Of a DNA stretch of 64,000 nt, positions 1-64,000 are shown piece after piece (position 1 is the stretch's first letter; each line of letters begins with the position of its first letter). Origin of the DNA: Candidatus Altimarinota bacterium. Its GTDB lineage: Bacteria; Patescibacteriota; Gracilibacteria; BD1-5; UBA2023. The stretch is from positions 2,928-66,927 of the forward strand of contig JAYRRZ010000060.1 of assembly GCA_041909865.1 (NCBI GenBank). Direction: 5' to 3'. Made by a program: the position numbers and the translations under genes. The notes below the pieces were generated by a model. That model saw only the letters and a program-made list of their open reading frames with translations. It had not been told where the DNA came from and searched no databases.

Positions 1-20
1 TTTTTAGACAGTCACGCTCA

Positions 21-49
21 ACTATATCTCAAGTTCACGTTGTTGTCAA
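21..49 (-). promoter_or_regulatory. sigma70-type promoter reading leftwards out of the window
   Basis: minus strand TTGACA (49-44), 17-nt spacer, TATAGT (26-21); preceded by hairpin ATAACACA-GTAA-TGTGTTAT (108-89) just after the stop of the 119..1090 gene. Confidence 0.5.
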
Positions 50-118
50 TATGCCTTCGCGGGTTTCCAGCAATTAAAGGAGTTTGCAATAACACATTAC
101 TGTGTTATGGGACTAAAT

Positions 119-1090
119 TCAATCCAACCACTCACCAACCGCAACCTTTCCGCCCACCACAACACTCTTGCCAGCGATAGACTGATAGGTGCCGCCGTTC
201 TTCCCTTCGATATATCCAATCTCATCGGAAGTAAGGGAGTCGGCAGCTTGACCAACGATGGTTTTGTAGCACCAGACATTGCTACCCGGTTGAGCAGGGC
301 AATGATAGCCAGTGTAACCACATTCAAAAAAGTTGGTATCAGCATCACTCTTATAGACATATGCAGTATTGGCGTAGCCAAGAGCCTTCAACTGACTGAA
401 AATGTCGTTAGTGGCAGAAGTCTTAGTACCAGAAGATTGAGACGAGAAGATATACTTCTTGTTCACAGTTTCAATATACGCAGCCATTGCAAGAATATCG
501 GCATCAACATGAGATTCATAATTGACGATATACCAGCTATCATTCACGGCACGAACAGCCGCCATTGTGTCAGCAACCGTTTCCGTCACGGCAGCATTAG
601 CAGCAGACAGGTTGGCTGTAAATGCTGTAATAGCGTGCCCATTGGCAGAAGTGAGGATCAGCGTAGACGTACCAGAGGCAACGGGATCGGTGATAGAGGC
701 ACTAGACAGAGCAGCCTTCAAACCCGTCACAATGCTCGCTGCCGTGGCGCTAGAGCCGGACGTAAAGGTAATGAGGGTACCATCTACCTTAAACGAATAA
801 ACCGTGTTATCTGCCACCGTAGGGGTGATAGTGACGGACGGAACTTGACGCCGACCAACCACAATACTCTTGAGGCCACGGTTTTGCGAGAAGTAGGCAG
901 TAGCAGCCTTGTACACATTTGTAGTGGAGCCGAAATCAGCAGCCACTTCAGCGAGGGAATTGTAGCTCTTGGCACGAGCAGCAAAATTAGTGTGAGCAGC
1001 CAAGAACATCGGAATAGCGAAACTGGCTCGCTGGATAGTAGCATCTTCACGAGTAATCGTGACAGAGATAATGTCATTTAGAGTTGTCAT
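119..1090 (-). CDS. DUF3383-type tail sheath-like / major tail structural protein
   Basis: 323 aa; N-terminus MTTLNDIISVTITREDATIQRASFAIPMFLAAH fits my recollection of the DUF3383 N-terminal signature; last gene of the head-neck-tail array. Confidence 0.6.
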   Translation of the reverse strand: MTTLNDIISVTITREDATIQRASFAIPMFLAAHTNFAARAKSYNSLAEVAADFGSTTNVYKAATAYFSQNRGLKSIVVGRRQVPSVTITPTVADNTVYSFKVDGTLITFTSGSSATAASIVTGLKAALSSASITDPVASGTSTLILTSANGHAITAFTANLSAANAAVTETVADTMAAVRAVNDSWYIVNYESHVDADILAMAAYIETVNKKYIFSSQSSGTKTSATNDIFSQLKALGYANTAYVYKSDADTNFFECGYTGYHCPAQPGSNVWCYKTIVGQAADSLTSDEIGYIEGKNGGTYQSIAGKSVVVGGKVAVGEWLD

Positions 1091-1121
1091 TCTCTTTTAT
1101 TCTCCTAATTGGAATACCTTT

Positions 1122-1685
1122 TTAAAAGGCGAGGGTTGTCGTGAGAGGATCATTTTTAGCTTCCGTAAATGTCCCAATAATCTGTCCATGATCTATTGTT
1201 TCAAGATTGACAACTTCTTGCTTCTCATACGCCAATGTAACATCCATTGCATACGCAGCATACGTGTCATTTTCACGAGGGGCTTTACTTCTCCGCATTG
1301 TGGAGATACGCAAAACACTCAATCCATTGTCAGCGAAGATTTGACGAATTGAATGTTGACGAATTTTCATATTAAACTTGGCAGCATTATTCTGTGCTGT
1401 TTCAGAACTGCCTCCGTATTGAGCATCCTTACCAATGAATACAAACCTAGCATCCGCTGTCCATGTTTGACGCATCACCGTTTCACGAGTTGTACCATTT
1501 ACGAAGGTATTCTCTTCAGGTTGTCCTACTGGATTTTCTGTAATCAGATGAATAATGCAATACGGGTTGTGAGGTTCTACACCATTCTGAATATAGAAGT
1601 AGGCTTTTCCGCAGTCCATTTGTTCAAATGCAAGGATGATGCTATCCTCTACTCCGGTGAAGGAGTTATTTGCTACCTTTCCCAT
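1122..1685 (-). CDS. neck / tail-completion protein candidate (hypothetical)
   Basis: 187 aa, same-strand array between head-tail connector genes and the sheath-like gene; function by position only. Confidence 0.5.
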   Translation of the reverse strand: MGKVANNSFTGVEDSIILAFEQMDCGKAYFYIQNGVEPHNPYCIIHLITENPVGQPEENTFVNGTTRETVMRQTWTADARFVFIGKDAQYGGSSETAQNNAAKFNMKIRQHSIRQIFADNGLSVLRISTMRRSKAPRENDTYAAYAMDVTLAYEKQEVVNLETIDHGQIIGTFTEAKNDPLTTTLAF

Positions 1686-2053
1686 TATGCAGCCTCCATA
1701 CGAACAGCCAAGGCATCGTAATGGTCGAGTACGCCAGAGGAGTAGTGACGGACGGCATTCACTTCGTATTCAAACCCGTCAATCCACATGAACCTATCCC
1801 CTTTTGTCAAGGCATCCCCTTCAATAGGCATTTTGATAGGACATTGGGAAAAGACACGAAGGATAGGACGAGTTCGGTAGCCCTCAGGGAGAAGAAGCGC
1901 ATCATTTTTATTTCTTGAGGGCTGTACATGCGCCATAATTGTTATTGTTTTATACCCATTCTCTTTCCATCTTCCGTGGACATATTCCCCCGGATTGATT
2001 CGTTTGATTTGCAGCTTACGTTTACCTACTCCTAGAAAGCTCGGAACTGTCAT
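1685..2053 (-). CDS. head-tail joining protein candidate (hypothetical)
   Basis: 122 aa; start overlaps upstream stop (2050-2053), stop abuts next start; position in neck module. Confidence 0.5.
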   Translation of the reverse strand: MTVPSFLGVGKRKLQIKRINPGEYVHGRWKENGYKTITIMAHVQPSRNKNDALLLPEGYRTRPILRVFSQCPIKMPIEGDALTKGDRFMWIDGFEYEVNAVRHYSSGVLDHYDALAVRMEAA

Positions 2054-2574
2054 ATATTCACCTCCTTCTTTCTATTTCCATAGGCATCAGTGTTTACAAT
2101 CTTGGCTTCAACACTGTCGTACAACGTATCTGTTTCACGAAGTTGTTTGTCACTTCCTTTGTGGTTAATTGTATACTGAGAAAGGGGTGGGAATCCATTA
2201 GATTCCGCCTCATCAATACTCTGTTGGACACCCTCTTTCAACCACTTCCCTATCGTGACAAGGGTTTTTTCTCTTTTACCCATAAAGGTTAATTTATAAA
2301 TATCTGCTGCAAACCACTTTACAATTTGTTCAGCCTTTTTCACACTAAACGTGAAGAATGGCCTTGGAGGGACATGCCGTCCACTTTCTGTAATAAATCC
2401 AATCTCATTTTTGTAAGCTATCTCAGCAACAGGTATCCCTGCACGCCTATCCGGGGCTTCGTATGTTTTATCAAAATACCCGTATTGGATTTCTTTCTGA
2501 TTCAAGTCTTGCAGGCGTTTTTCAAGACCTTCCAGAACTTTTCTGTCTATCTCAATCTTGAAATCTTTAGCCAT
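2050..2574 (-). CDS. HK97 gp10-like head-tail connector / tail completion protein
   Basis: start taken at MAKDFKIE (TAATG overlap with upstream stop at 2574); motif HVPPRPFF resembles the conserved (A/P)RPF(L/F) of HK97 gp10-like proteins. Confidence 0.55.
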   Translation of the reverse strand: MAKDFKIEIDRKVLEGLEKRLQDLNQKEIQYGYFDKTYEAPDRRAGIPVAEIAYKNEIGFITESGRHVPPRPFFTFSVKKAEQIVKWFAADIYKLTFMGKREKTLVTIGKWLKEGVQQSIDEAESNGFPPLSQYTINHKGSDKQLRETDTLYDSVEAKIVNTDAYGNRKKEVNI

Positions 2575-3035
2575 TAGAATGTACTCCCACTCGTAGAAGG
2601 AGAATCCAACCAAATCATTTTATCCATGTAAGCAGGCTTACCACGTTGGAAACCCATGAAAATCGGTTTATCCACATTGTCAATATTGTTGGAATTGTTT
2701 TCCATGTCTTGACGGCTAATACCTCCGCAGAACGGGAAGGCAACAATATCCATGAGGAAAGGGTCTTTCAACATGAGTTTGAGAGCAGAAAGATAGTTCT
2801 CAAACATTTGATTGCCGTAGACCTCTACATCCGCAGCACGTTCTCTGGTCCTTCGCGCAAGGCTAAACATTATAGCCTTGATGATGTCCACTGTTGCCCG
2901 ACCCTCACGATTATTATTTTTCTGCAAATAATACTTGTAAGTCTCGTCATCTAAAAATTCATAATCAGGGTCTGCATCACCTACAGCAACCCTCAAGCGG
3001 TCAATAGGATTTCCGATTGGATTACCAGTGTACAT
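2574..3035 (-). CDS. head-tail adaptor candidate
   Basis: 153 aa directly downstream of the major capsid gene and its terminator; position typical of gp6-like adaptor. Confidence 0.45.
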   Translation of the reverse strand: MYTGNPIGNPIDRLRVAVGDADPDYEFLDDETYKYYLQKNNNREGRATVDIIKAIMFSLARRTRERAADVEVYGNQMFENYLSALKLMLKDPFLMDIVAFPFCGGISRQDMENNSNNIDNVDKPIFMGFQRGKPAYMDKMIWLDSPSTSGSTF

Positions 3036-3101
3036 TCTTATCTCCTATTGGTTTATTTCTTTAGAATGTGTTGTTTTTAAAATATTCAATGTAAATACGC
3101 T

Positions 3102-3131
3102 AAAAACAACACACCCTTTTGGGGTGTGTTG
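3102..3131 (-). terminator. rho-independent terminator after major capsid gene
   Basis: minus strand CAACACACCC-caaaa-GGGTGTGTTG followed by TTTTT. Confidence 0.75.
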
Positions 3132-3141
3132 CTATTGTCAA

Positions 3142-4182
3142 TTAGTTGCTAGAGTACAACTTGACAATGACTTGAGGCCTCCGGGCCACGTGGCAAATAT
3201 TTGATTCAGACTCGAACTCAATACCGTTCCCCTTCGGATCACGGTATTCAAACACATACGCTTCCATACCAACAGTGTTTACGAGATCCATCTTCTGAGC
3301 CGGAGCAGCATACGAACCGAAGATATCGAAGGCTTCAGTCGGAATAAGCCGCGCTTCTCCAGCCGGAACAAACGGATTGCCATCCGGCTTCAGACCACGA
3401 TATTCGATGTAGGTGATACCACCATAGTCGAACATACGAGTGCCACGCGGCAGAGCAGACGACAAACGCTGACGCAGCGGCTCTTGAGCACCAACACTGG
3501 TGTAGTATTGGTAGGCGGTCTTGGTGGTGGGATGCTTAATCAGATTAGCGAAGAAGGTCGGATGGCAAATAGCCACAAACCCGCTAATCGAAGTAGTACC
3601 GTTCAAGATGTTGTCATAGATGTGAGCAATACCTTCTTCACCCTTACCAAGCAGGTCAGAAGTGGAAGTACCAAAAGCGTAGTCAATTTCCTTACGGGAA
3701 ATGCCAAACTCGGTGTAGTAGTTGACAGAGACGGTGCCGTTCGGAGCGTACACGGTGCCGTCTTCCAGCAGCTTAGCGCGAGCAATTTCCATGAACATCG
3801 CATGAGAACGACGAATACGGGACAGCTTACGGGCAACAGCCAGACTCACTTGCTCTTCCATGTCATTCGTGCCATAGGCGGTCTTACCTTGGATGTCTTG
3901 CGGGGTGAGTGCATCGTCCAGCGGGAAGTGCGGAATCGGGAACGAATACAGCTTGCGGACGCTATCCTTGCTGTAGTTGTTCCGTTCGCCACGAATACGG
4001 TCCACCATGATAGCGGTGGTGTCAATGATTTGTTCCAGCGACACAGTGTTAGACATAACACCTTCGACAGCCGGGAAAATGTTCAACTGGTTGATAATAT
4101 CCCATTGGTTCGGGATAATCAGCAATTGCGGGGTGCGGTCAATAAACTCAAAATTATTGACATACGAGCGAATAATACCCAT
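3142..4182 (-). CDS. major capsid protein (lambda gpE-like family)
   Basis: 346 aa, size and position after a decoration protein and scaffold; followed by a strong terminator as expected for the most abundant late transcript; sequence recalls Phage_cap_E proteins. Confidence 0.75.
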   Translation of the reverse strand: MGIIRSYVNNFEFIDRTPQLLIIPNQWDIINQLNIFPAVEGVMSNTVSLEQIIDTTAIMVDRIRGERNNYSKDSVRKLYSFPIPHFPLDDALTPQDIQGKTAYGTNDMEEQVSLAVARKLSRIRRSHAMFMEIARAKLLEDGTVYAPNGTVSVNYYTEFGISRKEIDYAFGTSTSDLLGKGEEGIAHIYDNILNGTTSISGFVAICHPTFFANLIKHPTTKTAYQYYTSVGAQEPLRQRLSSALPRGTRMFDYGGITYIEYRGLKPDGNPFVPAGEARLIPTEAFDIFGSYAAPAQKMDLVNTVGMEAYVFEYRDPKGNGIEFESESNICHVARRPQVIVKLYSSN

Positions 4183-4199
4183 AGTTTTTTATCTCCTTA

Positions 4200-4889
4200 T
4201 TAGATTTGAGTTTCAGCCACAATCCCTTGGGCATCCAGTTGACGCACAAGAGTAGCAATTTCAGCATCCGTGTCCACAGACGAGTCATAGGACAGAGCTT
4301 GCTTGGCAACCACAACCGGACCCTTCACAATCGCGGTGACAGTGGTATCGGTGGAACCAGCAACAGCCAGCGAACCAGCATTACCAGTGGAATCGGCAAT
4401 GTAGATAGCCAGTTCAACATCGCTCACATCGGTAGCAGCATAGGTGCGATACTTCTCAGTACCAGTGACGGCGATGGTGAAAGTGTCGCCCACCACGAAG
4501 TCCGTAGCATCCGAAATGGTGAAGGACAGGCCACCACCAGTAAACACAACGCCAACGGAACCAGTTCCAACAACACGACCAGACGGACTAGTGACATAGA
4601 AATCACCAGCATTCGACACAGCCTTCGCGAAACGAACAGTGTAAGTACCGATCTTAGCGGTGGAGCCGACAGTGATAGTGCCGACAGTGCCAGTGCCAGT
4701 GTTGCCAGCACCGGCAGTAGCGGTCGCGCTACCAGAGGCGAGGAACTTGGTCAGGACTCGACCAACAGCAAAAGTTGCAGCACTGTCATAAACAGTGATA
4801 GTTTTACGGCAAAAGCCGATAGAGCGTTCGTACTCGTGCTTCAGGACTGCCCCGAGGCGTTGACCTTCCGTACTAATCAAAGCGGTCAT
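4200..4889 (-). CDS. head decoration protein with Gly/Thr-rich Ig-like insert
   Basis: 229 aa; N-terminus EGQRLGAVLKHEYERS and C-terminal LDAQGIV pattern recall head decoration (gpD-like) proteins; sits between scaffold and MCP. Confidence 0.6.
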   Translation of the reverse strand: MTALISTEGQRLGAVLKHEYERSIGFCRKTITVYDSAATFAVGRVLTKFLASGSATATAGAGNTGTGTVGTITVGSTAKIGTYTVRFAKAVSNAGDFYVTSPSGRVVGTGSVGVVFTGGGLSFTISDATDFVVGDTFTIAVTGTEKYRTYAATDVSDVELAIYIADSTGNAGSLAVAGSTDTTVTAIVKGPVVVAKQALSYDSSVDTDAEIATLVRQLDAQGIVAETQI

Positions 4890-4901
4890 ATTTTAATCTC
4901 C

Positions 4902-5786
4902 TTACTTAATACCAAATTGAGCCTTGAGAATGGCTTCCACTTTATCTTCCTTTTCAGGAGACTTACCTTCGCCATCAACACCCTTCGGGGCAAACGACTT
5001 TTCCACTTGAGCGTCCAGAGCCTTGTAGCCATCCAGCACAGCAGCCCAAGCTGCCTCCGGCAGATCAGCCACACCCTTGAACACATCTTCCAGCTTGTCA
5101 GCCGGGATCACTTCAGCCAGAGCAGCCTTACGCGCTTCAGCCTTCTTGGCCTTGGCATCAGCTTCAAAAGCCTCAATCTTGGCGATCAAACCCTTGTTCA
5201 CTTCAACAAGCGCGTCATGGGCCTTTTGGACCTCAGCGAGCGCATCTTTAGCTTTCTGGACTTCGGCCAGAGCTTCATCAATTTTCACATTGTTCTCCTT
5301 TGAACTTGTAAATGCTTTCTCAGCTTCTTTTTGTTTTTCTTCAAATCGTTGCTGCGTCTGCAAAACATTAAGGAAAGTCTTGGCGTCCAAATCTCCAAGA
5401 GAGATATCCCCATCCTTACAAGATTTCATAATCTCAACAGAGTTGATGAAATTCTGACGCTCTTGCTCTTGACAGGCTTTCCATTCTTCCCAAGACATAT
5501 CGCCTGTATCTTCAGGCTCCCCTTCTTCATCGGAGAATCCAAGAATCTCCGTTAGCGTGTCGGCATCTTCTTCCCACATGCCAAAGAACGTCTCGAGGAA
5601 GTCATCAAAAGGAAGGACCACCTTCACCATCGTTGCTTTCTCAAGATATTCGTCCGTAATATCGTTAGTTGATTTATAAATCAGAGTTGTATGCCCATTG
5701 GCTGCACCCTGATCCTTGTGCACTAGCGCCAAATGAGCGCCTTCTTTTTCAAATTTAATGTCAGTTAGACGCCTTTTCGCGTTCAT
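4902..5786 (-). CDS. capsid scaffolding protein
   Basis: 294 aa, acidic, coiled-coil repeats (ALAEVQKAKDALAEVQKAHDALVEVNKG); between protease and decoration/MCP. Confidence 0.65.
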   Translation of the reverse strand: MNAKRRLTDIKFEKEGAHLALVHKDQGAANGHTTLIYKSTNDITDEYLEKATMVKVVLPFDDFLETFFGMWEEDADTLTEILGFSDEEGEPEDTGDMSWEEWKACQEQERQNFINSVEIMKSCKDGDISLGDLDAKTFLNVLQTQQRFEEKQKEAEKAFTSSKENNVKIDEALAEVQKAKDALAEVQKAHDALVEVNKGLIAKIEAFEADAKAKKAEARKAALAEVIPADKLEDVFKGVADLPEAAWAAVLDGYKALDAQVEKSFAPKGVDGEGKSPEKEDKVEAILKAQFGIK

Positions 5787-6555
5787 TTAAAAACTCCAGA
5801 AATCTAGGATCAAGGTAAGGAACCCACCCATCATTGAAACGCTTAATCATTCCCTTGATAGTGGTGCTTCTAGGGATGCCGAGTTTACGGCTAAGGGCAC
5901 GACAACCGCACATATCTTCCAGCCACATTAAATAAATATCTTGAGATTTACTCCACAAATACTTATCCGCTTGGTGGTTGGCCCATGTTCCTCTTTCTTC
6001 AAAATACTTTCTCTTAGCTGCTGCTAATTTTTGAATATGCTCTGTTGAACGAGGTTGTCTAGGTTGTTTTTCTCGTAATTCCTTTTCTAGTTTTTTACGT
6101 TCTCTTTCCGCTTGCGCCTGTGGAGACTCCGTAAGAAGGCAATAAAACTTTCTCCAGTTTTTAATACCTCCTTGCCAATTTGGATGATTTGGACCTGACG
6201 TATCTTTTCTGGGTTTTGGTTCTTTTACCTTTTTCGGTGCACTAAAATATGGATTTGTTATACCGCCAACGGCAATATTCCAGCCTATATTTTTAGTCGG
6301 CCTAAGTTTGTTTTCCATTAAAAGAGCGTAGTCCTTATCGCAAATACAAATAGTAGTAAGAACTATATCCTCATACTTTTTCAATGCAGAGGAGAGATGT
6401 CTATTCAAATGCTGCCCAGATTTACTCTGGCGCAAGTGTCTTTGGAATCTACTCTCAACAGTCTCTCTTGTAATTCCAACATAGCCCTCAGTTTCAATAT
6501 CTGAATGAGATTTCCTGTGAATCCAATAAACTTTAAACTCACTCAAGATTCTCAA
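5761..6555 (-). CDS. free-standing GIY-YIG homing endonuclease
   Basis: VYWIH...GYVGIT...RFQRH...ENKLRP...NIAVGG = GIY, YIG, Arg, Glu, Asn motifs in canonical order; basic C-terminal DNA-binding half; non-ATG (TTG) start; overlaps both flanking genes. Confidence 0.8.
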   Translation of the reverse strand: MRILSEFKVYWIHRKSHSDIETEGYVGITRETVESRFQRHLRQSKSGQHLNRHLSSALKKYEDIVLTTICICDKDYALLMENKLRPTKNIGWNIAVGGITNPYFSAPKKVKEPKPRKDTSGPNHPNWQGGIKNWRKFYCLLTESPQAQAERERKKLEKELREKQPRQPRSTEHIQKLAAAKRKYFEERGTWANHQADKYLWSKSQDIYLMWLEDMCGCRALSRKLGIPRSTTIKGMIKRFNDGWVPYLDPRFLEFLNEREKASN

Positions 6556-7231
6556 CCCTTGCTAAAGCACCGATACTTACTCCAACAATGTCGCCTTCCT
6601 TGACCATTTTCCAGATTATCTCGCCAGTCTCCGTTTCAGGAAAAGTCATCCAAGCTAACCAAGTTCCTTTTTTAATCTCGCGCCCATCATCGGTAGTAAA
6701 TGTAGCAGGGGATATAAAAGACTGTTCAACCTTTGCGTCTTCTGTCATCATACGGTGAAAAAGATTAGCCTTCATACAATGCAAGTTGAAATTTGCACAT
6801 GCCTTCTCCACTTCCTCAGCAGAATATGTGTCTCCGTGCAAATCTACAACATCCGGTTCTAGGACTACAAACATAGCCCTCCGTTGCTCAACGTCCAACG
6901 CCTTAGTCACTTCCACTGTAGGCGCTACGTCCGTGTTTGTATCTCCAAATGCCTTGAACAGCCAATCTTTAAAGCCGTCTACAATTCCATCCAATTTGCT
7001 TTTAGCCACTGTTGCACTCCCTCCAACACCAACGCCAACAGCGGGCATCCCTTGCCCATCTGTGTCGTAAGCTCTAACACGTTGCGTTGTTTTCTTGCGC
7101 TTCTTCTTGACAGCATCCATTCCCATTTGAAGGTCCATTGTTGTCAATGGCTTTCCAGAGGCTTTGTTTACAGCTTGTTCAAAAACTTCCCGTTCTTCTT
7201 GAGAAAGGGATTCAACAATTTTAAATGTCAT
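6539..7231 (-). CDS. prohead serine protease, XkdF-like
   Basis: FVVLEPDVVDLHGDTYSAEEVEKACANFN resembles the XkdF-like phage protease core; directly after the portal gene. Confidence 0.65.
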   Translation of the reverse strand: MTFKIVESLSQEEREVFEQAVNKASGKPLTTMDLQMGMDAVKKKRKKTTQRVRAYDTDGQGMPAVGVGVGGSATVAKSKLDGIVDGFKDWLFKAFGDTNTDVAPTVEVTKALDVEQRRAMFVVLEPDVVDLHGDTYSAEEVEKACANFNLHCMKANLFHRMMTEDAKVEQSFISPATFTTDDGREIKKGTWLAWMTFPETETGEIIWKMVKEGDIVGVSIGALARVENLE

Positions 7232-7670
7232 CCTGTATTCTCCGAATTAAGGGAAGCTGTATCTGTTCCAGCTACGCTGTTTGAAGTGCCGTAAATGCCC
7301 CCCGTATCGGTCGAGAAAGATTTACCAGATTTAGTTTGATTTCCATCTTCAGCACCAGTGAGCTTTTTCACTTCCTCAAACGTGGCTTCAGGGTCAAACC
7401 TGTGTGGCAAATCCAAGACATCAGCAATGCGATTAACATTATCGGCAGTTTTGGCAATCATGCCAACAGCAGCAATCCGCTGAATAGCCTTACTGAATGC
7501 TTCAAGATCAGTTTCATCCAAATCGCCATAAACGAATTTCGGATAATCTGTTTCATCCCATCCGTTACGTTCAAACAGAGAAGGAATCAGGTCTTGATTA
7601 AGGACATCAGCAATTTCCATTAGACGTGCTTCGCACGCCATAGACAGGAGATTTGATTTTGAATCGGCTA
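7228..7670 (-). CDS. portal protein, exon 2
   Basis: reading frame continues exon 1 after removal of 7671-8206: ...GSYSL|ADSKSNLLSMACEARLMEIAD...; spliced product 499 aa. Confidence 0.75.
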
Positions 7671-8206
7671 CATTTATGTTCAAGGGCACTCGCTAGATGC
7701 CCTCCGCTTTATTCAAGCTGCTTTAAGTTTCCTTAAAGATCAGACTATATCACGCTCTTCTTGAGAGCCATACCATTTCCACTCGCTTGAGTGTACTTCC
7801 CGAAGGAATAGTCGTTGCACGGTCTAGTTAAAACACCCATATCAAAAACTGTAATCGCAAGTTATATGATGATAACCATTACGTCTTTGAATCGTTTTGA
7901 TGATACCTCTTGTCAATTTCTTACAAGTGGCTATCTTTAATATTTTTGAAGGTGTGAGTCCGTCCTCAAGACACCTACACACCCATCTCGCAGTTTCATC
8001 TGAGATAGATCGTCTACTGCAACTTCATAGGTTTTAACTAGCTTCGCTCAGGATTTCCCAATTCTTAATATTGTTACTATACCAAGCTGATTAGACTTGC
8101 CACTGAAATGTCACCACTTCAGTTTAGTAATTAAGACTCTAAGGGGTTTCCCTGAATTAGATATGTTTTTCCGTTTGTAATCACTTACAAAGGTCGCTAA
8201 CTTTTA
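7671..8206 (-). mobile_element. group I intron (ORF-less, 536 nt) in portal gene
   Basis: exon 1 ends in U (UCGU|UAAAAGUUAGCGA gives a P1 with G.U), intron ends in G (..AACAUAAAUG|); shares core blocks AAUUCAGGGAAAC, AUCCUGAGCNAAGC and about 130 nt of 3' sequence with the TerL intron. Confidence 0.8.
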
Positions 8207-9263
8207 ACGAATAACTGCCTACTTGATCTTGACCTAAACGCAAAATGTCGCTCAAAAGAGCGGTCAAGATTTTATTGTCGTAACGAGTGATTGCTTCTTT
8301 AATATGTTGAGCGCCACTATTGGGGACAGACAACAAACTAAACTTGAACAGAGGTTGCTTAGATTCAGGATCATACATCAACGGGGTGATTAGACCGGCT
8401 TGTTCGTTATTGTGCATATTCCGAATAATGTTCTGGTAATACGCAAACACACGCTTGTCATCGTCACTACCGTTTGGGTCCATGTACTTTGGGTGCAATT
8501 CCAAATGAGGGACACCAGACATATTCCGAGAATAGCCAATAGCTTCAATTTCTTCTAGTGCTACACGAACCTTCCACGGGCCGAAAACTGAAAGCAACGG
8601 AGAACGGCCCTCTGGATTGTCCTTATAAGCATCCGTTCTGAACAGCATGAAATTTTCACGAGGGATTGTGAGAGGTTGTTGTCCCCAATATGCGTCTGTG
8701 TAACGCATCTGGTCATTCATCAAACCAAGGGATTGTTTTACAGCAACCAAATCACGTCCATCGGGAGCATAAAGCCAACGATAAACCGTATCCTGAGAGC
8801 GGATAGGGAGCTTGCGCAGCCCCACCAACCCATCATTATACTTACTACCATTTCGCTTCCAGCGACGGCGATATACCTTTTCGTGAATACTAAATCCATA
8901 TGTGAATACAGAACATACTTCTTTCAAAAAATGAAACCAGCTATGTTCCATGTCGTGCATACATTCTTCTACATACTTGGCACGAGTCTTTTGTTTTTCT
9001 GTAGCTTGGGGAGGAGGCTCAACACTCCATTTCACCTTGCTAATCATCAATTCAATTGCTTTCAATGCCGCAGCAATTGTTGGATCGTGAGCCATTTCCT
9101 TGAAGGTTTTAATACTCTGAGGCCAACGCAAATCGCGTCTGGCCTCTTCGTAAATAATACCAGCACTCACTTTCAAGCCAGTGTAACCAACTTCAGTGAG
9201 AGACATTCTCGGAATAACGCTCCCATCCGATGACAAATGATCGTTTGGTACGTCTGTGGGCAT
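8207..9263 (-). CDS. portal protein, exon 1
   Basis: 352 codons + 1 nt; SD AGGAGAGG upstream of the ATG at 9263; follows TerL; the unspliced frame runs only 8 further codons into the intron (VSDLCK + stop). Confidence 0.75.
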
Positions 9264-9274
9264 TAGTTCCTCTC

Positions 9275-9946
9275 CTAAAATGTGCTTCCTACCGCGTAAG
9301 CGGATTGGTTATGGCTAAAATCAAATGTGCTTCCTACGGAAAGGTCAGGAGGAGCAAATGTGGGGATTTTGATGGATGAAGCCAACATCATAAACGCATC
9401 ACCCGATGCGTCCACTTGATCGTCTTTGTTTTTTCTGCTTCCATCAAATATTTCTAGTTCATGGAAATAGGCTTCATTCCATTCACCTTTTACAATTTTT
9501 ACACTTCCACTTTCGCTCGCCGCACAGAACGGGGCAAACCGTTGAACCTTTGATTTAGAGGCTTGCTTTGATTTAGCATAAAAGCCCCTCTCAGCGAGGT
9601 CACGGATTAGTGTTGAAGCATATTGCTTTCCGCTTGCTCCCGGATCACAAGGGACAACAATTAAGGTGTCGCTACCGTCCTGCTGAGCTACCTCGCACAT
9701 TCGTTCAAATACTTCACCATGCCGTGCCCGAAATCTCACTACGTCTTCAACATAATAGTTTCCATACTTATCTTTAGACATTAGCACACCAGCAGTCCAG
9801 TCGGGATTTGGAGAAAGCTCAGAGGGGAGTGTTCCACTAATATCCCAAGCTCTCACTTTCTTTTCGACAGCAAGAGGCGGAAGGTCAACTACTTCACACC
9901 ATTCCTTCTTCCAATATCCGGATGATTCCTCACTTACATTCCAGTT
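9275..9946 (-). CDS. terL: terminase large subunit, exon 2 (nuclease domain)
   Basis: frame open from 9946 (NWNVSEESSGYWKKEW..); joins exon 1 to give LLYG|NW, the conserved terminase motif; VVPCDPGASGK and DDQVDASGDAF are nuclease-domain acidic motifs. Confidence 0.85.
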   Translation of the reverse strand, partial: NWNVSEESSGYWKKEWCEVVDLPPLAVEKKVRAWDISGTLPSELSPNPDWTAGVLMSKDKYGNYYVEDVVRFRARHGEVFERMCEVAQQDGSDTLIVVPCDPGASGKQYASTLIRDLAERGFYAKSKQASKSKVQRFAPFCAASESGSVKIVKGEWNEAYFHELEIFDGSRKNKDDQVDASGDAFMMLASSIKIPTFAPPDLSVGSTFDFSHNQSAYAVGSTF

Positions 9947-10997
9947 CGTTTATGTTCAGGGGCATTCGCTAAATGCCCCCCGCTTTATTCAAGCTGCTAT
10001 ATGTTTCCATATAGACCAGACTATATCATCACCTCTTTAAGAAGAGGGCTGTGCGCTTCCACTACCAATAGCTTGTAGTGTACTCCCTTTAGGGATAGTC
10101 GTTGCACTTTCATTATAACTTTTAAAATTGTAAGAGGCGGAAATAGAAGTGTAAAACTTTCTATTCCTTATATTTCCTACAACCTTTCTATCAACTTCCA
10201 GTTCTTTTGAGATTTCTAAAACACCCTTGCCATTTTCAAGGAGTTCACAAATCTTAATAACTGTTTCAGGAGATGTCATTTCCTTTTTTCTCAGTTTAGA
10301 AAAATCATAACTTGTAGAAATATGTAACCATTGTGGCTTCTGGTTATCTTTTAAATGCTGGATAAACCTGCGATCAAATCCAGTCATCCTAGATACATCG
10401 CAAGCTCTATATCCCTCTGAAAGCATTTGACAGATTTTATGTACATCATCTTCAGTTATGGTTTTGTACCCTACAGGTACTTTCCAATCATGACATATTT
10501 CGTCTTCAGTTGGAATCTTATTTAATTCATGTAAAAATGTAGGCTTTCTGAGTCCATTTTCTATGGCGTGTATAGTGTTCTCTTGTGGTGTAGCCCATTC
10601 CAGATTTTCAACAGAGTTATTTAACTTGTTACCATCTTTATGATTAACTTGTTTCTTACCTTCAGGATTATCAATAAAAACTGTAGCCATAATTCTATGC
10701 AATTTACAGTTTTGATGTACTTTTCCGTGATCGTCTGTCAACGCGAAAATACGATATCCCTCTCTACATACCCATCCGCTAAGAAACCTATTACTCTTTA
10801 AGCTAAAGAGTTTTCCACAATTAGTTACACAATATCCACTAAACCCAATTTCACCTAAATTTTTCAAAATGACATCTCCTACTTATTTCGGAAGTTATAA
10901 TGCTTAGCTCAGGATTGTCTTTGCCATTACGCAGTAAGAGTTTCCCTGAATTCACACAGTTTTCTCACCATCATCGCTAATGGTGGCGGCTAAATTA
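9947..10997 (-). mobile_element. group I intron (1051 nt) with HNH homing endonuclease ORF, in terL
   Basis: 5' splice site CGGU|UAAUUUAGCCG (P1 with G.U), in-frame TAA immediately after the junction, 3' end ..CAUAAACG|AAC; block AGACAAUCCUGAGCUAAGC resembles the T4 td intron AGACAAUCCCGUGCUAAAU as I recall it. Confidence 0.85.
10037..10867 (-). CDS. intron-encoded HNH (HNH_3 / I-HmuI-like) homing endonuclease
   Basis: 276 aa; NHKDGNKLNNSVENLEWATPQENTIHA motif; TTG start with AGGAG 8 nt upstream; lies entirely inside the terL intron. Confidence 0.85.
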   Translation of the reverse strand: MKNLGEIGFSGYCVTNCGKLFSLKSNRFLSGWVCREGYRIFALTDDHGKVHQNCKLHRIMATVFIDNPEGKKQVNHKDGNKLNNSVENLEWATPQENTIHAIENGLRKPTFLHELNKIPTEDEICHDWKVPVGYKTITEDDVHKICQMLSEGYRACDVSRMTGFDRRFIQHLKDNQKPQWLHISTSYDFSKLRKKEMTSPETVIKICELLENGKGVLEISKELEVDRKVVGNIRNRKFYTSISASYNFKSYNESATTIPKGSTLQAIGSGSAQPSS

Positions 10998-12758
10998 ACC
11001 GTAGAGCAGTCTTGCTTTTTCAACGCGCCCAAGAGACTCCAACCAACCAATATATTCTGGTTGAGCTTCCATGAGAACAGGGTTATCCCGGCAAGTAGCA
11101 TTGATGAATGTAAAACTCATCACTACTTCGCGCTTTACGTTGAATTTCTCCATTAACTCTTCTGGAGTATCAGCATAGTGGTTTGTGTTGTCTCTGCGAA
11201 GAAAATAACGTACAACCCCACACCTTTCCTCAATGGGATACCCCTCTTCATCGAGCCACCATGAAATCCAGTTTTTAACCCAAGACTTTGAGTCAGGGTT
11301 CATGGTGCAGCGAACGCGAGGTTTTACTTCAGGGCAAGATGGATTACGCAAGCGGGAAAGAATATAAAGAAACATCTCTTCTTCATATTGAGCGCACTCG
11401 TCAATAAGGCACTCACTGATTTCCATCCCTTGCCAGTTGTCTTTATCCTTCAAATGCTCGAAGTGTCTCAAGTAAACTTCAGCACCAGAGGAGAAACAAA
11501 ACTTATTCTCCATTGACTTAAATCTTACTTTAGGGTCCACCTTTTTAAACATATCCAACGCCTTATCAAGTAGGCCACCCGGACCTTTCAATTGCGTTGT
11601 AGTTCTTCGTGTAAATACACCTCTAAAGTTTTTATGTCTAATGTGAGGCAGAAAGTCCATTACACCAAGGTAGCTTTTACCAGAATTGCCAGTAATCACT
11701 ACCTTGTTATTTCTTCGTGTAACAAACGCCCCAGTAGGGACAGTGAAGCAATATTTGAATCCGTCTTTACTTTTTACAAACTCAAAAACTGCTTTGTCAT
11801 TTATGTTTTCTAGTGTACTGGCAATATTACGGCTTGGTGTTACGTTGTACTCAATACTCTTACGAATATATTCATTATCTTTGTAACCAAGACCTCTACG
11901 ATCATTTATACCAATGCTGGCATGAATATTTTGAATATTATAGAGGTACTGAATACAATCTGCATCTTCTTTAATTGTCGTAGAAAATCTGCCTAGATGA
12001 TTACGACCTTTTGTGAATGATCCATCCCAATACATGATTTCATCGGTGATGTGCTTTGCATCTTCTTTAGAGCAAAGCATCCAGTCAGAAAATCTCTTTG
12101 AGCACCAAGGAGCGTACAAAGTAAAGACAACATAATCGTCTACAGAATTGGTTTCGGTATGAGGATAATTTAATTCCTTCAGAATCCAACGGAGACGCTC
12201 AATCTTACGTTGCTTTTTTAACCGCACAACATAACGTGAAGTTGCAGCAGAGGCGATATGTCCATCACATTTCAAGGCTACAGCGAGCTTGATTTCAAAC
12301 TCACTAAGACCTAGGCGGTTACCATCCTCATATTCATAGACTTTTCTAAAAAACCCTTTATGACCATTTGCAGAAGAATTGTGTTTTTGCATGAACTCCA
12401 TAAAAGGAACTTTGAACATAGTGCCTTTACGGTTTTCATAAACAATGTTATGATCTTCTGAAACCATGTGGTCCAGTTTGGTGTTTTTGATATGATAGAA
12501 GCCGTCACATTCTTTTTTTATGTAAGCAATCGGTGTAACCAGTGTTGCTTTTTTAGTGGAAAGATCAAACTGCATCACCATATCACCGGGGACATATTCA
12601 GAAATCTTTTTCCACCCGTATTGACTAAGGAACTCTGTATCCGCATCAACACATCCGGCTGCGCCGCCGAAAAATACTACATCTGCTGTGGATGTAATAA
12701 ACATTTGTTGTTTGCGAGACTTCGGTCCAATAATCTCTTGTTCTTTTTTCTGCCGCAT
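10998..12758 (-). CDS. terL: terminase large subunit, exon 1 (ATPase domain, contains intein)
   Basis: Walker A split as FFGGAAG|C..intein..N|SGKSY; Walker B CLIDECAQ; ends ..ARLLYG at the splice site. Confidence 0.85.
11685..12653 (-). mobile_element. intein (323 aa) with LAGLIDADG endonuclease, in the TerL P-loop
   Basis: starts CVDADTEFL (Cys1), ends VVITGN followed by Ser+1; internal LAVALKCDGH and DEIMYWDGS = two LAGLIDADG motifs; removal restores GGAAGSGKS. Confidence 0.8.
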
Positions 12759-12909
12759 ATTAAAATTCTCTCCTCTGTCATGGATGCGTCAAAAGATAAG
12801 ATGTAGGAAACCCCCTGACGAGGAGGGCTTATCGAGCGGCCACTCTATCCTACAAATTTGTGCAAATAAGAAATGGAACGGTTTGCTAAAACCGTCCCCT
12901 ACACTTTTA

Positions 12910-12938
12910 ATACTAAGGCATATATTCAGTTTTGTCAA
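12910..12938 (-). promoter_or_regulatory. promoter upstream of terL (conserved promoter-leader class)
   Basis: minus strand ATTGACAAAA (-35 at 12938-12933), 17 nt, TAGTAT (12915-12910), then AAGTGTAGGGGA + hairpin; near-identical architecture at 17660-17688. Confidence 0.65.
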
Positions 12939-12972
12939 TACCTTTTATTGCAAAAATGTTAATATTTTTGAT

Positions 12973-13452
12973 TCAAGGCTTGTTCTTTTGTAAATAGTCA
13001 TCCCATCCCGGAGGGGAGGGCGCTTTTATAAACGCCACCCTGAACACCTTTCCAAACAGTTTTAACCAGTAGAGGTAGTACCAACTGTCTCCTTTTTGAG
13101 TGAGATACCACTTATAAGGGGTAGAAATAGGGGGTAGGACATCTTCCGTGAGATTGTCCAGCACCCACCATTCGTTGCCATCGCGCACGCACAGGACGCA
13201 ATGGCCCTCGCCGGATGGTGTGGCGACGGTGCAGAGGCCGGTGTCAAACCCTGCGGCGGACAGTCTGGTCTGTTTTCCTAGCGCGATGGCTTTGCAGTCG
13301 CCCGTCCCGCCGATGTCGGCAGCCTCCCAGCGGTCAGGACTGGCGCGGTAGCCGATGCTGTTGTTGAGCGTCGTGTTGACGCTATTAAGAAGCGTATTCA
13401 CGAATCCACGCATCCCGAGCCGCGACGGTTGCTGCTTCGTCCCAGTCATCAC
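12973..13452 (-). CDS. BTLCP / LapG-like transglutaminase-fold cysteine protease
   Basis: DRWEAADIGGTGDCKAIALGK ... EGHCVLCV ... VLDN reproduces the Cys-His-Asp arrangement and spacing of bacterial transglutaminase-like cysteine proteinases; start may instead be Met14 (13413); no obvious signal peptide. Confidence 0.6.
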   Translation of the reverse strand: MMTGTKQQPSRLGMRGFVNTLLNSVNTTLNNSIGYRASPDRWEAADIGGTGDCKAIALGKQTRLSAAGFDTGLCTVATPSGEGHCVLCVRDGNEWWVLDNLTEDVLPPISTPYKWYLTQKGDSWYYLYWLKLFGKVFRVAFIKAPSPPGWDDYLQKNKP

Positions 13453-13543
13453 CGGCTTCGTTCAGAACTTGAAACACTTCGCCAGTTTCCATCGACAGGT
13501 GGGCAATTCCCGGAATGTACTCAATACCACGAACGTCTTGCAT
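13385..13543 (-). CDS. small hypothetical protein (52 aa, acidic)
   Basis: not in ORF track (<60 aa); ATG at 13543 preceded by TAAGGAGA; GC-rich coding-like composition; overlaps the start of the BTLCP ORF. Confidence 0.45.
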   Translation of the reverse strand: MQDVRGIEYIPGIAHLSMETGEVFQVLNEAGDDWDEAATVAARDAWIREYAS

Positions 13544-13553
13544 GCTTGTCTCC

Positions 13554-14810
13554 TTAGTTTGCCATCAGGATGCTGCCGCCGGTCGTGCGAGCCGCGTTGC
13601 TGCCGCCGTTGACGATGGCGTAGCGGTAGTAGCGCCACTTCGGGCTGACCACGGCTTCCGCAACATAGCCGCCCCCGGAAATGTTTGTCGCCGTGATGGA
13701 CTGGATAACCCGGAACGTCGAGTTGTCGCGGCTGGCCTGAATCTGAAGCGTAAACGCCACATCTTGCTCGGCCATCACGCGGAACTCCTTCGCGTTTGTC
13801 GATGCACTTGAAAACGCAGAACCTGACGATGTTGCCGTAACATCGCGGGCTGTGGATGTAAATGTGCTGTTAGCGGTAAGTGCCGCTGACGTGTCGTCAT
13901 ACCAGATGCCGGGGGCAAATACGCAACCAGCTCGCGATGTGCTTTGAGTCAATGCAGCAGTCGTAAATGCCGTTACCTGCGCGGCGGAATAGGCGAGCAA
14001 AACTCCGGCAGTACCCGAACCATATGTCGTGCATTTGACTTGAATATGGGTGACTCCCGGAGGGATGTCAAAAACGATCGGTTGGTTTGCTGTGGCAACA
14101 TTGGGCAAATAACCGCCAGTCGATAGGTTTTTCAAATAGCCGGGCGCGATCCACGTCGCGGCATTATCAAACGATATTTGCAACGTAGCGGTTTGCGAAA
14201 ATGTCCCGTAAATATAAAACGTACAGGAACGCGCCCAACCGGGCACAGCAAGTCCTGCACCGCCAGCAGGAAACGTGTCGTTTAGCGCGGCTAAAGCACT
14301 GGCGTTAGATGCTGAATACCCGTCCGGAGTACGGAAATACTGAATGCCCGTGTTATCCGTCAGCAATGTCCGCTTCAGCCCGCCCCCATCAACCCCACTC
14401 ACCCGCACCGCTTGATTTGTCGGTGCTACGCCGTCAGCGGACACGCCGCCGACATAGAACACCCCGTCGCTCGCCCCGGTGACGCTGAGCGAGTTTGCCG
14501 CCGTCTTGGTTCCCTTGAGCGACAGCCAGAAATCCCGCATCCAACGCAAGAACCCGTTCGTCGTGCTCGCCCCGGTGTCGCCAGCAGCCGCAGCAGATGC
14601 GCCGCCGATGCTCGCAAGTTCCGTCACGATGTCGGTGTTTGTCTTGCTCCCGCTCCCCCGCAACGCATCGCGCAATGCAGATAGCGCGATGTCCAAGTTG
14701 TCCGTTTTCGCCTTGATGAGTTCCTGCGTCGCCTCTCCAGCGACTTCGCTTCCGTCCGTGCGGGTAACAGGTATCGTGCGTCCGGTCATGTCATGCCTCC
14801 ACGGCAACAA
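13554..14810 (-). CDS. tail fibre / receptor-binding protein (two beta-sandwich-like repeats)
   Basis: 418 aa, Ala/Gly/Ser/Thr-rich, two similar C-terminal modules (..TATLQISFDNAATW.. and ..FTLQIQASRDNSTF..); high-GC; follows another fibre gene with a 20-nt overlap. Confidence 0.55.
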   Translation of the reverse strand: MLPWRHDMTGRTIPVTRTDGSEVAGEATQELIKAKTDNLDIALSALRDALRGSGSKTNTDIVTELASIGGASAAAAGDTGASTTNGFLRWMRDFWLSLKGTKTAANSLSVTGASDGVFYVGGVSADGVAPTNQAVRVSGVDGGGLKRTLLTDNTGIQYFRTPDGYSASNASALAALNDTFPAGGAGLAVPGWARSCTFYIYGTFSQTATLQISFDNAATWIAPGYLKNLSTGGYLPNVATANQPIVFDIPPGVTHIQVKCTTYGSGTAGVLLAYSAAQVTAFTTAALTQSTSRAGCVFAPGIWYDDTSAALTANSTFTSTARDVTATSSGSAFSSASTNAKEFRVMAEQDVAFTLQIQASRDNSTFRVIQSITATNISGGGYVAEAVVSPKWRYYRYAIVNGGSNAARTTGGSILMAN

Positions 14811-16017
14811 GCCACATCAGGGCCGCGCCGTCATATAGATATTGAGTTCGTTGGTTGGCGTTGGTCTCGTCCGCCGTGACGACATAAAGCCGTGGCTCAG
14901 CGAGGCCGGTCGTGTTGATGTCGGCGAAATGCGTGACGGTGACGGCCTCCAGCGAGGACGTGCCGGGATCGGCAGGGGTATCAACAATGATGAGGTTGGT
15001 CTTGCCGCTGATGAGCTTGACGTACTGCCCGGCCCGCGTGGTCTTGCCGTGGAAATAGCCCCCGGCGCTGACCTCGTACCAGTCGTTGTCGAGAGCGCCA
15101 ACCGGCAGGGTAGCGTTTGTTATCGTCCCAAAACCACTCCGCCCGCCTGTAGTATCTGAAAGGTTAAAGCTGACCGTCGAGGCAGCAAAAACCACCGTGC
15201 TGGAGGCGGATTGCGTCAACACCATCAACTTGATCGTGTCCCCCGGCGGGAATGATCCGACATCCAGCGTAAACGGGCCGACCGTGGTCGAGCCGACTTG
15301 TAGCGTGATGTCGTTTGTTGTTGGATCAAGGCGCAAGTAAGACACATCACCGGCAACCACCGCCCCCGCGTTTCCGCCGGTAATGGTCCCGCTGTTGTAG
15401 ATAACGAGGCCGGCGTACGGATACGCGAGCACGCCGGAGGCTTCGACGGCAATTGCTGCATATGTGGGGTTTGCTGGCGTATTGCCTGCGATAAAATCCC
15501 TGACATCCGAAATGGTTGCCGACGAGTTGCACAGAACGAGATAGTGCAAGTTGACGGTATCTCCCGGCGTGTACGCTGGCATCGGCATGGATGCCTGCAT
15601 GACATTTGTTCCGATGGTTAGCGCCGATGTTTCAACACCTGCTATGTACGGTATGCCGACGCCGGGAATTGTGCCGTCAGGCGTCATGGTCGTGGGCGTG
15701 TACGTTGCCGCTTGGGACGCTGATGGCGCGGCAGGAACAAACACGCCGGAGGACATGTCCCACTCTCCCTTATATTGCCCAGAATAAGCAATATCTACAG
15801 AAACATCTCCAGAAGAATCGGTTCCACTAATACCATCTCCAGTAAAATTCAAAGATTTAATATTAGCGGGAGAAGATAGATTAACCCCATTTTCTTTAAC
15901 TTGGATCAAACTTCCATCTTGACCGGCATCCCCTTTTGCTCCACTAGCAAATGTACTCGCTTGCGGGATTTCAAGCGTAATTTCTTGAGAAACAATATTC
16001 AGAATTGTCTTAGCCAT
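14791..16017 (-). CDS. tail fibre protein, mosaic (low-GC N-terminal anchor + high-GC distal part)
   Basis: 408 aa; N-terminus with a collagen-like GAKGDAGQDG triplet run; composition switches from AT-rich to GC-rich near 15770. Confidence 0.6.
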   Translation of the reverse strand: MAKTILNIVSQEITLEIPQASTFASGAKGDAGQDGSLIQVKENGVNLSSPANIKSLNFTGDGISGTDSSGDVSVDIAYSGQYKGEWDMSSGVFVPAAPSASQAATYTPTTMTPDGTIPGVGIPYIAGVETSALTIGTNVMQASMPMPAYTPGDTVNLHYLVLCNSSATISDVRDFIAGNTPANPTYAAIAVEASGVLAYPYAGLVIYNSGTITGGNAGAVVAGDVSYLRLDPTTNDITLQVGSTTVGPFTLDVGSFPPGDTIKLMVLTQSASSTVVFAASTVSFNLSDTTGGRSGFGTITNATLPVGALDNDWYEVSAGGYFHGKTTRAGQYVKLISGKTNLIIVDTPADPGTSSLEAVTVTHFADINTTGLAEPRLYVVTADETNANQRTQYLYDGAALMWLVAVEA

Positions 16018-16028
16018 TATTGCTCCCC

Positions 16029-16364
16029 TTATGTCTGTGTAACATCCTGCACAACTTTAATTTTAATTGTCTCTGTACTCTGTGTCACCCCATTGATAAT
16101 ATACTCAATATCCCAAATCAACGTGGCAATCGGCCAATCAGAGGTGGAGGCTTGCAGAGTGAATTTACCTTTTCCAGTGGTGGATTGACTTGCAGCTTTT
16201 GTCACAGTGAGAGAAGACACCAACTCCCCTTGCATATCTCTCACTTGGGAATTGATTGTATAATCTGTCAAATTTGTTGCATTTGTTCCATCAGCACAAT
16301 ATGTTGCTTCAACATAGAATGTATCTCCACGCTTTTGCGTGACTACTTCATAATCGCAAGACAT
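16029..16364 (-). CDS. hypothetical virion-associated protein
   Basis: 111 aa, SD GGAG upstream, immediately upstream of the fibre genes. Confidence 0.5.
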   Translation of the reverse strand: MSCDYEVVTQKRGDTFYVEATYCADGTNATNLTDYTINSQVRDMQGELVSSLTVTKAASQSTTGKGKFTLQASTSDWPIATLIWDIEYIINGVTQSTETIKIKVVQDVTQT

Positions 16365-16389
16365 GGAAATCTCCTAGAAATCGACCAAA

Positions 16390-16423
16390 TAAAAATCCCC
16401 GGAAAGCATCGCGCCGTCCGGGG
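16390..16423 (-). terminator. rho-independent terminator
   Basis: minus strand CCCCGGA-N13-TCCGGGG followed by ATTTTTATTT. Confidence 0.7.
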
Positions 16424-16508
16424 TTTGTGCTGACATTCAATTGATGTCATTGAATAAAATGCCGCTAGAGAGGGAGACGGCTATTTATTATTATACGTGT
16501 AAACAGAG

Positions 16509-16892
16509 TTACACAGCTTTGTTATTATCCACTACAAGAGAATATGTGAATTTGGCTGGAGCGGGAGAAAGATCATCACTTTCATCTTCATCGTTCTTAT
16601 TATCCACGCCAGCCTTTTCAAGCTGCTTGTCCAGCAATTCCAGCTTTTTAGCCAGTTCCGTTTGGCGATCCACTTCCTTAATCATATTCGATGTAGTTTG
16701 AACAATCCATGTAGCAGCTTTCATGCGAGACGTGGTGTCAGCCTCTTCATCCCGCATAACATCCTTGATAAAATTGATGGCGTATTCAGCCTCTTTACCA
16801 AGGATTTTAGCAAACTTCGTGAGGTCTGCCTTGCCCAACACTTTAGCACGTTTCACCGAAGGGACTTTATCGGCTACAATTGGAGCACTCAT
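16509..16892 (-). CDS. hypothetical protein (possible small terminase / DNA-binding; weak)
   Basis: 127 aa, basic N-terminus, coiled-coil, acidic tail; SD AGGAGAA; first ORF after the long leader; the TerS idea rests only on a SRMKAATWIV-type helix and is weak. Confidence 0.5.
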   Translation of the reverse strand: MSAPIVADKVPSVKRAKVLGKADLTKFAKILGKEAEYAINFIKDVMRDEEADTTSRMKAATWIVQTTSNMIKEVDRQTELAKKLELLDKQLEKAGVDNKNDEDESDDLSPAPAKFTYSLVVDNNKAV

Positions 16893-16966
16893 GCTATTCT
16901 CCTATTTATTTTTCTAATTTATTATTGTTACGTTTATACGTTAAATGTGAAGAAGTAACGTAGAAT

Positions 16967-17046
16967 TGGAACACTTCTTGAGGGACTCGAACCCACATTG
17001 CCAAGCGTCACGCTATAGGTATCCTACCGTTAGATGAAAGAAGTGT
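16967..17046 (-). ncRNA. tRNA-like element (acceptor, D and T arms, encoded CCA; no canonical anticodon arm)
   Basis: minus strand ACACTTC(TT)..ATCT-AACGGTA-GGAT..GTGGG-TTCGAGT-CCCTC..(AA)GAAGTGT-T-CCA; 7-9 bp acceptor stem, GG in D loop, TTCGAGT T-loop; the middle 23 nt only form AGCG-TGA-CGCT. Confidence 0.45.
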
Positions 17047-17659
17047 AATTATGTGCATAACTCTTCACCGCTACCTACGTTCGGGAGAGGATTCATGCTA
17101 ATAAGAAGGCCCAAAGATTTGCGCTTGCAGACAGAGGCGTATGGGCCAGATTCTTCAAAAACAATTAAACCTTAAAATTTTAGATAAATATACCACTTTT
17201 TCTAAAATTTTAATTAAAATAATCCCCACGTAAGCAGATGAGCCAAGAGGTGGGGGCCGTATTGTACGCGCAATACCCCAGTCTTACCGGCGACGAGGTG
17301 CTGCCATTCTTCTAGACCGTAGGTAAAGAAGAAACACCGCATGTAAAACTTTTAATAACCCCATGCTTGCTGCCCTATTAAGGATGAGCAGGAACTCCAA
17401 GTCCGCAGCGTTTGACAATACACCCATCCTGAGTGTAGCCTTGCTGAGCGGATCATTGCAAGGTCTTGAGTATTGTGCCACAGGATGCGAACCCTGCTTG
17501 CTGGCTTTACGACTCTCGCTAGGGAGAGTATCCAGCTTCTGTCACGCAGTAGTGTATCGCCTACACATTTTACACAATATTTGTGGGGTAGAACAATCGT
17601 CTAAAAATGTTAACAAACGTAACACTCAATGTTCGTCAGAACATTCCCCTACACTTCCA

Positions 17660-17688
17660 ATACTACTACACCTTTCTTATTTTGTCAA
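17660..17688 (-). promoter_or_regulatory. promoter of the conserved promoter-leader class, drives the 700-nt leader
   Basis: minus strand ATTGACAAAA (17688-17683), 17 nt, TAGTAT (17665-17660), then GGAAGTGTAGGGGA and hairpin AATGTTC-TGAC-GAACATT. Confidence 0.6.
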
Positions 17689-17692
17689 TAGC

Positions 17693-17920
17693 TTAATTGC
17701 ATAAATTCTTGAAATTATTTCCATATACGCTAAACAATGGGTCTGTCAAATGCTCCAATTGATATTCATGCCAATCCTTCGGATGTTCAGCAGCCTCAAC
17801 ACAAGAATTACACATATCCTCACGGATATAGATGAACTTATCCTTGCCAACGGCAATCTTGCGTTTACGCATCAATTCACTATGCGCCAATACAACATTA
17901 CAACATACACACCTACTCAT
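17693..17920 (-). CDS. small Cys-rich (zinc-finger-like) protein
   Basis: 75 aa, CVCC ... CNSC pairs. Confidence 0.5.
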   Translation of the reverse strand: MSRCVCCNVVLAHSELMRKRKIAVGKDKFIYIREDMCNSCVEAAEHPKDWHEYQLEHLTDPLFSVYGNNFKNLCN

Positions 17921-17951
17921 TTTTATTATTCTCCGTAATTATTTTTATAAT

Positions 17952-18308
17952 TTAATTGTTCAAATTAAACTCCCTCAACGTAAGAATGGTGGAATAAGTG
18001 TGCATTGCTTGTAATTGTGCAATAAGTAGAGCCTGATCTGTATAAGGAAGCATTTCAATTTTATCGCTATGCACAAACTTTTCCAGCTTTCCAATCTTTT
18101 CCTCTAACTGAGCAATTTCACCAATTATCCGCTGGTGAAACGGCGGCAAAGATTGTACATGACCGATAGGGATGTAGGTTTTTTCAAATACCTCTTTTGG
18201 ACTCCAACTGATATACCCATCTTCATACTTTACAGCATATCCTTCTTTACCGTCTTTTTCTTGCTCCCACGCAGTAACTTGCTTGGTGCCAATATATTCT
18301 TGTGTCAT
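17952..18308 (-). CDS. hypothetical protein
   Basis: 118 aa; YIGTKQVTAW..GYAVKYEDGYISWSPKEVFEKTY recalls a widespread phage N-terminal domain of unknown function. Confidence 0.55.
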   Translation of the reverse strand: MTQEYIGTKQVTAWEQEKDGKEGYAVKYEDGYISWSPKEVFEKTYIPIGHVQSLPPFHQRIIGEIAQLEEKIGKLEKFVHSDKIEMLPYTDQALLIAQLQAMHTYSTILTLREFNLNN

Positions 18309-18331
18309 ATCATTTTCCTCTGTAAATTAAT

Positions 18332-18643
18332 TTAATAGCTAGGAAGTTGTCCTCGCCTGTTAAGTTCCATTCTTGTAACAATTCTGGCCTCTTGGAATAT
18401 TAGCATACTCTGTTCCTCTCCAAGAGATTCTTCTAGCAGCAACAATACCTTCTCCTGAATATTTTCACTTGCTTCAGAATACATCATTCCAACATAATTT
18501 TCCATTACAGTGTTGAGGAATGTATCTAAATTTTCAGATTTAGTTGTATCTTTAATCAATTTTCCATTAGAATAATCAATATTCTTACTGATGTCATCCC
18601 ACAAACCAGACATTTCTTTTGTAATTTTATCAAACTCATTCAT
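18332..18643 (-). CDS. hypothetical protein
   Basis: start at MNEFDK (ATG 18643) overlapping the upstream stop. Confidence 0.5.
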   Translation of the reverse strand: MNEFDKITKEMSGLWDDISKNIDYSNGKLIKDTTKSENLDTFLNTVMENYVGMMYSEASENIQEKVLLLLEESLGEEQSMLIFQEARIVTRMELNRRGQLPSY

Positions 18644-18908
18644 TTGACATCTTCCTGTACGTGTCAACAATTTGTTCCAATTGTACACTGTAATTTATTA
18701 GCTGTTCTATCGTACCACGATAAAGTTTAACAACTTCGCCATCCGGCGTACTTGGACCAATTTGCTTCACTATCAATTCCGGCCTACTTACAGCAGGAGG
18801 AGAGGGGATTTTAGCTGCTACATATTGCGGCTTGCAAAAGAATCCCCCACAACCAGTGAGAATTGTAGTTCCGCAGCAAAACAAAACAACAAATTTAAAA
18901 TTTCGCAC
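18636..18908 (-). CDS. o-spanin (Rz1-like outer-membrane lipoprotein)
   Basis: 90 aa; signal + lipobox LTGC, Pro-rich mature part; lies after the i-spanin candidate. Confidence 0.6.
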   Translation of the reverse strand: MRNFKFVVLFCCGTTILTGCGGFFCKPQYVAAKIPSPPAVSRPELIVKQIGPSTPDGEVVKLYRGTIEQLINYSVQLEQIVDTYRKMSNE

Positions 18909-19056
18909 ATCATTCCTCCAACAGCAATCACCTATGCCGCTAAATCGCTTTCTAAGGGCCGTAGAAGCCCATTGTATGCCCGCCCCTACCCTTATGTACT
19001 ACTCAACACGCAGACAGGGCTTAAAACGCATTCTACGCGGTTTTAGCTATTCTCAG

Positions 19057-19398
19057 TCACTTTACATCAAAGCTGATATTACTAGCCTCATCCCGCAAAT
19101 ATTGCACGCTGGAAGGACAATCCTTTGGCTGTAAGCCAGAAAGAATCTTCCTCACCCTTTCTTCCCCTTGCTGATGCACAACAATAAGCTGTTTTGATAA
19201 TTCTCCAACAGCCTCTTGTTGCTTGACATACTCCCTGTGCCGTTCATCAAGGAGGGATTCATATCCCTGATTCTGCACAGACAACAACTTGTTGTCAAGT
19301 TCTAAATCCTTAACGTGTACATTCAAATACACAATCCAAGCTAGGAACACAGCAATACATCCGTATTGAATTAAACGTGTTATTGGAATTCCGTACAT
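19057..19398 (-). CDS. i-spanin (Rz-like)
   Basis: 113 aa; N-terminal TM helix IQYGCIAVFLAWIVYL followed by a coiled-coil periplasmic domain. Confidence 0.6.
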   Translation of the reverse strand: MYGIPITRLIQYGCIAVFLAWIVYLNVHVKDLELDNKLLSVQNQGYESLLDERHREYVKQQEAVGELSKQLIVVHQQGEERVRKILSGLQPKDCPSSVQYLRDEASNISFDVK

Positions 19399-19796
19399 GG
19401 AAGTTCTCCTGTCTCAATCCCTACCAACCACAAAGTTTCTTCCAGCGGGGAATAATCACTATACCAAGCGTCTTCATCCTTGAACTCGTAACGGAAGCCT
19501 TTTCTACTCTCATCCATTGTGTTCACCACAACAAGTTTTGAATAATATTCTGAATTTGCATGACCATCTACAATTCCAACAGAGATTGGTAAGCCAAGAT
19601 GATGTACTACATACTCAATCATATCCACAACAGCCGTGTGGTAGTAGTGCTCCTCGTCTCCGAGATAGAAAGAACCAGACAACGTATTTTGATCTTCCGT
19701 ATTCTCATAATGAAACACAAAGAAATTGTCTTCCACTTTGTACTTGAACACAGCTTTCTTCACTGGAACATTAAAATTCATCTTCATTTCTTCCAA
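19380..19796 (-). CDS. hypothetical protein
   Basis: 138 aa, same-strand array. Confidence 0.5.
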   Translation of the reverse strand: MEEMKMNFNVPVKKAVFKYKVEDNFFVFHYENTEDQNTLSGSFYLGDEEHYYHTAVVDMIEYVVHHLGLPISVGIVDGHANSEYYSKLVVVNTMDESRKGFRYEFKDEDAWYSDYSPLEETLWLVGIETGELPCTEFQ

Positions 19797-19966
19797 ATAA
19801 TAAATTGACCAATGTATCTATCTCCTTCGGAGACAATGTATTTCTTCTCCCACAACGTATCTTGTGATCCATACAAGCACACAATCTTGTGTTTTATATT
19901 GTCTTGACGAAGACCACTCTTATCCTCATCAAGAAAAAGAGAAGCAAATTGTTTGAATGTTAGCAT
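19784..19966 (-). CDS. hypothetical protein
   Basis: start taken at MLTFKQ (19966), 7-nt overlap with upstream stop. Confidence 0.45.
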   Translation of the reverse strand: MLTFKQFASLFLDEDKSGLRQDNIKHKIVCLYGSQDTLWEKKYIVSEGDRYIGQFIIWKK

Positions 19967-20226
19967 TCTTTCCTCTCCGCTTCCCATCTTTGCTTCGCAA
20001 ACAAGAAAATCAGCTTGTTGAAGAACAAGCATTCTTCATCACCAGAAATAGTTCCACACTCACAACATTCGTTGTAATACAATCCTTCTTCAACAGAATA
20101 CAATTCCTCTCCACAGGAGAGGTGTTCTTTCAAGTTGAGTGTGATGTTATCTACCTCATACACTCTAACTAAACTCTTGTGTCCGCACACAGGACACAAT
20201 GTATCCCTCTTTAATGGAAAGTTCAT
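19960..20226 (-). CDS. zinc-ribbon protein
   Basis: 88 aa, CPVCG ... CCECG; first gene after promoter 20257-20285. Confidence 0.5.
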   Translation of the reverse strand: MNFPLKRDTLCPVCGHKSLVRVYEVDNITLNLKEHLSCGEELYSVEEGLYYNECCECGTISGDEECLFFNKLIFLFAKQRWEAERKEC

Positions 20227-20256
20227 CTCTATTCCCTATACACAACACATATTCCT

Positions 20257-20285
20257 ACTGTATTACACACAACAATTGTTGTCAA
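20257..20285 (-). promoter_or_regulatory. sigma70-type promoter (leftward) with palindromic spacer
   Basis: minus strand TTGACA (20285-20280), 17 nt, TACAGT (20262-20257); spacer contains the perfect palindrome ACAACAATTGTTGT. Confidence 0.55.
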
Positions 20286-20318
20286 TAGGAAGTTACAAAG
20301 AATTACAATAGTATATAT

Positions 20319-20365
20319 TGTACAGCATGGTGCTGTACACAAGACACATGTTGTGCAAAGCACAA
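20319..20365. promoter_or_regulatory. conserved control element: TGTACAGCA-N3-TGCTGTACA palindrome + TTGTGCAAAGCACAA hairpin
   Basis: repeated with the same order and spacing at 40382-40426; the hairpin alone is also at 32410-32423. Confidence 0.6.
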
Positions 20366-20671
20366 AGAGCGATACAAGAACAACAGTGTTGTGTAGGGAA
20401 CTTTTCTTGAAGTAATCCTCGGCGAACTTCGTTCGTCGGAGAATTGTCTGACAAGAATAGTGGAGCTATGAATGTAACAAGAGATGTGTTTCTTTTATTT
20501 AATTTATAAAATAATTCTTATTGTCATGTTTGTATGTAGGGCGGTGAGCGGTAGCTCAGAAGGTATTCTTAAATTCTCTTCTCTCTACTTCTAAGAGGAG
20601 AGGCTGGAAAGCCTTGTCTCCCAAGGGTTTCAATTTTTGAGATATCTGAGTTCAGATACAACACTCCTCTA

Positions 20672-20700
20672 TTGACACATGTAAAACTTGATGTTATCAT
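20672..20700 (+). promoter_or_regulatory. sigma70-type early promoter (rightward)
   Basis: TTGACA (20672-20677), 17 nt, TATCAT (20695-20700); 43 nt upstream of the ATG at 20743 with SD AGGAGG. Confidence 0.65.
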
Positions 20701-20742
20701 AAAAAAAAAAAGCGACAGACAGGAACTACTCTAGGAGGAAAA

Positions 20743-21978
20743 ATGGCAGAATGTATTGAAGTTCTTGACAAGATTTGTGGTAGCGGAAAGAGTACAGAGT
20801 TGTTCAAGTGGATGAATAGCAATCCAAATGAAAGATGGATGTACATCACTCCACTCTTGTCCGAGATTGATGAGCGACTTCCCAAAGAAGTTCCAGATTT
20901 GGAGTTCTTTACTCCTCAAAGCTGGTACTACGGGAAAGAAGATAAGATGACCAAATCTGAGCATCTTTTAACTCTTTTGAATAGGGGTGTCAACGTTGCT
21001 TTCACTCATTCTTTGTTTAGATTACTAACTGAAGCTCACATGGAGGCTGTTAAGAAATGGGGATACACTCTTGTTATCGACGAAGAATGCAGTCTTATTG
21101 AATCGGCATCTAATGAATATACAAAAGGAGATATTGACCATCTTTTGAAATCGGGTTGCATTGAGATACAAGAAAACAATCTAGGAATGGTTGTTTGGAA
21201 AGACAACAGTATCACTCCAGATGGGGATTGGAAGTATAAGGAAATGAAGATGCTTGCCGATCTTCAAATGCTCTACTGCGCTAAACGAGATCATGGGATG
21301 ATTACTGTACATCTTCCGATTGCTCTCGTTGGTTGTGCAAAGCGAGTGATACTCTCTTCCTACCTGTTTGATGGTAGCACCATGTCCGCATTCGTACAAA
21401 TGAAGGGGATGATTGTTACACCTTTCCTAGATGTTGTCGTGAATGATTATGGAAAGAAGGAACGGTTGAAAGACCTGATAGAGATTGTTCGGCCACGCAA
21501 TGAAAAAGTGATAGACGAGATTGGTCTGTCTCACACACAGTCTAAATCTTTGTCTGAGAAGAATGTAGAAATCTTGCAAAAAGCGATGTATGCTGTTGCT
21601 CACTCCTGTAAAGCAAAAGCTAAAGATATCATGTGGACTTCTCGCAAGGACTTAGCTTTTCACGAGAAAGGTTTTCCAAAACTGAAGCCTCGGTGTATGC
21701 CTGCCGATGAATGTTTTGTTTCTTGCAATGCCAGAGCAACGAATGACTACGCTCACAAGTGGATGCTACTGCATGTCTATGACCGACACCCACATCAAGC
21801 GTTGAAGGCTTATCTGGAAGACTATGGTTTTCCTATTGACAAAGATCGCTATGCTTTGGCGGAAATGATTCAGTGGGTGTTTCGCAGTAGGGTTAGAAAG
21901 GGGGAAAAGATCAAGCTGTCAATCTTTTCGAAACGTATGCGTACAATTTTCTTGAATTGGTTGTACGAAACCCCTTGA
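20743..21978 (+). CDS. P-loop NTPase of unknown family
   Basis: 411 aa; Walker A CGSGKST, Walker B TLVIDEE; first gene of the rightward early operon. Confidence 0.6.
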   Translation: MAECIEVLDKICGSGKSTELFKWMNSNPNERWMYITPLLSEIDERLPKEVPDLEFFTPQSWYYGKEDKMTKSEHLLTLLNRGVNVAFTHSLFRLLTEAHMEAVKKWGYTLVIDEECSLIESASNEYTKGDIDHLLKSGCIEIQENNLGMVVWKDNSITPDGDWKYKEMKMLADLQMLYCAKRDHGMITVHLPIALVGCAKRVILSSYLFDGSTMSAFVQMKGMIVTPFLDVVVNDYGKKERLKDLIEIVRPRNEKVIDEIGLSHTQSKSLSEKNVEILQKAMYAVAHSCKAKAKDIMWTSRKDLAFHEKGFPKLKPRCMPADECFVSCNARATNDYAHKWMLLHVYDRHPHQALKAYLEDYGFPIDKDRYALAEMIQWVFRSRVRKGEKIKLSIFSKRMRTIFLNWLYETP

Positions 21979-22003
21979 CACCCCTCCCAAAAAGGAGTAC
22001 ATT
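21975..22003 (+). promoter_or_regulatory. promoter, TTGACACCCCTC class
   Basis: TTGACA 21975-21980 (contains the TGA stop of the preceding gene), 17 nt, TACATT 21998-22003. Confidence 0.5.
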
Positions 22004-22101
22004 GCAAAAACTAAGCCCTCTACACACATTGTTCACCCCTCAAATGTGATACTGGATGAAGTGGATTATGAGGAACAATGTCCGTTTTGAGGAGAAGGAA
22101 A

Positions 22102-22293
22102 ATGACCAAGCCAACAATTAACTCCATCTACAAAGAATGTAACATTCGTGTGTATAATGGAAGCTGGTATGTACAAAAGCATGTGTTGGATAGTGTGCTT
22201 GAGAAGGTGATTGAGAAGGCGTACAATGCTGGATATGTAGACGCCGACAAGGCTAATTGTGAACAGTTTGTAAACTTTGGAGAAGAGAAATGA
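22102..22293 (+). CDS. hypothetical protein
   Basis: start at MTKPT with SD AGGAG; ATGA overlap with next ORF. Confidence 0.5.
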   Translation: MTKPTINSIYKECNIRVYNGSWYVQKHVLDSVLEKVIEKAYNAGYVDADKANCEQFVNFGEEK

Positions 22294-22463
22294 ACCTCCG
22301 CAAACGATTGAAACAACGTGCTGTGAAGATTAAGTGTGACAGGGAAAAATGGAAAGAGATGTTGACAATCAATCGTGAAACTCATTCTTTCATTCGTGTT
22401 GATTGGAATTCAATTCATTATTGCTGGCATATTGCCGATTGCTATTGGAGCAAACCAAAATGA
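22290..22463 (+). CDS. hypothetical basic protein (57 aa)
   Basis: not in ORF track; ATGA overlaps at both ends. Confidence 0.4.
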   Translation: MNLRKRLKQRAVKIKCDREKWKEMLTINRETHSFIRVDWNSIHYCWHIADCYWSKPK

Positions 22464-22663
22464 CCCTCTACGCCTCTTGTGGACATGCCATTAAAGACGG
22501 AGAACACGATATTGTGTGCTCCATGAAAGCCCTCTCTCGTGAAGGGGATAGGTGCATTCATATTGGCTCTTTGTGTGAAGATTGTTATTCCATCTCTCTT
22601 GAGCTTGGCGAAATCCTTCGGACGGAAGGAGAAGAGATGAGTTGGTTGAGAGGGAAAGAATAA
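22460..22663 (+). CDS. small Cys-rich protein
   Basis: start at MTLYASCGH; TAATG overlap with the dam start. Confidence 0.45.
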   Translation: MTLYASCGHAIKDGEHDIVCSMKALSREGDRCIHIGSLCEDCYSISLELGEILRTEGEEMSWLRGKE

Positions 22664-23364
22664 TGCGGTATTTTGGTGGAAAGCAACGAATCAGTAAACC
22701 ATTGGCAGCATTCCTGAACAGTCAATTGAAACCTGAGCAGGCGTTCTATGACATGTTCTGTGGAAGCTGTAATGTTATCAGCAAGATTGATCCTAACCGA
22801 GACAGGATTGCTAATGATTTGCACAAAGAATTGATTGCAATGTGGCGATATGTACAACAAGGTGGGGAGTTGCCAGATGAAATCAGTGAAGAACAATATC
22901 AAGAGATTAAAGAGAGCGGTGAAGATTGGTTAAAAGGTTTTGTTGGATTTGGTTGCAGCTTTGCTGGTAAGTATTGGGGAGGATATGCTCGTGGTGGGGA
23001 TGGGCGTGACTATTGCCAGAATGCTAAAAATAGTACATTAAAGAAAATGAAATCCTTGCAAGATGTAATATTTACTAATCTTAATTATGAGGATTTGCAC
23101 ATCTCTCATAAGAGAGCAATGGTGTATTGTGATATCCCGTATAAAGACTCTGTTGGGTATAGTGTTGGAAATTTTGACCATGAAAAGTTTTATAAATGGG
23201 CGTCTTGGTGGTGGGGTCAAGGAAAACATGTAATTGTTAGTGAGTACAAGCACAATGTCCCTGAAGGATGGAAAATTGTGTGGGAATACGAAAGTAAGAA
23301 AGATATTCGTGATAAGAGTGGTATTCAGCAGCCTACTGTTGAAATTCTTATGACACCGTGTTGA
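22663..23364 (+). CDS. dam: DNA adenine methyltransferase, Dam (D12 class)
   Basis: MRYFGGKQRISKPL N-terminus, FCGSCNV (motif I), CDIPY (DPPY-type catalytic motif). Confidence 0.8.
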   Translation: MRYFGGKQRISKPLAAFLNSQLKPEQAFYDMFCGSCNVISKIDPNRDRIANDLHKELIAMWRYVQQGGELPDEISEEQYQEIKESGEDWLKGFVGFGCSFAGKYWGGYARGGDGRDYCQNAKNSTLKKMKSLQDVIFTNLNYEDLHISHKRAMVYCDIPYKDSVGYSVGNFDHEKFYKWASWWWGQGKHVIVSEYKHNVPEGWKIVWEYESKKDIRDKSGIQQPTVEILMTPC

Positions 23365-23389
23365 CACACCCTCTGTTGTTTGATATAGT
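23361..23389 (+). promoter_or_regulatory. promoter, TTGACAC class
   Basis: TTGACA 23361-23366 (embeds the dam TGA stop), 17 nt, TATAGT 23384-23389. Confidence 0.6.
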
Positions 23390-23421
23390 GCATGAAACTT
23401 AAATAGCTTTGGAACACAAAC

Positions 23422-23946
23422 ATGAACATCTTCGTCACCAATGAATGCCCTGTGCAAGCTGCTATTGAGCACTGTAACGTCCACCTTGTCAAAATGGCAA
23501 CTGAAAGCTGTCAAATTTTGTCAACTGTACATTACAATTTAACTGGAAAAGTTGTAGGTATGCAACCCACTCACCACTCGCACCCTTGTACAGTGTGGGC
23601 ATCTAAATGTTCAGGTAATTATTTATGGCTCTATGAGCACTATATTGAGTTATGTCACGAATACTATCGACGTTATGGAAAAGTTCATAATGCTTATCTT
23701 CATTCCGAGAAGTTAGTGCTTCCACCACAGAATATTCGAGCACATTCCCGCACATTCTTCGCCAAAGCCATGCCGGATGAGTTTAAAGCTATTCCAAATG
23801 CCGTGTTAGCCTATCAAGCCTATCTCAATCACAAGTTTGTTGGGTGGCGTACTCGCACAGACAAAAAGCAAATGCCGGTTGAGTGGACCAAGCGTAATGT
23901 GCCAAGTTGGGTGAATGTTGACAATATTTTTGGAGAATTGAAATGA
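23422..23946 (+). CDS. conserved phage protein, possibly pyrimidine-dimer DNA glycosylase-like
   Basis: MNIFVTNECPVQAAIEHCNVHLVKMATESCQILSTVH resembles an N-terminal signature often annotated this way; recollection only. Confidence 0.4.
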   Translation: MNIFVTNECPVQAAIEHCNVHLVKMATESCQILSTVHYNLTGKVVGMQPTHHSHPCTVWASKCSGNYLWLYEHYIELCHEYYRRYGKVHNAYLHSEKLVLPPQNIRAHSRTFFAKAMPDEFKAIPNAVLAYQAYLNHKFVGWRTRTDKKQMPVEWTKRNVPSWVNVDNIFGELK

Positions 23947-24131
23947 AGCTGTTCTTCCACACCCCTCCCTCTGGTGGTTGGACTGTTGTAAAAGATCAAG
24001 ATGGAAAACTTGTCTATGAAGGGCATAGCCGGTGTAGTGATCTTATTGAAGAAATTCTTTTCTTCGCGGGTATTCAATTTGAACGTATTGAATGGGAAAG
24101 TGACGAGTCTTTTGAAGAGGAGTTTTGCTAA
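23943..24131 (+). CDS. hypothetical protein
   Basis: 62 aa, ATGA overlap upstream. Confidence 0.45.
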   Translation: MKLFFHTPPSGGWTVVKDQDGKLVYEGHSRCSDLIEEILFFAGIQFERIEWESDESFEEEFC

Positions 24132-24389
24132 ATGACTCGCGAAGAATTTTATGAGAAGTACGGGGATGTGGTTGTAAAGTTTATAAGCTATTACAAGTAC
24201 ACGTTTACATATGGAGCTTCCTTTGCAGATGGTAAGCGCCTTCTCTGCCATTACGGTGGAAACTCAGACGAAATCTATCGTTTTGAAATGGTAGACGGAG
24301 AAGAAATCCTGTTGAAAAACCTTGAGCCATACTCTGGTGAGGTATATGATAGCAACCACAAATTGTTGGATGAATTTTATGACTACTAG
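24132..24389 (+). CDS. hypothetical protein
   Basis: 85 aa, abuts previous stop. Confidence 0.5.
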   Translation: MTREEFYEKYGDVVVKFISYYKYTFTYGASFADGKRLLCHYGGNSDEIYRFEMVDGEEILLKNLEPYSGEVYDSNHKLLDEFYDY

Positions 24390-24597
24390 CCTAATCAAAC
24401 TCACACCCCTTGAAACAAATTGTTTCTACATTTGGCGTGTCTTTGCGCCAGCTATCATTGGAAAGATATGGCGTGATAGTTTTGTTACAGACAACAAGTG
24501 GGAATATCAAGGATGGGGATGGACAAGTGTTACGCTGGAAGAGATGAAAGAAATTGTAACCAAGTTGGAGGAGATGAATAATGCCGGGGAAGAATAG
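24379..24597 (+). CDS. hypothetical protein
   Basis: start at MTTSLIK, 11-nt overlap. Confidence 0.45.
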   Translation: MTTSLIKLTPLETNCFYIWRVFAPAIIGKIWRDSFVTDNKWEYQGWGWTSVTLEEMKEIVTKLEEMNNAGEE

Positions 24598-24805
24598 GCC
24601 ATCCAAACTCATTCGCAGGAAAGCATATGAGGACGTATACTCTCGGAAAGGGATGCCGCCTCGTCCAGAGGACGTAGCTTTCTATGCTGATGCGAATCAT
24701 CAAGAGTTGTACGTCAAAGTGTACACACAAGTGATGAATATGTATTGGCATTTTGAGAGTGTGATTGAAGATATGAACATGATTTATGGAGAAAGTAATG
24801 CCTGA
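24581..24805 (+). CDS. hypothetical protein
   Basis: 74 aa. Confidence 0.45.
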   Translation: MPGKNRPSKLIRRKAYEDVYSRKGMPPRPEDVAFYADANHQELYVKVYTQVMNMYWHFESVIEDMNMIYGESNA

Positions 24806-25460
24806 TTTCAAGAATGAGCAGTTTTGGTTAATGCAAGGGGACTGTCTGGAACGGATGAAAGAAATTCCGGATGGCAGCGTGGATATGGTGTTGTCTGACA
24901 TACCCTACGGAGAGGTAAATCAAAAGAGCGGTGGACTTAGAAAACTAGACCGAGAAAAAGCAGATGAATGTAATATAAATCTTGAGACACTGATTCAAGA
25001 GTATTATAGAGTTTGTAACGGCAGTTTTTATGTCTTTTGTGGAACACAGCAAATTTCAGAAATTATTACACACTTTAAAGATTTCGGTTTGACTACAAGA
25101 CTGTGCGCTTGGGAAAAATCAAACCCTAGCCCCATGAATGGTGATAAAATGTGGTTGAGCGGACTGGAGTTTTGTGTCTTCGCAAGAAAGCCTAAATCAA
25201 TCTTCAACGAGCATTGTCAAAAAGGTTTGTGGAAGAACCCTGTAGGAAGATCGAAAATACACCCTACAGAAAAGCCAGCGGCCCTAATGCAAAGGCTTAT
25301 TTTAGCAAGCTCGAATAGTGGAGATACGGTCCTTGATTGCACAATGGGTAGCGGCAGTACAGGTGTGGCTTGCTTGAATACAGGTCGCAAATTTATCGGT
25401 ATTGAACTTGACGCAACTTATTTTGATATAGCTAAAAACAGGATTCTTGAAAATGTATAA
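24798..25460 (+). CDS. DNA methyltransferase, beta-class N6A/N4C (DPPY-first order)
   Basis: SDIPYGE catalytic motif near the N-terminus, TVLDCTMGSGSTGVA AdoMet motif near the C-terminus, HPTEKP. Confidence 0.8.
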   Translation: MPDFKNEQFWLMQGDCLERMKEIPDGSVDMVLSDIPYGEVNQKSGGLRKLDREKADECNINLETLIQEYYRVCNGSFYVFCGTQQISEIITHFKDFGLTTRLCAWEKSNPSPMNGDKMWLSGLEFCVFARKPKSIFNEHCQKGLWKNPVGRSKIHPTEKPAALMQRLILASSNSGDTVLDCTMGSGSTGVACLNTGRKFIGIELDATYFDIAKNRILENV

Positions 25461-25767
25461 TTCAATCTACAAAACATACATTTGTTCAATGTCGTATATT
25501 GACAAGGAATATTTGATCGAATATGATTTTTACAAGGGGTATCCACAGACACAATGGGAGCCTGAGGAGCCACCAGAAGTAGTCCCAAAATGCACAATTG
25601 ATGCAAGCGGACGCAAGATTGGATTGGAACATTACGATATGGAGTTTGTCCGAGAAGCTGAACAAGTGTGTTGGGAGGATGCTTGGTTGCGAGTGGAAAA
25701 GCAGAGGGATTTGGATGATGAGAAAAGGATTGAGGCGTTTCAAGAGAAACTTAATAGGGGTTGGTGA
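25447..25767 (+). CDS. hypothetical protein
   Basis: 106 aa; start uncertain (25447 or 25453). Confidence 0.45.
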   Translation: MKMYNSIYKTYICSMSYIDKEYLIEYDFYKGYPQTQWEPEEPPEVVPKCTIDASGRKIGLEHYDMEFVREAEQVCWEDAWLRVEKQRDLDDEKRIEAFQEKLNRGW

Positions 25768-25834
25768 TGTTCTCGTTTCTCTCGAACATTTGGTGTTTCA
25801 GCCTCTGGCTTCACACCTGCGATGGAGATTATAG

Positions 25835-26164
25835 ATGACTAAAACCATTCACGATGCAATGGTGGATAACATCTCTTTGCTTCGCAAAGCAAGAGATAGT
25901 ATTATGCGTAAGCGAGTGGGGAATAAGGATGTGAAAGCCATTGTTGATGGTGTAATCTCTTCCCAACAATATTCTCGTCTTGCAGAGGAATATTTTAACG
26001 AGTATGTTTCTTGTTCAAATATTTCTTTGTACAAATATGATTTGGTTGTGGACCTGATTGCCTTGGATTACATGCTGAGTGAGATTCAAGATTATGATGT
26101 GTTCCATGAAAATGTGATGAAACAAATTAAGAGTAAATTTAATTTACTACCTTTGGAGGAATAA
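25835..26164 (+). CDS. hypothetical protein
   Basis: 109 aa. Confidence 0.5.
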   Translation: MTKTIHDAMVDNISLLRKARDSIMRKRVGNKDVKAIVDGVISSQQYSRLAEEYFNEYVSCSNISLYKYDLVVDLIALDYMLSEIQDYDVFHENVMKQIKSKFNLLPLEE

Positions 26165-26168
26165 AACA

Positions 26169-26498
26169 ATGGAATTTCGTGAAATTGGGGAATATGGCTT
26201 TTTTCAATTCTGTGTCTCTCTTGAACAGGCGTTCAAGGATGGGTATGAGTTGGATTTGGAAAGTAATGACAATTGTCCTCAGCAGATTGGAGCATATTAT
26301 CATGCGATTATGAAGAAGAGTGAAGTAGTTGCAAAATCTGTGGTGGAGTTGACAGCTACATTGAATGCACAGAATGCGATTGAAGGGATTAATCCTATCA
26401 AGGAAGCCGTGAAAGAAGAAGATATTGCAGCTTTGATTGAAAAGAATTTGGCTGTTAATGCAAGTAAGCCAGCCCGTGGACGAGGGGTGAAGAAATAA
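26169..26498 (+). CDS. hypothetical protein
   Basis: 109 aa. Confidence 0.5.
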   Translation: MEFREIGEYGFFQFCVSLEQAFKDGYELDLESNDNCPQQIGAYYHAIMKKSEVVAKSVVELTATLNAQNAIEGINPIKEAVKEEDIAALIEKNLAVNASKPARGRGVKK

Positions 26499-26686
26499 TG
26501 CCAAGTGAATATACACAGAACCAACAACGGGTGAATGCCTTTGTTGAGAGTTTGCAAGATTGGCAGAAGGATTGTTTGCTGCGACAGCTTATGATGGAAA
26601 TGCTTAGTCTGGATGAGATTGGATTTGATGGAAGCGAGCCATTCTGGACAAGTTGTGGTGATAGGGTGATGGATATGTTTAAGTGA
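26498..26686 (+). CDS. hypothetical protein
   Basis: 62 aa, TAATG overlap. Confidence 0.45.
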   Translation: MPSEYTQNQQRVNAFVESLQDWQKDCLLRQLMMEMLSLDEIGFDGSEPFWTSCGDRVMDMFK

Positions 26687-26690
26687 TTAA

Positions 26691-26738
26691 ATCCAGAGGA
26701 GGAGTTGCCGTTGGGTGATTTCTTCTCTGGATTTTTTT
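26691..26738 (+). terminator. rho-independent terminator
   Basis: ATCCAGAG ... CTCTGGAT (8 bp stem, long loop) followed by TTTTTTT. Confidence 0.6.
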
Positions 26739-26748
26739 GCTTTAGGGG

Positions 26749-26777
26749 TTGTGATTCTTTAAAGAGTGTGGTATAAA
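26749..26777 (+). promoter_or_regulatory. sigma70-type promoter
   Basis: TTGTGA, 17 nt, TATAAA; upstream of 26814 with SD AAGGGGAAGG. Confidence 0.45.
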
Positions 26778-26813
26778 TGAAGAACGAAACAACTTAAGGG
26801 GAAGGTAAACCTT

Positions 26814-27059
26814 ATGAAGAAATACCTTGTAGTAGCTTGGGATACATACTACCCCGGGGCCGGGCTAGATAATATTGTGGCAGACTATTCAACAGTGGAA
26901 GAGTGTCTTGAGTATATCTATAAAAACTTAAAGTCTGATTCTAAGCTGTATGGTCCTTGGATGTGTGACTACATAGAAATCATAGACCAAGACACAATGC
27001 GAGAAGTGTGGAATCAAACAATGTACAACCCGGAGAAAGAAGAAGATGCAAACACTTGA
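26814..27059 (+). CDS. hypothetical protein
   Basis: 81 aa. Confidence 0.5.
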   Translation: MKKYLVVAWDTYYPGAGLDNIVADYSTVEECLEYIYKNLKSDSKLYGPWMCDYIEIIDQDTMREVWNQTMYNPEKEEDANT

Positions 27060-27252
27060 CCTAGAGTTGCGCGTTAACAATATTGTCGTTGTCCCTGCCA
27101 ATAGCGGAGCTATTGACATTTGCTTTAAAGCTCGAAAGGAGGACGTTTTGAATCATTTTGAAGTGCAAGATGTACTGGATCATTTTGGAATGGATGATTT
27201 GTTGCGTTGGATGGATGACGAACAAGTGAAGGCTTATTATGGGTGGGAATGA
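27046..27252 (+). CDS. hypothetical protein
   Basis: 68 aa. Confidence 0.45.
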   Translation: MQTLDLELRVNNIVVVPANSGAIDICFKARKEDVLNHFEVQDVLDHFGMDDLLRWMDDEQVKAYYGWE

Positions 27253-27449
27253 AAATGAGTGTTGAGTTTGATGAGTTGTCTCGGGGTTGCATTTGTGTTT
27301 ATCTTAATGAGGTTTATCAAGGGGACATTTTGCGACTAGAAGATGGGTTTAAGGTACAATTTGAATCAAGTGGGGATTGTTTTAACTCGGAAGAACTAGA
27401 ACAAATTGTAGCCAAGTTGAAAGAATTGAATGGAGAGGAAACAGTATGA
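27249..27449 (+). CDS. hypothetical protein
   Basis: start uncertain (GTG 27243, ATG 27249 or 27255). Confidence 0.45.
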   Translation: MKMSVEFDELSRGCICVYLNEVYQGDILRLEDGFKVQFESSGDCFNSEELEQIVAKLKELNGEETV

Positions 27450-28207
27450 GTAGGAACGCCAGTCGTTACAACCAAAAGGCAAAACAAAGTGGCCCTTCCC
27501 GTCAAGAAAGGGGTAATCAGCTCATTGCACAAGATCAGATGAATGGGAATGATGATTTCAATCTTGGATGGTTCAAGCCAACAGCGTCACAGCAACAAAT
27601 TGTACGAAGCATTCAGCATTGTTCTTTGACAGCAGTACAGGCTTCATCGGGGACGGGAAAATCAACTACAGCAATTTGGTCTGCTTTGAAGTTGCTGAAG
27701 GAAGGACGATTCAAGCATATTGTTTTTGTCAAAACAGCCTGCGAGTATGGTGATGACCCGATTGGATTCCTTGAAGGTGGAAAGGATGCAAAACTCTCAT
27801 ATCACTTTGAAGTGATGCGTTCAATCTTCCATGACTTTATGTCACCCTCTAAGTTAGAATACGAAGAAAAACGAAAACGTATTCAATTTACAACCCCCAA
27901 TTTTATTGCGGGGAAGACCTTTTACGACAGTGTAATTATTATTGACGAGGCACAGACTCTATCCCCTACAACAATGAAGATGATGTTGGAACGGGCAAGC
28001 GACAGCAGCATTTATGTAGTCCTTGGGGATAAGAAACAAACTTACGCACATAAGAAGCGTCCAGATGGGTTTTCTGACCTGATTTCCCGGATTACGGATA
28101 AGGATGGGTGTTGCGTTGAGGATGATATGAATGTTGTAGTGCTTACTTCCAAAGACAATATGCGTAGCAAGCTGAGTAAGCGCATTCTTGAAGTGTATGG
28201 AGGGTGA
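27446..28207 (+). CDS. phoH: PhoH-like ATPase
   Basis: 253 aa; Walker A ASSGTGKST, Walker B VIIIDEAQ; typical phage PhoH size. Confidence 0.8.
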   Translation: MSRNASRYNQKAKQSGPSRQERGNQLIAQDQMNGNDDFNLGWFKPTASQQQIVRSIQHCSLTAVQASSGTGKSTTAIWSALKLLKEGRFKHIVFVKTACEYGDDPIGFLEGGKDAKLSYHFEVMRSIFHDFMSPSKLEYEEKRKRIQFTTPNFIAGKTFYDSVIIIDEAQTLSPTTMKMMLERASDSSIYVVLGDKKQTYAHKKRPDGFSDLISRITDKDGCCVEDDMNVVVLTSKDNMRSKLSKRILEVYGG

Positions 28208-28208
28208 T

Positions 28209-29147
28209 ATGGAAAATATTATGAACAAAACAGAAAAGCAAACCAAGACAATCAAAGCTGGTGTCCGCATGGATGAGGAGACAATCCCCTTCCCTGTAGT
28301 GGCTAGTGTAAAACAGCTTGTCAACTATCGAATATTTTTGTACGGGGAAACCTCTTCAGCATTTGATTTTGTAGAAGCAATCAATGCTATTGACAACGCT
28401 GAAGAACATGACAGCATCACAATCTACTTGTCTGGTGGAGGCGGGTGTGTCTCTTCAACAGATGCCTTCCTTCATGCTATTGAAACAGCACAATCTCGCG
28501 GGGTGCATGTACATTGCGTAGCCAGTGGGCTTGTGGCTAGTGCTCACACATTCATCATTCTTGCTTGTTCAAGCTATGAATGTGCTGCTGGCACGCATTT
28601 CTTGATTCATAATGGTAGTTTGGGGGATGGCGGCAGCTACAACCAATTTAAGGCATCCAGCCAATTCTTCTTGAAATATATGGAAACACGTTTCCGTGAA
28701 GTGTATCATCATTTCTTGAGTGAGGAAGAGTTGGATGACGTTCTGGAAGGGAAGGATTTGTGGCTCACGGCACAGCAATTTTCTGATCGTTACCAAAAAA
28801 GAAATGAACTCCTCCAAGCTGAGATTGAAGCTGAGCAGAATGAAAATGGAGTCGCTAATGACAATTCAATTCCACCTATTACAACAGAACAAATCAAAGC
28901 TGCGGCCAAGGTAGGGGATGAACAGTTTAAGGAATACTGTGTTACGAAAGATGGATTTCCTATTGGAAAGTGGATCGAGTGGGAAGGTGGGGAACAGCCT
29001 GTAGGAGATAATATCGCTGTGCAGGTGATATTCGCAGACGGATTGGATGACGAAGGGCTTGCTGTAGACTGGGAATGGAGTAGTGGGAACGGTTGCGCGG
29101 ATATTGTTAATTTCCGTATTATTCCACAAGATGAACTAGAAGAGTAA
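28209..29147 (+). CDS. ClpP-like (S14-type) serine protease with C-terminal extension
   Basis: IYLSGGGGCVSSTDAFLHAI...HCVASGLVASAHTFIILAC...HFLIHNG parallels the ClpP pattern I.I.SPGG....G.AAS....IHQP; SD GGAGGG. Confidence 0.6.
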   Translation: MENIMNKTEKQTKTIKAGVRMDEETIPFPVVASVKQLVNYRIFLYGETSSAFDFVEAINAIDNAEEHDSITIYLSGGGGCVSSTDAFLHAIETAQSRGVHVHCVASGLVASAHTFIILACSSYECAAGTHFLIHNGSLGDGGSYNQFKASSQFFLKYMETRFREVYHHFLSEEELDDVLEGKDLWLTAQQFSDRYQKRNELLQAEIEAEQNENGVANDNSIPPITTEQIKAAAKVGDEQFKEYCVTKDGFPIGKWIEWEGGEQPVGDNIAVQVIFADGLDDEGLAVDWEWSSGNGCADIVNFRIIPQDELEE

Positions 29148-29212
29148 TTTCGACAATCACGAAATCTTGCCACGGATGGCTTTATTTTGAAAATTAAATG
29201 AGGTAGAGTATC

Positions 29213-29512
29213 ATGGGTATGAGTTATTGGGCTGAAATTGTTGTTGGACTTCCTTATGAGGAAGTGGGTAAAGATTTGAAAGAGAAGGTACAAGAGGAAG
29301 AGTTTTATCAACAAGACATTGAAGATAAGTCCCCATATTACGATGGTGGAGGACAAGGGTTGTTTGGTATCACTGTCAAATCTAGTGATGACTTTAGCTA
29401 TGATGAAATCAACTTTGATAAGTTGACATTGAAAATCAATGAAGCCCGCTATACATTCAAACAAAATATTGGAATTGAGCCGAAGGTGTATATTACAACG
29501 CGAGGTTGTTAA
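29213..29512 (+). CDS. hypothetical protein
   Basis: 99 aa, SD GAGG. Confidence 0.5.
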   Translation: MGMSYWAEIVVGLPYEEVGKDLKEKVQEEEFYQQDIEDKSPYYDGGGQGLFGITVKSSDDFSYDEINFDKLTLKINEARYTFKQNIGIEPKVYITTRGC

Positions 29513-29514
29513 TT

Positions 29515-29760
29515 ATGCGACGACTTGACTACGAGAAAACAGAAGGGGGTTATAACGTCTATTACAACTCCCTCACTTTTTGTGGGGAAATCCTTGTCAA
29601 AGAGGATGGATTCTATGATTTCTGGCCTAATATGAATAGGAACGGATATTGGGATAGTTGGGTGATGCGGAGCATAGCAGATAAGCTGGATGAGTTGAAT
29701 AAACAGTGGCAAGAGAATATTAATGTGTATTTTGGAGAAAGTAATGACCAAACCTCTTGA
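29515..29760 (+). CDS. hypothetical protein
   Basis: ATG at 29515 right after the upstream stop. Confidence 0.5.
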   Translation: MRRLDYEKTEGGYNVYYNSLTFCGEILVKEDGFYDFWPNMNRNGYWDSWVMRSIADKLDELNKQWQENINVYFGESNDQTS

Positions 29761-30082
29761 AACATTGACAATCGGCTATACGCAAATTGCTCAAATCCTT
29801 GCATATCATGCGGATGAAGATTGGAAACTTCCAGAAGGGGTTCCACCATTGTCAACTATTCCCAAGTATTATTTCCAGAATGCCTTAGGCGACTATGTAT
29901 TCATCCGTACACGAGACAGAGGGAAGGCACAGAAATATCTTGACGAGGAATACGGGGGAAGATACACTCTGCGTACATGGACTCTTGAGAAGGGGAATGG
30001 AAAGGGATGTAAAGCTACAGAGACAAGAAAAGGGCAGCATGTGCGGAATGAATCGTTTGGACTGTTTAGAGGATTGAAATGA
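29744..30082 (+). CDS. hypothetical protein
   Basis: start at MTKPLE with SD GGAG. Confidence 0.5.
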   Translation: MTKPLETLTIGYTQIAQILAYHADEDWKLPEGVPPLSTIPKYYFQNALGDYVFIRTRDRGKAQKYLDEEYGGRYTLRTWTLEKGNGKGCKATETRKGQHVRNESFGLFRGLK

Positions 30083-30261
30083 AGGATAAATTGCTTATGT
30101 GGGTGTCGGGAGTGTTGCTAGTCCTCTCAATGATTGCCGCCCTCTACCAAGAAAATGTCAAGATGCAAGAATGTTCTGGCAAAGGTGGGGTGTTGGTGAG
30201 AGGAACTGTTGCAGAGGGGATGGTTTGTGTTCCGGGGATAGAATTGAAGGAGAACAAGTGA
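30079..30261 (+). CDS. small membrane protein
   Basis: 60 aa, one TM helix WVSGVLLVLSMIAALY. Confidence 0.5.
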   Translation: MKDKLLMWVSGVLLVLSMIAALYQENVKMQECSGKGGVLVRGTVAEGMVCVPGIELKENK

Positions 30262-30515
30262 TGAACAGTGAAAACACAATCAAGCTAGACAAGCGTTATC
30301 AATATTTTAAGAAGGATGTCCTCACTGGCAAGAAAGAGAATGTTACAGAATATTTTGAACAAGTGTACAATGGCTTGAAAATTGCTTCCACTCATGTCCA
30401 GAAAATGACGGATGTGTTGATGAGTATTGAAGAGGAAGCTGAGAAGAATGATGTTGTAGTGAGTGATACAATTAAGCGTTTGTTGGATAGTTTGGTGGAG
30501 AAAGAGAGTGAGTGA
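30261..30515 (+). CDS. hypothetical protein
   Basis: start at MNSENT (TGATG overlap). Confidence 0.5.
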   Translation: MNSENTIKLDKRYQYFKKDVLTGKKENVTEYFEQVYNGLKIASTHVQKMTDVLMSIEEEAEKNDVVVSDTIKRLLDSLVEKESE

Positions 30516-30792
30516 AACCTTCAAACATTTATACATCCCAGAACACATCAAACATTGGGCTATTGAGGGGGCTGTCCACTATCTTGAAACGTATTGTCGG
30601 CATTGGGCAAGCAAATCAAAAGATAAGCTGACAATTGAACATCTGGATCAAGCCAAGAAAGAAATGTGTCTTAGAGCTATTGCAATCCTCAAGGAATTTG
30701 ATATGATTGATGGACCAGAACGGCGAGAGAGCTACATCATCAAGCCGGAGGCTAAAATGTATTTAGAACAGAAGAGGGGACTTGGACAGTGA
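30508..30792 (+). CDS. hypothetical protein
   Basis: GTG start proposed at 30508; start uncertain. Confidence 0.4.
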   Translation: MSETFKHLYIPEHIKHWAIEGAVHYLETYCRHWASKSKDKLTIEHLDQAKKEMCLRAIAILKEFDMIDGPERRESYIIKPEAKMYLEQKRGLGQ

Positions 30793-31076
30793 ACACAGAA
30801 AGTGTTGTACGAATGCAGCGGAAGCTGTGTGAATTGCAAGAATCTCTTGCGAGAGTGCAAGAGGAGAAAGAACATTTAATGTCTGCGCTACATGGCGTTA
30901 TGGATGATATTCAGGGGTTGATTAGTGAGAGCTACGGTGTTTCCGGATTACACCTGAATGGAGATGTAGCCCCTTGGGACGAGATACTTCCCGGTGGAAG
31001 GTTTGAGCGATTGACGCATATGATTGATGCAGATTGTATTCTTACAGTGATTGAGAATGGAACACAAAATGTCTGA
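30789..31076 (+). CDS. hypothetical protein
   Basis: 95 aa, GTGA overlap. Confidence 0.45.
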   Translation: MNTESVVRMQRKLCELQESLARVQEEKEHLMSALHGVMDDIQGLISESYGVSGLHLNGDVAPWDEILPGGRFERLTHMIDADCILTVIENGTQNV

Positions 31077-31356
31077 ACATCCTTCCACATATTACACAAC
31101 GAAAGTGTTGGCATCCTTGCATGAACAATTCACCCTTGCAAAAGAGATGGCTTATTACGGAGGATTTGCTGGAGCAGAACACTCTCGCAAAGCCTTCCAT
31201 CTACGTCTAGCTATGCGTCATGTAGCTTTCATGTTGTGTACGCCAGAACAGAGGGAAATCATGTTGCAATACCACACGACACAGGAGAGGTTGGAAGAGA
31301 CGCTAGACAAGCTAATTGAATACAAGCTGAAGTTTGCAGAAGGAGAGAAGGGTTGA
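31069..31356 (+). CDS. hypothetical protein
   Basis: start at MSEHPS. Confidence 0.45.
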   Translation: MSEHPSTYYTTKVLASLHEQFTLAKEMAYYGGFAGAEHSRKAFHLRLAMRHVAFMLCTPEQREIMLQYHTTQERLEETLDKLIEYKLKFAEGEKG

Positions 31357-31619
31357 ATATTTACATCTACACAGCCATTTTTGGACTGTACATCCTTGGA
31401 GCAGCCTATTTTGAAGGGAAATTGAAAGAATGGATTGAATTGAGTATTCGAGTGGATAGCAAGTTTAGGGAACAATATGGATATGAGTATGGGAAAATAT
31501 CCGGGGTGATTACGTCGTTTTTGTGGGGGCCAATTGTCATTCTGACAATTTTGTACACAGTTGGGAAAGGGATTATGAGAGGGATTAAAGGGGTGATTGT
31601 GAATTGGATTAAGAAGTAA
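31353..31619 (+). CDS. membrane protein
   Basis: 88 aa, two hydrophobic helices; TTG start. Confidence 0.45.
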   Translation: MNIYIYTAIFGLYILGAAYFEGKLKEWIELSIRVDSKFREQYGYEYGKISGVITSFLWGPIVILTILYTVGKGIMRGIKGVIVNWIKK

Positions 31620-31646
31620 AAGATGTAAAACATATCAAGTATTCAG

Positions 31647-31679
31647 CCAGCATTCTGAAAATGGATGTTGGGTTTTTTT
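31647..31679 (+). terminator. rho-independent terminator
   Basis: CCAGCAT-N11-ATGTTGG (one G.U) followed by GTTTTTTT. Confidence 0.55.
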
Positions 31680-31784
31680 GTGCCTTAAAAAATGTGTCCT
31701 AGCGGACACAATATTGCACATTAACGTGGAATTTGAGGCTTAAGGGATACAATAGTGGATATTATGACTGATGGTGGAGGGTAT

Positions 31785-32284
31785 ATGAACAAAGTATATG
31801 CTGGAGTTGGGAGCAGGGAGACACCCCTCATGTCTTGGAGAAGATGAGGAAGATAGGGAAATATCTTGCAGAGCAAGGATGGGTGTTGCGTAGTGGAGGG
31901 GCTATAGGAGCAGATAGCGCCTTTGAGCAAGGTTGTGACAGTGGAAGGGGGAAGAAAGAAATCTTCTATGCTAGTAATAACAAGGGAAAGATTGTTACAG
32001 ATAAAAATGTATGGGAAGAAGCAGCGAAGCTGGCAGAGGGGATACATCCCGCACGGGAGAAGTGTAATGAGTATGCTAGGAAACTACACAGCAGGAATTG
32101 TTTTCAAGTGATGGGAGGGGATTTATGTTCTCCAGTATCCCTCCTCATTTGTTGGACAAAGAATGGGAAAGCCAGTGGAGGGACAGCAACTGCAATTAAT
32201 CTTGCTTTAAGAAACAATATCCCTGTGTACAACTTATTCTTCGATAACACCCTTCAAGAACTTAGAAATATTTTATTAAAATAA
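31785..32284 (+). pseudogene. DprA/Smf-like SLOG (Rossmann) protein, interrupted by a -1 frameshift at a C4 run
   Basis: ATG 31785 with SD GGAGGG gives MNKVYAGVGSRETP then a stop after 20 codons; the -1 frame continues PHVLEKMRKIGKYLAEQGWVLRSGGAIGADSAFEQG to 32284; joined at CCCC (31824-31827) they give the full GSR...SGGA.G.D signature. Confidence 0.6.
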
Positions 32285-32294
32285 TTATTTTGTA

Positions 32295-32315
32295 TCCTCA
32301 AGGATGAGGGATTTT
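32295..32315 (+). terminator. rho-independent terminator closing the rightward early operon
   Basis: TCCTCA-AGGA-TGAGG(G) followed by ATTTT. Confidence 0.5.
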
Positions 32316-32349
32316 CCGCCGAAAGCAGGGCTTTCATTTCAAATATCTC

Positions 32350-33087
32350 TTTCAACGCAAGTTGAAATATCTGTACTCATTGAAACGTCAACGTTTCATG
32401 TCATCTCTTTTGTGCGAAGCACAGCATGTATGTTCTTGTGTGGGCGTTATTAGGGATGGGTGATACCTTTTAAGGGGTGTGCAAAATGAGCCGTTGGCTC
32501 AAGTGGTGATAAGCACGAAGGGATGGCGGCATCTCTCACTCTTCTGTGATCCTAAAATATCCTGACTACCTACCCTCTCCAATGCCCCTCATTCACGCGC
32601 CAGCGCGTCATTTACCCTGTCCATTGGCTGTGCCAATACATTCCCCCATCCTAGACGTGGTTACGTCTAAAACGGCCTTTTCTGAGCGTTTCCTCGCTTG
32701 GCGTAGTGCTCAATGGCATCATATGCCAGCGAAGGGAATACTTTGACGTTTCACGTCAGAATTGTGACATTCCATTGCAAAGCAATGGGGTTGGCATACT
32801 CTTTGCCATGCTGGCATGAGGGGAGGAATTGATAGCGAAGCTGTCGGGGAGAGTGTTCCACGTGAAACAATGAGGCCTTTCGGCTGGCTTGAATGATATA
32901 TAGGGTGCGATGCTTAACACTACCCACAAACCGGGGTACCCCTCCCTGTTAATCCACTCTGTCCTACGGACATCAATTACCTATCTCAGCCCATTAGCCT
33001 GCACACTATTTCTAATGCTATCGTTGACGATAGCGGCATTCCCTTTCAGTCCTACGGACTAACATTCTCCCCTACATGCTACGCATG
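32350..33087. other. array of about 18 unrelated short perfect hairpins / palindromes in ORF-free DNA
   Basis: 4-7 bp stems with 3-4 nt loops at 32350, 32381, 32411, 32487, 32595, 32623, 32652, 32714, 32744, 32772, 32804, 32831, 32874, 32961, 33017, 33048, 33075 (details in findings). Confidence 0.8.
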
Positions 33088-33135
33088 AAGTGATTACATG
33101 CCAAACATTTACACCACACAATGACACACTCAACA

Positions 33136-33227
33136 CTGTAACATCCATTACAATAATGTAACACCCACTACATAACACCCATTACAGAATGAGACAATGG
33201 GTAATGTAACATTCTATAATGTAACAC
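33136..33227 (+). repeat. iteron cluster (A)ATGTAACA(C/T) x4 with interleaved CCATTACA repeats
   Basis: CTGTAACAT 33136, AATGTAACAC 33155, AATGTAACAT 33203, AATGTAACAC 33218; CCATTACA at 33145, 33179, 33264. Confidence 0.7.
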
Positions 33228-33289
33228 TATTTTCTTGTATCCCTAGCATTGACCGTTTTTTAACCATTACAAAACATCGAAAGAAACTG

Positions 33290-33318
33290 TTGACATAGGG
33301 AAAGGGATATTCCATACT
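33290..33318 (+). promoter_or_regulatory. possible promoter antisense to the end of the leftward island
   Basis: TTGACA 33290-33295, 17 nt, CATACT 33313-33318; no ORF downstream, faces terminator 33381-33409. Confidence 0.35.
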
Positions 33319-33380
33319 AGCTTTAAGACGGAAATCCGGGGAGACAATCACTACCCATGCGTGATTGTTATGGAATACAA

Positions 33381-33409
33381 GAAAAGAAAAAGCCGGATGT
33401 TAGTCCGGC
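33381..33409 (-). terminator. rho-independent terminator closing the leftward island
   Basis: minus strand GCCGGA-CTAACA-TCCGGC followed by TTTTTCTTTTC. Confidence 0.7.
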
Positions 33410-33433
33410 CTTCTCTCTCTCTTTCCCCCTCCC

Positions 33434-33628
33434 TTATTCCCAAATTCCTACCTGAATCTTAGCAGCGTAAATCGCCGCCTTGAGGGTCAGGTAGAACCCT
33501 TCGACGGTTCCATAACCATAACTGCCGTAAAAGCCATCCATCTTGATCACTTCGTAGCCTTCGCCAGATGTGACAACAATGACCAAGCTGCTATTGTTTT
33601 CAATCGTGAAGATCACATCCATTTTCAT
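33434..33628 (-). CDS. hypothetical protein (64 aa)
   Basis: SD GGGGGG/AATG region, terminator downstream. Confidence 0.5.
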   Translation of the reverse strand: MKMDVIFTIENNSSLVIVVTSGEGYEVIKMDGFYGSYGYGTVEGFYLTLKAAIYAAKIQVGIWE

Positions 33629-33839
33629 TTCCCCCCTATCGGCTCATGCCGTGTTGTTGATAGCTCTAATCCTAGGCGATAGCTAAAAGCATGTCAAACA
33701 CTCTTCTCAATTTTCTTGCATGGCGTTTAAACGCTCAGAAAGGCCCATTCCTGCCTTGCATCGCTACGGATGGGCCAATGTACTAGCACAAATGACAAAG
33801 CCACTAAAAAGGGGCTTGTAAGCGTTTCTAGACGTGTTT

Positions 33840-34001
33840 CTAATGCCATTCTTCCATGTAATGCTCTCGCATTTGCTGGAAGTCTTTCTCAATCTCCATT
33901 AACTCCCTTTCTAATGATTCCATGTCGGCTTGAATAACATCCTCGCCCAGAATTCTAGGTGTATCACTGGGACAATGACGGATGAATTTATCAGGCATCA
34001 T
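33840..34001 (-). CDS. hypothetical protein (53 aa)
   Basis: not in ORF track; ATGATG at 34001 overlaps the upstream stop; coiled-coil-like. Confidence 0.4.
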   Translation of the reverse strand: MMPDKFIRHCPSDTPRILGEDVIQADMESLERELMEIEKDFQQMREHYMEEWH

Positions 34002-34230
34002 ATTGTCTAACCTCCCAAGTTCCTTTTCCGTAAATCATTCCCATTATTTCCTCCCTCCCTGAGCACTCTTTTAATCTATCCGCTTTCCATTCGTGAAACA
34101 TGGAAATTGCAGTATTGTCATCCTTTGCCCAAAATGTTTTCTGCTTTCTCCCGCTGGGGGAGATGATTGCATAGGGGAGCATCATTTCCCCGATGATTTC
34201 CCCGTTAACATCGTCAAAATGTCTTAACAT
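33991..34230 (-). CDS. hypothetical protein
   Basis: start at MLRHFDD (ATGTTAA overlap with upstream stop). Confidence 0.45.
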   Translation of the reverse strand: MLRHFDDVNGEIIGEMMLPYAIISPSGRKQKTFWAKDDNTAISMFHEWKADRLKECSGREEIMGMIYGKGTWEVRQYDA

Positions 34231-34514
34231 AACACTCTCCCCATAATCACTTTGTCGCAATCGACAATCTTTATCAGGATAGCACAAAAGGCATTCATTC
34301 CATAGTATCCGCCCCACCCCGCTTTTTTCTCTTCACTGTCATCCGACAATCGCAAAAAGTCTCCAATATGAAAAACAATCCCCTGATAGCGAATGAAGTT
34401 TTCGCTATCAATATCATCCAGATAATCAAAATCCGCTTTCTCTTTTTCGGACAATTCATATCCGAAAACCATGTTGCGAGGAACGTGATTAGAGATAAAC
34501 TTCAAATCAGACAT
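34224..34514 (-). CDS. hypothetical protein
   Basis: start at MSDLKFIS; acidic middle part. Confidence 0.5.
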   Translation of the reverse strand: MSDLKFISNHVPRNMVFGYELSEKEKADFDYLDDIDSENFIRYQGIVFHIGDFLRLSDDSEEKKAGWGGYYGMNAFCAILIKIVDCDKVIMGRVLC

Positions 34515-34731
34515 TTTGTGTCTCCTGATTATCAAACGACAAAACCAAACAAAACCCAAACAGAATCCCCGGAAGCAATAACCACGAATTACCGCTTACA
34601 AGGGCATAACCAAGCCCGAGACACGTAGCAATCGCTAAGATTGCATTCCCTGCCTTACTCTCTAATGCCTTGAAAAGAGCATTAAAGATAATGGTACTGG
34701 CGGCCATGATATATAAAACGGATGATAGCAT
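34507..34731 (-). CDS. small membrane protein (2 TM)
   Basis: start at MLSSVLYIMAAS with SD GGAGAG. Confidence 0.5.
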   Translation of the reverse strand: MLSSVLYIMAASTIIFNALFKALESKAGNAILAIATCLGLGYALVSGNSWLLLPGILFGFCLVLSFDNQETQNV

Positions 34732-34732
34732 T

Positions 34733-34915
34733 TTACTCTCCCTTTCCCCTGTATTGCAGCGCCAGAAAATCATCCTTATCCTGCCCAAACAATGGCATAT
34801 TATAACTCCAATGATTCGGGTCTGATTCAGGAATGGCGGATTTGTTGCGCGTTTCCTTTCGGGAATTTAATTCCCGCATTACTGAATCACGCATTTTCTT
34901 TGGAAGCTCATACAT
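34733..34915 (-). CDS. hypothetical protein (60 aa)
   Basis: same-strand array. Confidence 0.45.
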   Translation of the reverse strand: MYELPKKMRDSVMRELNSRKETRNKSAIPESDPNHWSYNMPLFGQDKDDFLALQYRGKGE

Positions 34916-34917
34916 GA

Positions 34918-35196
34918 TTATTCCCCATCTTCAAAATTGACGGCTTTATAACACGCCTTATGTTCAGCCTTCATATCCTGTGCCCACTCAATTTCATAGA
35001 ATGCCGTACAACCTGAGCGGGAAACATATTTAATTCCGTCATATCGGAATCCCCCCACGCCAATATGGCGTGAAAGGATATTCACCGCACCCCGCAGGGT
35101 AGTCGCCTTTACCTTTAGGCGCGTTACCCATGAATAATTCAACACCCCGCCATATAAATCAGTGTAATCGAAATAAAACACTTGCTTGGTTTTCAT
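34918..35196 (-). CDS. hypothetical protein
   Basis: start at MKTKQVFYF, 2 nt after the upstream stop. Confidence 0.5.
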   Translation of the reverse strand: MKTKQVFYFDYTDLYGGVLNYSWVTRLKVKATTLRGAVNILSRHIGVGGFRYDGIKYVSRSGCTAFYEIEWAQDMKAEHKACYKAVNFEDGE

Positions 35197-35197
35197 G

Positions 35198-35431
35198 TCA
35201 TTCCTCTCTCGCATCCACCATAATAATGTTATAGCCAGCATCGGCTGGCAAGGATTGATGCATATCTAAACGATATTCCTTTGCCCCCATTCGCCGGGCG
35301 GTTTCCTTTGCGCTTGCAAGCATTCGCTTGAAATCAGGCTGATATTCTGTCTCAGTGTCCACCATTCCAGCAACATTGACACTATACCCATATTGATTCC
35401 CTACCTTGAAAAACTGAATAATCGCCTTCAT
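35198..35431 (-). CDS. hypothetical protein (77 aa)
   Basis: same-strand array. Confidence 0.5.
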   Translation of the reverse strand: MKAIIQFFKVGNQYGYSVNVAGMVDTETEYQPDFKRMLASAKETARRMGAKEYRLDMHQSLPADAGYNIIMVDAREE

Positions 35432-35443
35432 GTCATTATCCCC

Positions 35444-35722
35444 TCAAAGTACATAACATTTTTGAACGGGCGCAATAATCCCGCACAATTTGGTCTGTGT
35501 TGCGGGAGAGATATTAGCTCCCATCTTCCGCAACTCATACGCCACACACTGGGCATATTGCAAGCTATCGCTTTTCCCCGTTTGGGCATAGTGGCGCAAG
35601 GCGCGGCCCATAGCCAATGTAAGACGTTGCCGCTTTTCGGCTTTTGTCTCCCAGTCAAACCCGGACGGCTGGAGAGCCAGAACCAAACAAGCAAAAGCCA
35701 CAACAAAACAGAAAATAATCAT
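35444..35722 (-). CDS. secreted or membrane-anchored small protein
   Basis: N-terminal hydrophobic MIIFCFVVAFACLVLAL. Confidence 0.5.
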   Translation of the reverse strand: MIIFCFVVAFACLVLALQPSGFDWETKAEKRQRLTLAMGRALRHYAQTGKSDSLQYAQCVAYELRKMGANISPATQTKLCGIIAPVQKCYVL

Positions 35723-35734
35723 TTTCTTTTCCCC

Positions 35735-35953
35735 TTAACGGTTATCAACTGTAGCGGAAACATCCCCGCTAGTAATATGGCAAGTAGCCAGCCAATTTTG
35801 GCCGTCTTCATCCGCCTCGATAAACGGGACATAAACATATTGCCCCTGTACAAAAGCCGCGCCCATATCAATCTCGCAAGAAATCCCCTTTTCCGTGAAA
35901 CGCTTCGCTGCGCGGGAGAGGGCCAATTCTTCATGGTTAAATTTAACAATCAT
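35735..35953 (-). CDS. hypothetical protein
   Basis: start at MIVKFNHEE. Confidence 0.5.
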   Translation of the reverse strand: MIVKFNHEELALSRAAKRFTEKGISCEIDMGAAFVQGQYVYVPFIEADEDGQNWLATCHITSGDVSATVDNR

Positions 35954-36072
35954 TTTCTTTCTCCCCTTGCGCCTATGGCGCGTTAACAATTCACTTTAGC
36001 GATTGTTCGCCAGAACAATTCTCTTTATTGCTAACCCTCCTTTTGTGGGAAGGCTAGCTAAAAGGGAATTGA

Positions 36073-36258
36073 TTAAACTGAGTATTCCGAAAGGGTTTTA
36101 AACCCCTCCAATAATTCCACAGTTGTCACATGCGCGTGCCCTTTTTCCTTTGTTATGAACTGACACCACGACTTATATATAGCAATTGCTTGTTCGAAAG
36201 ACCTACCACTATAGACAGTACCAACTGTCCCATTAGTAACCACAGAAAATTGACGCAT
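36073..36258 (-). CDS. hypothetical protein
   Basis: start at MRQFSVV with SD AAGGGGA; first gene after non-coding block 36330-36960. Confidence 0.45.
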   Translation of the reverse strand: MRQFSVVTNGTVGTVYSGRSFEQAIAIYKSWCQFITKEKGHAHVTTVELLEGFKTLSEYSV

Positions 36259-36889
36259 CTTCTTTCCCCTTGTCGGCTTGTGCCGTGTTTTGATGATTTG
36301 CATTGTAGGGGAGGGGGAAAGGGGAGTCAATAACCTATCTTGTCAATTTGGGCCAATGTAACTTTTTTCTCTCTCCCCTCCCTTGCTAGGGCGAAGCAGA
36401 CAAGGGCGCAAGCCTGGCAAGCGATTTTTCCTTCTATATGCTGGCTTTTGTCGGCTGGCTATCTGGCATAGCCTAAAGCTATCAAAATTTGCATATGCAG
36501 ATAGCATGCCAACAATTCAAAAACCCGCGATCTTTATTTTTATAGGCTAGGGTACTGCCTGACGCCAGAACGCCTAAAAAGGGCCGTAGAACGCGTTTAA
36601 ACGCATATTGTTAAATGATGACAGAATGATACTTGGCATGGATGCTGCATAACGTGAATGGATGACACTAACAATTGTACCATTGTGCAATGTCATATAG
36701 GAAACGGATAGCTAGGGATAAAATAATATAGCTGGAATGGATGCAATGAGGGAGTGAATAGCTAGCTTGCTATCAAATCAGGGACATTAGGGACGAAAGC
36801 TGGACCATTTAACATGCCGCGCCACTAGCTAGGTGTCTATCTATCATGTTCCGGCTAATTTGATTTTCCTTTGTTTTTAAAAAGTGCTT

Positions 36890-36950
36890 GTGTCAAAAAT
36901 TTTCTAGGATTTTGAGTGAGTGGAAAACACGAACGAAAAATCATCCCCCC
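36890..36950 (+). repeat. 61-bp direct repeat, copy 1
   Basis: GTGTCAAAAATTTTCTAGGATTTTGAGTGAGTGGAAAACACGAACGAAAAATCATCCCCCC; 60/61 identical to 39990-40050. Confidence 0.9.
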
Positions 36951-36967
36951 CCTAGTCTTAAAATTCC

Positions 36968-37180
36968 TTATTTCCCCTTTTCCTTTGAATCTCTTTCAAT
37001 CATATATTCAATATGTTCCTTTGCGCGATTTATCCCTTTTTCGCCAAGATAACCGATAATGCCAACACGTGTTGAGTGCGTTATCCCTATTTTGTAAACC
37101 TCAAACCCTTTTTCTTTCTTATCTAATACCCAATAATATCCTTTTTCAAAAACAATTTCACTTTCTTTATAGCTTGACAT
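36968..37180 (-). CDS. hypothetical protein (70 aa)
   Basis: same-strand array, SD GAGGAAGG. Confidence 0.5.
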   Translation of the reverse strand: MSSYKESEIVFEKGYYWVLDKKEKGFEVYKIGITHSTRVGIIGYLGEKGINRAKEHIEYMIERDSKEKGK

Positions 37181-37266
37181 TTCTCGCCTTCCTCAATAAT
37201 CAAGATTCAAAAAAAGGGCCGACAAAATATTTAGCATAGAAATATCGGCCCTAGAAATATGACTAC

Positions 37267-37782
37267 TCAAAAATCATGCGGATTTGTCACATAAACATCC
37301 AGTGCAATTTCAACAATATCCCCGTTATACACCATGTCCCGGCCGAGTGCGTCATAATCGAAATAACACGCAAGATTTCCCATCATCTTCTCAATGTTAT
37401 AACAATCTGACACGAATTCTTCCGCATACTCCCCCGGCGTCCCCTCAAAAATGCACACTTCATCAACCTTGTCGAACACTTCATCACAAAAAACATCTTG
37501 CCAAAGCGTAGCATCACACAAGAATTGAAAGGCGTATTGTTCACGGCTATCAAGCCCTGCGTACTTATCCGCCCACTCAATCCACTGTTCCAGATTGCAC
37601 TGACTGGGAGGCACAATTTTGGCAAAATCGCTAGCTTCCTCATCAATCGCTTGAATCTCATACTCTTCGACAGGCTGGCCAGAAGAGTTAAGGTTAGCCT
37701 CTGCTTTTTCTGCATACTCTTCAAAAGAGTCAAAATAGAAGCCTTGGGCGGAAACATCGTAAGGTTGGGCGAACAGTTGCAT
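37267..37782 (-). CDS. ardA: ArdA-like antirestriction protein
   Basis: 171 aa, very acidic; C-terminal AEEFVSDCYNIEKMMGNLACYFDYDALGRDMVYNGDIVEI parallels the ArdA ...YIDY.AYGRDL...G.F.. region (Tn916 Orf18 as I remember it). Confidence 0.6.
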   Translation of the reverse strand: MQLFAQPYDVSAQGFYFDSFEEYAEKAEANLNSSGQPVEEYEIQAIDEEASDFAKIVPPSQCNLEQWIEWADKYAGLDSREQYAFQFLCDATLWQDVFCDEVFDKVDEVCIFEGTPGEYAEEFVSDCYNIEKMMGNLACYFDYDALGRDMVYNGDIVEIALDVYVTNPHDF

Positions 37783-37859
37783 AATCTTGTCTCTCTTGAT
37801 GTTGAGGCACTACCATTAGCGCCTTGTATGATTGATGATATAGCCTATCGGCTAAGGTG

Positions 37860-38204
37860 TCAAGCCCTTACAAAATAAAAATCAGTAGACTTTTCATCTT
37901 GCCATTTTTCAGACTTCAAAAATTTCCATTTTCCCTTGATTCCTTGATTCTTTCTTGCCACTTGTAAAATTTCCTCATGCGAAGGTTCGCCAAGATTACA
38001 CAAATGGTCAACCCGGCAATATAGCCCTTCGCTGTCCGGCTGGAATGCCACTACCCTATCATGCTTTCCATAGTTAGTGATGACAGAATCTTGATCTAGT
38101 TTCAAAAGGTTTAAATGACCAAAACATCCATGCCATTTATCACCCCAAGCGTTAACATAGTGAAGTTTTTCATCTTTCCACTGTTCACCTGTACAGAGCT
38201 TCAT
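37860..38204 (-). CDS. hypothetical protein (114 aa)
   Basis: same-strand array. Confidence 0.5.
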   Translation of the reverse strand: MKLCTGEQWKDEKLHYVNAWGDKWHGCFGHLNLLKLDQDSVITNYGKHDRVVAFQPDSEGLYCRVDHLCNLGEPSHEEILQVARKNQGIKGKWKFLKSEKWQDEKSTDFYFVRA

Positions 38205-38280
38205 AATTCTGTCCTCTTGTGCGTTTCAATGTACCAATTATTGCATGATATAGTGGAACATGCAATAAGGGAGTGTAAAG

Positions 38281-38302
38281 AAATGTAACATCCTTGTTAC
38301 AT
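38281..38302. promoter_or_regulatory. inverted pair of the AATGTAACA motif (operator or hairpin)
   Basis: AATGTAACA-TCCT-TGTTACATT, 8-9 bp arms, intergenic. Confidence 0.6.
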
Positions 38303-38304
38303 TG

Positions 38305-38622
38305 TCATTTCAAAAAGCCACAATGCCGCAAGGCTTTTTCCCAATAACGCATAGTGCGGGCATTTCCTCGCTTGGGATGCAAAGAATAGCTAACCTCCTC
38401 GCAAGTAGAATAATCTTCAATTTGTGGATAGGTGGATAACCAAGAATCAGCACAAGCGGGATAATCGCTTGTTTGGCTATATCCCTTGCTTTCAATATAA
38501 TCCACTAACTCGCGTAAAGTGAATTCCCTATCTTCAAAAGTGAAGCCCCTTTCTTCAGCCTCCCCATTTTCAGCACTTTCCGGAGTGACAATTTTGTAAC
38601 ATTCAGAAATAATCAAAGGCAT
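38305..38622 (-). CDS. hypothetical acidic protein
   Basis: start at MPLIISE, 2 nt after the upstream small-ORF stop. Confidence 0.5.
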   Translation of the reverse strand: MPLIISECYKIVTPESAENGEAEERGFTFEDREFTLRELVDYIESKGYSQTSDYPACADSWLSTYPQIEDYSTCEEVSYSLHPKRGNARTMRYWEKALRHCGFLK

Positions 38623-38624
38623 TC

Positions 38625-38792
38625 TCAATTCCCCAATTGTGCAAGCCATTGCTTAAACGCTTGCGTGACGTTGTCAAGCCTTTCCAGCTTAGTCAACAAT
38701 ATTTTATCCGCTTCCTTCTCAGGATTAAAGCGGATAATAATCTGTTTCACTTTGCTGGCGTACTGCTTTTGTGAGGGGCCATATGTTGACAT
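38625..38792 (-). CDS. small hypothetical protein (55 aa), possibly RHH-like
   Basis: not in ORF track; TAAATG junction with the upstream gene; KVKQIIIRFNPEKEADKILLTKLE suggests a beta-strand + helix DNA-binding fold (weak). Confidence 0.4.
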   Translation of the reverse strand: MSTYGPSQKQYASKVKQIIIRFNPEKEADKILLTKLERLDNVTQAFKQWLAQLGN

Positions 38793-39098
38793 TTAATTTT
38801 CCTCCTCTTCCGTTTCATCACCATTTTTAGCAATTGGTGGGAGGCTTTTCCAGTATAACACATTATCATATCTGAGCGAATCTTCCCAAGGGGAATTTAT
38901 CTCTAAAAATACCCGTAAGTCATGGTCATTTCGACGACAAGCGAACTCCATAAGGGTACAAGCAATTCGGAAAACATCCCCCGTAACTGCTAGGCAGTAT
39001 TCCCCATACATTCCTCGCCCGGAATAATTCATAACATCAAATCCGCCCAAGGATTCCGAGCATTCGATGATAGATTCCGCAATGGCTTGACAGTTCAT
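38793..39098 (-). CDS. hypothetical acidic protein (101 aa)
   Basis: YSGRGMYGEYCLAV motif seen in other phage/plasmid small proteins (recollection); acidic tail. Confidence 0.5.
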   Translation of the reverse strand: MNCQAIAESIIECSESLGGFDVMNYSGRGMYGEYCLAVTGDVFRIACTLMEFACRRNDHDLRVFLEINSPWEDSLRYDNVLYWKSLPPIAKNGDETEEEEN

Positions 39099-39113
39099 TT
39101 TTCATTTCCTCGC

Positions 39114-39290
39114 TTACAGTTCAATAAAATCAGAATCAATATCTGGAGCATAACACACTTCAATCCGGTCATCCCTTGTTAGCAGATTGCGTGCCTTTTC
39201 CTTCACTTGTTCTTCATTCTCTCCCTTGATAAGCCAGCGGGAATAGTTATTAGCCCTCCAATGGTAAATCACCACATAAAAAATCTTCAT
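39114..39290 (-). CDS. small hypothetical protein (58 aa)
   Basis: not in ORF track; MKIFYVVIYHW..., fills the gap between flanking genes. Confidence 0.4.
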   Translation of the reverse strand: MKIFYVVIYHWRANNYSRWLIKGENEEQVKEKARNLLTRDDRIEVCYAPDIDSDFIEL

Positions 39291-39364
39291 CTTGACACCT
39301 CTTCACATTTCTATTACGTTGCCGCCTATCTTATGATAAGCGCCTTAGACACATGATAGCTATA

Positions 39365-39574
39365 TCACTTGAGAGTGTCAAGTGATTTCATCCACCACTC
39401 AAGAGCTAATTTCAATGCGAATGTATCCACATAGTGAACGGATTGTTGCAGGAAGTAACCACAAGTCCGCATCCACCACTTATAATTTGCAATCGCTTCA
39501 TTTTCAGGAAAAAGCAATTCCAGTAATTCATCATCGGTTGCAGGGGGAAAGACAAAATCTTTAAAGCTAGTCAT
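39365..39574 (-). CDS. hypothetical protein (69 aa)
   Basis: start at MTSFKDF with SD GAGGA; first gene after non-coding block 39700-40050. Confidence 0.45.
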   Translation of the reverse strand: MTSFKDFVFPPATDDELLELLFPENEAIANYKWWMRTCGYFLQQSVHYVDTFALKLALEWWMKSLDTLK

Positions 39575-39989
39575 CTTGTGTTCCTCGCTTGTGCGTTGTG
39601 TTGATAAGCGAATGATATAGCCCTTCCCTTGATATAGCAAGCGGAAAGCACAAGCTAGAATGTAACAGATTGTAAACGATAAAACAGGGTTAGGCATATA
39701 TAGAAGAAATTGCCCGCCTAGCGTCCAATACGCTTAAACGCTCAGAAATGCGATTTAAGCCTGTTTGATAGGGGAAAGGCTACAAGGGTAGGGGGAAGGA
39801 GGAGAAAAGGGCAGGAAAGGCCCATAGAAGCGATTTTAGAGCTATTCCGCTATGGCTGGCGGTAGCATTGTCTGGAGCAACACACATTAGGGATGATTTC
39901 TCAAAGAATTTAACATTCCCCGCCACCCTCTTTCCTTGTCGCCGCCCCTTGCGGCTGATTTGAAATCCCCTCTTTTCAAAAAATCCCTC

Positions 39990-40050
39990 GTGTCAAAAAT
40001 TTCCTAGGATTTTGAGTGAGTGGAAAACACGAACGAAAAATCATCCCCCC
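39990..40050 (+). repeat. 61-bp direct repeat, copy 2
   Basis: 60/61 identical to 36890-36950, exactly 3100 bp to the right. Confidence 0.9.
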
Positions 40051-40381
40051 TATAAGAGAAATTCCCTCTTGTCCTCACGGACAAAACACAACATTCTTGC
40101 TGTTCCAGCAAAGCTACACACAAAACAACAAATGTAAAAGCATTACAAGAAACACAACACAAAGCGACAGCTTTAAAAGCAATACACAAAACCATTGATA
40201 CAACAAACAATGAAATGTGTATGTATTATTGACAAGCATTGCTTGTCAGCAGAACACAAGCATTCCTACGGAATGAATTGTACACATCTTTAATTCAGGG
40301 ATTTGAAAATCTTTCCTCAAAAATATCTGGTATTAAAATATCCCTAAAAATATCCCACATGAAATATTGAATGGGATATAT

Positions 40382-40426
40382 TGTACAGCATGTGCTGTAC
40401 ATGGGAGGATGTTGTGCGAAGCACAA
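40382..40426. promoter_or_regulatory. conserved control element: TGTACAGCA-N2-TGCTGTACA palindrome + TTGTGCGAAGCACAA hairpin
   Basis: second copy of the element at 20319-20365; preceded by the TGACAAGCA-T-TGCTTGTCA palindrome (40231-40249) and the CATTCC-TAC-GGAATG hairpin (40261-40275). Confidence 0.6.
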
Positions 40427-40641
40427 AATATACTCTTCTTTAAAAGAAGGGTCTTCGTGCGGCTTTCCGCACAAGTGGGGACAACGTATGCGGAGCATAC
40501 AATGTAACATGATTGAAATTTGTTGTGAATTTCAACTAAGGGTTGAATTTGTTAGATAGGATGTAATCAAGAAAGGTTGTGTTTGTTCTTCTTTATTTAT
40601 ATATTTTCTGTTCTATTATCTAATAACTAACCTTTAATGGT

Positions 40642-40702
40642 GTGCAACTATTGCACCATGCCTAAGTGCAACCATTGCACTATGAACGTGCAGGATTTGC
40701 AC
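40642..40702. promoter_or_regulatory. three tandem palindromic operators GTGCAA-N3-TTGCAC
   Basis: GTGCAACTATTGCAC 40642, GTGCAACCATTGCAC 40666, GTGCAGGATTTGCAC 40688; spacing 24 and 22 bp; just upstream of promoter 40740. Confidence 0.7.
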
Positions 40703-40739
40703 TATGCCCCGTTCTTTACTTTGTGTTACAAAGTACTTC

Positions 40740-40768
40740 TTGCTTTATTTCATATACAGCTTTATACT
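40740..40768 (+). promoter_or_regulatory. sigma70-type promoter of the rightward replication module
   Basis: TTGCTT, 17 nt, TATACT; preceded by palindrome TACTTTGT-GTT-ACAAAGTA (40715-40733). Confidence 0.55.
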
Positions 40769-40802
40769 GAATGTAGGAGGGGAATTATACGGAGATACAA
40801 CA

Positions 40803-41051
40803 ATGCTTGACAACCAGAAAAAGTTCAACTATCGTGATGCTTCTGAGCAAGAAGTATTGGACCATGTGCTGCAATCCACACACCAAGCCGTACAAGCGGC
40901 TAAGGCATACTACACTAGACAAGGGGAAAGAGATGTTGTAAAACGCATCAACGATGCTCGTGATAAGGCTAAGATGATTAGGCTTCAACTTAAAATAGAG
41001 GAATCCCGCAATGAAGTTGATGGTGGAAATACCAACATCTATGGTGAGTAA
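40803..41051 (+). CDS. hypothetical protein
   Basis: start at MLDNQKK downstream of the promoter, SD GGAG. Confidence 0.5.
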   Translation: MLDNQKKFNYRDASEQEVLDHVLQSTHQAVQAAKAYYTRQGERDVVKRINDARDKAKMIRLQLKIEESRNEVDGGNTNIYGE

Positions 41052-41223
41052 GATTGACGAAGTGAGAGGAGAGATGAGTAGGGCAGCATATTTATTTAAC
41101 AGCTTAAAAATTAAGCTGGACAAAGACAGAGAAACATTAAACGAATCCGCCACGCAAAGGGGAGAACAACATGAAGCAGAAAAAGGAAATAATTACAATT
41201 TCCAGTCAATTCGAGTTGACTAA
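41011..41223 (+). CDS. ribbon-helix-helix (Arc/CopG-like) DNA-binding protein
   Basis: MVEIPTSMVSKIDEVRGEMSRAAYLFNSLKIKL fits the beta-strand + two-helix RHH pattern with conserved SR; SD GAGGA. Confidence 0.5.
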   Translation: MKLMVEIPTSMVSKIDEVRGEMSRAAYLFNSLKIKLDKDRETLNESATQRGEQHEAEKGNNYNFQSIRVD

Positions 41224-41602
41224 ATACATCTTCAACTCTATCAAGAAAAATCACTTGTCCCAATCTGAACGTGATGTGCTATTGGCTATTGTCAATTTCA
41301 TGTCTCCAAAAAATGATTGGACAAGTTATCCCTCCTACGAAAAGATAGCCGATCTAGCTCTAGTCAGTGTACGCACAGCAAAATCGGCTGTCAAAGTTCT
41401 CAAAGAAAAGAAATTAATCTCTTACAAACAAGGAAGAAGTGGTGTTTCTAATGCCTATTCTTTTTCTTTTGATGGCATATCTTCTTTGACAGAAATCCCT
41501 GTTAAATATTCTAAAACAAACAATGCAAATAGTAAGGAATCAAATGTGTCTACTTACTACGGCATAGACGACGATGAATTTTTGAAGGATGCTCCCTTCT
41601 AG
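41171..41602 (+). CDS. winged-helix DNA-binding protein (replication initiator or regulator candidate)
   Basis: SYPSYEKIADLALVSVRTAKSAVKVLKEKKLISY is a typical wHTH of phage Rep/DnaD-like or MarR-like proteins. Confidence 0.5.
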   Translation: MKQKKEIITISSQFELTKYIFNSIKKNHLSQSERDVLLAIVNFMSPKNDWTSYPSYEKIADLALVSVRTAKSAVKVLKEKKLISYKQGRSGVSNAYSFSFDGISSLTEIPVKYSKTNNANSKESNVSTYYGIDDDEFLKDAPF

Positions 41603-41605
41603 GAC

Positions 41606-41634
41606 TTGACACCCCTCTCACAACATGCCACAAT
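41606..41634 (+). promoter_or_regulatory. promoter, TTGACACCCCTC class
   Basis: TTGACA, 17 nt, CACAAT. Confidence 0.4.
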
Positions 41635-41659
41635 GCACACATTGAAACGGAGAACTGCC

Positions 41660-41818
41660 ATGAAAACCTTCTACAAAGTAACAAAACACTTCACCTCTGG
41701 CCCACTTGAAGGGATGACTATTACAGAAGTGACGACTGTCAAGATGGAGACTGGTAAAGAGTATTCTTCTTGCGACAATAAAACCAAATACACTGTAACA
41801 GCTTGTGAGGAAGCATGA
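41660..41818 (+). CDS. hypothetical protein (52 aa)
   Basis: start at MKTFYKV with SD GGAG. Confidence 0.45.
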   Translation: MKTFYKVTKHFTSGPLEGMTITEVTTVKMETGKEYSSCDNKTKYTVTACEEA

Positions 41819-42210
41819 TGGCTAAAGACAGAGTTAAAGCTATAGCAAATGTCCGAGGAGGGTGGATGTGTGCTTGGGTATATGTTGACCGCAGGTATAT
41901 GTATAATGGTGCTGGAGCATTTGAGGTCACGTTGCATAATTCTCTTGAATGTTGTGATGCTCTTGAAAAAGCTGTAGAGATGTGCAATGAAAGTATTTAC
42001 AATGGGAATGGATACAACAAAGAAGGACATTGGAAGTGCGGAGAAATCGATGTTTACAAATGTGTTGGTGATAGCATTACAATGATCGTAAATAAGAGAC
42101 GTGTCTTGTTCAATGGAGATAAAGAGCAAGCAAAAGCAATCATAAAAGCTACAAGAGCCGCACACGATATTGCAGATAAGGAATATGAAAAGGAAATGCG
42201 GAAATGGTGA
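41815..42210 (+). CDS. hypothetical protein
   Basis: 131 aa, ATGA overlap. Confidence 0.5.
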   Translation: MMAKDRVKAIANVRGGWMCAWVYVDRRYMYNGAGAFEVTLHNSLECCDALEKAVEMCNESIYNGNGYNKEGHWKCGEIDVYKCVGDSITMIVNKRRVLFNGDKEQAKAIIKATRAAHDIADKEYEKEMRKW

Positions 42211-42569
42211 GTAAGAAAACAGATATTAAAGTTGGTCAGATTTGCTGGACAACTGGTGGGCATGTCATGGATTTCCTAAATGGAAGACTTGTTAAAGTTA
42301 CAAAGGTTTCCAAGAACGGAAGTGTGGAAGTGAGGCTGCTAAATCCGACAGCACAAGATGTTATTGCTCTTGGCAAGGATTGTAGTTTTGGGTATTCAAA
42401 TTCTTTTTGGTTATTCACATCTCCTGAAGATTGGCGAGACTGGATGGAGGGAGGTCCAGACAGTGTTACTCAACCCGTTGAGCAAAAGAAAGAGTTGACA
42501 TGCCATTCTTGTTCTAGTAAGATTACATCCAAGATGAAGTTTTGTGCTGAGTGTGGTGCAAAACTTTAA
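42204..42569 (+). CDS. hypothetical protein with C-terminal zinc ribbon
   Basis: CHSC...CAEC at the C-terminus; N-terminal KVGQ SH3/KOW-like start. Confidence 0.5.
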   Translation: MVSKKTDIKVGQICWTTGGHVMDFLNGRLVKVTKVSKNGSVEVRLLNPTAQDVIALGKDCSFGYSNSFWLFTSPEDWRDWMEGGPDSVTQPVEQKKELTCHSCSSKITSKMKFCAECGAKL

Positions 42570-42589
42570 ACCCAAATCCGGAGAACATC

Positions 42590-42808
42590 ATGGGAACACG
42601 GTATAACATCACTCTTTCTGACATCACTGAAAAGATGGGAAGAGAGGTTGAATATGATAGCATTACAGGGTTGCGTCATGTTGTAGGGGGAATTTGTGGA
42701 TGGGATTTCTCCTCTTTTGGTGGACATACTTTTTCTGGCCCTAATATCGGTAAGCCGGAATTGGATGAAATCTTCCGCCAATATAATGTAAAGCCTGAGT
42801 ATTATTGA
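42590..42808 (+). CDS. hypothetical protein
   Basis: start at MGTRYN, SD GGAG. Confidence 0.5.
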   Translation: MGTRYNITLSDITEKMGREVEYDSITGLRHVVGGICGWDFSSFGGHTFSGPNIGKPELDEIFRQYNVKPEYY

Positions 42809-42835
42809 CATTGTGTTGCTATTTGGAGAAATGAA

Positions 42836-43000
42836 ATGACTAAGTACAACGTGCGTATCAGCTTCAATGGGGACTTCTTCTATACCGAAGTGAATGCCTC
42901 TTGTCGCAATGAAGCTATCAAGAAGGGGCGCAAGAAGTTCCGTGCTTCCTCTTGTGGGAATATGAAGATTGACGCAATTCATGCTGTGCAAGTGATTTGA
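42836..43000 (+). CDS. small hypothetical protein (54 aa)
   Basis: not in ORF track; SD GGAG; fills an intergenic gap. Confidence 0.4.
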   Translation: MTKYNVRISFNGDFFYTEVNASCRNEAIKKGRKKFRASSCGNMKIDAIHAVQVI

Positions 43001-43010
43001 GAAAACAGAA

Positions 43011-43244
43011 ATGACCATGCTAGAATGTCTTTCCCTTCTTCTCTTGCCACAACACTCTGAAATGTGGATGCGTCCTAAGCGTTGGAAGGGATGTAAGATG
43101 GCGTATTGTTTGAGCTTTGATAAGCTGAATACAGAGCTTGTCCCCGGAAGACGAGGTGGAGAGGCAGCAATGACATGTTGTGTATATTCCCTCCTTGAAG
43201 AGTGGGAAATTGTTTCTCCTGATACTGTTTTGAATGGTGAATGA
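43011..43244 (+). CDS. hypothetical protein
   Basis: 77 aa. Confidence 0.45.
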   Translation: MTMLECLSLLLLPQHSEMWMRPKRWKGCKMAYCLSFDKLNTELVPGRRGGEAAMTCCVYSLLEEWEIVSPDTVLNGE

Positions 43245-43245
43245 T

Positions 43246-43386
43246 ATGATCCTCGCAGAGGAGTCCCTTGAACAACGTCTTTATCGTTATGCAGAAGGGA
43301 TGCTTCATCATCCTAACCCTATAACACGTTGGGTACATCGGAAGATGTATTTTGAACTTTACTTCAGTGAATATTTGGTGAATTGA
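43246..43386 (+). CDS. small hypothetical protein (46 aa)
   Basis: not in ORF track; abuts both neighbours. Confidence 0.35.
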   Translation: MILAEESLEQRLYRYAEGMLHHPNPITRWVHRKMYFELYFSEYLVN

Positions 43387-43387
43387 A

Positions 43388-43651
43388 ATGAACCTCGTAG
43401 AAGCAATCCTTGAATTGCAAAAGCCTGAAAATGTCGAGACAAAGTGTATCCGCCCCCAGAGTTGGAAGGATTGTTATGACCATTTTACAATTGAAGACTA
43501 TAACATTGGAAGCAGCCCGCTTCTTGTCTATCAACGTGTGGAGTATGATCCTTACGAAGACCCCGGTTTTTACATCCCGTATCATGTTGACGAGTTGACA
43601 GGGGAGTGGGTGATGTGTGACATTCCTAAAGAAGAGGATTTTCAAGCATGA
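43388..43651 (+). CDS. hypothetical protein
   Basis: 87 aa. Confidence 0.5.
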   Translation: MNLVEAILELQKPENVETKCIRPQSWKDCYDHFTIEDYNIGSSPLLVYQRVEYDPYEDPGFYIPYHVDELTGEWVMCDIPKEEDFQA

Positions 43652-43833
43652 ACCCCATCCTCCTCACCCTCATCATTGCATCCACTAACACACGCTCCCC
43701 TGCATTTACGAGTGTTACACAAGAGTACAACAACATCATTTCTTGTATGGAAGCTAAATCAGCTATGCTGAAAGAGATTAAGGCTTCCATCAGCATCCCT
43801 GTTGATGTTGTTGCAACGTGTACGCAGAAATAA
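43648..43833 (+). CDS. small hydrophobic N-terminus protein
   Basis: 61 aa, MNPILLTLIIAS. Confidence 0.45.
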   Translation: MNPILLTLIIASTNTRSPAFTSVTQEYNNIISCMEAKSAMLKEIKASISIPVDVVATCTQK

Positions 43834-43918
43834 ATAGGATTTCACGAAATCCGCTATTGCACATGAGAGAAAAGTGTGCAAGAATACAAGCATTCAATGA
43901 ACAACGAGGTAGAAAGAA

Positions 43919-44533
43919 ATGAGTAAGTTTAAAGTTGGGGATAAGGTAAGGCGTATTCAATCAGGTCTTAGTCTCCTGCCCGTGGGCTATGTCGGGATGG
44001 TTACAAAGGTATCTGAAACCGGGAATTGGATTTCTGTAGATAATCTTTCTAATGAGGGAGACAATGTTCCCTTCATTGCGGATTCTTTTGAGCTTGTTGA
44101 ATCTTCAGCGACAGATGTTTCACCCCCTCTTGGCCTCATGCCCAAGAATATTTGGAATGACAAGCTGAAAGAAGCTCTTGACAACTTGGAAAGTTCTTTC
44201 CTCGCTGAACGTAAGGAAGAAGTGCGTCAAGCTATGGCTCGCTATATCCAAGCTGGAATGGATATTCCTAAAGAGTGGGTGGAAGAGTTGTTGGAGTTGA
44301 GTGGAGGAGAGGCGAAGGGAGACACCAAATCTAACTCGGGGGAATGGATTGAAAACACCCAAACGATAAATTGTCATCCAGCATCTCTTACAAGGAAAGA
44401 ATTGATTGAAGTTGAGTATCGCAATGGAGAGCGGGAAAAAGAGATTGCCTCAAGGTGGACATACGGGTGGAACCAAACAGACTACGAGAATTATGATATC
44501 GTTCGCTACAGAATTATTGGAGAAAACAAATGA
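43919..44533 (+). CDS. hypothetical protein with N-terminal FKVGDKV (SH3/KOW-like) module
   Basis: MSKFKVGDKVRR...FELVES, paralogous to the N-termini at 56874 and 58232. Confidence 0.55.
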   Translation: MSKFKVGDKVRRIQSGLSLLPVGYVGMVTKVSETGNWISVDNLSNEGDNVPFIADSFELVESSATDVSPPLGLMPKNIWNDKLKEALDNLESSFLAERKEEVRQAMARYIQAGMDIPKEWVEELLELSGGEAKGDTKSNSGEWIENTQTINCHPASLTRKELIEVEYRNGEREKEIASRWTYGWNQTDYENYDIVRYRIIGENK

Positions 44534-44865
44534 AACTTCTTATTGCTGCAATGTTTTGTGCTGGAATTGCACATGCAGAATTCACCCCCATTCCGTTATG
44601 TGATACTCTTGTCAGCTACAGTATGAAGGGGTACTCCACTAACGTGGACATCATCCTGAAAGAAAAGGACCAGCAAAAGCGCATGCTAATGCTATATGGG
44701 AATGCTTTGCGTGAACGTGGAATGAAGAAGAGTGAGGTGTATTTGATGCTGATGAACACTTGTCGGGAACACAATGCTGTACAACAGCAAGAGAATCCGG
44801 CTCAGGAAGCTATCCCGGAACAGCAACCAGCATTCCCTGTTGAAAAGTTTCAGGCTAATAGCTAA
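44530..44865 (+). CDS. secreted protein
   Basis: signal peptide MKLLIAAMFCAGIAHA. Confidence 0.5.
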   Translation: MKLLIAAMFCAGIAHAEFTPIPLCDTLVSYSMKGYSTNVDIILKEKDQQKRMLMLYGNALRERGMKKSEVYLMLMNTCREHNAVQQQENPAQEAIPEQQPAFPVEKFQANS

Positions 44866-44886
44866 AAGTTATTGAGGAAAAGTAAA

Positions 44887-45162
44887 ATGCTTTCTGAAAA
44901 GTTACAAATGAAAATTAGTTTAGCTGTTTATGCTATGGTAACGACTAATTTTTCGATGATGTGCAATCCTTTTTACCGTGGAGAACTGTTTGAATGGTAT
45001 AAATTTAAGGAGATGTGCGTCAGCAGAGTGAGGTCTGAACTTTTTATTTATTTCCGAGAAAAGACTAAGATTACATCTGAAATGTTAGATTTTGCACAGA
45101 CTGAATGTGAATTTATTTGTGATAAAATGCTACAAAATTCTGGATTTCTTGAGGAAGAGTAA
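44887..45162 (+). CDS. hypothetical protein
   Basis: start at MLSEKL with SD GAGGA. Confidence 0.45.
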   Translation: MLSEKLQMKISLAVYAMVTTNFSMMCNPFYRGELFEWYKFKEMCVSRVRSELFIYFREKTKITSEMLDFAQTECEFICDKMLQNSGFLEEE

Positions 45163-45411
45163 ATGTTTAAGAAACACATCACCATGTCTTCCCTCTCCAT
45201 CGGAGAGGATGGAAAATGGACAGCTTCGCTGCAAGAACGTATCACATTCATTCCACTCCCTTTGTACAAGAATACGATCATTGCAAGTGGGAAATGTGTA
45301 GGGAAGCAACTTGTGCAACCGCACAAGATTGGGTATTCTTCTTCACATCCAGTGAAGCGAGAGAATGTTGTGAATGCGATTGAACAGCAATGGGCCGTGT
45401 TTGCGAATTGA
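45163..45411 (+). CDS. hypothetical protein
   Basis: 82 aa. Confidence 0.45.
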   Translation: MFKKHITMSSLSIGEDGKWTASLQERITFIPLPLYKNTIIASGKCVGKQLVQPHKIGYSSSHPVKRENVVNAIEQQWAVFAN

Positions 45412-45421
45412 GGAAGGTAAA

Positions 45422-45703
45422 ATGTCAACTAAGTTCCTAGCTGCACAAGTGGTGGAATACGAGACTTCTTTTGGGGAAATTAGTCATTACTATGTTTCCT
45501 CTATTGACCGTGAATGTTCTTCTGGAATTGGTGGAGAATATACAGAAACTCTCGTTTGGACTTGGAATGTTGAAGATCAGAAACGTGAGAAATTGATCTA
45601 CCAAACAGGTGCATTCACTCCAAACAATTTGTACAAGCATAAGCGTGTGATTGAAGTGCTAAGTGAATTTGGCGAAGAGGGGTTATTGGAGAAAGAGATT
45701 TAA
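45422..45703 (+). CDS. hypothetical protein
   Basis: start at MSTKFLAA, SD GAGGAAGG. Confidence 0.5.
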   Translation: MSTKFLAAQVVEYETSFGEISHYYVSSIDRECSSGIGGEYTETLVWTWNVEDQKREKLIYQTGAFTPNNLYKHKRVIEVLSEFGEEGLLEKEI

Positions 45704-47410
45704 ATGGCATACCAGAAAGGAAAAGTTATGAAGCAGGCTGTGAAATATTCTAAGAATGAAGTGGAAACTGTGGAGGATGTTCTAAAGTACGGAATCCTTG
45801 AAATTCCAGAGCGGGGAATTTCTTTAAAAACCGCAGAACATTTTGGTGTTCGTACCGCAGTTAGTGAGGCTGATGGAAAAACCCCTATCGCTCACTATTT
45901 CCCTTATTATTTGGATGGGAAACTGGTTGGCTTTAAAAAGCGTGACCTCACTGTCCCTAAATACTCCGAGTCTCACTTCAGTGTGGTCGGGTTTCAGGGG
46001 ACGAAGTGCGACTTGTTTGGTATGATCGCGGGAAATAAAACTGGCGGTAAAAAGGTATGGATTACAGAGGGAGAGTATGATGCCCTAGTTCTCTGGCAAG
46101 TGCTGAAGAACAAGTACCCGTCTGCCAACCCTACAGTGATGAGCATTAGTAGTGGTACAGCCAATGCTGTTAAGAATATTGGTCAAAAACAGAATCAGCA
46201 ATACCTTTCCAAGTTTTCAGAAATCATTCTTGCTTTTGATGCCGATAAGGCAACACAAGAAGAACGAGAGAAAGAGCGTATTGTGAAGGGTAAGGATGCA
46301 ATGGCTGCTGTATATGGCCTAATGCCCGATATTAAATACGTAGACATGCCAGAGGATTATGACCCCTGCGATATGGTGGAAGAGGGGCTGGATGAGCAAC
46401 TTTATTGGCTTGCCATGAAGCCAAAGAGTTATGTCCCCGATGGATTTGTTAAATATGAGACATTCCAAGATAAGGCCAAAGAGCTTCCCCAACTTGGAAA
46501 GCCTTGGCCGTGGCCTACGATGACAAAACTTTCTCTGGGGCGACGGCTTGGAGAGGGGCATTATATCGGTGCAGGGGTTAAGATTGGCAAGTCCGAGTTT
46601 GTCAATGTCTTGACAGAGCATGTTATTTCTCACGAGGGGAATAAGATTGCTTTGTTTAAGTTCGAGGAAGAACCTGAAATTACTTGTAAAAAGATTGCGG
46701 GTAAGATGTATCATAAGGATTTTACAAACCCTGAGAAAGTGATATTTATTCAAGAAGATGGAAGTTTGAAGAACATTTATGGAGAATTGATCCAAGACAA
46801 AACGGGGATGTTTACTCAAGAACTTCTTACTCAAGCTGTAGATGCTGTTGGGGACAATGTGATTTATTACAACAACTACGGGGCTTGCTCGTGGGATGTT
46901 GTAAAGGGGGCTATCCGTCATGCTGTTCTTGTGGAAGGGTGTCAGGATGTAGTTATTGATCCTATCTCCCGCATGGTGCAAGGATTGACAGCAGCAGAGG
47001 CTAATACGGCCCTTGAAAAGTTTGCGGATGAGCTTAGTAAAATGGCAAAAGACTTGGGATTTACCTATTATTGCTTTTGTCATTTGAAATCCCCAGAATC
47101 CGGCCCCGCACATGAACGAGGCGGAAAAGTGCTGAGTCATCAATTTACAGGGAGTCGTGCGATGATGCGCTCCACCTATTATATGTGGGGAATTGAGCGC
47201 AACAAAGACCCGGACCTTGATGAGAAAGAGCGCAACACATCCACCATTGTTCTTCTTGAGGACCGGAAGTATGGGAGAAGCGGGTATTTCAAGGTTTACT
47301 ATAACCCCAAGACAGGAGATTATAAAGAACCTCCAGAGGGATTTTTGGAATCAAGTATTGAAACTTTGGAGGAATATGAGAGGCTGATGGCCGGTGGTGC
47401 AGGTTTCTAA
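45704..47410 (+). CDS. bifunctional primase-helicase (T7 gp4-like: TOPRIM + DnaB/RecA-type helicase)
   Basis: TOPRIM VWITEGEYDAL and AFDADKA; helicase Walker A GAGVKIGKSEF, Walker B VVIDPIS; 568 aa. Confidence 0.85.
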   Translation: MAYQKGKVMKQAVKYSKNEVETVEDVLKYGILEIPERGISLKTAEHFGVRTAVSEADGKTPIAHYFPYYLDGKLVGFKKRDLTVPKYSESHFSVVGFQGTKCDLFGMIAGNKTGGKKVWITEGEYDALVLWQVLKNKYPSANPTVMSISSGTANAVKNIGQKQNQQYLSKFSEIILAFDADKATQEEREKERIVKGKDAMAAVYGLMPDIKYVDMPEDYDPCDMVEEGLDEQLYWLAMKPKSYVPDGFVKYETFQDKAKELPQLGKPWPWPTMTKLSLGRRLGEGHYIGAGVKIGKSEFVNVLTEHVISHEGNKIALFKFEEEPEITCKKIAGKMYHKDFTNPEKVIFIQEDGSLKNIYGELIQDKTGMFTQELLTQAVDAVGDNVIYYNNYGACSWDVVKGAIRHAVLVEGCQDVVIDPISRMVQGLTAAEANTALEKFADELSKMAKDLGFTYYCFCHLKSPESGPAHERGGKVLSHQFTGSRAMMRSTYYMWGIERNKDPDLDEKERNTSTIVLLEDRKYGRSGYFKVYYNPKTGDYKEPPEGFLESSIETLEEYERLMAGGAGF

Positions 47411-47443
47411 ATTAGTTATCACGCTTGACAACGCCCCTTCTAT

Positions 47444-47474
47444 GCCCGACAATGCGTTCGGGCTTTTTATTTTC
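47444..47474 (+). terminator. rho-independent terminator / attenuator
   Basis: GCCCGA-N8-TCGGGC followed by TTTTTATTTT. Confidence 0.6.
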
Positions 47475-47485
47475 TGGAGAGATGT

Positions 47486-49555
47486 GTGGATAAGATCAAA
47501 CAAGATTTTTCAAACCCGCAAGGATTCTGCTATGATGTGGAGTCTAATGGATTTTATTTTGAGGCAACTGAAATCTGGATGATCCACATTAAAGACTTGC
47601 ACAATCCAGCGAAAAAGCTAACTATCTACCCTTTTCGAGATGGCAAGGAAAAATGCAAACAACAGTTTGTAGACTTCTTCGAGCAATATGAGAATCCATT
47701 TATTGTATTCCATTTTGGTCTTGGGTTTGATGCTTTTATTACAAGAAAGTTTCTTGATATTGAATTCAGTGTTGGACCGGACACATTCAATGGTTCTCCG
47801 TGTGTCTATTGGGACTCCTTTTACGCAAGCCAATACATTGACCCTGACTTGAATGGTCATGGCTTGGAGCCTTGGGGCGAGCGACTTGGATTGAATAAGA
47901 TTGAGTTTGATGACTTCAGTCAGTACTCTGAAGAGTTAGATATTTATTGCCAAAGGGATGTGGATTTGAATATCAAGGTTTTCTGGAGAGAGTGGGAAGC
48001 CTTTCGTCAAATGTATGATTGCTCTAAGGAACTCCCTGAGCATTTTCGTGTTGGTCAGAAGTCTCACTATCTAATGTCTTGTCAGGAATATACAGGTTGG
48101 CAATTTGATATTGAAGCAGCGATTGCTTTGAAGCCAAAGATTGAAGCTATGATGCAAGAGATTGAGCAGGACGTTGAGCCTTCCCTTCCTCCTCGCAAGT
48201 TGAAAAAGGGAGAAGAGAAAGAGTACACAATGCCTGCAAAACCATTCAAGAAGGACGGTAGCATTTCAGCATCTATGATTAAGTGGGCAGAGAAACACAA
48301 TGCAACCATTGATGGAAACAATGTGATTGCTTACGGAAAAGAGTACAAAATCGAAGCAGGGAAGCTACTGGATATTCAAATGCCCATGCGACTTGGTAAT
48401 CAAGAGGATTTGAAAGATTGGTTCTTGGAGCAAGGGTGGGAACCTACTTTGTGGAATTATAAAAAGGACGAGCGTGGAAAACCGATCCGGGACGAGAAGG
48501 GTAAATTGATTCCAACCACCCCGAAGATTCAGGAGACAGGAAAGGTTTGTCCTAATCTTGAGAAGTTGCAGGGGGATTTACCTAAAAAGGTTGTTAAATG
48601 GTTGTCATTGCGTAATCGGCATTCTGTGTTGAATGGGTGGCTTGAATACCCCCGTTTGAAAATGGACGGGAGGCTCCCCGCTTGTCGGACTGGAATAACC
48701 CCCACACATAGGCAACGGCACGCGATTTTGGTTAATCTGCCAAAAGCAAGCGATAAGGTGTTACTTGGTAAGGAGTTTCGCAGCCTGTTTATTGCGAATA
48801 AGCTCGTATCTGTTGATATGGCAGCATTGGAAGGGAGATGTCAAGCTCATTACACATACAAATATGATGACGGCGCAACAGCAAGGGAATTGTTAGATGG
48901 GGATGTTCATTCAAAAAATGCCAAGGCTTTCTATCCAGAAGAGACAAAAGAGTTTGACCCTTCTTCTCCTGATTTTGACAAAGAGGCTCCGGGATTTAAG
49001 CCCTATCGTGATAGAAGTAAGAATGGGTATTATGCTGTTCTCTATGGAAGCGGACCTCCCAAGCTGGCACAAGTGCTTGGCAAGCCTATCAAGGATGGAG
49101 AAAGGTTGTACAATGCGTTTTGGGAAGCAAACCCTGCGACAGCAGCTTTGAAAGACAATGTAGAGAAGTTCTGGAATACAACCGGGCAAAAGAAGTGGCT
49201 TCCGGCTATTGACGGAAGAAGGCTTATGACTCGTAAAAAGAACGCCCTTTTGAATATGATTTTCCAAGCGGCAGGCGCAATAAGCATGGACTATGCTATT
49301 TGCTTTCTAGACAAGTGGTTAGGTGGAATTAAATTTGATGAGATGGGGCGTCCGTACTATTTGTACAAAGGAAAGGCTGTAAAGCGAGTGGGATATATGC
49401 ACGATCAGACAGACTGGGAATGTCCTGAAGAGTTGGCAGAGGATTTAAAAGAGTTGATTGAAAAGTCCTATGCTTCGGCGGGGAAATACTTGAAGTTTAC
49501 CGTCCCTCTTGTTGGAGATGGTAAGGTGGGAAATAATTTGAAAGAGGTACATTGA
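47486..49555 (+). CDS. DNA polymerase, family A (T7 gp5-like) with 3'-5' exonuclease domain
   Basis: Exo I YDVESNG; motif B RDRSKNGYYAVLYGSG; motif C VGYMHDQ; 689 aa; GTG start with SD GGAGAG. Confidence 0.85.
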   Translation: MDKIKQDFSNPQGFCYDVESNGFYFEATEIWMIHIKDLHNPAKKLTIYPFRDGKEKCKQQFVDFFEQYENPFIVFHFGLGFDAFITRKFLDIEFSVGPDTFNGSPCVYWDSFYASQYIDPDLNGHGLEPWGERLGLNKIEFDDFSQYSEELDIYCQRDVDLNIKVFWREWEAFRQMYDCSKELPEHFRVGQKSHYLMSCQEYTGWQFDIEAAIALKPKIEAMMQEIEQDVEPSLPPRKLKKGEEKEYTMPAKPFKKDGSISASMIKWAEKHNATIDGNNVIAYGKEYKIEAGKLLDIQMPMRLGNQEDLKDWFLEQGWEPTLWNYKKDERGKPIRDEKGKLIPTTPKIQETGKVCPNLEKLQGDLPKKVVKWLSLRNRHSVLNGWLEYPRLKMDGRLPACRTGITPTHRQRHAILVNLPKASDKVLLGKEFRSLFIANKLVSVDMAALEGRCQAHYTYKYDDGATARELLDGDVHSKNAKAFYPEETKEFDPSSPDFDKEAPGFKPYRDRSKNGYYAVLYGSGPPKLAQVLGKPIKDGERLYNAFWEANPATAALKDNVEKFWNTTGQKKWLPAIDGRRLMTRKKNALLNMIFQAAGAISMDYAICFLDKWLGGIKFDEMGRPYYLYKGKAVKRVGYMHDQTDWECPEELAEDLKELIEKSYASAGKYLKFTVPLVGDGKVGNNLKEVH

Positions 49556-50115
49556 TGGAAGAGTGGAGAGATATCCTTTGTTGTGAAGAATGGAAAGGGG
49601 TTTATGTAGTTAGTTCGTCGGGTGTAGTAAAACGGATTGGCGATGAGTCTGGCCGTCTAGTACGGAAAATTATTGGACCTGATGGAGAGATACCTGAACG
49701 CGACAATGGAAATGGATACAAAATGGTGCAACTCAGGCTAAACGGGAAAATGAAGAATATGTATATCCATCGACTCGTAGCTATGGCATTTATACCAAAC
49801 CCTGAAAACAAGCCTTGCGTTGGGCACAAAGATCACAACAAAGCTAATAACACTGTGGAGAATTTGTATTGGTGTACACATGCAGAAAATACACAACATG
49901 GTGTAAGGGATGGGAAGATTAACGCAAAGAAGAGGGGAACAACTAAGAAGTTATCTTTTCAAGAGGTTTGTCAAGCTGCAATCCTTGCAAACAAGGGAGA
50001 AGGGATTGCTGCAATTGCTCAAATCCTTGGCTTTCCTAGAACAACCATCTCAAGTTTATTCAATGGAAGGAGTAATGCGGAACTTTTTCAATTTGCTTTG
50101 CAAGAATTGAAATAA
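49552..50115 (+). CDS. free-standing HNH (HNH_3) homing endonuclease
   Basis: GHKDHNKANNTVENLYWCTHAENTQHG; N-terminal NUMOD4-like WRDI...YVVSSSG; ATGA overlap with the polymerase stop. Confidence 0.8.
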   Translation: MMEEWRDILCCEEWKGVYVVSSSGVVKRIGDESGRLVRKIIGPDGEIPERDNGNGYKMVQLRLNGKMKNMYIHRLVAMAFIPNPENKPCVGHKDHNKANNTVENLYWCTHAENTQHGVRDGKINAKKRGTTKKLSFQEVCQAAILANKGEGIAAIAQILGFPRTTISSLFNGRSNAELFQFALQELK

Positions 50116-50119
50116 TCTC

Positions 50120-50149
50120 TTGACACCCCGCACAAGGATGTGCCATACT
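50120..50149 (+). promoter_or_regulatory. promoter, TTGACACCCC class
   Basis: TTGACA, 18 nt, CATACT. Confidence 0.45.
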
Positions 50150-50182
50150 TCTCCCATCTTGAACACACAAGCGAGAAATGAA

Positions 50183-50506
50183 ATGTCCCTAGATGTCACT
50201 CTTACAGAAGTGAAGCCAACTGAAGTCTATTGGCGAAACATTACACACAATTTGAATACAATGGCTAAGGAGGCTGGAATTTACATGGAACTCTGGCGTC
50301 CAGAGGAGATTGGTATTACGAAGGCTCATCAACTGATTGGCCCGTTGACGGAAGGGTTGAAACTTCTTACAATGCGTCCAGAGCATTACAAACAATTCAA
50401 CCCCTCGAATGGATGGGGAAGTTATGAAGGGTTGGTGGACTTTGTGAAAGAGTATTTGAAAGCGTGTATTGACAATCCGCAAGCGGATGTTCATACTTGT
50501 CGTTGA
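50183..50506 (+). CDS. hypothetical protein
   Basis: start at MSLDVT downstream of the promoter. Confidence 0.5.
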   Translation: MSLDVTLTEVKPTEVYWRNITHNLNTMAKEAGIYMELWRPEEIGITKAHQLIGPLTEGLKLLTMRPEHYKQFNPSNGWGSYEGLVDFVKEYLKACIDNPQADVHTCR

Positions 50507-50528
50507 CATTTATTTTCACAAATAAATT

Positions 50529-50556
50529 GTTGACACCCTTATACAGTGTGATATGC
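50529..50556 (+). promoter_or_regulatory. promoter, TTGACACCC class
   Basis: TTGACA, 16 nt, TATGCT. Confidence 0.45.
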
Positions 50557-50593
50557 TAGAGAGACAAGCTACTTTTTAGAGAGAGGTGAACAG

Positions 50594-50794
50594 ATGACTA
50601 CTTCCAAAGTGACAGAAGGAATGTACATCCGAACTATTGTCCATGAACCCGGCTATTTTGAGCTTGGACAGCGTGGACAATGTATTGCGTATGCAGAAGA
50701 TGAAGACAGCGTAGATGGATACGCTTATTACATCAAGTTTGATGACGAGGTGTATTGGTATCTTGAGGCGGATGAATTTGAGTTGGAGCAATAA
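50594..50794 (+). CDS. hypothetical protein
   Basis: 66 aa, SD GAGAGG. Confidence 0.5.
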   Translation: MTTSKVTEGMYIRTIVHEPGYFELGQRGQCIAYAEDEDSVDGYAYYIKFDDEVYWYLEADEFELEQ

Positions 50795-51006
50795 TGGACT
50801 TCCATTCTGTTATTTCCCAATTGAAAACTCTTGACGAGGAAATGCTTTCCCTTCCAATCAAGAATATTTCAAATGAGGATTTGAAAAAGCTATATTCTCT
50901 TGTGGCTGAAATTCGAGAGAGTAGCAATCTATTGTGGCGTGTTCCATTTCTTGAAATGTGTGCGCGTGATTTGTTTAATTCTGGCAATACGCCAGATGCA
51001 GCTTGA
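50794..51006 (+). CDS. hypothetical protein
   Basis: 70 aa, TAATG overlap. Confidence 0.5.
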   Translation: MDFHSVISQLKTLDEEMLSLPIKNISNEDLKKLYSLVAEIRESSNLLWRVPFLEMCARDLFNSGNTPDAA

Positions 51007-51118
51007 GAGAGAGGAATAATGAACGCACTTGTATAAACAGCTTTATAAGATTTACCCCATTAAATAGTTCTTATGAACTAAAAACACATTCATTGACAAA
51101 CAAAAGAGGATTCACTCT

Positions 51119-52141
51119 ATGAACTTTAAATTTAATGTAACGAAAACCACCACCACTGAAGGTGGCAGCAAGAAGGAAGTGGATTGGGATAAGCTGCACG
51201 AACACATCATTTCTGCTGCTGGAACGGAAAAGAAGGCACGCTCCATCCCCGGTGCTATTTCTGGTATTTATGATCTTGGTGAGCAAAATCGTGGGGATGC
51301 AGAGATTGACGTGGATGATGCTGAATTTCGCAAGAAGTTCCCTGAATATGATGGCTCTGACTCTTCCAAGAAGCTGATTGCATCCAAGCGGAATGGCAGC
51401 TATTTCAAGGATGAAGCTGGAAAGACGTTCTATTGCTATCCGCAAAAAGCTGTACAGCAAGTGGCTATTGCTGTTGACTTCCCACAAATCCTTGTTGATA
51501 AGGGTCAATTCTTTGGCAAGAGTAACAAGCTCCCGCTGCGTATGCTCTTGAATGGAGAATTCAGCATCAACAAGGAACGCATTGTTGGCAAACCCTTCTC
51601 CATTGTGGAGAAGAAGTATGACGATGGCGTGTGGGCTTTTGCCAAGAATAATGGCCTTCACAAGCTGGCTGATGCGGCAGATATTCTGGACGAGCGTGGC
51701 TATTTTACAAAGGACCGTATTGGAGAGTTGCTTGGCAAGGTTGCGCTATTCAAGATGCGTGTCTGGATGAAGCCTGCCAAGACAGGGGATAAGAAGTTCT
51801 TCACGGAAGAGATTTCTTTGAGTGGTCCTATCCCCGAGGGCGTGAATGTGCCGGAATATGATGAGAGTATTCTGCACGGTGTTAACCTGTATGGGGAGAA
51901 TGACGAAGAAAGTGTCAAGCAGCTTCGTTTGTGCGTTAAAAACACAATTGCTCGCGCAAATAATTTTGAGGGAAGTGACATTCAAAAGATGTTGGAAAAG
52001 CTGAGCGGGAATTCTGGCAGTAGTGGGGGTTCGCAGAACCATTCTCCCAAGCCAGCGGCTTCTAATGTTGCTGTGAAGCAAGAGAAGCAGGAAGAGGTGG
52101 AGCAAGAGGATGAGGACTTTTCAAGTGAATGCCCCTTCTGA
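51119..52141 (+). CDS. putative ssDNA-binding protein (gp2.5-like acidic C-terminal tail)
   Basis: 340 aa; C-terminus QEEVEQEDEDFSSECPF (acidic, terminal Phe as in T7 gp2.5); position within the T7-like replication module; body similarity not verifiable. Confidence 0.4.
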   Translation: MNFKFNVTKTTTTEGGSKKEVDWDKLHEHIISAAGTEKKARSIPGAISGIYDLGEQNRGDAEIDVDDAEFRKKFPEYDGSDSSKKLIASKRNGSYFKDEAGKTFYCYPQKAVQQVAIAVDFPQILVDKGQFFGKSNKLPLRMLLNGEFSINKERIVGKPFSIVEKKYDDGVWAFAKNNGLHKLADAADILDERGYFTKDRIGELLGKVALFKMRVWMKPAKTGDKKFFTEEISLSGPIPEGVNVPEYDESILHGVNLYGENDEESVKQLRLCVKNTIARANNFEGSDIQKMLEKLSGNSGSSGGSQNHSPKPAASNVAVKQEKQEEVEQEDEDFSSECPF

Positions 52142-52163
52142 TAATTAACAATATGGGGCTGTA

Positions 52164-52463
52164 ATGGCCCCTTTTTATTGGATAGAGAGTATGAACTTCA
52201 AAATTAGCTACGACGATGTTATGTATCTTGCAGCCCGTATCACTGACACAGGTTGTGCTCAAGGCGATATTGACATCCGAGAATTGGAAGAAAATCTACA
52301 AGATAAGTTTGGAATTGATTTTGATAACTTCTACGATTTAATTGGGGAATTGGCTCCAATGTGCGGTTCAAGCGTATCTGAACGAAATGGCAAGAATTGT
52401 TGTGGGTTTGCAGATAAGAAGAATGGATTTTATATGGTAAAAGTTGAAGAGGAGAATGAATGA
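52164..52463 (+). CDS. hypothetical protein
   Basis: 99 aa; start may be 52191. Confidence 0.45.
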   Translation: MAPFYWIESMNFKISYDDVMYLAARITDTGCAQGDIDIRELEENLQDKFGIDFDNFYDLIGELAPMCGSSVSERNGKNCCGFADKKNGFYMVKVEEENE

Positions 52464-52464
52464 T

Positions 52465-52782
52465 ATGAGTAATATCCCTGAACAAAAACGTGGTCGAGGA
52501 GCGCCTAAAAAGAATGATCGAGAGGCATTGGATGCTATTTTGAAGAATGACGCCTCTCGTCAAAAGTTCAAGGAAGTAGTGGATAATTTGGTGGATAGCA
52601 AGGTTTCTCTCACATTCAAGCAAGAAACACATACATCAGATATTAATGGAGCGAGTGAAACATTCAAGCTCAGTAAGGGGTATTTGAATGCCTTGGTGAA
52701 TGGTATTGCTGCTGACAAGATTAAGGAAGTGGCAGAGAAGGGAAGTTTGATTGCTGAAACTGTGGAAATTTTGGGGTATTGA
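52465..52782 (+). CDS. hypothetical basic protein
   Basis: start at MSNIPEQKRGRGAPKK, SD GAGGAG. Confidence 0.5.
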   Translation: MSNIPEQKRGRGAPKKNDREALDAILKNDASRQKFKEVVDNLVDSKVSLTFKQETHTSDINGASETFKLSKGYLNALVNGIAADKIKEVAEKGSLIAETVEILGY

Positions 52783-52784
52783 TT

Positions 52785-53084
52785 ATGTGTGAAATTATCA
52801 AGTGGTCTTCTCTTTCTGAAGAGTTGCAAGAAGGTTTTGAATATTGTGAAGTAGACGAGGAGAGTGGTTTCATTGTAGTTCAAGAGGGAGATTGGATTAG
52901 CCAAGGAAAGTATGAATACTGCACTAACGTCTTTCAACGAATTTCAGATGGTAAATATTTTGCTCAAGACAGGTCTCGGTCTGGAAGTTATTTCTCTGAT
53001 TATTATTATAGAGATGCTGAAAATCTTTATGAAGTTGAGAAAAAAGAAGTAATCGTAATTGAGTGGAATAAAAAAGGAGAGTAA
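52785..53084 (+). CDS. hypothetical protein
   Basis: start at MCEIIKW. Confidence 0.5.
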   Translation: MCEIIKWSSLSEELQEGFEYCEVDEESGFIVVQEGDWISQGKYEYCTNVFQRISDGKYFAQDRSRSGSYFSDYYYRDAENLYEVEKKEVIVIEWNKKGE

Positions 53085-53086
53085 TT

Positions 53087-54118
53087 ATGCCCCGTCTCTG
53101 CTTCGATTATGACAGCGTGTGCTATGCCGTAGGATTTGCTGCTGAAACTCGCTCAATTGTAGCCACCCACAAGAACAGCAAGGATAGCTGGACATTTGCT
53201 AATCGGACAGAGTTTTATGGACGAGATAAGAAGGGCGGGTGGCTTGAGGAAATGAACCTTCTACGCGACTCCCCTTGGCTTCCAGAAGAGTTTGAAATTC
53301 AAGATATCCAAGAGGCAAAACCTCTCTCCTTGGCAAGGGAAATTCTCAATTACAAAATCCGAAGTGTTGTAAAGCATCTTCATGCCAAGGAGTACTATGG
53401 TTGGCTAGGGAAGGAGAAGTCATTCCGACACAATGTAGCCACAATCCTTGAATACAAGGGAGGGAAGCGTAAGGAGAACTTGAAACCTCTTTTGCTTCCG
53501 CAAATCACGGAAATGATTTTGCAAGAGCACAACGGGAAAGTAGCTACTCATCGCCTTGAGGCAGATGATTGGCTCTCCATTGATAGCTATGAAGCGTGGA
53601 AGGATTGGAGCAAGACAAAGAGTGACCGCCATCGCCTGATTGCCATTACAGAAGACAAGGATCATTTGCAATGTACGGGGCATTTCTTTAACCCGGATAA
53701 GATGGTGTTGCCGGAAAGTGTGCAAGGATTTGGGAAATTGTTTTGGCGTGATGATACGGCAAAACCGATGTTAAGTGGAAGAGGTAGAATTTGGCTCTAC
53801 TCAATGACACTTTGTGGCGATAAATGTGATAATTTTAAGCCTAGCGAATTGGCTCAGAATGCGCGTTTTGGCGATACAGCCACCTACAAGCTCCTATCCC
53901 ATTGCCAGAACGACAAAGAGGCTTTAACGGCCCTTGTAACGCAATACAAGGCATGGTATCCATCCCCTGTAGAGTATGTTTCTTGGCGTGGAGAAAAGAT
54001 GGTGAAAAATTGGCTTGACATTGCCGAAGAAATGTGGCAACTTGCTAGGATGAAGAGATGGGTGGGGGATGACATTCCCCTTCAAGAAGTGTTGAATGCT
54101 GTGGGTGTTCCCTACTGA
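53087..54118 (+). CDS. 5'-3' exonuclease (T7 gp6-like, FEN/PIN fold)
   Basis: colinear matches to T7 gp6 as I remember it: FDYDS / MDGDW, YKGGKRK / YKANRK, LEADDWLSI / LEGDDVMGV, ITEDKDHLQ / ISCDKDFKT, CGDKCDNF / KGDITDGY. Confidence 0.65.
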   Translation: MPRLCFDYDSVCYAVGFAAETRSIVATHKNSKDSWTFANRTEFYGRDKKGGWLEEMNLLRDSPWLPEEFEIQDIQEAKPLSLAREILNYKIRSVVKHLHAKEYYGWLGKEKSFRHNVATILEYKGGKRKENLKPLLLPQITEMILQEHNGKVATHRLEADDWLSIDSYEAWKDWSKTKSDRHRLIAITEDKDHLQCTGHFFNPDKMVLPESVQGFGKLFWRDDTAKPMLSGRGRIWLYSMTLCGDKCDNFKPSELAQNARFGDTATYKLLSHCQNDKEALTALVTQYKAWYPSPVEYVSWRGEKMVKNWLDIAEEMWQLARMKRWVGDDIPLQEVLNAVGVPY

Positions 54119-54128
54119 CGAGGAAATT

Positions 54129-54359
54129 ATGACAATTAAATGCCTTAACGTGTGGACAGCTATTCATGCTGAAAGTGGGGACATGTTCTTAGCCATCAAC
54201 CACAATGGAGAGTTTTGGATAGCTAATTATCACATTCAACTCTTCCCTTTCAATTTCATCAAGGATGAACCTCAATACTTGGACTGGATGTTGGAAGGGA
54301 GTATGAAGAAAATGTTGTTGACGATTGGGTTGGAAGAGGTGGAGGAATCGGATGACTAA
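54129..54359 (+). CDS. hypothetical protein
   Basis: start at MTIKCLN, SD GAGGAA. Confidence 0.5.
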   Translation: MTIKCLNVWTAIHAESGDMFLAINHNGEFWIANYHIQLFPFNFIKDEPQYLDWMLEGSMKKMLLTIGLEEVEESDD

Positions 54360-54924
54360 AAAGAAAGAAAACACATATTATTATGAACCTTGGAAAGATT
54401 TGCCGCATGTATGGAAAACAAAGTCAGCATTTTTCAATTATATTCGAGGGGCATTGCGATGGCAATGGAAGCGTTACCCCTTGAAGTTGGACTTCAAGAA
54501 TGAAAAAGCTATTCCAAACTTTTCCGGAAGTGGAGTGACAAATCCAAAAGTGAAGAAAGTGGTTCAATGTGAAGTTTGCGAAACATGGATTCCACAATCA
54601 TCCGCCGAAATTGACCATCGTGTTCCATGTGGCACAATCAAGGATTGGGAAACAGCAGGACAATTCATTCATAATATGTTTTGTGACAAGAGTAATTTGC
54701 GCTGCGTCTGTTCTCCATGTCATCAGACGATCACTTATAGTGAGCGAATGGGATTAAGTTTTGAAGACGCAATCATTGAAAAGCAGGTGGTAGCATTCGG
54801 GAAACTCTCCGCAGATGAACAAATCACAAAGATCAAGGAAATTGGCTTGTCGCCAGACCGATACCCAAACAAGGACAAACGTAAGGATGTATTCCGTGAA
54901 TATTTGAAACTGAAGAGGGAATAA
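54352..54924 (+). CDS. HNH (His-Me finger) nuclease with CxxC zinc site
   Basis: CEVCETW...EIDHRVPCG...N...CSPCH; SD GGAGG; could be a junction-resolving or homing enzyme. Confidence 0.6.
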   Translation: MTKKKENTYYYEPWKDLPHVWKTKSAFFNYIRGALRWQWKRYPLKLDFKNEKAIPNFSGSGVTNPKVKKVVQCEVCETWIPQSSAEIDHRVPCGTIKDWETAGQFIHNMFCDKSNLRCVCSPCHQTITYSERMGLSFEDAIIEKQVVAFGKLSADEQITKIKEIGLSPDRYPNKDKRKDVFREYLKLKRE

Positions 54925-54926
54925 AT

Positions 54927-55145
54927 ATGAAATTGTTGTCCCAAACAGAGCTTGATGACAAGCATTTCCGTAACCCTAAAACACAATTGTTCTATCCACA
55001 TTCTGAAATTACAGCAAAGATTATTGCTATTCTTGGATATTCAGACCCTTTCCCAAAAGAGTTGGAAATGCACTATTATGCTCTAGCTGGAAAGAATAAA
55101 TTGGTTGTGGAAGTGTATCAAAAAGATATGGAGAAAGAAGAGTGA
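54927..55145 (+). CDS. hypothetical protein
   Basis: 72 aa. Confidence 0.5.
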   Translation: MKLLSQTELDDKHFRNPKTQLFYPHSEITAKIIAILGYSDPFPKELEMHYYALAGKNKLVVEVYQKDMEKEE

Positions 55146-55369
55146 CACGCTTTAAAACAGAAGCTACGGAATGGATTGATGGTGCAAGTATTACTCTCCG
55201 AGAGGATGGGGTTGGAACTGGGTATATTTTTCAACGAACACCCTGTAAAGCTATGTATCTTTTTGTTCCCGATACTGCTAAACATTATTTAGGACTTTCC
55301 CCAGACGATTTAAGAGAAATTGCCGATACATTAGAAGCATTAAACAAAGAGGTTCTAAAACATGCTTAA
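55142..55369 (+). CDS. hypothetical protein
   Basis: 75 aa, GTG start overlapping the upstream TGA. Confidence 0.45.
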   Translation: MTRFKTEATEWIDGASITLREDGVGTGYIFQRTPCKAMYLFVPDTAKHYLGLSPDDLREIADTLEALNKEVLKHA

Positions 55370-56303
55370 CACACCAGAATGGCTTGACCATTACAAAGAA
55401 TTGATCGCTTCCGGCCAGAGTCAGCGCCAAGCCTGTGCAATTTTGAATATTGCTCGCTCCACTGTACAAGATACGTTGAAACGGATTGAACAGAAGGAGG
55501 AAATGATTAGCGGAAAGAAGCCGAAAGGGATGCGCGTGTTGCTGTTTGATATTGAATCTGCCCCACACCTTGGGTATTTCTGGCAACGCTGGAAACAGAA
55601 CATTGGCAGTAATCAGATCGAGAAGGAAGGTGGGTATATATTGACAGCCGCATGGAAGTGGCTTGGTGAAGACGAAGTGCATCATGTTTGTGCTGCTGAT
55701 CCTATCAACGGAGATGACTCAAACATTTGTGCTACACTTTATGAGGTAATTGAAGAGGCGGACGCTATTGTAGCTCACAACAACTCAGCTTTTGATTATC
55801 CCATGTTGAATGCTCGCCTTGTACAAAATGGATTCCGTCCTTTGAAATCTGTCAAGAAGATTGATACGTTGCAAATTGCAAAGAAGAATTTTCGATTTGC
55901 TTCAAACAGACTGGATGACTTGGGGAAGTTCCTTGGTGTTGGACGAAAGATTGATACAGGTGGTTTTGAACTGTGGCACCGTGTTATCAAAGGAGAGAAG
56001 GCAGCAATGCTGGAAATGGTTGAGTACAATAAGCAAGATGTACTCCTCCTTGAGAAAGTGTATCTCAAACTCCGTGCTTTTGATTCAAACCTACAAGCAA
56101 ATGCAGGTCACTACTACCACGACAATCTTTCTCGTTGCCCTTGCTGTGGAAGCAGCGATGTAACAGAGAGTGGAAATTTTGCTTACACCCCTGTATCCAT
56201 CTTCGTTGAGATGGTGTGTACGGATTGTGGGCATCGTTCTCGCAAACGTCAGGCTATCAATGACAAAGAGAAGCGAGCTAACATGCTTGTCACGCCAAAA
56301 TAA
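55362..56303 (+). CDS. DEDD-family 3'-5' exonuclease with N-terminal HTH and C-terminal zinc ribbon
   Basis: Exo I LLFDIESAP, Exo II AHNNSAFDYPML, Exo III YNKQDVLLLE; HTH QRQACAILNIARSTVQDTLKRI; CPCC...CTDC. Confidence 0.65.
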   Translation: MLNTPEWLDHYKELIASGQSQRQACAILNIARSTVQDTLKRIEQKEEMISGKKPKGMRVLLFDIESAPHLGYFWQRWKQNIGSNQIEKEGGYILTAAWKWLGEDEVHHVCAADPINGDDSNICATLYEVIEEADAIVAHNNSAFDYPMLNARLVQNGFRPLKSVKKIDTLQIAKKNFRFASNRLDDLGKFLGVGRKIDTGGFELWHRVIKGEKAAMLEMVEYNKQDVLLLEKVYLKLRAFDSNLQANAGHYYHDNLSRCPCCGSSDVTESGNFAYTPVSIFVEMVCTDCGHRSRKRQAINDKEKRANMLVTPK

Positions 56304-56320
56304 TTTGTGCTGTACATATG

Positions 56321-56357
56321 CCCCAACAGCTTCGGCTGTTGGGGCTTTTTTCTTTTT
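56321..56357 (+). terminator. rho-independent terminator
   Basis: CCCCAACAGC-TTCG-GCTGTTGGGG followed by CTTTTTTCTTTTT. Confidence 0.85.
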
Positions 56358-56372
56358 GTGGAAGAAAAAGTG

Positions 56373-56402
56373 TTGACAGATGGAAGGTGGGTTTGGTAAG
56401 AT
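56373..56402 (+). promoter_or_regulatory. sigma70-type promoter
   Basis: TTGACA, 18 nt, TAAGAT. Confidence 0.5.
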
Positions 56403-56432
56403 GAGTCATCAATAAACAACGAGGACTTTCTA

Positions 56433-56549
56433 ATGACTCCAGCTTTCACATATATGGTGATTGGCTTCGCTCTAGGTGCTGCATTTGGGGCAGGGATGAT
56501 GATAGAATCTCACAATGTTCAATGCAGTTATCAAGCAACAGGGAAATAA
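56433..56549 (+). CDS. tiny membrane protein (38 aa)
   Basis: not in ORF track; SD GAGGA; TM helix YMVIGFALGAAFGAGMMI. Confidence 0.4.
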   Translation: MTPAFTYMVIGFALGAAFGAGMMIESHNVQCSYQATGK

Positions 56550-56550
56550 A

Positions 56551-56877
56551 ATGACCACTCTCATTACATTCAAAGCCTCTTTTCCACAGGAGCTTGCCCA
56601 TGAAATTCGTACAATCCTTGCTGTTGATGGAATGTCTTGGAGCAATATCCCCGGACATTCCTTGTCTATTTGGCAGAGTATGGCTTTTAGACGACTTGCT
56701 AATTCGATTGAAAGCAAATACATTGATGGGAATGTTGAAACAAATTGGGATGGAAACACATTGAAAATGGTGAGTAGAATCTCTTGCGGAAGCTCAAGTC
56801 ATTTGGTATTCTTGTTGAAGCAGATGTTGGACGGTTGTAGCGAGTTATTTGAGATTGATGTGGAGGAAGAGGAATGA
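56551..56877 (+). CDS. hypothetical protein
   Basis: start at MTTLITF one nt after the upstream stop. Confidence 0.5.
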   Translation: MTTLITFKASFPQELAHEIRTILAVDGMSWSNIPGHSLSIWQSMAFRRLANSIESKYIDGNVETNWDGNTLKMVSRISCGSSSHLVFLLKQMLDGCSELFEIDVEEEE

Positions 56878-57491
56878 ACAATTTTAAAGTTGGTGATTGG
56901 GTTAAAATTAAAGATAGTGTTTGGGACTACTGTAATTGGGAAGCAGATGGTTTTAAAAAGGACGCCCCTGAAAAGGTTGTTGATACTGATGGGGAGTATG
57001 TCTACATCCGTAAAGGACATCAGCGGTATTGTATTCATTATACAAATATTGAGAAAGTTGAAATGAAGCCAGAAGAAACCAAATACGCCACTATCCCCTT
57101 CTCTGTTGAAGCATGGGAGAAGTGGAAAGTGGATGAGCGGACGAAGGTGTTTTATAAGTCCATCCCTGTCACACAGCTTACAATGTTTGATTGCAAAGGT
57201 GGATTCGTTGCGGCTGGAGTAATGTGGGTGGATTATGGTAAAGAATTAGTGAAGTTTCATGTTGATGACTTTAAAAATATGAAGCTCTGTATCCCCGTCA
57301 CAACAAAGCGCATTCCATTCAATCCTGAGTTGAAAGATGCAAAAGTGTTTTATGGAAATACAGAGTTGATTGACTGGCATCAAATGAAGAGTGGCGTTGT
57401 TTGTGGTACTCGGGAATTGAATGATGGATTTAATGGACAAGATACCAACCTCTATCACCCCAACGATCTCACAATGGAAATTGAAGAATGA
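56874..57491 (+). CDS. hypothetical protein with N-terminal FKVGDWV (SH3/KOW-like) module
   Basis: MNNFKVGDWVKIKD; paralogous N-terminus. Confidence 0.55.
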   Translation: MNNFKVGDWVKIKDSVWDYCNWEADGFKKDAPEKVVDTDGEYVYIRKGHQRYCIHYTNIEKVEMKPEETKYATIPFSVEAWEKWKVDERTKVFYKSIPVTQLTMFDCKGGFVAAGVMWVDYGKELVKFHVDDFKNMKLCIPVTTKRIPFNPELKDAKVFYGNTELIDWHQMKSGVVCGTRELNDGFNGQDTNLYHPNDLTMEIEE

Positions 57492-57730
57492 AGAAACGCA
57501 GCAAACATTTACCAAAGCACACATTTTCCCCATTCAAAAAAGGAGATAGTGTTGTATTGAAAAAGACAGCATTCACCCAACTCTATTTGAAAGATTGGGG
57601 GATTACATCTGACAATGTGTACTCCGTTCATAACGTGTATGACAGTATTATCTATATTATGAATGACCATGACAAAGAGATGGGCTTTCATTTTGAACAT
57701 TTTGAGGGAGTTGCGGAGAAGAAGGCATGA
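57488..57730 (+). CDS. hypothetical protein (FKKGDSVVLKK module)
   Basis: 80 aa. Confidence 0.5.
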   Translation: MKKRSKHLPKHTFSPFKKGDSVVLKKTAFTQLYLKDWGITSDNVYSVHNVYDSIIYIMNDHDKEMGFHFEHFEGVAEKKA

Positions 57731-57942
57731 TGTCTCTAGCTTTGATTCACCACTACTCCTACGACTATGGAAATGGTGGAACGTGTTACATTCGCGATAC
57801 AATTACAGCGGAATTAGCCGGTAGTATGATATTGGATGATGAGACAAATGAGCCAAGGAAGTTTTCTTCTGTTGGGGATGTGTATCGCTTTCTGTTGAAG
57901 AGGGCGGATATTGAAATTGATGAAGTGCATGTGGTGAGATGA
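57727..57942 (+). CDS. hypothetical protein
   Basis: 71 aa. Confidence 0.5.
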   Translation: MMSLALIHHYSYDYGNGGTCYIRDTITAELAGSMILDDETNEPRKFSSVGDVYRFLLKRADIEIDEVHVVR

Positions 57943-58235
57943 ACCTAAAGAGGAAAGACATTATGAAAAAGCTATCCCCTAAAAACCATGATTGGGTGTA
58001 TTTGAATGAAGAATATGAAGTGTGTAGCACCAACGGATGTTGCATAATTGGTAGGATTTATCTTGATTTGTCAGAGGATGAGTGGGTGTTTGACAATTCT
58101 TCACGTGAAGACGATGGAGTGATGTATGCTGGTGAAGTGGAACAAATCAGTTATTTGTTGAATACGTTGAACAAACGTGATAAATTGGGAAAGTATAAGG
58201 TTTCCCCTAAGAGTTCAAACGGAGAAGAGAAATGA
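57939..58235 (+). CDS. hypothetical protein
   Basis: 98 aa; start may be 57963. Confidence 0.5.
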   Translation: MNLKRKDIMKKLSPKNHDWVYLNEEYEVCSTNGCCIIGRIYLDLSEDEWVFDNSSREDDGVMYAGEVEQISYLLNTLNKRDKLGKYKVSPKSSNGEEK

Positions 58236-58642
58236 ACAAGTTTAATCCGGGGGATAAGGTGAGATGTTTAAAGAAAGATGAAGCCAGTGGTTGGGATATT
58301 GGAGATGAGTTTGAAATCAAATCCATTGACTCCTACGATTGTTTCCATTTTAATGACAGCCAAGGGTGTTCTCGCGTAAGGGCAGATTATGAGAATTTTG
58401 AACTCGTGGAGTCTTCACCACCTCAAGAGCAAGATGATGTAAACTCCCCTGCACATTACCAATCTGAAAGTGGGATTGAGTGTATTGACGCCATTAAGGC
58501 ACAACTCTCTCCAGAGGAATATCGTGGATATCTTCGTGGAAATGTTGTGAAGTATGTATGGCGTTATCAGCAGAAGGGTGGAAAGCAATCTCTTGAGAAA
58601 GCTCGCTGGTATTTAAATAAATTGATTAATGAGACAGAATGA
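58232..58642 (+). CDS. DUF3310-domain protein with N-terminal FNPGDKV module
   Basis: NSPAHYQSESGIECIDAIKA...GNVVKYVWRYQQKGG...LEKARWYLNKL is the DUF3310 signature as I recall it. Confidence 0.7.
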   Translation: MNKFNPGDKVRCLKKDEASGWDIGDEFEIKSIDSYDCFHFNDSQGCSRVRADYENFELVESSPPQEQDDVNSPAHYQSESGIECIDAIKAQLSPEEYRGYLRGNVVKYVWRYQQKGGKQSLEKARWYLNKLINETE

Positions 58643-58911
58643 TGCTCCCTATCTATCACAAACAATTTCCAATTGATACACCCAAAGAAGTGCGAAACAA
58701 GCACAACGTTGGTGATATCTTTTGGAACAAAGCGAAGTGTCTCAAATGCGGAGAAACCATTTCCTCTGGACACGTTCACGATTTTGTGCGATGCTCTTGT
58801 GGAAATTTAGCCGTAGATGGTGGGAGCTTTTATGCTAAACGTATGTTTATGGAAGCCGGAACTTGGGAAGAGATGAGTGAGAATTATGCTGACTGTGAAT
58901 TGAACTATTGA
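58639..58911 (+). CDS. zinc-ribbon protein
   Basis: CLKCGE...CSCG. Confidence 0.5.
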   Translation: MMLPIYHKQFPIDTPKEVRNKHNVGDIFWNKAKCLKCGETISSGHVHDFVRCSCGNLAVDGGSFYAKRMFMEAGTWEEMSENYADCELNY

Positions 58912-58922
58912 GGAATTGAACA

Positions 58923-58951
58923 ATTGACTACTCAATGTAAAAATGTTATCC
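58923..58951 (+). promoter_or_regulatory. sigma70-type promoter upstream of dut
   Basis: TTGACT, 17 nt, TATCCT. Confidence 0.5.
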
Positions 58952-58987
58952 TAATTGTCTGTCTGGAGAACTTGTGTGGACACAAAA

Positions 58988-59416
58988 ATGAACATTAAGA
59001 TTAAGAAGCTGCACCCCGATGCAATCATTCCCAAGTATGCTACGAAGGGAAGTGCATGTTTTGATTTACATGCTGATAGTGACGCAATTGTGGAAGAAGA
59101 CTCGCCTTCAGTATTGCACACCGGAATTGCTGTAGAAATCCCCGATGGATACGCAATGATGATTTATAGCCGAAGTGGCCACGGTTTCAAAAATGATACT
59201 CGGTTAGCTAACTGCGTGGGAATTCTGGACAGTGACTACCGTGGGGAGATTTTGGTAAAATTGACAGCGGATAAAGGGGGACAGCTAGTTGTGCAGCCCG
59301 GCGACCGCATTGCACAAGCAATGATAGTACCAATCAACCAAGTAAAGTTTGAAGAGGTAAATGAATTGTCTGAAACAGAACGTGGACAAGGTGGATTTGG
59401 GAGTACGGGGAAATGA
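58988..59416 (+). CDS. dut: dUTP diphosphatase (trimeric dUTPase)
   Basis: motifs GSACFDL, SRSG, GILDSDYRGE, GDRIAQ, RGQGGFGSTG in canonical order. Confidence 0.9.
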   Translation: MNIKIKKLHPDAIIPKYATKGSACFDLHADSDAIVEEDSPSVLHTGIAVEIPDGYAMMIYSRSGHGFKNDTRLANCVGILDSDYRGEILVKLTADKGGQLVVQPGDRIAQAMIVPINQVKFEEVNELSETERGQGGFGSTGK

Positions 59417-59823
59417 CCGCTCTTAAAATTACCCCTCAAAATTGGAAGCAATGGGATTGCGTCACTGAACGATATGACCGCAGGTGGAATGAGTGTATGG
59501 ATATCATGCTTTCATTGAATAATTATTTAGATGAAAAACTAGGTACTAGAAATGATTGGGGCGGAATATATGCAAGTTGGTTAGAGTCATTTGGGTTTCC
59601 TTCTAACTCCGAAAACGGTTGGTGGAGTTGGCAAGCAGTACAGCCCGAGAATATTGAACTTTTTATCAACGATAATACCGACCCAGAGGGAGAAGATATT
59701 CGGTTGGAAAAACTTAGGAGTAAGATGCGACAAATTCGGAAATTAAATAAGGGGTGGGGGATTATTTTTAGCCCTAAGTATGACACTATCCTTGAATGTA
59801 TTGAACATAGTGAGATGGACTGA
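59413..59823 (+). CDS. hypothetical protein
   Basis: 136 aa, ATGA overlap. Confidence 0.5.
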   Translation: MTALKITPQNWKQWDCVTERYDRRWNECMDIMLSLNNYLDEKLGTRNDWGGIYASWLESFGFPSNSENGWWSWQAVQPENIELFINDNTDPEGEDIRLEKLRSKMRQIRKLNKGWGIIFSPKYDTILECIEHSEMD

Positions 59824-59826
59824 TAA

Positions 59827-59970
59827 ATGGGACGCACCATTCGTAAAAATGAAGATGATGAATACCTTTCTGAGAATGAAGCCCGTAAGCAGGCTAAATT
59901 GCGTAAGCAGAAAGAGAAGGAAGATAGGCGTAAACGGAAAGAGCGGGATAATTACGAGGAACCTGCATGA
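59827..59970 (+). CDS. small highly basic protein (47 aa)
   Basis: not in ORF track; KQAKLRKQKEKEDRRKRKER; ATGA overlap downstream. Confidence 0.4.
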   Translation: MGRTIRKNEDDEYLSENEARKQAKLRKQKEKEDRRKRKERDNYEEPA

Positions 59971-60185
59971 CTAGGAAAGTATTCAAGAAGTTCTCTGTCC
60001 CTGTGTGGAAAGACTATAATGGATTGGAATGGTATACAGTGAAGTGGGTGTGGCATGTTCAGATTCCACATTACCAAGAACATTGTATTGTTGATGTAAA
60101 TGCCATACCAAGAACGTATTGGAAAGAATGTACACTTTGGGACGTGCTAGTTGGGAAGCTGAGTAATTTGTTTAAAGGAGAATAA
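59967..60185 (+). CDS. hypothetical protein
   Basis: 72 aa. Confidence 0.45.
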   Translation: MTRKVFKKFSVPVWKDYNGLEWYTVKWVWHVQIPHYQEHCIVDVNAIPRTYWKECTLWDVLVGKLSNLFKGE

Positions 60186-60187
60186 CG

Positions 60188-61831
60188 TTGTTTGATTTTA
60201 TCAAAGTAAGAGCTATTGGCGTAACGCAGCCGTTGATTGATGAGATTCCAGATAGCGAAGGGATTCTGTCCTTCGCCGCAAGAGTGAGCAACCAAAGTAA
60301 TCAAACTAATTTTGATACAGCAGATAAACTGCTTGGGTATTGTGCAAAACATTCACATTGGAGTGTTTTTGAGACGTGTAGCATTACAATGGAGATTGAA
60401 GCCCCACGTGATATTTGTCGTCAAATCTTGCGTCATCGAAGTTTTAGTTTTCAAGAGTTCTGTGTGGCCAGTGGTACGAAAATATCTACAGTTGTAGGGG
60501 GAACAGTAAAGAAAGTTAAAATAGAAGACCTATATAAGAGGTTCAAATCAAAGCAGTACTGGTCTAAATCGGAGAATTTAGTAAGAGTTTTTGATGAAAA
60601 TACTGGGATGCTCACTTCTGCAAAAATCAAGGAGGTCTTCGACACAGGTATTAAGCCAGTTTATCGGCTAACATTAGACAACGGAAAGACCATTGATGCT
60701 ACCGCCGAGCATAAGTTTTTAACAAAAGAGGGATTTAAAAGGTTAGCAGACATTACAGACAACGATTTTGTGGGATGCAATGGTGTTCCTATCTATCAGA
60801 CGCTTGAGTGGTTATATGAGGCCAAGATGGAGGCTATCGAGAATGGTACAGGGGTGCAAGGAATGGCAGAAAAAGCCGGGGTCAGTTACCATACTATTCG
60901 TAAATGGTTGCGTAAAAACAACCTACAATTTACAAAGGCGCAAGTGGCAATGTATACAGACGCATGGAACAATGGCGCTTCTAGAGAATCTCAACCCCGT
61001 TACGGAAAAACCGTAAGTGAGTCTACACGCGACAGAATGCGCTTTTCATCTAAAAAGGGAGAGAATTGTGTATTGTTTTCGTCTGGCAAGCGCAGACCTT
61101 TTGCCTTAGAGGTTCGTGACTACTGGTATAAGCGGAAGAATTATCTCTTCAAGAAGTTTAAGGGGGTTTGTGCAGAAACCGGAAAGGTTTGCGAGTATAA
61201 TGACATCTCTATAGACCATATTCTTCCTTTGTCTAAGTTTCCTGAAAAGGCTTATGATGAGGATAATATACAGATTCTTTCTAAGAAAGAGCATTTTGCA
61301 AAATCCGCTAAGGAGACATCTGTCCGTGGGTTGACAGCAAGTTGGCATAAGGTTGTTTCGGTTGAATTTGTAGGTGAGATTCAAACATATGATATGGAGA
61401 TTGAGCATTCCTCCCACAACTACGTTGCTAACGGAATCATCACACACAATAGTCAGCGATATGCTGAAGCTACTGATTTTTGTTACCGCAGCCCCAGATT
61501 TCAAGACCACAAAAACAGACAAAACAGTATTCCAACAGACGATCTAGACATCTCTGCATGGTGGGCAAGGCAGCAAAAACAAGTAATAGATGTCGTGCTT
61601 GGTGCATATCAGGATGCCTTGAGTAAAGGTATTGCAAAAGAAGTTGCGCGAGCGCTGTTGCCAGAAGGGCTGACAATGAGTAAGATGTATATGCAAGGAA
61701 GTGTTCGTAGCTGGATGCACTATATTCAACTACGCTCTGAAAATGGAACTCAATTAGAACATCAAGATGTAGCATTGAAATGTCGGGAGGAGTTTATCAA
61801 GCTATTCCCTTCTTTGGAGAAGTATGTATGA
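60188..61831 (+). CDS. thyX: flavin-dependent thymidylate synthase ThyX (precursor containing an intein)
   Basis: ThyX signature split as RHRSFSFQEF|intein|SQRY; mature extein about 217 aa; TTG start. Confidence 0.85.
   Translation: MFDFIKVRAIGVTQPLIDEIPDSEGILSFAARVSNQSNQTNFDTADKLLGYCAKHSHWSVFETCSITMEIEAPRDICRQILRHRSFSFQEFCVASGTKISTVVGGTVKKVKIEDLYKRFKSKQYWSKSENLVRVFDENTGMLTSAKIKEVFDTGIKPVYRLTLDNGKTIDATAEHKFLTKEGFKRLADITDNDFVGCNGVPIYQTLEWLYEAKMEAIENGTGVQGMAEKAGVSYHTIRKWLRKNNLQFTKAQVAMYTDAWNNGASRESQPRYGKTVSESTRDRMRFSSKKGENCVLFSSGKRRPFALEVRDYWYKRKNYLFKKFKGVCAETGKVCEYNDISIDHILPLSKFPEKAYDEDNIQILSKKEHFAKSAKETSVRGLTASWHKVVSVEFVGEIQTYDMEIEHSSHNYVANGIITHNSQRYAEATDFCYRSPRFQDHKNRQNSIPTDDLDISAWWARQQKQVIDVVLGAYQDALSKGIAKEVARALLPEGLTMSKMYMQGSVRSWMHYIQLRSENGTQLEHQDVALKCREEFIKLFPSLEKYV
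60461..61450 (+). mobile_element. intein (330 aa) with HNH endonuclease and HTH, in the ThyX active-site motif
   Basis: starts CVASGTKI, block B TAEHKFLT, ends NGIITHN followed by Ser+1; internal DISIDHILPLSKF...NIQILSKKEH (HNH) and GVSYHTIRKWLRKN (HTH). Confidence 0.85.
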
Positions 61832-62229
61832 GTAAGGTTGCGGTGTTTAAGAATATTTCACACTCGGATATCGAATATCTTGGGTGGGATGGAACAGAAA
61901 ATCAATTGATGGAAATGCTGTATAAACTTGGTTGTGACATTACAAAACCTATTGAGAAAGCAAATGTGATTCACCGTAATCTACGAAATCAAGTTGTAGA
62001 GGGGCTATATTATATTTGCCATGAACGTCTTGATCGTGCATACATTAAATCTGGTCATGCCTCAATTGAAGCTATTTACGCTTCTACAGGGGATAATAGC
62101 TTGGTGAAAGACCTTACACAAATGTCAAAACGTATGACGCATGACACTACGTTTGGTCTTCCCCCCTCTCTCGTTGTACGAGATGATGGGCAACGATTTG
62201 GAAATGTAAGCGTGGCGAGTGTGGAATAA
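61828..62229 (+). CDS. hypothetical protein
   Basis: start at MSKVAVF (ATGA overlap with the thyX stop). Confidence 0.5.
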   Translation: MSKVAVFKNISHSDIEYLGWDGTENQLMEMLYKLGCDITKPIEKANVIHRNLRNQVVEGLYYICHERLDRAYIKSGHASIEAIYASTGDNSLVKDLTQMSKRMTHDTTFGLPPSLVVRDDGQRFGNVSVASVE

Positions 62230-62242
62230 TAAGGAGAAAATA

Positions 62243-63193
62243 ATGCAAAACGTGGCAAAACTTACGAATGAGATTCTTTCTGATATCACTGTATACATGA
62301 AATATGCTCGGTATATTCCAGAGATTCAGCGTCGTGAAACTTGGGAAGAATTGTGTGAGCGGAATATGGCTATGCACATTCGTAAATACCCTGAAATTCG
62401 TGAAGAGATTAAACGGGTCTATCGCGAGTATGTAATCCCAAAGAAAGTGTTACCGAGTATGCGTAGTTTGCAGTTTGCTGGTAAGCCAATTGAAACTGCA
62501 CCAAACAGAATTTTTAATTGCTGCTTCCTCCCGGTGGATAGTGTTCATGCTTTTGCTGAAACAATGTTTCTGCTGTTAGGTGGGACAGGAGTTGGGTATT
62601 CAGTGCAGCGGCATCATGTAGAGAAGTTGCCGATTATTAAAGGCACTCTGAAATCAAACCGACGCTTCTTAGTGGCTGATAACATCGAAGGTTGGAGCGA
62701 AACAATCAGAATTTTGCTGGAATCCTATTTTCATGGGAAGAGTAATCCGGTTTTTGATTATCGCGATATCCGACCTAAAGGAGCAGCATTGATTACTTCT
62801 GGTGGGAAAGCTCCGGGGCCGCAACCTTTGAAGGATGCCGTCCACAATATTCGTAAAGTATTGGACACCAAGGAGCCGGGTAGTAAACTTACTACGCTAG
62901 AGGCACATGACATCATGTGTTATATTGCGGATGCTGTCCTTGCTGGAGGTATTCGTCGCGCAGCATTGATTTGTTTGTTCAGCATGGACGACAATGAAAT
63001 GTTAACGAGTAAATACGGAAGTTGGTGGGAACTAAACCCTCAACGAGGACGAGCAAACAACAGTGCAGTTATCTTGCGACACAAAGTAACTGAGGAGGAC
63101 TTTAAGGAATTATGGGGAAAGGTAGTTAACTCCGGGAGCGGAGAACCCGGTGTATATTTTTCCAATGATAAAGATTGGGGTACAAACCCGTGC
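62243..63193 (+). CDS. nrdJ: class II (adenosylcobalamin-dependent) ribonucleotide reductase NrdJ, exon 1
   Basis: SD AAGGAG; VLPSMRSLQFAG, GGTGVGYS, ADNIEGW, RPKGAALITSGGKAPGPQPL, AGGIRRAA, GEPGVYF, and ends at active-site TNPC; exact splice point +/- a few nt. Confidence 0.8.
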
Positions 63194-64000
63194 TGTTTGG
63201 TAGACCTTGCAGCCTAATAGAGTGATCTGTTAGTAAAATCTATGCGAACTGCTGGAAACCTGTTAAAATACTTGAGCTACAACGTACTTGGAAACGAGAA
63301 GCGTGAATGCTAAAAATCAAGTGTGTTGGGCAATCAGCATCCGAGCCTCTAAGTGAAAATAAGAGGAAGGTTCACAGACTAAATGTGCATAGCACTTTGT
63401 ATGATGAGGAATGATTAATGATTGAAGATTTCAAGAAAATTGTAGAGGAAGGGATTGCTTCCAAAGATGTAAATGTTTTCGGAAAAGAAGCATTGTTACT
63501 GTCGAAGAAGTATGGAGTATGCGAGAAAACAGTATATAACCGTTTCAAAAGTATGTTTGGCACAGACCCCCGTTCGTACATCAGTGATCGAATTATGCCA
63601 ACATACGAACAAGCTGCGAGTCTTATTCTTTGTACAGACTCAACAGAGGAGTTTCAACAAAAACTTGGATTGTCAGGTAGAGCTTTCCGTGGTTTTTATG
63701 ATAAATATTTTGGTGTGTCTACTCATCAAAAGGCAAAAGTGAAACTTCTTTTTGAGAAGCAGCCTGTTAAGTATGAGCCAAATATTTTTGATAATTACTC
63801 TCTGCTGGCATCCCAGATTTTAGGGGACGGTTATTATAATGTTAAGCGACACTCCCTGCGAGTATCACACGGTATCAAGCAAGCAGAATATTTAAAATGG
63901 AAAGTGTCCTTGATAAACAAAGCGTACCCCAATACCTCACCAGAGGTGGTTATCCGGGAACATGCTCAAGGACATCAGTATGCAGATTGGTACAGCCGAA
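63194..64000 (+). mobile_element. group I intron (partial, runs off window) with LAGLIDADG ORF, in nrdJ after TNPC
   Basis: the frame hits TAATAG 8 codons after TNPC instead of the conserved GEI; 220 nt of structured non-coding RNA (..CTGCTGGAAACC.., ..ATCCGAGCCTCTAAG..) precede an endonuclease ORF. Confidence 0.65.
63418..64000 (+). CDS. intron-encoded LAGLIDADG homing endonuclease (3' partial)
   Basis: open frame from ATG 63418 to the window end; NYSLLASQILGDGYY = LAGLIDADG motif; N-terminal HTH-like GVCEKTVYNRFK. Confidence 0.65.
   Translation, partial: MIEDFKKIVEEGIASKDVNVFGKEALLLSKKYGVCEKTVYNRFKSMFGTDPRSYISDRIMPTYEQAASLILCTDSTEEFQQKLGLSGRAFRGFYDKYFGVSTHQKAKVKLLFEKQPVKYEPNIFDNYSLLASQILGDGYYNVKRHSLRVSHGIKQAEYLKWKVSLINKAYPNTSPEVVIREHAQGHQYADWYSR

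Follow-up and report, generated by a model that had tools for sequence, protein, structure and literature searches.

A small gene lying behind a set of fibre-like genes raised the question of this work. An earlier note on the 64,000-nucleotide stretch of phage DNA that carries it (hereafter the window) had read it as a LapG-like member of the bacterial transglutaminase-like cysteine proteinases (BTLCPs). Two members of this family, LapG (P. fluorescens, L. pneumophila; PDB 4U65, 4FGO) and DvhG, are periplasmic proteases that free giant adhesins. What, then, would a phage do with such an enzyme at the end of its fibre cassette?

The phage has a novel myovirus-type genome of about 80 kb from activated sludge/wastewater. 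Its capsid protein is about 50% identical to that of Limnohabitans phage DC31 (Pakpunavirus) and 46–48% identical to those of Curvibacter phage P26059A and of ~95-kb Pseudomonas myoviruses. No tRNA gene was found in the window. Neither there nor in the related loci are there homologues of the KoPa-4 proteins (fibre, chaperone, endolysin and spanin), KoPa-4 being a relative of the phage. Megablast and tblastn searches with the gene, the cassette and the flanks returned no match among GenBank phages, and a scan of IMG/VR with the profile of the clade found nothing. From a scan of a genome collection, the sole match was a 3.2-kb Moraxellaceae MAG contig, a weak pointer to the host. Only three metatranscriptome-type runs contained short fragments of related variants, at a depth of 2–5 for which DNA carry-over is possible.

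Gene structure and family assignment

The span given by the earlier note (12973–13452) corresponds exactly to an ORF, but on the minus strand, the plus frame being full of stops. This longest ORF encodes 159 aa from a GTG start, and all the strings previously quoted from its product were located in it: DRWEAADIGGTGDCKAIALGK at aa 40–60, EGHCVLCV at aa 82–89 and WVLDN at aa 96–100. The true start is probably internal, at GTG 13401 (142 aa) or ATG 13413 (146 aa), because the first 17 codons of the ORF overlap, in a different frame, the conserved C-terminus of the neighbouring gene orf52, and because in most homologues the protein begins at the position matching codon 18 (MNxLLSSVN). The length of 159 aa given in the earlier note is that of the ORF, while the real product, a BTLCP/Peptidase_C93 catalytic-domain protein encoded at 12973–13401, probably has 142 aa and begins at GTG 13401. 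The 159-aa numbering is kept below.

The Pfam family PF06035 (Peptidase_C93) matched the protein with E = 8.6e-15 and a score of 55.3 bits (gathering score, 27), well beyond what chance would give, which bears out the family call of the earlier note. The alignment covers aa 18–121 of the protein and positions 45–148 of the 162 of the model, and PF06035 is present in all close homologues; PHROGs and NCBIfam gave no match. An AlphaFold2 model built from a 20-sequence alignment reached a pLDDT of 88 and a pTM of 0.80. When this model was compared with the PDB using Foldseek, the six best matches were all LapG chains, from Legionella or Pseudomonas (E from 5e-7 to 1.6e-5; TMq 0.58–0.65), so that the structural comparison proposed in the earlier note also supports the family call. 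The same LapG entries were found by searching PDB sequences with a sequence profile (E = 9e-15 and 1.8e-11); the identity to the solved LapG structures is only about 20%.

The triad follows the order Cys-His-Asp, within GDC, GH and LDN motifs. Its residues, Cys53 (13294–13296), His84 (13201–13203) and Asp99 (13156–13158), are invariant in the close clade, in the 20-sequence alignment, which includes cellular BTLCPs, and in the 146 nearest representatives obtained by exhaustively searching 1.84 billion proteins; the conservation on which the family call depended is thus complete among these 146 relatives. The close clade itself is tiny, essentially one 50%-identity cluster among the 1.84 billion representatives. 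For unsaturated pairs only, dN/dS ranges from 0.07 to 0.23: the BTLCP gene is under purifying selection. From the HMM match, the LapG-like fold, the invariant triad and the low dN/dS, we are almost certain that the protein is a genuine BTLCP/Peptidase_C93 domain, a minimal one (~142 aa) with intact catalytic residues and apparently active. Among possible fusion proteins, P0083 was rejected since it looks like a frameshifted read-through from a 274-aa gene of the type found in locus L001 into a BTLCP, and P0085, P0110 and P0124 were set aside as cellular tandem or extended BTLCPs.

Differences from the cellular BTLCPs

The window protein shares with LapG its PF06035 family, its transglutaminase-like fold and its Cys-His-Asp motifs, but its gene belongs to a phage and closes a fibre cassette. 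The cellular BTLCPs in our alignment possess a signal peptide and an N-terminal extension of about 70–100 aa, whereas the window clade begins at the catalytic core. No hydrophobic N-terminus was detected in the window protein or its clade by Kyte-Doolittle analysis and alignment; the highest 15-residue mean within the first 40 aa is 0.48, in agreement with the lack of a signal peptide already pointed out.

The second difference concerns calcium. In LapG and DvhG, calcium is bound by residues on either side of the nucleophile (D-C-E-D), and the D316A/E318A variant of DvhG has no activity (PMC13090378); in P. fluorescens LapG, the loop residue D111 is a further ligand (PMC4359373). The window protein displays D52-C53-K54-A55 (Lys54 codon at 13291–13293) instead of D-C-E-D, and a six-residue 'NADKFG' loop, which aligns with the D111 region of P. 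fluorescens LapG, is deleted. Among the 146 relatives, the position following the cysteine is Glu in 78% and Lys in 14%, the next one is Asp in 87%, and the combination D-C-K-A occurs in only 6. Because two distant members with the same C-terminal lobe (P0016 and P0084) still have D-C-E-D, the D-C-K-A change arose inside the lineage. Judging from these residues, the LapG-type calcium site appears largely dismantled, and the lysine following the nucleophile probably stands in for calcium.

Third, no GGDEF, EAL, HAMP or T1SS families were present in the 74 scanned ORFs of the window or in the related loci, and neither a LapD-type partner nor a type 1 secretion gene was found among these 74 ORFs. 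The cleavage sites of LapA-type adhesins are periplasmic, beyond the reach of a signal-less protein. With no Sec route to the periplasm, no LapD-type partner in the window and its calcium site lost, the window BTLCP does not appear to be a LapG orthologue. Its job probably differs from that of LapG, and the LapG-like adhesin release suggested by the earlier note loses its footing on these same three points.

Another cellular BTLCP, HvyA of Caulobacter crescentus, is also periplasmic; it prevents capsulation and makes the cells sensitive to phage phiCr30, and its function needs its BTLCP catalytic residues (PMC4241560). Like the window protein, it contains a BTLCP domain, and it ties BTLCP, cell surface and phage adsorption together. 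However, HvyA has a Sec signal, conserved calcium residues, a length of 272 aa and a chromosomal capsule export locus, none of which applies to the window protein. A phage BTLCP could mimic LapG or HvyA if it reached the periplasm, for example by way of lesions made by the holin or together with the ejected DNA, and cleaved there a LapA-type adhesin or blocked capsule export. The family and fold common to LapG and the window BTLCP would suit this role, HvyA offers a precedent for the control of capsule and phage sensitivity by a BTLCP (PMC4241560), and the BTLCPs of phages CcrColossus, Bajun and L338C, which have signal or lipoprotein sequences, probably act in this way. The window clade, however, has no signal peptide and is missing the calcium ligands needed by LapG and DvhG, and no LapD-like or type 1 secretion context is seen in the window. 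For this clade, such mimicry is the least likely of the readings considered and a very improbable one.

The fibre-like cassette

On the minus strand, genes succeed one another in the order i-spanin, o-spanin, small genes, p127, p111, p408, p418, orf52 and BTLCP; beyond the BTLCP gene lie a terminator-like hairpin and then the terminase, portal, protease, capsid and neck genes. The gene p111 (16029–16364, minus strand), which immediately precedes the cassette and has a normal GC content, encodes a small conserved protein; in the related locus L008, a homologue lies upstream of that of p418, at a distance of two genes. The fibre-like genes of the GC-rich cassette begin with p408 (14791–16017, minus strand), whose product has a short collagen-like stretch (GAKGDAGQDG) near its N-terminus and whose body is replaced between close relatives.

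The following gene, p418 (13554–14810, minus strand; probable start ATG 14789, 411 aa), encodes a protein of fibre-like, receptor-binding type. N-terminal helices with a conserved anchor are followed by a region of shaft repeats, of the 'LPLPSGAATSANQTTAN' type and variable in number within the family, and by two C2-like beta-sandwich domains. These C-terminal sandwiches resemble XepA/YomS and several phage tail-tip/baseplate proteins; the function of XepA is unclear (PMC6834076), and the likeness is therefore also a caveat on the fibre call. No match to p418 or p408 was found in Pfam, PHROG or GenBank phages. We accept p418 as a fibre or receptor-binding type protein on four grounds: its homologue is the final gene of a Mu-like baseplate/fibre module in locus L007 and directly precedes P2-like baseplate genes in L008; it has shaft repeats; its N-terminal ~50 aa are kept (88% identity) in locus L038 despite replacement of the remainder; and its beta-sandwich fold resembles the proteins named above.

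Between p418 and the BTLCP gene lies orf52 (13385–13543, minus strand), which encodes a small acidic protein (FQVLNEAGDDWDEAATVAARDAW) behind a good ribosome-binding site (AAGGAG). The BTLCP gene had been placed directly downstream of the fibre genes: its link to the cassette holds, but orf52 separates it from p418. A copy of orf52 follows every p418 homologue with a readable 3' side, including the loci without BTLCP, the exception being the rearranged cassette of L038. Because it co-varies with the C-terminal domain of p418, orf52 probably acts as a partner or a chaperone of the fibre. Its stop codon falls 14–16 nt inside the BTLCP coding sequence, an overlap that suggests translational coupling. 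About 75 nt past the BTLCP stop, a terminator-like hairpin (12875–12898, minus strand; 10-bp stem, T-rich tail) would close the transcription unit of the fibre cassette ahead of the terminase gene.

The high-GC patch described earlier is real, with 54–58% GC at 13–16 kb against about 41% elsewhere. GC3 amounts to 0.59–0.67 for the three large genes of the cassette, to 0.47 for orf52 and to 0.26–0.42 for neighbouring genes. The cassette is GC-rich in every BTLCP locus measured, the backbones having 38–47% GC (L001–L006) or 55–56% GC (L011, L012).

Linkage to the cassette and independence from fibre variation

In at least five phage backbones, the BTLCP gene is always the last of a co-directional cassette (p408, p418, orf52, BTLCP), so that the link to fibre-like genes noticed in the window holds across several unrelated backbones. 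The genes that come after it are diverse: an HNH gene and then the terminase gene in L001–L003, L025 and L026; a DksA/TraR-type gene and then opposite-strand genes in L004 and L005; opposite-strand genes including Endonuclease_NS in L006; and other opposite-strand genes in L011, whose BTLCP is only 40% identical, and in L012. The gene is likewise the final one behind p418-like and orf52-like genes on the MAG contig L015, and in L038 it stands behind a different distal module. Both contigs of the window backbone that reach far enough downstream retain it. The p418 and orf52 pair also exists without an adjacent BTLCP gene, in L007 and L008 (Mu-like and P2-like tail modules).

We then compared the window with its close relative L001. 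The backbones are 94–97.5% identical and the BTLCP genes show 94.6% DNA identity, while the body of p408 and the N-terminal part of p418 have no DNA similarity; the C-terminus of p418 and orf52 are 84% identical. Two extra genes are inserted in L001 exactly at the orf52/BTLCP junction. Across seven loci, the Spearman coefficient is 0.69 between orf52 and the C-terminal domain of p418, 0.15 between BTLCP and orf52 and 0.04 between BTLCP and p418, values that we treat as descriptive since the pairs are not independent. The upstream receptor-binding genes are thus swapped while the BTLCP gene is retained and evolves independently of the variable tip. In addition, the assembly graph of the source run forks within the cassette and many contigs end there, indicating co-existing fibre variants.

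The only LapG-like site in the cassette is an AAAG in the linker of p418 (aa 74–77). Cleavage of p418 by the BTLCP at this linker was considered and rejected: the motif is found in L007, which has no BTLCP, and is missing from the BTLCP-linked P0048 and L011.

These data bear on the maturation or assembly of the fibre, which the earlier note had offered as an alternative. In this scenario, a cytoplasmic protease or transamidase would trim, cross-link or release p418, p408 or orf52, perhaps acting through the conserved N-terminal anchor of p418. The strict adjacency, the overlapping frame and the transcription unit common to the BTLCP and fibre genes are what would be expected of it, as are the persistence of the p418 N-terminus when the remainder is replaced, the lack of a signal peptide and a dismantled calcium site, which would suit the low-calcium cytoplasm. 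Against it, p418 and orf52 do without an adjacent BTLCP in the Mu-like and P2-like tail modules, the divergence of the BTLCP is uncoupled from those of p418 and orf52, and the AAAG site does not co-occur with the BTLCP. The signal-less BTLCPs of Xanthomonas phages, moreover, adjoin an unrelated type of tailspike or none, and we know of no trans-acting fibre protease in phages. The alternative is weakened to the point where we regard it as rather unlikely.

The position of the gene, directly downstream of receptor-binding genes and in the same unit, is also that of Tfa/gp38-type chaperones and of virion-borne depolymerases. Unlike the former, the BTLCP has no sequence relationship to chaperones (no match to chaperone families in PHROG or Pfam) and does not co-vary with the tip, whereas orf52 does. 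Unlike the latter, it would act on protein and not on polysaccharide.

Other phage-encoded BTLCPs

The earlier note was aware of no characterised phage enzyme of this kind. Phage BTLCPs as such are already recorded in viromes and GenBank, and it is the characterised one that is still missing: our literature search found no functional study of any phage BTLCP. Among the 'AMGs' of river single-virus genomes, BTLCP ranks first in frequency, and there are signs that it has passed from one viral cluster to another (PMC11283719). In GenBank, only a more generic BTLCP query (P0030) brought up phage copies; these were annotated genes of phages infecting Caulobacter, Brevundimonas, Rhizobium, Xanthomonas, Erwinia and Vibrio. 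BFVD, too, contains phage proteins with the BTLCP fold. The copies compared here (CcrColossus gp037, CcrPW, Bajun, L338C, RHph_I4, PhiXhv-12, LucasX and Vibrio phage GR11A) are about 17–29% identical to the window protein over fold alignments and were missed by tblastn with that protein. Most of them keep D-C-E-D, unlike the window D-C-K-A.

In contrast with the signal-less window copy, the BTLCPs of Caulobacter and Brevundimonas phages have lipoprotein signals, their genes lying beside the portal gene, and that of Rhizobium phage L338C has a Sec signal. These signal-bearing copies are plausible HvyA-like envelope modifiers. The BTLCPs of Xanthomonas and Vibrio phages are minimal and signal-less, like the window copy. 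In the Xanthomonas jumbo phage PhiXhv-12, the genes follow in the order two glycoside hydrolases, a small gene, Rz, Rz1, a beta-helix tailspike-like protein (794 aa), a 47-aa lipoprotein and, at the end of the unit, a signal-less BTLCP of 140 aa. Neither the 794-aa nor the 47-aa protein is related to p418 or orf52: PhiXhv-12 is an independent case of a minimal BTLCP behind a receptor-binding-type gene. In LucasX, likewise a Xanthomonas jumbo phage, there is only a small lipoprotein gene beside that of the signal-less BTLCP and no adjoining receptor-binding gene, an arrangement that speaks against a role in an adsorption module.

PhiXhv-12, where the BTLCP gene comes a few genes after the lysis genes, also raises the possibility that a papain-like BTLCP is an endolysin or a virion-associated peptidoglycan peptidase. 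This reading is kept in play by the lack of any recognisable lysin in the window: neither the scan of 74 ORFs nor that of the genes near the spanins detected a conventional lysin domain, and the i-spanin/o-spanin pair lies 5.2–5.9 kb upstream in the same orientation. The BTLCP is small, globular and signal-less, as are many Gram-negative endolysins, and transglutaminase-fold lysins exist, the psiM2 pseudomurein endoisopeptidase being among the BFVD fold matches (E = 0.026). However, the BTLCP protein has no match to a lysin family in Pfam, PHROGs or NCBIfam; PhiXhv-12 and LucasX have separate glycoside/peptidoglycan hydrolases besides their BTLCP; and the characterised BTLCPs that we found (LapG and HvyA) are both periplasmic, the substrate of LapG being a protein adhesin. 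No lysis genes are nearby in L004–L006, L011 and L012. A lysin could also be encoded in the ~16 kb of the 80.4-kb contig that lie beyond the window, and in the relative KoPa-4 the endolysin comes after the main tail fibres. A cell-wall peptidase is accordingly quite improbable.

A mobile protease that cleaves a host cytoplasmic protein, for takeover, anti-defence or superinfection control, and merely fills the slot at the end of the operon would account for other features. Phage BTLCPs have been exchanged among unrelated viral clusters, as accessory genes are (PMC11283719), and eCIS particles deliver a Cys-His-Asp toxin of transglutaminase-like type (PMC11297309). The window BTLCP has no signal peptide, has lost its calcium site and lies in GC-rich, compositionally foreign DNA; LucasX presents a two-gene unit with no fibre nearby. 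The end of an operon is a classic slot for unrelated 'moron' genes. Yet in the window clade the BTLCP stays with the fibre cassette although the downstream genes change, and the GC-richness covers the whole cassette, not the BTLCP gene alone. The gene also sits in a late-type unit, whereas takeover and anti-defence genes are usually early. We consider such a cytoplasmic effector unlikely.

Proposed role

The reading that we prefer, tentatively, is that the BTLCP is an accessory enzyme of the adsorption module with a target independent of the fibre tip. It is followed in our order of preference by the cytoplasmic effector, fibre processing, the cell-wall peptidase and, last, the LapG/HvyA mimic. 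In the preferred reading, the BTLCP would be made in the cytoplasm late in infection, alongside the accessory fibre proteins, and would serve the adsorption module as an accessory cysteine peptidase, one that might be an isopeptidase or a transamidase. Because the receptor-binding parts are swapped around a BTLCP that stays the same and follows its own evolutionary course, the target of the enzyme would be common to all fibre variants, most simply a protein of the host surface.

The enzyme would leave the cell with the progeny, either attached to a conserved fibre part or set free by lysis, and by one of these two routes a host surface protein would come within its reach. It may then cleave such a protein (an adhesin, an S-layer or a pilus-type barrier) and so help adsorption, a specific step that we hold to be doubtful. 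Similarly doubtful is the full form of this proposal, in which a calcium-independent BTLCP, carried by the virion or released at lysis, would work as a 'protein depolymerase' fitted to interchangeable fibre modules and would cut a protein barrier (giant adhesin, S-layer or pilus) at the surface of the next host, the Lys-for-Glu change creating a metal-free active form. The role would be the protein-directed counterpart of that of the polysaccharide depolymerases. Against a role outside the cell, the BTLCP has no obvious docking domain, and a lost calcium site is no less to be expected of an enzyme that works in the cytoplasm than of an extracellular one.

What is new here is a rare, signal-less BTLCP clade with a degenerate calcium site, tightly linked to a swappable fibre cassette. 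Phage BTLCPs are among the commonest 'auxiliary' genes of freshwater viromes, and this clade is the clearest genomic clue so far to what they do. Its natural D-C-K-A variant provides a ready test of whether a lysine replaces the LapG-type calcium ion. If the BTLCP matures fibres or works inside the cell instead, the LapG fold would gain a new activity. If it cuts host surface proteins, it would add a class of proteases to an adsorption toolkit dominated by polysaccharide depolymerases and would bear on the penetration of biofilms; should the protein-depolymerase reading be true, a phage would for the first time be seen to employ the LapG fold for adsorption or for penetrating biofilms.

Proteins of the fibre cassette

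The unannotated acidic 52-aa protein orf52 (13385-13543, minus strand) had no family match in PHROG or Pfam; its core, FQVLNE..DWDEAATVAARDAW, is strongly conserved. The gene follows the homologues of the fibre-like protein p418 in each backbone that we looked at, with the exception of the rearranged cassette of locus L038, and orf52 co-varies with the C-terminal domain of p418 (rho 0.69). Orf52 probably serves as a chaperone or partner of the fibre. Within p418 itself (gene 13554-14810, minus strand), residues 60-110 contain a highly conserved motif, 'IDGGIGGASAAAAGDTGASTTNGFLRW', shared with the homologues P0037-P0060 but exactly deleted in some of them (P0038, P0048 and P0054). This segment is preceded in the family by 'LPLPSGAATSANQTTANSSLSSI'-type repeats of variable number, from none in the window to several in P0037, P0041 and P0057.

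A conserved arrangement was observed around the signal-less BTLCP (LapG-family cysteine protease) genes of the Xanthomonas phages PhiXhv-12 (4846-5411 of locus L022) and LucasX (4804-5420 of locus L024). In both, a proline-rich lipoprotein of 47-54 aa, with the pattern …APPPGCV.LRK.GG.C, adjoins the start of the BTLCP gene. The lipoprotein and BTLCP genes form a conserved two-gene unit in both jumbo phages.

Interrupted genes and remaining gene content

The large terminase gene of the window (9275-12758, minus strand) is interrupted twice, while that of the related locus L001 is a single unbroken gene of 456 aa. The first interruption is an insert of about 320-350 aa, placed before the Terminase_6N domain in the 587-aa N-terminal ORF. 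This insert matches PHROGs annotated as PhoH-like and ribonucleotide reductase, and from these matches it is classed as intein-like. The second is an HNH endonuclease ORF (10037-10867), which separates the N-terminal ORF from the Terminase_6C part (9275-9856, minus strand). It is flanked by group I intron matches at 9997-10227 (E=2e-9) and 10872-10949, which at 45 bits are slightly under the Rfam gathering score of 50. The Mu-type portal gene (7228-9263, minus strand) is also found as two ORFs, of 360 and 153 aa, split by a group I intron-like element without ORF (7721-8216; E=8e-9, 43.5 bits); at the matching position, the related locus L003 carries an HNH gene.

The leftward block opens with two genes on the minus strand (18636-19398), encoding an i-spanin (19057-19398), which has an N-terminal transmembrane segment and weakly matches PHROG 214, and a lipoprotein of o-spanin type with an LTGC lipobox (18636-18908). 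No holin or endolysin was recognised near them or among 74 other ORFs scanned in the window. The early and replication regions (20743-39098 and 41171-63742) encode an ArdA antirestriction protein, DNA methyltransferases of two families (N6_N4_Mtase and D12 class), PhoH, a pyrimidine-dimer glycosylase, ThyX, dUTPase, a family A DNA polymerase and a B12-type ribonucleotide reductase. The bulk ORF scan also found a further intein splicing domain there (E=1e-21).

Origin and variation of the cassette

In the source metagenome (run X1), the assembly graph branches within BTLCP/orf52 (13148-13309) and within p418 (14427-14589), with minor variants at depths of 5.5 and 8.4 vs. about 30, and many related contigs end in the fibre genes. 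These forks and contig ends indicate that cassette variants co-exist in one sample.

The entire fibre cassette, BTLCP included, has a GC content of 52-62% in the window (12973-16017) and in the related loci with BTLCP (L001-L006, L011 and L012), whereas the backbones of L001-L006 are at 38-47%. GC3 is 0.54-0.67 for BTLCP in the same set and 0.59-0.64 for the window genes of p418 and the other fibre-like protein, p408. Homologues of p418 without BTLCP (L007 and L008) belong to phages with 50-61% GC. The gap between cassette and backbone is still present in relatives whose proteins are only 40-70% identical, which suggests that transfer took place repeatedly, from phages with GC-richer hosts, and not in a single recent event.

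Follow-up and report, generated by a model that had tools for sequence, protein, structure and literature searches.

A non-decoding tRNA relic and an abiF-motif-like RNA in a putative promoter-driven RNA island upstream of the packaging genes of a Felix O1-like phage

The DNA analysed here, a stretch of 64,000 nt (the window), belongs to an 80.4-kb phage contig binned with a Candidatus Altimarinota genome. A sigma-70-like promoter at 17688-17660 on the minus strand is followed by about 770 nt with no credible ORF, up to the ATG at 16892 of a 127-aa terS-like gene that is homologous to the small gene preceding terL in the related loci L003 and L034. In this group of ~80-kb Felix O1-like phages, the region separates the terS-like/terL packaging genes from a 75-aa gene of zinc-ribbon-like type. 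The features between the promoter and the terS-like gene are given below in the order of reading of the minus strand.

17660-17688, minus strand: sigma-70-like promoter (TTGACA, 17 nt, TAGTAT)
17629-17656, minus strand: initial transcribed box (12 nt, the same as in the terL copy) and 6-bp hairpin, from the comparison of the two copies
17340-17628, minus strand: W1, a GC-richer, ORF-free, lineage-specific segment
17275-17332, minus strand: M2, two conserved hairpins (17332-17308 and 17299-17275)
17215-17256, minus strand: M3, a G+C-rich stem-loop followed by a U-rich run, terminator-like
17151-17214, minus strand: AT-rich spacer, 43 nt of which are absent from L025; it contains a weak promoter-like site (17206-17177)
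17108-17147, minus strand: putative divergent abiF-motif RNA, with a U-rich tail to about 17100
17055-17098, minus strand: hairpin that separates the tRNA-like element from the abiF-like motif
16967-17046, minus strand: tRNA-derived element
16893-16966, minus strand: AT-rich spacer with a ribosome-binding site before the terS-like gene

The promoter scores 10/12 and is the top site within 1.7 kb, having a twin with the same exact pattern at 12938-12910, before terL. Both copies lead into the identical 12-nt transcribed box and then into a hairpin, the arms of which differ between the two places yet remain complementary, and TTGACA promoters are also found at the equivalent place after the 75-aa gene in the related phages. 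Two ORFs in the stretch below the promoter were rejected as genes: a 65-aa ORF in sense (minus strand), frameshifted by a 1-nt indel in L025, a close relative at 95% identity, and a 113-aa antisense ORF, whose start differs in L025; neither has a Pfam match. The GC content of the stretch is 0.48-0.50, against 0.35-0.41 in the flanks. An earlier note, made from the letters alone, had described a near-copy of the terL promoter and, below it, about 700 nt of GC-richer sequence without a credible ORF, all of which is borne out. Its description of these nucleotides as a single mRNA leader is misleading, since the corresponding region of the relatives is a mosaic of discrete RNA genes and two terminator-like hairpins lie inside the supposed leader. 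The abundance of stems that it saw there holds for GGCCCA..TGGGCC, which is real and abiF-motif-like, but not for the 5' 300 nt, which fold no better than shuffled sequences (z -0.79).

The search with TerL gave close relatives at 84-88% identity, and the 75-aa gene upstream of the promoter was found in 14 metagenomic loci and 5 IMG/VR loci (2 new records). The islands of these relatives carry between one and five tRNA genes, among which Leu(UAG), Pro, Leu(UAA), His, Thr and Met are represented, together with an abiF-motif RNA, a large structured RNA, small hairpin modules and several non-tRNA hairpin RNAs. The large conserved RNA (M1), of 236-450 nt with variable inserts, directly follows the promoter in nearly all relatives (L003 3685-3920, L007 5107-5524, L027 3267-3575 and L034 584-1033; also L036, L037 and L045). 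M1 has no Rfam match and is absent from the window and L025, and both of these also lack any decoding tRNA. M2, M3 and the abiF-like hairpin recur in L027, arranged as they are in the window, and this island homology indicates that the stretch is the phage's own version of a mosaic non-coding RNA island that would be driven by the promoter. Other searches added little: BLAST of the leader against 50,697 phage records gave no match, the 89 genomes of the bin's family gave AT-rich chance matches only, the 127-aa downstream protein had no match in IMG/VR, and the 75-aa protein had none in the genome collection.

The content of the island is reshuffled among the relatives, L023 keeping only the 3' fragment of a tRNA and L007 having its tRNA-Thr split by an HNH gene. 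In L007 (5655-6140, the same record as L035/L047), the tRNA-Thr homologue is interrupted inside the anticodon loop by ~420 nt, and because nearly all of this insert is a 131-aa HNH-type ORF, there is too little room for the core of a group I intron; the insert would be either a homing-endonuclease gene on its own, inactivating the tRNA, or an intron of an unusual type. An 88-nt tRNA-shaped gene missed by ARAGORN is present in L003 (4164-4251) and L002 (196-283). Its acceptor stem is perfect and carries ACCA, and it has a T arm and, with GUA (Tyr), a canonical anticodon arm. A local D arm is lacking; a stretch of 6 nt beyond the acceptor stem can pair with part of the long variable region. The island tRNA-Thr(UGU) of L003 (4702-4787) and L036 (3907-3997) is 83-91 nt long, and its extended variable arm makes it class II in shape, which is uncommon among Thr tRNAs; L026 and L031 have a normal tRNA-Thr of 73-76 nt at the equivalent place. 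Elsewhere in the window, a patch at 14500-15900 with a GC content of 0.55-0.60 is 35-50% mismatched against L025, between flanks that are nearly identical, which fits a swapped module.

Among the modules of the window, W1 (~290 nt) has a homologue only in L025, where it is nearly identical. It had no Rfam match in a local cmscan and no homology by nhmmer to M1, and its fold does not rise above shuffles on either strand. The two M2 hairpins are conserved as blocks of 80-85% identity in L007, L023 and L027; RNAalifold gives 17 pairs, 4 of them with compensatory changes, some of which are between the window and L025. M3 is kept in L007, L025, L027, L034 and L036, with changes that give G-U or extra pairs on the minus strand only; a simple scan overlooked it, its loop exceeding 8 nt. 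The hairpin at 17055-17098 folds at -13.1 kcal/mol (z -2.03), and no homologue was found for it.

The hairpin at 17147-17108 contains the GGCCCA..TGGGCC stem and resembles the abiF motif (RF03085; AbiFr; RCd22 of Clostridioides difficile prophages) in its 6-bp outer stem, GCCUCU loop start, 3-bp inner stem, CAAAUC-type 3' bulge and U-rich tail. It differs from these systems in being a single copy without an abiF gene, with a bulge 2 nt longer and a score of 18.6 bits with the Rfam model, under the gathering score of 37. Its positional homologues score 44.3 bits in L034, which is above gathering, and 28.7 bits in L027 and L031. A model (R1) built from six relatives, leaving out the window, L025, L032 and L034, has its best match in the 64-kb window at 17150-17099 (22.3 bits, E about 0.003), the next match having an E of 9.5. 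In a ten-copy alignment, itself fitted to the model, pairing holds for 98% of cells, 12 of the 19 pairs change on both sides, and slid controls reach at most 40% pairing. The Rfam model, R1 and this covariation together indicate that what had been noted as just another local stem is a divergent abiF-motif, antitoxin-like RNA. No Abi_2 (PF07751) gene was found in the whole assembly, phage contig included, and the abiF-like RNA of the window is therefore an orphan. [quoted passage not shown] Orphan abiF RNAs of phages are already in Rfam and have been listed, without interpretation, for lytic phages such as cyanophage S-CREM1 (PMC9964418); the window copy is a further example and not the first.

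The last module before the terS-like gene (17046-16967) descends from a tRNA. In a cmscan of 900 nt, the Rfam tRNA model (RF00005) matches 17044-16972 on the minus strand with 35.7 bits and an E of 1.2e-5, passing the gathering score of 29 bits. This match appears only in the local search; the speed filters hide it in whole-window and multi-locus searches, and the whole-window Rfam search at the gathering score does not report the element. ARAGORN at default settings finds no tRNA and no tmRNA in the window, and the element is the only tRNA-shaped item on the contig. Its parts are as follows.

17044-17038 (from 17046 in the 9-bp register), minus strand: acceptor, 5' strand
17035-17021, minus strand: D arm
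17019-17001, minus strand: aberrant 19-nt arm, with a UGA triloop at 17010-17008
16996-16980, minus strand: T arm
16979-16973, minus strand: acceptor, 3' strand
16969-16967, minus strand: CCA

The acceptor stem has 7 perfect pairs and two further flanking pairs, which extend it to 9 bp and are followed by U-CCA. The D stem has 4 bp, with A14, G18 and G19 in place, and the T arm has the loop UUCGAGU. All the nucleotides of the elbow are kept, including U8, A14, G18, G19, A21, the A15/U48 pair, G53-C61 and the UUCGA of the T-loop. The segment between A26 and the variable loop holds 19 nt, two more than the usual 17, and cannot form an anticodon arm of 5 bp and 7 nt. These nucleotides fold instead as 2 bp, a 3x1 internal loop, a perfect 4-bp stem and the UGA triloop; canonical-style anticodon stems reach 3 of 5 pairs at best, and relaxed ARAGORN offers only an 8-nt loop on such a stem or a 4-nt 'intron'. 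With no proper arm in this region and only artefactual ARAGORN models for it, the element cannot present an anticodon and hence cannot decode. The minimum-energy fold retains the 9-bp stem, and the fold energy of the element as a whole is no better than that of shuffles (z -0.8).

The tRNA-like element had been proposed in the earlier note, and its acceptor stem and D arm were read there as they are found here. The T arm stands with its canonical loop, except that the stem has one U-U mismatch. The encoded discriminator and CCA hold in the 9-bp register, one base past the stem, but not in the canonical 7-bp register, where G73 is followed by UUCCA and the CCA is displaced by 2 nt. The claim that no normal anticodon arm can form also stands, with 24 nt between the D and T arms and not 23. 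A normal tRNA hidden by an intron or an assembly error was looked for with relaxed ARAGORN, Rfam and the comparison with L025, and none was rescued. The CCA is encoded in all 41 tRNA genes of the host bin and in most tRNAs of the related phages, and an encoded CCA is thus the expected mature end. The 7-nt 5' strand of the acceptor is repeated at 16956-16950 (minus strand), 17 nt downstream of the CCA, and the repeat could pair with the 3' acceptor strand (16973-16979) in an alternative hairpin of -5.8 kcal/mol (z -2.4); it could be a switch, a duplication scar or chance.

The only other copy of the tRNA-like element is in L025, where it is identical. There it is part of an 850-nt block with only two mismatches, in two genomes whose divergence is patchy, and L025 is for this reason uninformative on selection or covariation. 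An exact-pattern scan of IMG/VR for the T arm and acceptor found none. A search for a donor covered the bin's 41 tRNAs and those of the related phages and gave no convincing relative, the closest signal being a common 16-nt T arm shared with tRNA-Gly (E 0.9). An origin from tRNA-His is possible in view of the GUG in the loop region and an 8-bp stem; the C-1:G73 pair is the reverse of the His identity pair. A tRNA fragment of the attP type was rejected by reasoning, both halves of the tRNA body being present. The tmRNA- or Y-RNA-like module offered in the earlier note also found no support: there is no Rfam match to tmRNA, Y RNA or YrlA at E<=10 in the local cmscan, and the only tmRNA call of ARAGORN, obtained at a 70% threshold, is a spurious permuted one on the opposite strand.

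The link between the phage and the bin is doubtful because their genetic codes differ. The bin is TGA-recoded: read with the standard code, ORFs of at least 150 codons account for 47% of its DNA, its tRNA(UCA) has U73 and an acceptor stem resembling that of tRNA-Gly, and its only release-factor gene contains in-frame TGA. The phage contig follows the standard code, with 78% coverage and TGA ending 28 of its 75 long ORFs. Either the phage is mis-binned or there is a conflict of codes between phage and host. AbiF is found in 2 of the 88 other genomes of the bin's family (89 searched, including the assembly itself), a count of little weight given the doubtful host link. One Abi_2/AbiF gene with five in-frame TGA codons (L050, G022:C9:640-1239) is in a genome of the bin's genus, and AbiF thus exists in that recoded lineage.

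It is proposed here, with a probability of about one half, that the stretch is an RNA island whose terminal, non-decoding tRNA relic is kept as punctuation for RNase P and 3'-end processing. The lineage of the window would have lost all decoding tRNAs of the island, leaving, from 5' to 3', W1, the two conserved hairpins, the terminator-like hairpin, the abiF-like hairpin, another hairpin and the tRNA-derived element. We infer that the late-type promoter drives transcription and that some transcripts end at the internal hairpins, after which RNase P would cut at the 5' side of the tRNA-like element and the 3' end would be trimmed at the CCA; the cleavage would free the upstream small RNAs, whatever their roles may be, and give the mRNA of the packaging genes a defined 5' end. 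In the relatives, a real tRNA would do the equivalent job at this boundary; in L003 and L007, tRNA-Thr immediately precedes the first gene downstream. The features that tRNA-processing enzymes read, namely the acceptor, the D/T elbow and an NCCA after the 9-bp stem, are all kept, and the defects are only in the anticodon arm, which is itself still a neat rod. On the other side, the coaxial stack of 9+5 bp is 2 bp longer than that of usual RNase P substrates, the CCA is off by 2 nt in the 7-bp register, the T stem has its U-U mismatch, the upstream terminator-like hairpins may stop most transcripts before the element is reached, and the element is known from a single lineage, with a fold no better than chance. 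Of the four options offered in the earlier note, a degenerate tRNA and a processing signal fit best.

The same relic could also be a dead tRNA pseudogene, the last remnant of a lost tRNA cluster, with no role and with the rest of the island working without it. This is a tentative possibility, favoured by the real tRNAs that occupy this place in the relatives, by the recombination that reshuffles the island (the 3' fragment of L023 and the split tRNA of L007), by the silence of default ARAGORN, by the lack of covariation and of spread beyond one lineage, and by the element being the sole tRNA-like item on the contig. Decay does not explain well why the damage is confined to the anticodon arm with elbow and acceptor positions all intact, and by a rough estimate the two extra pairs with an in-register CCA would arise by chance about 1 time in 1000. 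The intact body, unusable in translation, could otherwise serve as a counter-defence mimic, acting as a decoy or sponge on some host factor, for instance a nuclease or toxin directed at tRNA, that recognises tRNA bodies. It could act together with the adjacent abiF antitoxin-like RNA, found 62 nt upstream, and the island that holds both has a strong promoter. That a phage can mimic a type III antitoxin with an RNA is known from pseudo-ToxI (PMC3475682). Such a role is quite unlikely for the tRNA-like element, which has no known target and no conservation beyond one lineage, and adjacency alone is weak evidence; the more specific decoy for anticodon nucleases suggested in the earlier note fits poorly, as these enzymes require the anticodon loop that is missing here. 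Least probable by far is a decoding tRNA with an odd anticodon arm, in which an 8- or 9-nt loop would read a quadruplet or a mini-intron would be removed. Relaxed ARAGORN does give GUGA in an 8-nt loop, or Val(GAC) once 4 nt are taken out, but in either model only 3 of the 5 stem pairs are standard, and the alternative 4-bp stem with its triloop is perfect and buries the candidate anticodon; we know of no bacterial mechanism that removes 4-nt introns.

The island as a whole may also be an anti-defence RNA cassette, an unlikely alternative that builds on analogy with pseudo-ToxI of phage PhiTE, a phage-borne mimic of a type III antitoxin RNA demonstrated at the bench. The orphan abiF-like hairpin, made early and abundantly from the strong promoter, would bind and silence an AbiF-type HEPN RNase of the host as pseudo-ToxI does ToxN, and the tRNA mimic would be a second decoy for the same or another tRNA-directed defence, or a stabilising or processing handle. 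Both are antitoxin-like RNAs on a phage without the toxin that would neutralise an abortive-infection RNase; they differ in the toxin family, which is ToxN for pseudo-ToxI, and the role suggested for the window RNA is hypothetical. If the cassette exists, the turnover of modules among the related phages would be the mark of an arms race in which small RNAs are the weapons.

Similarly to the tRNA clusters of Felix O1-like and T4-like phages, the island is a promoter-driven array of small RNAs near late genes, and the relatives have ordinary tRNAs at the locus. The T4 tRNA cluster also yields stable non-tRNA RNAs, species 1 and 2. Unlike those clusters, the phage of the window is without a decoding tRNA, and its remaining element has a triloop rod in place of the anticodon arm and a 9-bp acceptor. 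For processing punctuation, the reading preferred here, the nearest likeness is elsewhere: at the 3' end of MALAT1 (mascRNA) and in the tRNA-like parts of the MHV68 TMERs, RNase P and RNase Z cut out the tRNA-like piece and thereby fix where the adjoining RNAs end. In both, as in the window, a tRNA-shaped, non-decoding module ends a longer non-coding transcript; these examples are eukaryotic or herpesviral and unrelated in sequence, and the corresponding processing in the window is a prediction. The mascRNA is described in bioRxiv 10.64898/2026.01.19.700226. The tRNA-like domain of tmRNA and the module of YrlA likewise combine an acceptor and a T arm without an anticodon loop; the element of the window differs from them in its full D arm and in having no G3-U70 pair, no tag reading frame and no Ro-binding stem.

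Both the tRNA-like element and the AbiF-antidote-like RNA are real and of kinds that have been seen before. The tRNA regions of phages are usually seen only as devices for codon supply. A lineage that has no decoding tRNA and keeps the promoter, the structured RNAs, the antitoxin-like RNA and a tRNA body suggests that such islands have roles beyond translation, for which the candidates are the punctuation of RNA processing and, possibly, an RNA-based counter-defence against AbiF.

Follow-up and report, generated by a model that had tools for sequence, protein, structure and literature searches.

Felixounavirus genomes (Felix O1, Pr103Blw and UAB_69), like the phage described here, contain a single large gene-free gap between convergent early transcription units; across these phages it measures 1.1–1.7 kb, with 1.6 kb in Felix O1. 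Felixounavirus records with mapped termini begin inside this non-coding gap, and a DTR of 581–618 bp is annotated there (PMC8303462). The Felix O1 gap contains about 30 boxes phased at 11 bp (32 copies of TGTTA[ACG], an 8-fold enrichment) and shows no hairpin excess (8 against 6.2 expected).

Several other described systems resemble the locus reported here in part. The injection stop signal (iss) of T5, its untranslated repeat region 3, lies where the long terminal repeat borders the inner genome; this conserved untranslated region spans 1.2–1.6 kb and is linked to the terminal repeat. It belongs to an unrelated phage family and contains inverted repeats 131 bp long, repeated families and eight ordered DnaA boxes. 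The early promoters of N4 are small hairpins (5–7 bp stem, 3-nt loop, some with purine-centred G-N-A loops), which extrude and function as DNA; the three promoters share a consensus and lie near one genome end, and the phage has a 3500-aa virion polymerase. GOLLD and ROOL are large RNAs of similar size class, also phage-located and without an ORF. REP-type extragenic palindromes are stem-loops in convergent intergenic regions and form families of one sequence. Bidirectional and clustered terminators are likewise stable convergent-intergenic stem-loops with 3–4 nt loops that are usable on both strands, and the known hairpin clusters are mostly pairs located no more than 80 nt from the stop codon (PMC8355165). 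In organelle non-coding DNA, hairpins keep their stems while the loops flip to the reverse complement between close relatives. Hairpin elements of this sort populate intergenic DNA, as in sponge mtDNA (PMC2800124); they are usually single 3′-UTR hairpins or related mobile families, unlike a periodic phage array of unrelated units.

The convergent gap and its flanks

We analyzed a 64,000-nt stretch of DNA (the window) from an 80,445-bp contig, about 16 kb of which lies outside it. Protein comparisons identify the phage as a distant Felix O1-like myovirus with related structural and replication genes: against Felix O1 or Pseudomonas phage M1 (vB_PsaM_M1), the portal is 41%, TerL 34–55%, and the sheath and capsid 27–39% identical, and PolA is 53% identical to that of M1, which is classified in Ounavirinae. 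The convergent gene-free gap at 32285–33433 has counterparts at 12305–13928 in Felix O1 and 16473–17340 in M1. Its longest ORF encodes 66 aa, none is credible, and gene callers run on three independent contigs called no gene in it, which agrees with the initial annotation; the statement there that the annotated genes offer no explanation of the region also stands. It is fairly secure that this is a conserved non-coding convergent gap and the positional counterpart of the Felixounavirus terminal gap; short motifs and the shared position are the basis for its homology to the Felix O1 gap, and the two gaps give no nucleotide alignment. The gap has motifs in common with the gaps of M1 and of the related contigs L001, L012, and L015. 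The relatives' contigs stop within or close to the gap, either because of tandem 12-mers or without any terminal overlap; L001 (IMG/VR pattern scan) has no terminal overlap, and the M1 record, whose ends are arbitrary, lacks a terminal repeat.

Both flanking terminators that had been proposed were found. On the plus strand, the rightward early operon ends at a weak terminator-like hairpin at 32296–32315 (CCTCA-AGGA-TGAGG followed by TTTT), which is identical in the four natural variants that we aligned (the window, L014, L019, and L022). The leftward island ends at a strong intrinsic terminator on the minus strand (33382–33419). In the right part of the gap, TGTAACA boxes (read as TGTTAC from the minus strand) are clustered at 33130–33230; boxes of this type fill the Felix O1 terminal repeat. 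The cluster is the same in the window and L019, and of its boxes L022 has just the two that lie from about 33203 onward. The density of TGTTA[ACG] in our gap is 7.0 per kb against 1.4 elsewhere, a 5-fold enrichment that parallels the one in Felix O1 but is based on only about 6–8 copies without 11-bp phasing. A replication or packaging origin, one of the roles first suggested for the region, is supported indirectly, for the locus as such, by the match in position to the Felixounavirus terminal gap and the enriched box. DnaA boxes are not enriched (one TTWTNCACA match in the gap, and 12 in the window against 9.1 expected), and no long inverted repeats of the T5 iss type were found here.

A sequence scan indicated two sigma-70-like plus-strand promoters at 33191–33318 (GAGACA-18-TATAAT and TTGACA-17-CATACT). 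The window, L019, and L022 all retain the second promoter (33290–33318) together with the −10 box of the first; the −35 box of the first is retained only in the window and L019. A small plus-strand transcript of about 90 nt may be encoded at 33325–33419; it would contain the hairpin CAATCAC...GTGATTG and end at the shared terminator hairpin. The variants differ by a single substitution in this segment, against only 71% identity for the 64-aa gene next to it.

Density, geometry and folding of the hairpin array

The hairpin array occupies 32316–33090, is assigned to neither strand, and comprises about 17–19 short palindromes or stem-loops. Between 32316 and 33130 we counted 16 perfect stems that reach 5 bp or more around loops of 3–4 nt, 10 stems of at least 6 bp, and 5 stems of at least 7 bp (at 32350, 32381, 32652, 32772, and 33017), against means of 1.6, 0.41, and 0.10, respectively, in dinucleotide shuffles. 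None of the 2000 shuffles attained any of the three counts. The excess over chance reported in the initial annotation was thereby borne out, and all 16 hairpins listed there are present, with minor corrections: the hairpin given as GTCC-TAC-GGAC at 32961 has a 5-bp stem (TGTCC-TAC-GGACA) starting at 32960, there are five rather than four 7-bp stems, and the five 6-bp stems include an unlisted one at 32321. The CC-TAC-GG core said to be common to three hairpins occurs in two of them and, as claimed, again at 40261 (CATTCC-TAC-GGAATG); the hairpin at 33075 has GC-TAC-GC. The recurrence of TGTGC-GAA-GCACA holds at 40412, and the copy at 20351 has the loop AAA instead of GAA.

The mean hairpin density over the whole window is 3.1 per 815 bp. 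Two other zones are as dense as the array. Both are divergent gaps: 19960–20740 has 14 stems against 2.2 in shuffles, and 39990–40800 has 13 against 2.9 (0 of 200 shuffles in each case). The two share an 80-nt module by alignment, and AAAATATCC-like boxes are repeated at 40300–40360. Hairpin fields occur only at three strand-switch regions in the window, and a unidirectional non-coding stretch (36260–36960) has none. A hairpin field is also present in the M1 gap, and no excess was found in the gaps of Felix O1, L001, and L015.

The spacing of the hairpins is regular, 27–31 nt for 11 of 16 intervals, with linkers mostly of 12–15 nt, and in this phage clade the left two thirds of the gap consist of units of about 29–30 nt, each with a 5–7 bp palindrome, a 3–4 nt center, and a linker of about 14 nt. 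The units are mutually unlike: no two stems are the same, there are no near-identical repeats, and the flanks show only a tendency to a pyrimidine on the 5′ side and a purine on the 3′ side. The array is in this respect distinct from the T5 iss, since its palindromes are 13–18 bp long, all different, and periodic, and from REPs. A CRISPR array, a solitary-repeat RNA anti-CRISPR, and a type III antitoxin RNA were rejected as candidates because the units all differ and Rfam gave no match at E≤10. Over the three hairpin zones, closing pairs of the type 5′C..G3′ outnumber G..C by 24 to 6, a bias expected of folded single strands and not of duplex protein sites.

These features bear on the proposal that the hairpins serve as a set of protein-binding sites or decoys. 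The ligand would be a protein specific for structure or for palindromes; a terminase small subunit and a nucleoid protein are candidates, as are restriction enzymes and host nucleases, Cas6-like or other. The regular spacing, the 11-bp phased protein-type boxes at the same place in Felix O1, and the presence of ArdA and two methylases (anti-restriction genes) in the flanking early operons are consistent with it, as are the conservation of the YCC-TAC-GGR hairpins as sequence and their recurrence at 40261. A single protein is nevertheless an unlikely ligand because every stem has its own sequence; the free covariation of the stems is likewise incompatible with any one sequence-specific protein. 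Neither a CRISPR-repeat nor an antitoxin RNA family of Rfam matched at E≤10, and the closing-pair bias also points away from duplex sites. We consider a binding or decoy battery distinctly improbable.

The region had also been proposed to encode a large ornate structured RNA of the GOLLD/ROOL kind. It measures about 0.8 kb, lies in a phage, and codes for no protein; its stems covary, some of its linkers are almost invariant, and RNAalifold gave nested long-range helices, among them a GCCAGC/GCTGGC pairing that covaries in L014. However, covariance-model searches gave no Rfam match at the gathering score over the whole 64-kb window, including GOLLD and ROOL, and nothing relevant at E≤10 in 32200–33500, including CRISPR-DR or ToxI-type families. 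No tRNA or tmRNA was found, and the array has no tRNA genes nearby and no recognizable promoter upstream. The two strands fold equally well (z-scores of −4.6 and −4.4). When the hairpins were removed, the remaining 557 nt of linkers folded like shuffles (z of −0.3 on the plus and −1.1 on the minus strand); the long-range helices were set aside on this ground, and the array is thus best described as independent local stem-loops with no single large fold. Some loops are moreover inverted to their reverse complement between variants, which a strand-specific RNA would tolerate poorly. Unlike GOLLD and ROOL, the array therefore has no model match, long-range fold, strand preference, or neighboring tRNAs, and the large-RNA proposal is very improbable.

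Natural variants of the array

The samples that carry the phage or its variants are SRR26835473, SRR8797212, SRR14234036, and ERZ724522. Megablast and blastn searches of 50,697 phage records gave no match at the DNA level, nor did GTDB genomes; scanning IMG/VR for four exact patterns taken from the window recovered no relatives. Homologues of the DprA-like neighbor in IMG/VR (42–55%) have no hairpin field beside the gene. One metagenome scan yielded one useful relative, L022; a second hit, L023, was an unrelated chance match. A search with the linker motif ACATTCCCC allowing two mismatches was too permissive to be informative.

We aligned the four variants to look for compensatory changes, as had been recommended, and found the hairpins held in register in the three others. 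At the left end, GAAAGC-AGG-GCTTTC (32321–32335) is retained in L014 and L022 with the loop AGA and is gone in L019. The stem of TTTCAAC-GCAA-GTTGAAA (32350–32367) is invariant, and its loop is GTGA in L019, so both loops are GNRA on the plus strand. In TGAAACG-TCAA-CGTTTCA (32381–32398), the L022 loop is the reverse complement TTGA, and L022 has an extra 28-nt unit (TTGTCG-TTGA-CGACAA) directly after this hairpin. TGTGC-GAA-GCACA (32411–32423), with the core GCGAAGC, is invariant in the four variants. A recombination junction between the window and L014 lies just 3′ of TGAGCC-GTT-GGCTCA (32487–32501), whose 3′ arm GGCTC is kept as plain sequence in distant relatives without the 5′ arm. The motif ATCCTAAAATATCC (32549–32562) lies in an unstructured C-rich linker and is also present in the gaps of L001, L012, L015, and M1.

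In the middle part, the loop of ACGCG-CCAG-CGCGT (32595–32608) is flipped to CTGG in L014. ATTGGC-TGT-GCCAAT (32623–32637) has become ACAGGC...GCCTGT in L019 and L014 via two compensatory pairs, with the loops TGT, CCT, GAT, and ATC across the variants, of which GAT and ATC are mutual reverse complements. TAGACGT-GGTT-ACGTCTA (32652–32669) shows an A-T to G-C compensation (AGGCGT...ACGCCT) in three variants with varying loops; it is a possible counterpart of CATAAT-GGTC-ATTATG followed by TTAAA in M1, L001, and L015. The following linker AAACGGCCTTTTCTGAGCGTTTCCTCGCTTGGCGTAG (32670–32706) is almost invariant in the four variants, and its core is found again at 33729 and 39736. TGGCAT-CAT-ATGCCA (32714–32728) corresponds to CGGCAT-CAT-ATGCCG in L022, CGGCAT-ATG-ATGCCG with a loop flip in L019, and CCCTGCA-CAA-TGCAGGG in L014. 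TGACGT-TTC-ACGTCA (32744–32758) is unchanged in the four variants. In CCATTGC-AAA-GCAATGG (32772–32788), one-sided transitions turn a pair into G.U; L019 and L022 have it on the plus strand, L014 on the minus strand.

Further to the right, TGCCA-TGC-TGGCA (32804–32816) is represented in L019 by TTGCGT-GAT-ACGCAA in the same register. GATAGC-GAA-GCTGTC (32831–32845) has one G.T and is the perfect hairpin GATAGC-GGG-GCTATC in L019 and L022. Two imperfect hairpins at 32854–32885 behave similarly: TGTTCC-ACGT-GAAACA is perfect in L022 (TGTTCC-ACGT-GGAACA), and GGCC-TTTC-GGCT is AGCC-TTTC-GGCT in the other variants. TGTCC-TAC-GGACA (32960–32972) is preserved in L014 between diverged flanks, and in L019 it pairs on the minus strand only, with G.U. 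GCTATCG-TTGA-CGATAGC (33017–33034) is GCTATCG-TTC-CGATAGC in L019. AGTCC-TAC-GGACT and CATGC-TAC-GCATG (33048–33087) are identical in L019; L022 has an unrelated replacement sequence here that again forms perfect hairpins (ATGACC-CTT-GGTCAT and others).

In total, 15 hairpins are retained in L019 and 17 in L022, and 94% of the stem cells are paired across the four variants. Nine stem pairs are altered on both sides, a number matched by none of 500 shuffles and compared with a maximum of 4 in slid controls. Divergence is 13% in stems, 28% in linkers, and 35% in loops (stems against linkers, Fisher p = 1.4e-5), and the linker substitution rate would leave only about 2% of 6-bp stems intact. Four loops are inverted to the reverse complement between variants, and whole hairpin units have been gained. 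The one-sided transitions in stems give G.U on either strand, and an assignment to one strand by G.U wobble was abandoned because the signal is mixed. These results make it fairly secure that the pairing of the hairpins and not their sequence is under purifying selection and that the array grows by duplication of units.

The hairpins could instead be a functionless by-product: in unconstrained terminal DNA, template switching or snap-back synthesis would make short inverted copies, which arm-to-arm correction would then keep perfect. Such processes would be in line with the loop flips, with units that come and go, and with a richness that is lineage-specific, present in this clade and M1 and not in L001, L015, or Felix O1; furthermore, the 5′ arm of the 32487 hairpin resembles an inverted copy of GGCTC, which is conserved but unpartnered in L001 and L015. 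Correction alone, however, would not slow substitution, and stems change at half the linker rate. The register is maintained at about 20% divergence, the regular spacing is unexpected from random events, the bias in closing pairs indicates that stability is selected, and the non-coding stretch at 36260–36960 is entirely free of hairpins. A by-product is therefore improbable.

Possible folding on transcripts or on single-stranded DNA

Our best guess is that the array supplies stem-loops that act through structure alone in the genome-terminal region; either strand could serve, as transcript or as unwound DNA. As a whole, the best explanation is a Felix O1-type terminal gap whose hairpins fold in read-through transcripts, a tentative reading that we hold with rather less than even confidence. 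The hairpins would be active only in a single-stranded region and in either orientation, and they would fold in transcripts reading through from the two convergent early operons. Folded, they would pause or stop RNA polymerase and cap 3′ ends, and thereby bar transcription and sense-antisense pairing from the segment with the terminal repeat or packaging boxes. Read-through from the left is likely because the terminator at 32296–32315 is weak (5-bp stem, four T), and only perfect Watson-Crick palindromes would serve both directions if both strands are read. A link to the geometry of transcription supports this reading: the hairpin fields are confined to the strand-switch regions, and in all three zones the G-N-(N)-A loops lie on the strand that is sense for the nearer flanking operon (- - - + +; + + - - - - -; - - + - + +). 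This polarity is a pattern of 18 loops only, with switch points picked post hoc, and a lagging-strand template fits it equally.

The same reading faces several difficulties. The hairpins of the array lack U-tracts and are therefore not canonical terminators; as intrinsic (rho-independent) terminators they were rejected for lack of a GC-rich stem plus U-tract, and a terminator scan found only 32410–32424, weakly, within the array, with the true terminators at its two edges. Unlike clustered terminators, they have no U- or A-tracts and number 17 over 800 nt instead of 1–3 within 80 nt of a stop codon, and 17 look excessive, since one to three would do to stop transcription or cap a 3′ end. Little leftward transcription should enter the array past the strong minus-strand terminator at 33382–33419. 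In 19960–20740, most hairpins lie upstream of a recognizable sigma-70 promoter at 20676 and are thus outside its transcript, which counts against an RNA mechanism. Loops of 3 nt in 11 of 17 hairpins, several of the GNA type including GCGAAGC, also count against it; GCGAAGC is especially stable as DNA.

The main rival follows the same either-strand logic with DNA in place of RNA: the hairpins would work as single-stranded DNA, folding on the exposed strand at a genome end or fork. The setting could be 3′ tails made by the T7-like 5′-3′ exonuclease as terminal repeats anneal into concatemers, the lagging-strand template, or supercoil extrusion as at the N4 promoters. Once folded, the hairpins would serve the replisome or the terminase by protecting, marking, or priming that DNA. 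The N4-type geometry (5–7 bp stems, mostly 3-nt loops), the exact GCGAAGC core in all three zones, and the favored 5′C..G3′ closing pairs are consistent with this, as are the perfect Watson-Crick stems with almost no wobble and no strand bias. Loop flips and duplicated units arise at the level of DNA and are typical of hairpin-forming sequence, the phage encodes a T7-type primase-helicase, PolA, and an exonuclease, and the position corresponds to the terminal-repeat region, where both strands become single-stranded. The site of SSB is longer than the linkers, which also speaks for folding on DNA. The polarity of the G-N-(N)-A loops also suits a lagging-strand template if forks run with transcription.

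On the other side, the two other hairpin zones lie away from the genome ends, convergent transcription should give positive supercoils, which oppose extrusion, and Felix O1 shows no excess of hairpins despite ends of the same type. Unlike the N4 promoters, the 17 unrelated hairpins have no consensus in stem, loop, or flanks, and the 64-kb window contains no ORF above 689 aa for a giant virion RNA polymerase; without any ORF above 700 aa, there is no N4-like virion polymerase here. The earlier suggestion of hairpin-type promoters or single-stranded DNA signals accordingly fits the geometry (5–7 bp stems, 3-nt loops, GCGAAGC), but the hairpins have no common promoter consensus and the window has no ORF of N4 polymerase size. 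Taken together, folding as single-stranded DNA is possible but somewhat unlikely. A further reading, rather unlikely, is that the units are a new type of cis element at the ends of phage genomes, one that depends on structure and not on sequence. In this lineage, periodic DNA mini-hairpins of N4-like geometry, GCGAAGC among them, would have taken the place of the protein boxes that Felix O1 arrays at 11 bp; either-strand folding on the resected, unwound, or cut terminal repeat would then be needed for concatemers, priming, or terminase.

Regions with such hairpin arrays break metagenomic assemblies, form recombination junctions between phage lineages, and escape gene- and Rfam-based annotation. 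DTR phages have conserved, essential non-coding regions at their termini, of which hardly any is understood (examples are the T7 short repeats, the T5 iss, and the Felix O1 boxes). In related phages, the same genomic slot has two fillings, about 30 phased sequence boxes in Felix O1 versus about 6–8 boxes and about 17 periodic hairpin units, conserved only in pairing, here. This is a clean natural experiment, in which structure on both strands survives compensatory change, loop flips, and turnover of units. Because structure is maintained on both strands, it becomes testable whether RNA or single-stranded DNA structure, and not protein-binding sequence, is what the genome end needs.

Hairpin content and anatomy of the convergent gap

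We counted the perfect stems with loops of 3–4 nt mechanically at 32316-33130, and found 16 stems of at least 5 bp, 10 of at least 6 bp, and 5 of 7 bp. In 2000 dinucleotide shuffles the corresponding means were 1.6, 0.41, and 0.10, and no shuffle reached any of the observed counts, which bears out the excess over chance estimated in the initial annotation. Each of the hairpins listed there is present in the sequence, minor corrections aside, and the gene-free convergent gap (32285-33433) is indeed devoid of credible ORFs: the longest is at most 66 aa, and gene callers were silent there on three independent contigs. The array also exceeds the whole-window mean of 3.1 stems per 815 bp, but it does not stand alone in the window, as the divergent gaps at approximately 19960-20740 and 39990-40800 are equally dense. 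All three strand-switch regions of the window carry hairpin fields, and 27 of the 100 stems of at least 6 bp in the window fall within non-coding zones totalling 3.7 kb.

Of the 16 intervals between the centres of the array hairpins, 11 measure 27–31 nt and two others 60 nt, with linkers mostly of 12–15 nt and 3-nt loops in 11 of 17 hairpins. Pyrimidines are favoured immediately 5′ of the stems (positions −1 and −2 are without G) and purines immediately 3′. Across the three zones the closing pair is 5′C..G3′ in 24 hairpins versus G..C in 6 (binomial p = 0.0014), a bias that is expected of folded single strands and not of duplex protein sites. That the hairpins serve as structure-specific protein sites or decoys appears quite unlikely.

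A cluster of TGTAACA boxes (33130-33230) lies to the right of the array, accompanied within 33130-33430 by two sigma-70-like plus-strand promoters and a possible small RNA of ~90 nt ending at the strong terminator shared with the leftward island. This layout recalls lambda oop at ori, where a small RNA lies beside iterons. The block is nearly invariant between the window and L019, a contig carrying a variant of the gap, and is common to a second variant, L022, only from ~33203 on; the adjoining 64-aa gene is 71% identical in L019 despite the near-invariant block beside it.

Several other elements were observed in the non-coding DNA. The divergent gaps (20305-20370 and 40368-40428) share an ~80-nt module, ATATTGTACAGCATG(G)TGCTGTACA, ~11 nt, GTTGTGC(G/A)AAGCACAAA, with an AT-rich tract TGTGTTT(C/G)TT..TTTATTTA ~150 nt downstream; the module is a candidate regulatory or origin-like element of both gaps. 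The half-site CTGTACA also occurs in two palindromes (16632 and 16883) in the gap of Pseudomonas phage vB_PsaM_M1. Three tandem operator-like palindromes, GTGCAA-N3-TTGCAC, spaced by 22–24 bp (40642-40706), lie just upstream of the TTGCTT-17-TATACT promoter preceding the replication operon. A 102-nt direct repeat (85% identical; 36849-36950 and 39949-40050) marks the upstream end of each of two gene clusters read leftward, and the Logan contig underlying L021 stops at its first copy. The motif AAACGCTCAGAAAGGCC occurs three times (32675-32691, minus; 33729-33745 and 39736-39752, plus) against a chance expectation of 0.17, once within the most conserved linker of the array. Boxes resembling AAAATATCC number four in the divergent gap near 40 kb (40296-40362) and one in the hairpin gap (32549-32562), and the motif is conserved in the gaps of the more distant relatives L001, L012, and L015.

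Conservation of pairing among variants of the gap

No DNA matching the gap was found in phage records, in IMG/VR contigs scanned with exact patterns, or in GTDB genomes, and relatives were reached through proteins encoded on either flank and through a single metagenome scan. These were L021 (the same phage, 99.8% identical), L014 (a partial variant), L019 (a whole-gap variant, ~80% identical), and L022 (a variant on an 81.5 kb contig). L014 matches the window sequence exactly up to 32503, just past the hairpin at 32487, and is of the L019 type thereafter, which indicates that the region is a recombination mosaic.

The hairpins remain in register in the four variants, and the compensatory substitutions that the initial annotation proposed to look for are present: several hairpins change sequence yet keep pairing. 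ATTGGC/GCCAAT is replaced by ACAGGC/GCCTGT, AGACGT/ACGTCT by AGGCGT/ACGCCT, and TGGCAT by CGGCAT or CCCTGCA; the imperfect GATAGC-GAA-GCTGTC (one G.T) is a perfect GATAGC-GGG-GCTATC in variants, and TGCCA-TGC-TGGCA is exchanged for TTGCGT-GAT-ACGCAA. Pairing is kept in 94% of stem cells, and nine stem pairs are altered on both sides, a number reached by none of 500 shuffles (at most 4 in slid controls). Between the window and L019, divergence is 13% in stems, 28% in linkers, and 35% in loops (stems versus linkers, p = 1.4e-5); had the stems diverged as fast as the linkers, only ~2% of those with 6 bp would be expected to stay intact. Pairing is under selection and the sequence is free. The hairpins could also be a mutational by-product of template switching, but stem change at half the linker rate, the closing-pair bias, and the unidirectional non-coding stretch at 36260-36960, which has no hairpins (0 stems; shuffle mean, 1.78), make this unlikely.

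Hairpin counts were 16, 15, and 17 in the window, L019, and L022, respectively (shuffle mean, ~1.6). An L022 segment that is non-homologous to the window again contains perfect hairpins with 3–4 nt loops. L022 has gained a 28-nt unit that repeats the loop and closing pair of its neighbour, and L019 has gained GGTCT-TTC-AGACC. At four hairpins, the loop of one variant is the exact reverse complement of the loop in another (TCAA/TTGA, CCAG/CTGG, GAT/ATC, and CAT/ATG); either orientation is tolerated, and the array evolves by unit duplication, loop inversion, and recombination.

The large ornate non-coding RNA raised in the initial annotation did not hold up. An Rfam search gave no match for the region. 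Its folding z-score was −4.6 for the plus strand and −4.4 for the minus strand. The linkers left after excising the hairpins (557 nt) folded no differently from shuffles (z = −0.28 and −1.1), which places all of the excess structure in local elements; the hairpins are independent stem-loops. RNAalifold drew nested long-range helices, one of which co-varies in L014, which is weak evidence for a large fold. Depending on the hairpin, one-sided transitions leave G.U on either the plus or the minus strand, and neither these wobbles nor the folding scores favour a strand. We regard a single ornate RNA as highly improbable.

Relation of the gap to Felix O1-type terminal regions

The window lies on a contig of 80,445 bp and encodes an E-type major capsid protein, a Mu-like portal, TerL, PhoH, a ClpP-like protease, a T7-type primase-helicase, PolA, an exonuclease, methylases, and ArdA. 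The sole close cultured relative is M1 (Ounavirinae; PolA 53% identical), and matches to Felix O1 at 27–55% identity were likewise seen for portal, TerL, sheath, and capsid. The N-terminal region of the TerL ORF (10995-12758, minus) matches PHROGs labelled PhoH or RNR, and the thymidylate synthase ORF (60188-61831, plus) is split by an HNH-endonuclease-like segment, which suggests inteins or other insertions in core genes. An island of 54–58% GC (13000-16000; genome, 41%) contains two minus-strand ORFs of ~410 aa each (13554-14810 and 14791-16017) with no Pfam match.

In Felix O1 just one feature is comparable, the 1.6 kb gap without genes that separates the convergent genes 23 and 24 (L024, 12305-13928); this gap contains ~30 TGTTA(A/G) boxes with 11-bp phasing and is not mentioned in the 2010 Felix O1 genome paper. 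A megablast search of this gap against all phage records showed that records with determined termini start inside it. Position 1 of the Felixounavirus Pr103Blw (L027) lies in the gap, and its bases 1-581 are annotated as a short direct terminal repeat (DTR), with which the PhageTerm result agrees (PMC8303462). The sequence of this end is GCCCCCTTAACAttttcTTAACAatttcTTAACA followed by direct boxes, and the repeat contains 19 of the 27 boxes found in the first 1.3 kb; three inverted boxes stand exactly at the mapped left end. In UAB_69, a 618 bp DTR is placed between the two convergent genes and flanked on either side by ~0.5 kb of unique non-coding DNA.

The window gap likewise sits between convergent early units, and the Felix O1-type box occurs there at 7.0 per kb versus 1.4 per kb elsewhere, though in 8 copies only and without 11-bp phasing. 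Through the intermediates L001, L012, L015, and M1, the gaps also share short motifs, among them GGCTC-N4-GGTGtTAAGC, ATCCTrAAATATCC, and a hairpin with TTAAA after it. The metagenomic contigs L012 and L015 end in long 12-bp tandem arrays within the gap (L012, 10800-11068; L015, 5930-6000), with units of 11–12 bp (four copies of CTACCTTCCCT, at least 8 of GATAGAGGGGTT, and at least 6 of GGAAGATACCCT). From the shared position, box type, and short motifs, we identified the window gap, by positional homology only, as the putative terminal-repeat and packaging region of the phage.

Possible function of the hairpins

Hairpin excess was found in the M1 gap (8 stems; mean, 2.2; reached by 0 of 200 shuffles) and not in the gaps of L001 (2; 2.85), L015 (2; 1.48), or Felix O1 (8; 6.2). 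We infer that the array hairpins work during transcription or unwinding of the DNA. One possibility, on the doubtful side, is that they form in single-stranded DNA, either where the terminal region is resected or unwound or on the template of the lagging strand; neither of the other two zones is at a genome end, however, and Felix O1 copes without hairpins. Loops of the form G-N-(N)-A lie on the sense strand of the nearer operon (in the three zones, - - - + +; + + - - - - -; - - + - + +), a pattern that is suggestive, but the loops are few and the switch points were picked post hoc. It would agree just as well with the lagging-strand template if forks move in the direction of transcription.

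The reading ranked first, tentatively, is that of orientation-independent RNA stem-loops. Hairpins would form in read-through transcripts from the two convergent early operons, where they might make polymerase pause or stop, cap the 3′ ends, and insulate the segment that holds the terminal repeat and the boxes. Against these RNA stem-loops, the hairpins are without U-tracts, their number is far above termination needs (compare PMC8355165), and the right side is guarded by a strong terminator.

The Felixounavirus DTR gap occupies the same slot as the window gap, but its filling differs. The T5 iss untranslated region is likewise a conserved, palindrome-rich, unexplained terminal region, but has long repeats, absent from the window gap, and ordered DnaA boxes, for which the window gap shows a single match and no enrichment. 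N4 promoters share the hairpin geometry, but have a consensus, absent from the array, and a virion polymerase, absent from the window. In a limited literature search, no phage terminal region was described as carrying a periodic array of unrelated, covarying mini-hairpins. The hairpins form a genuine and conserved structural array in a locus of a known type.
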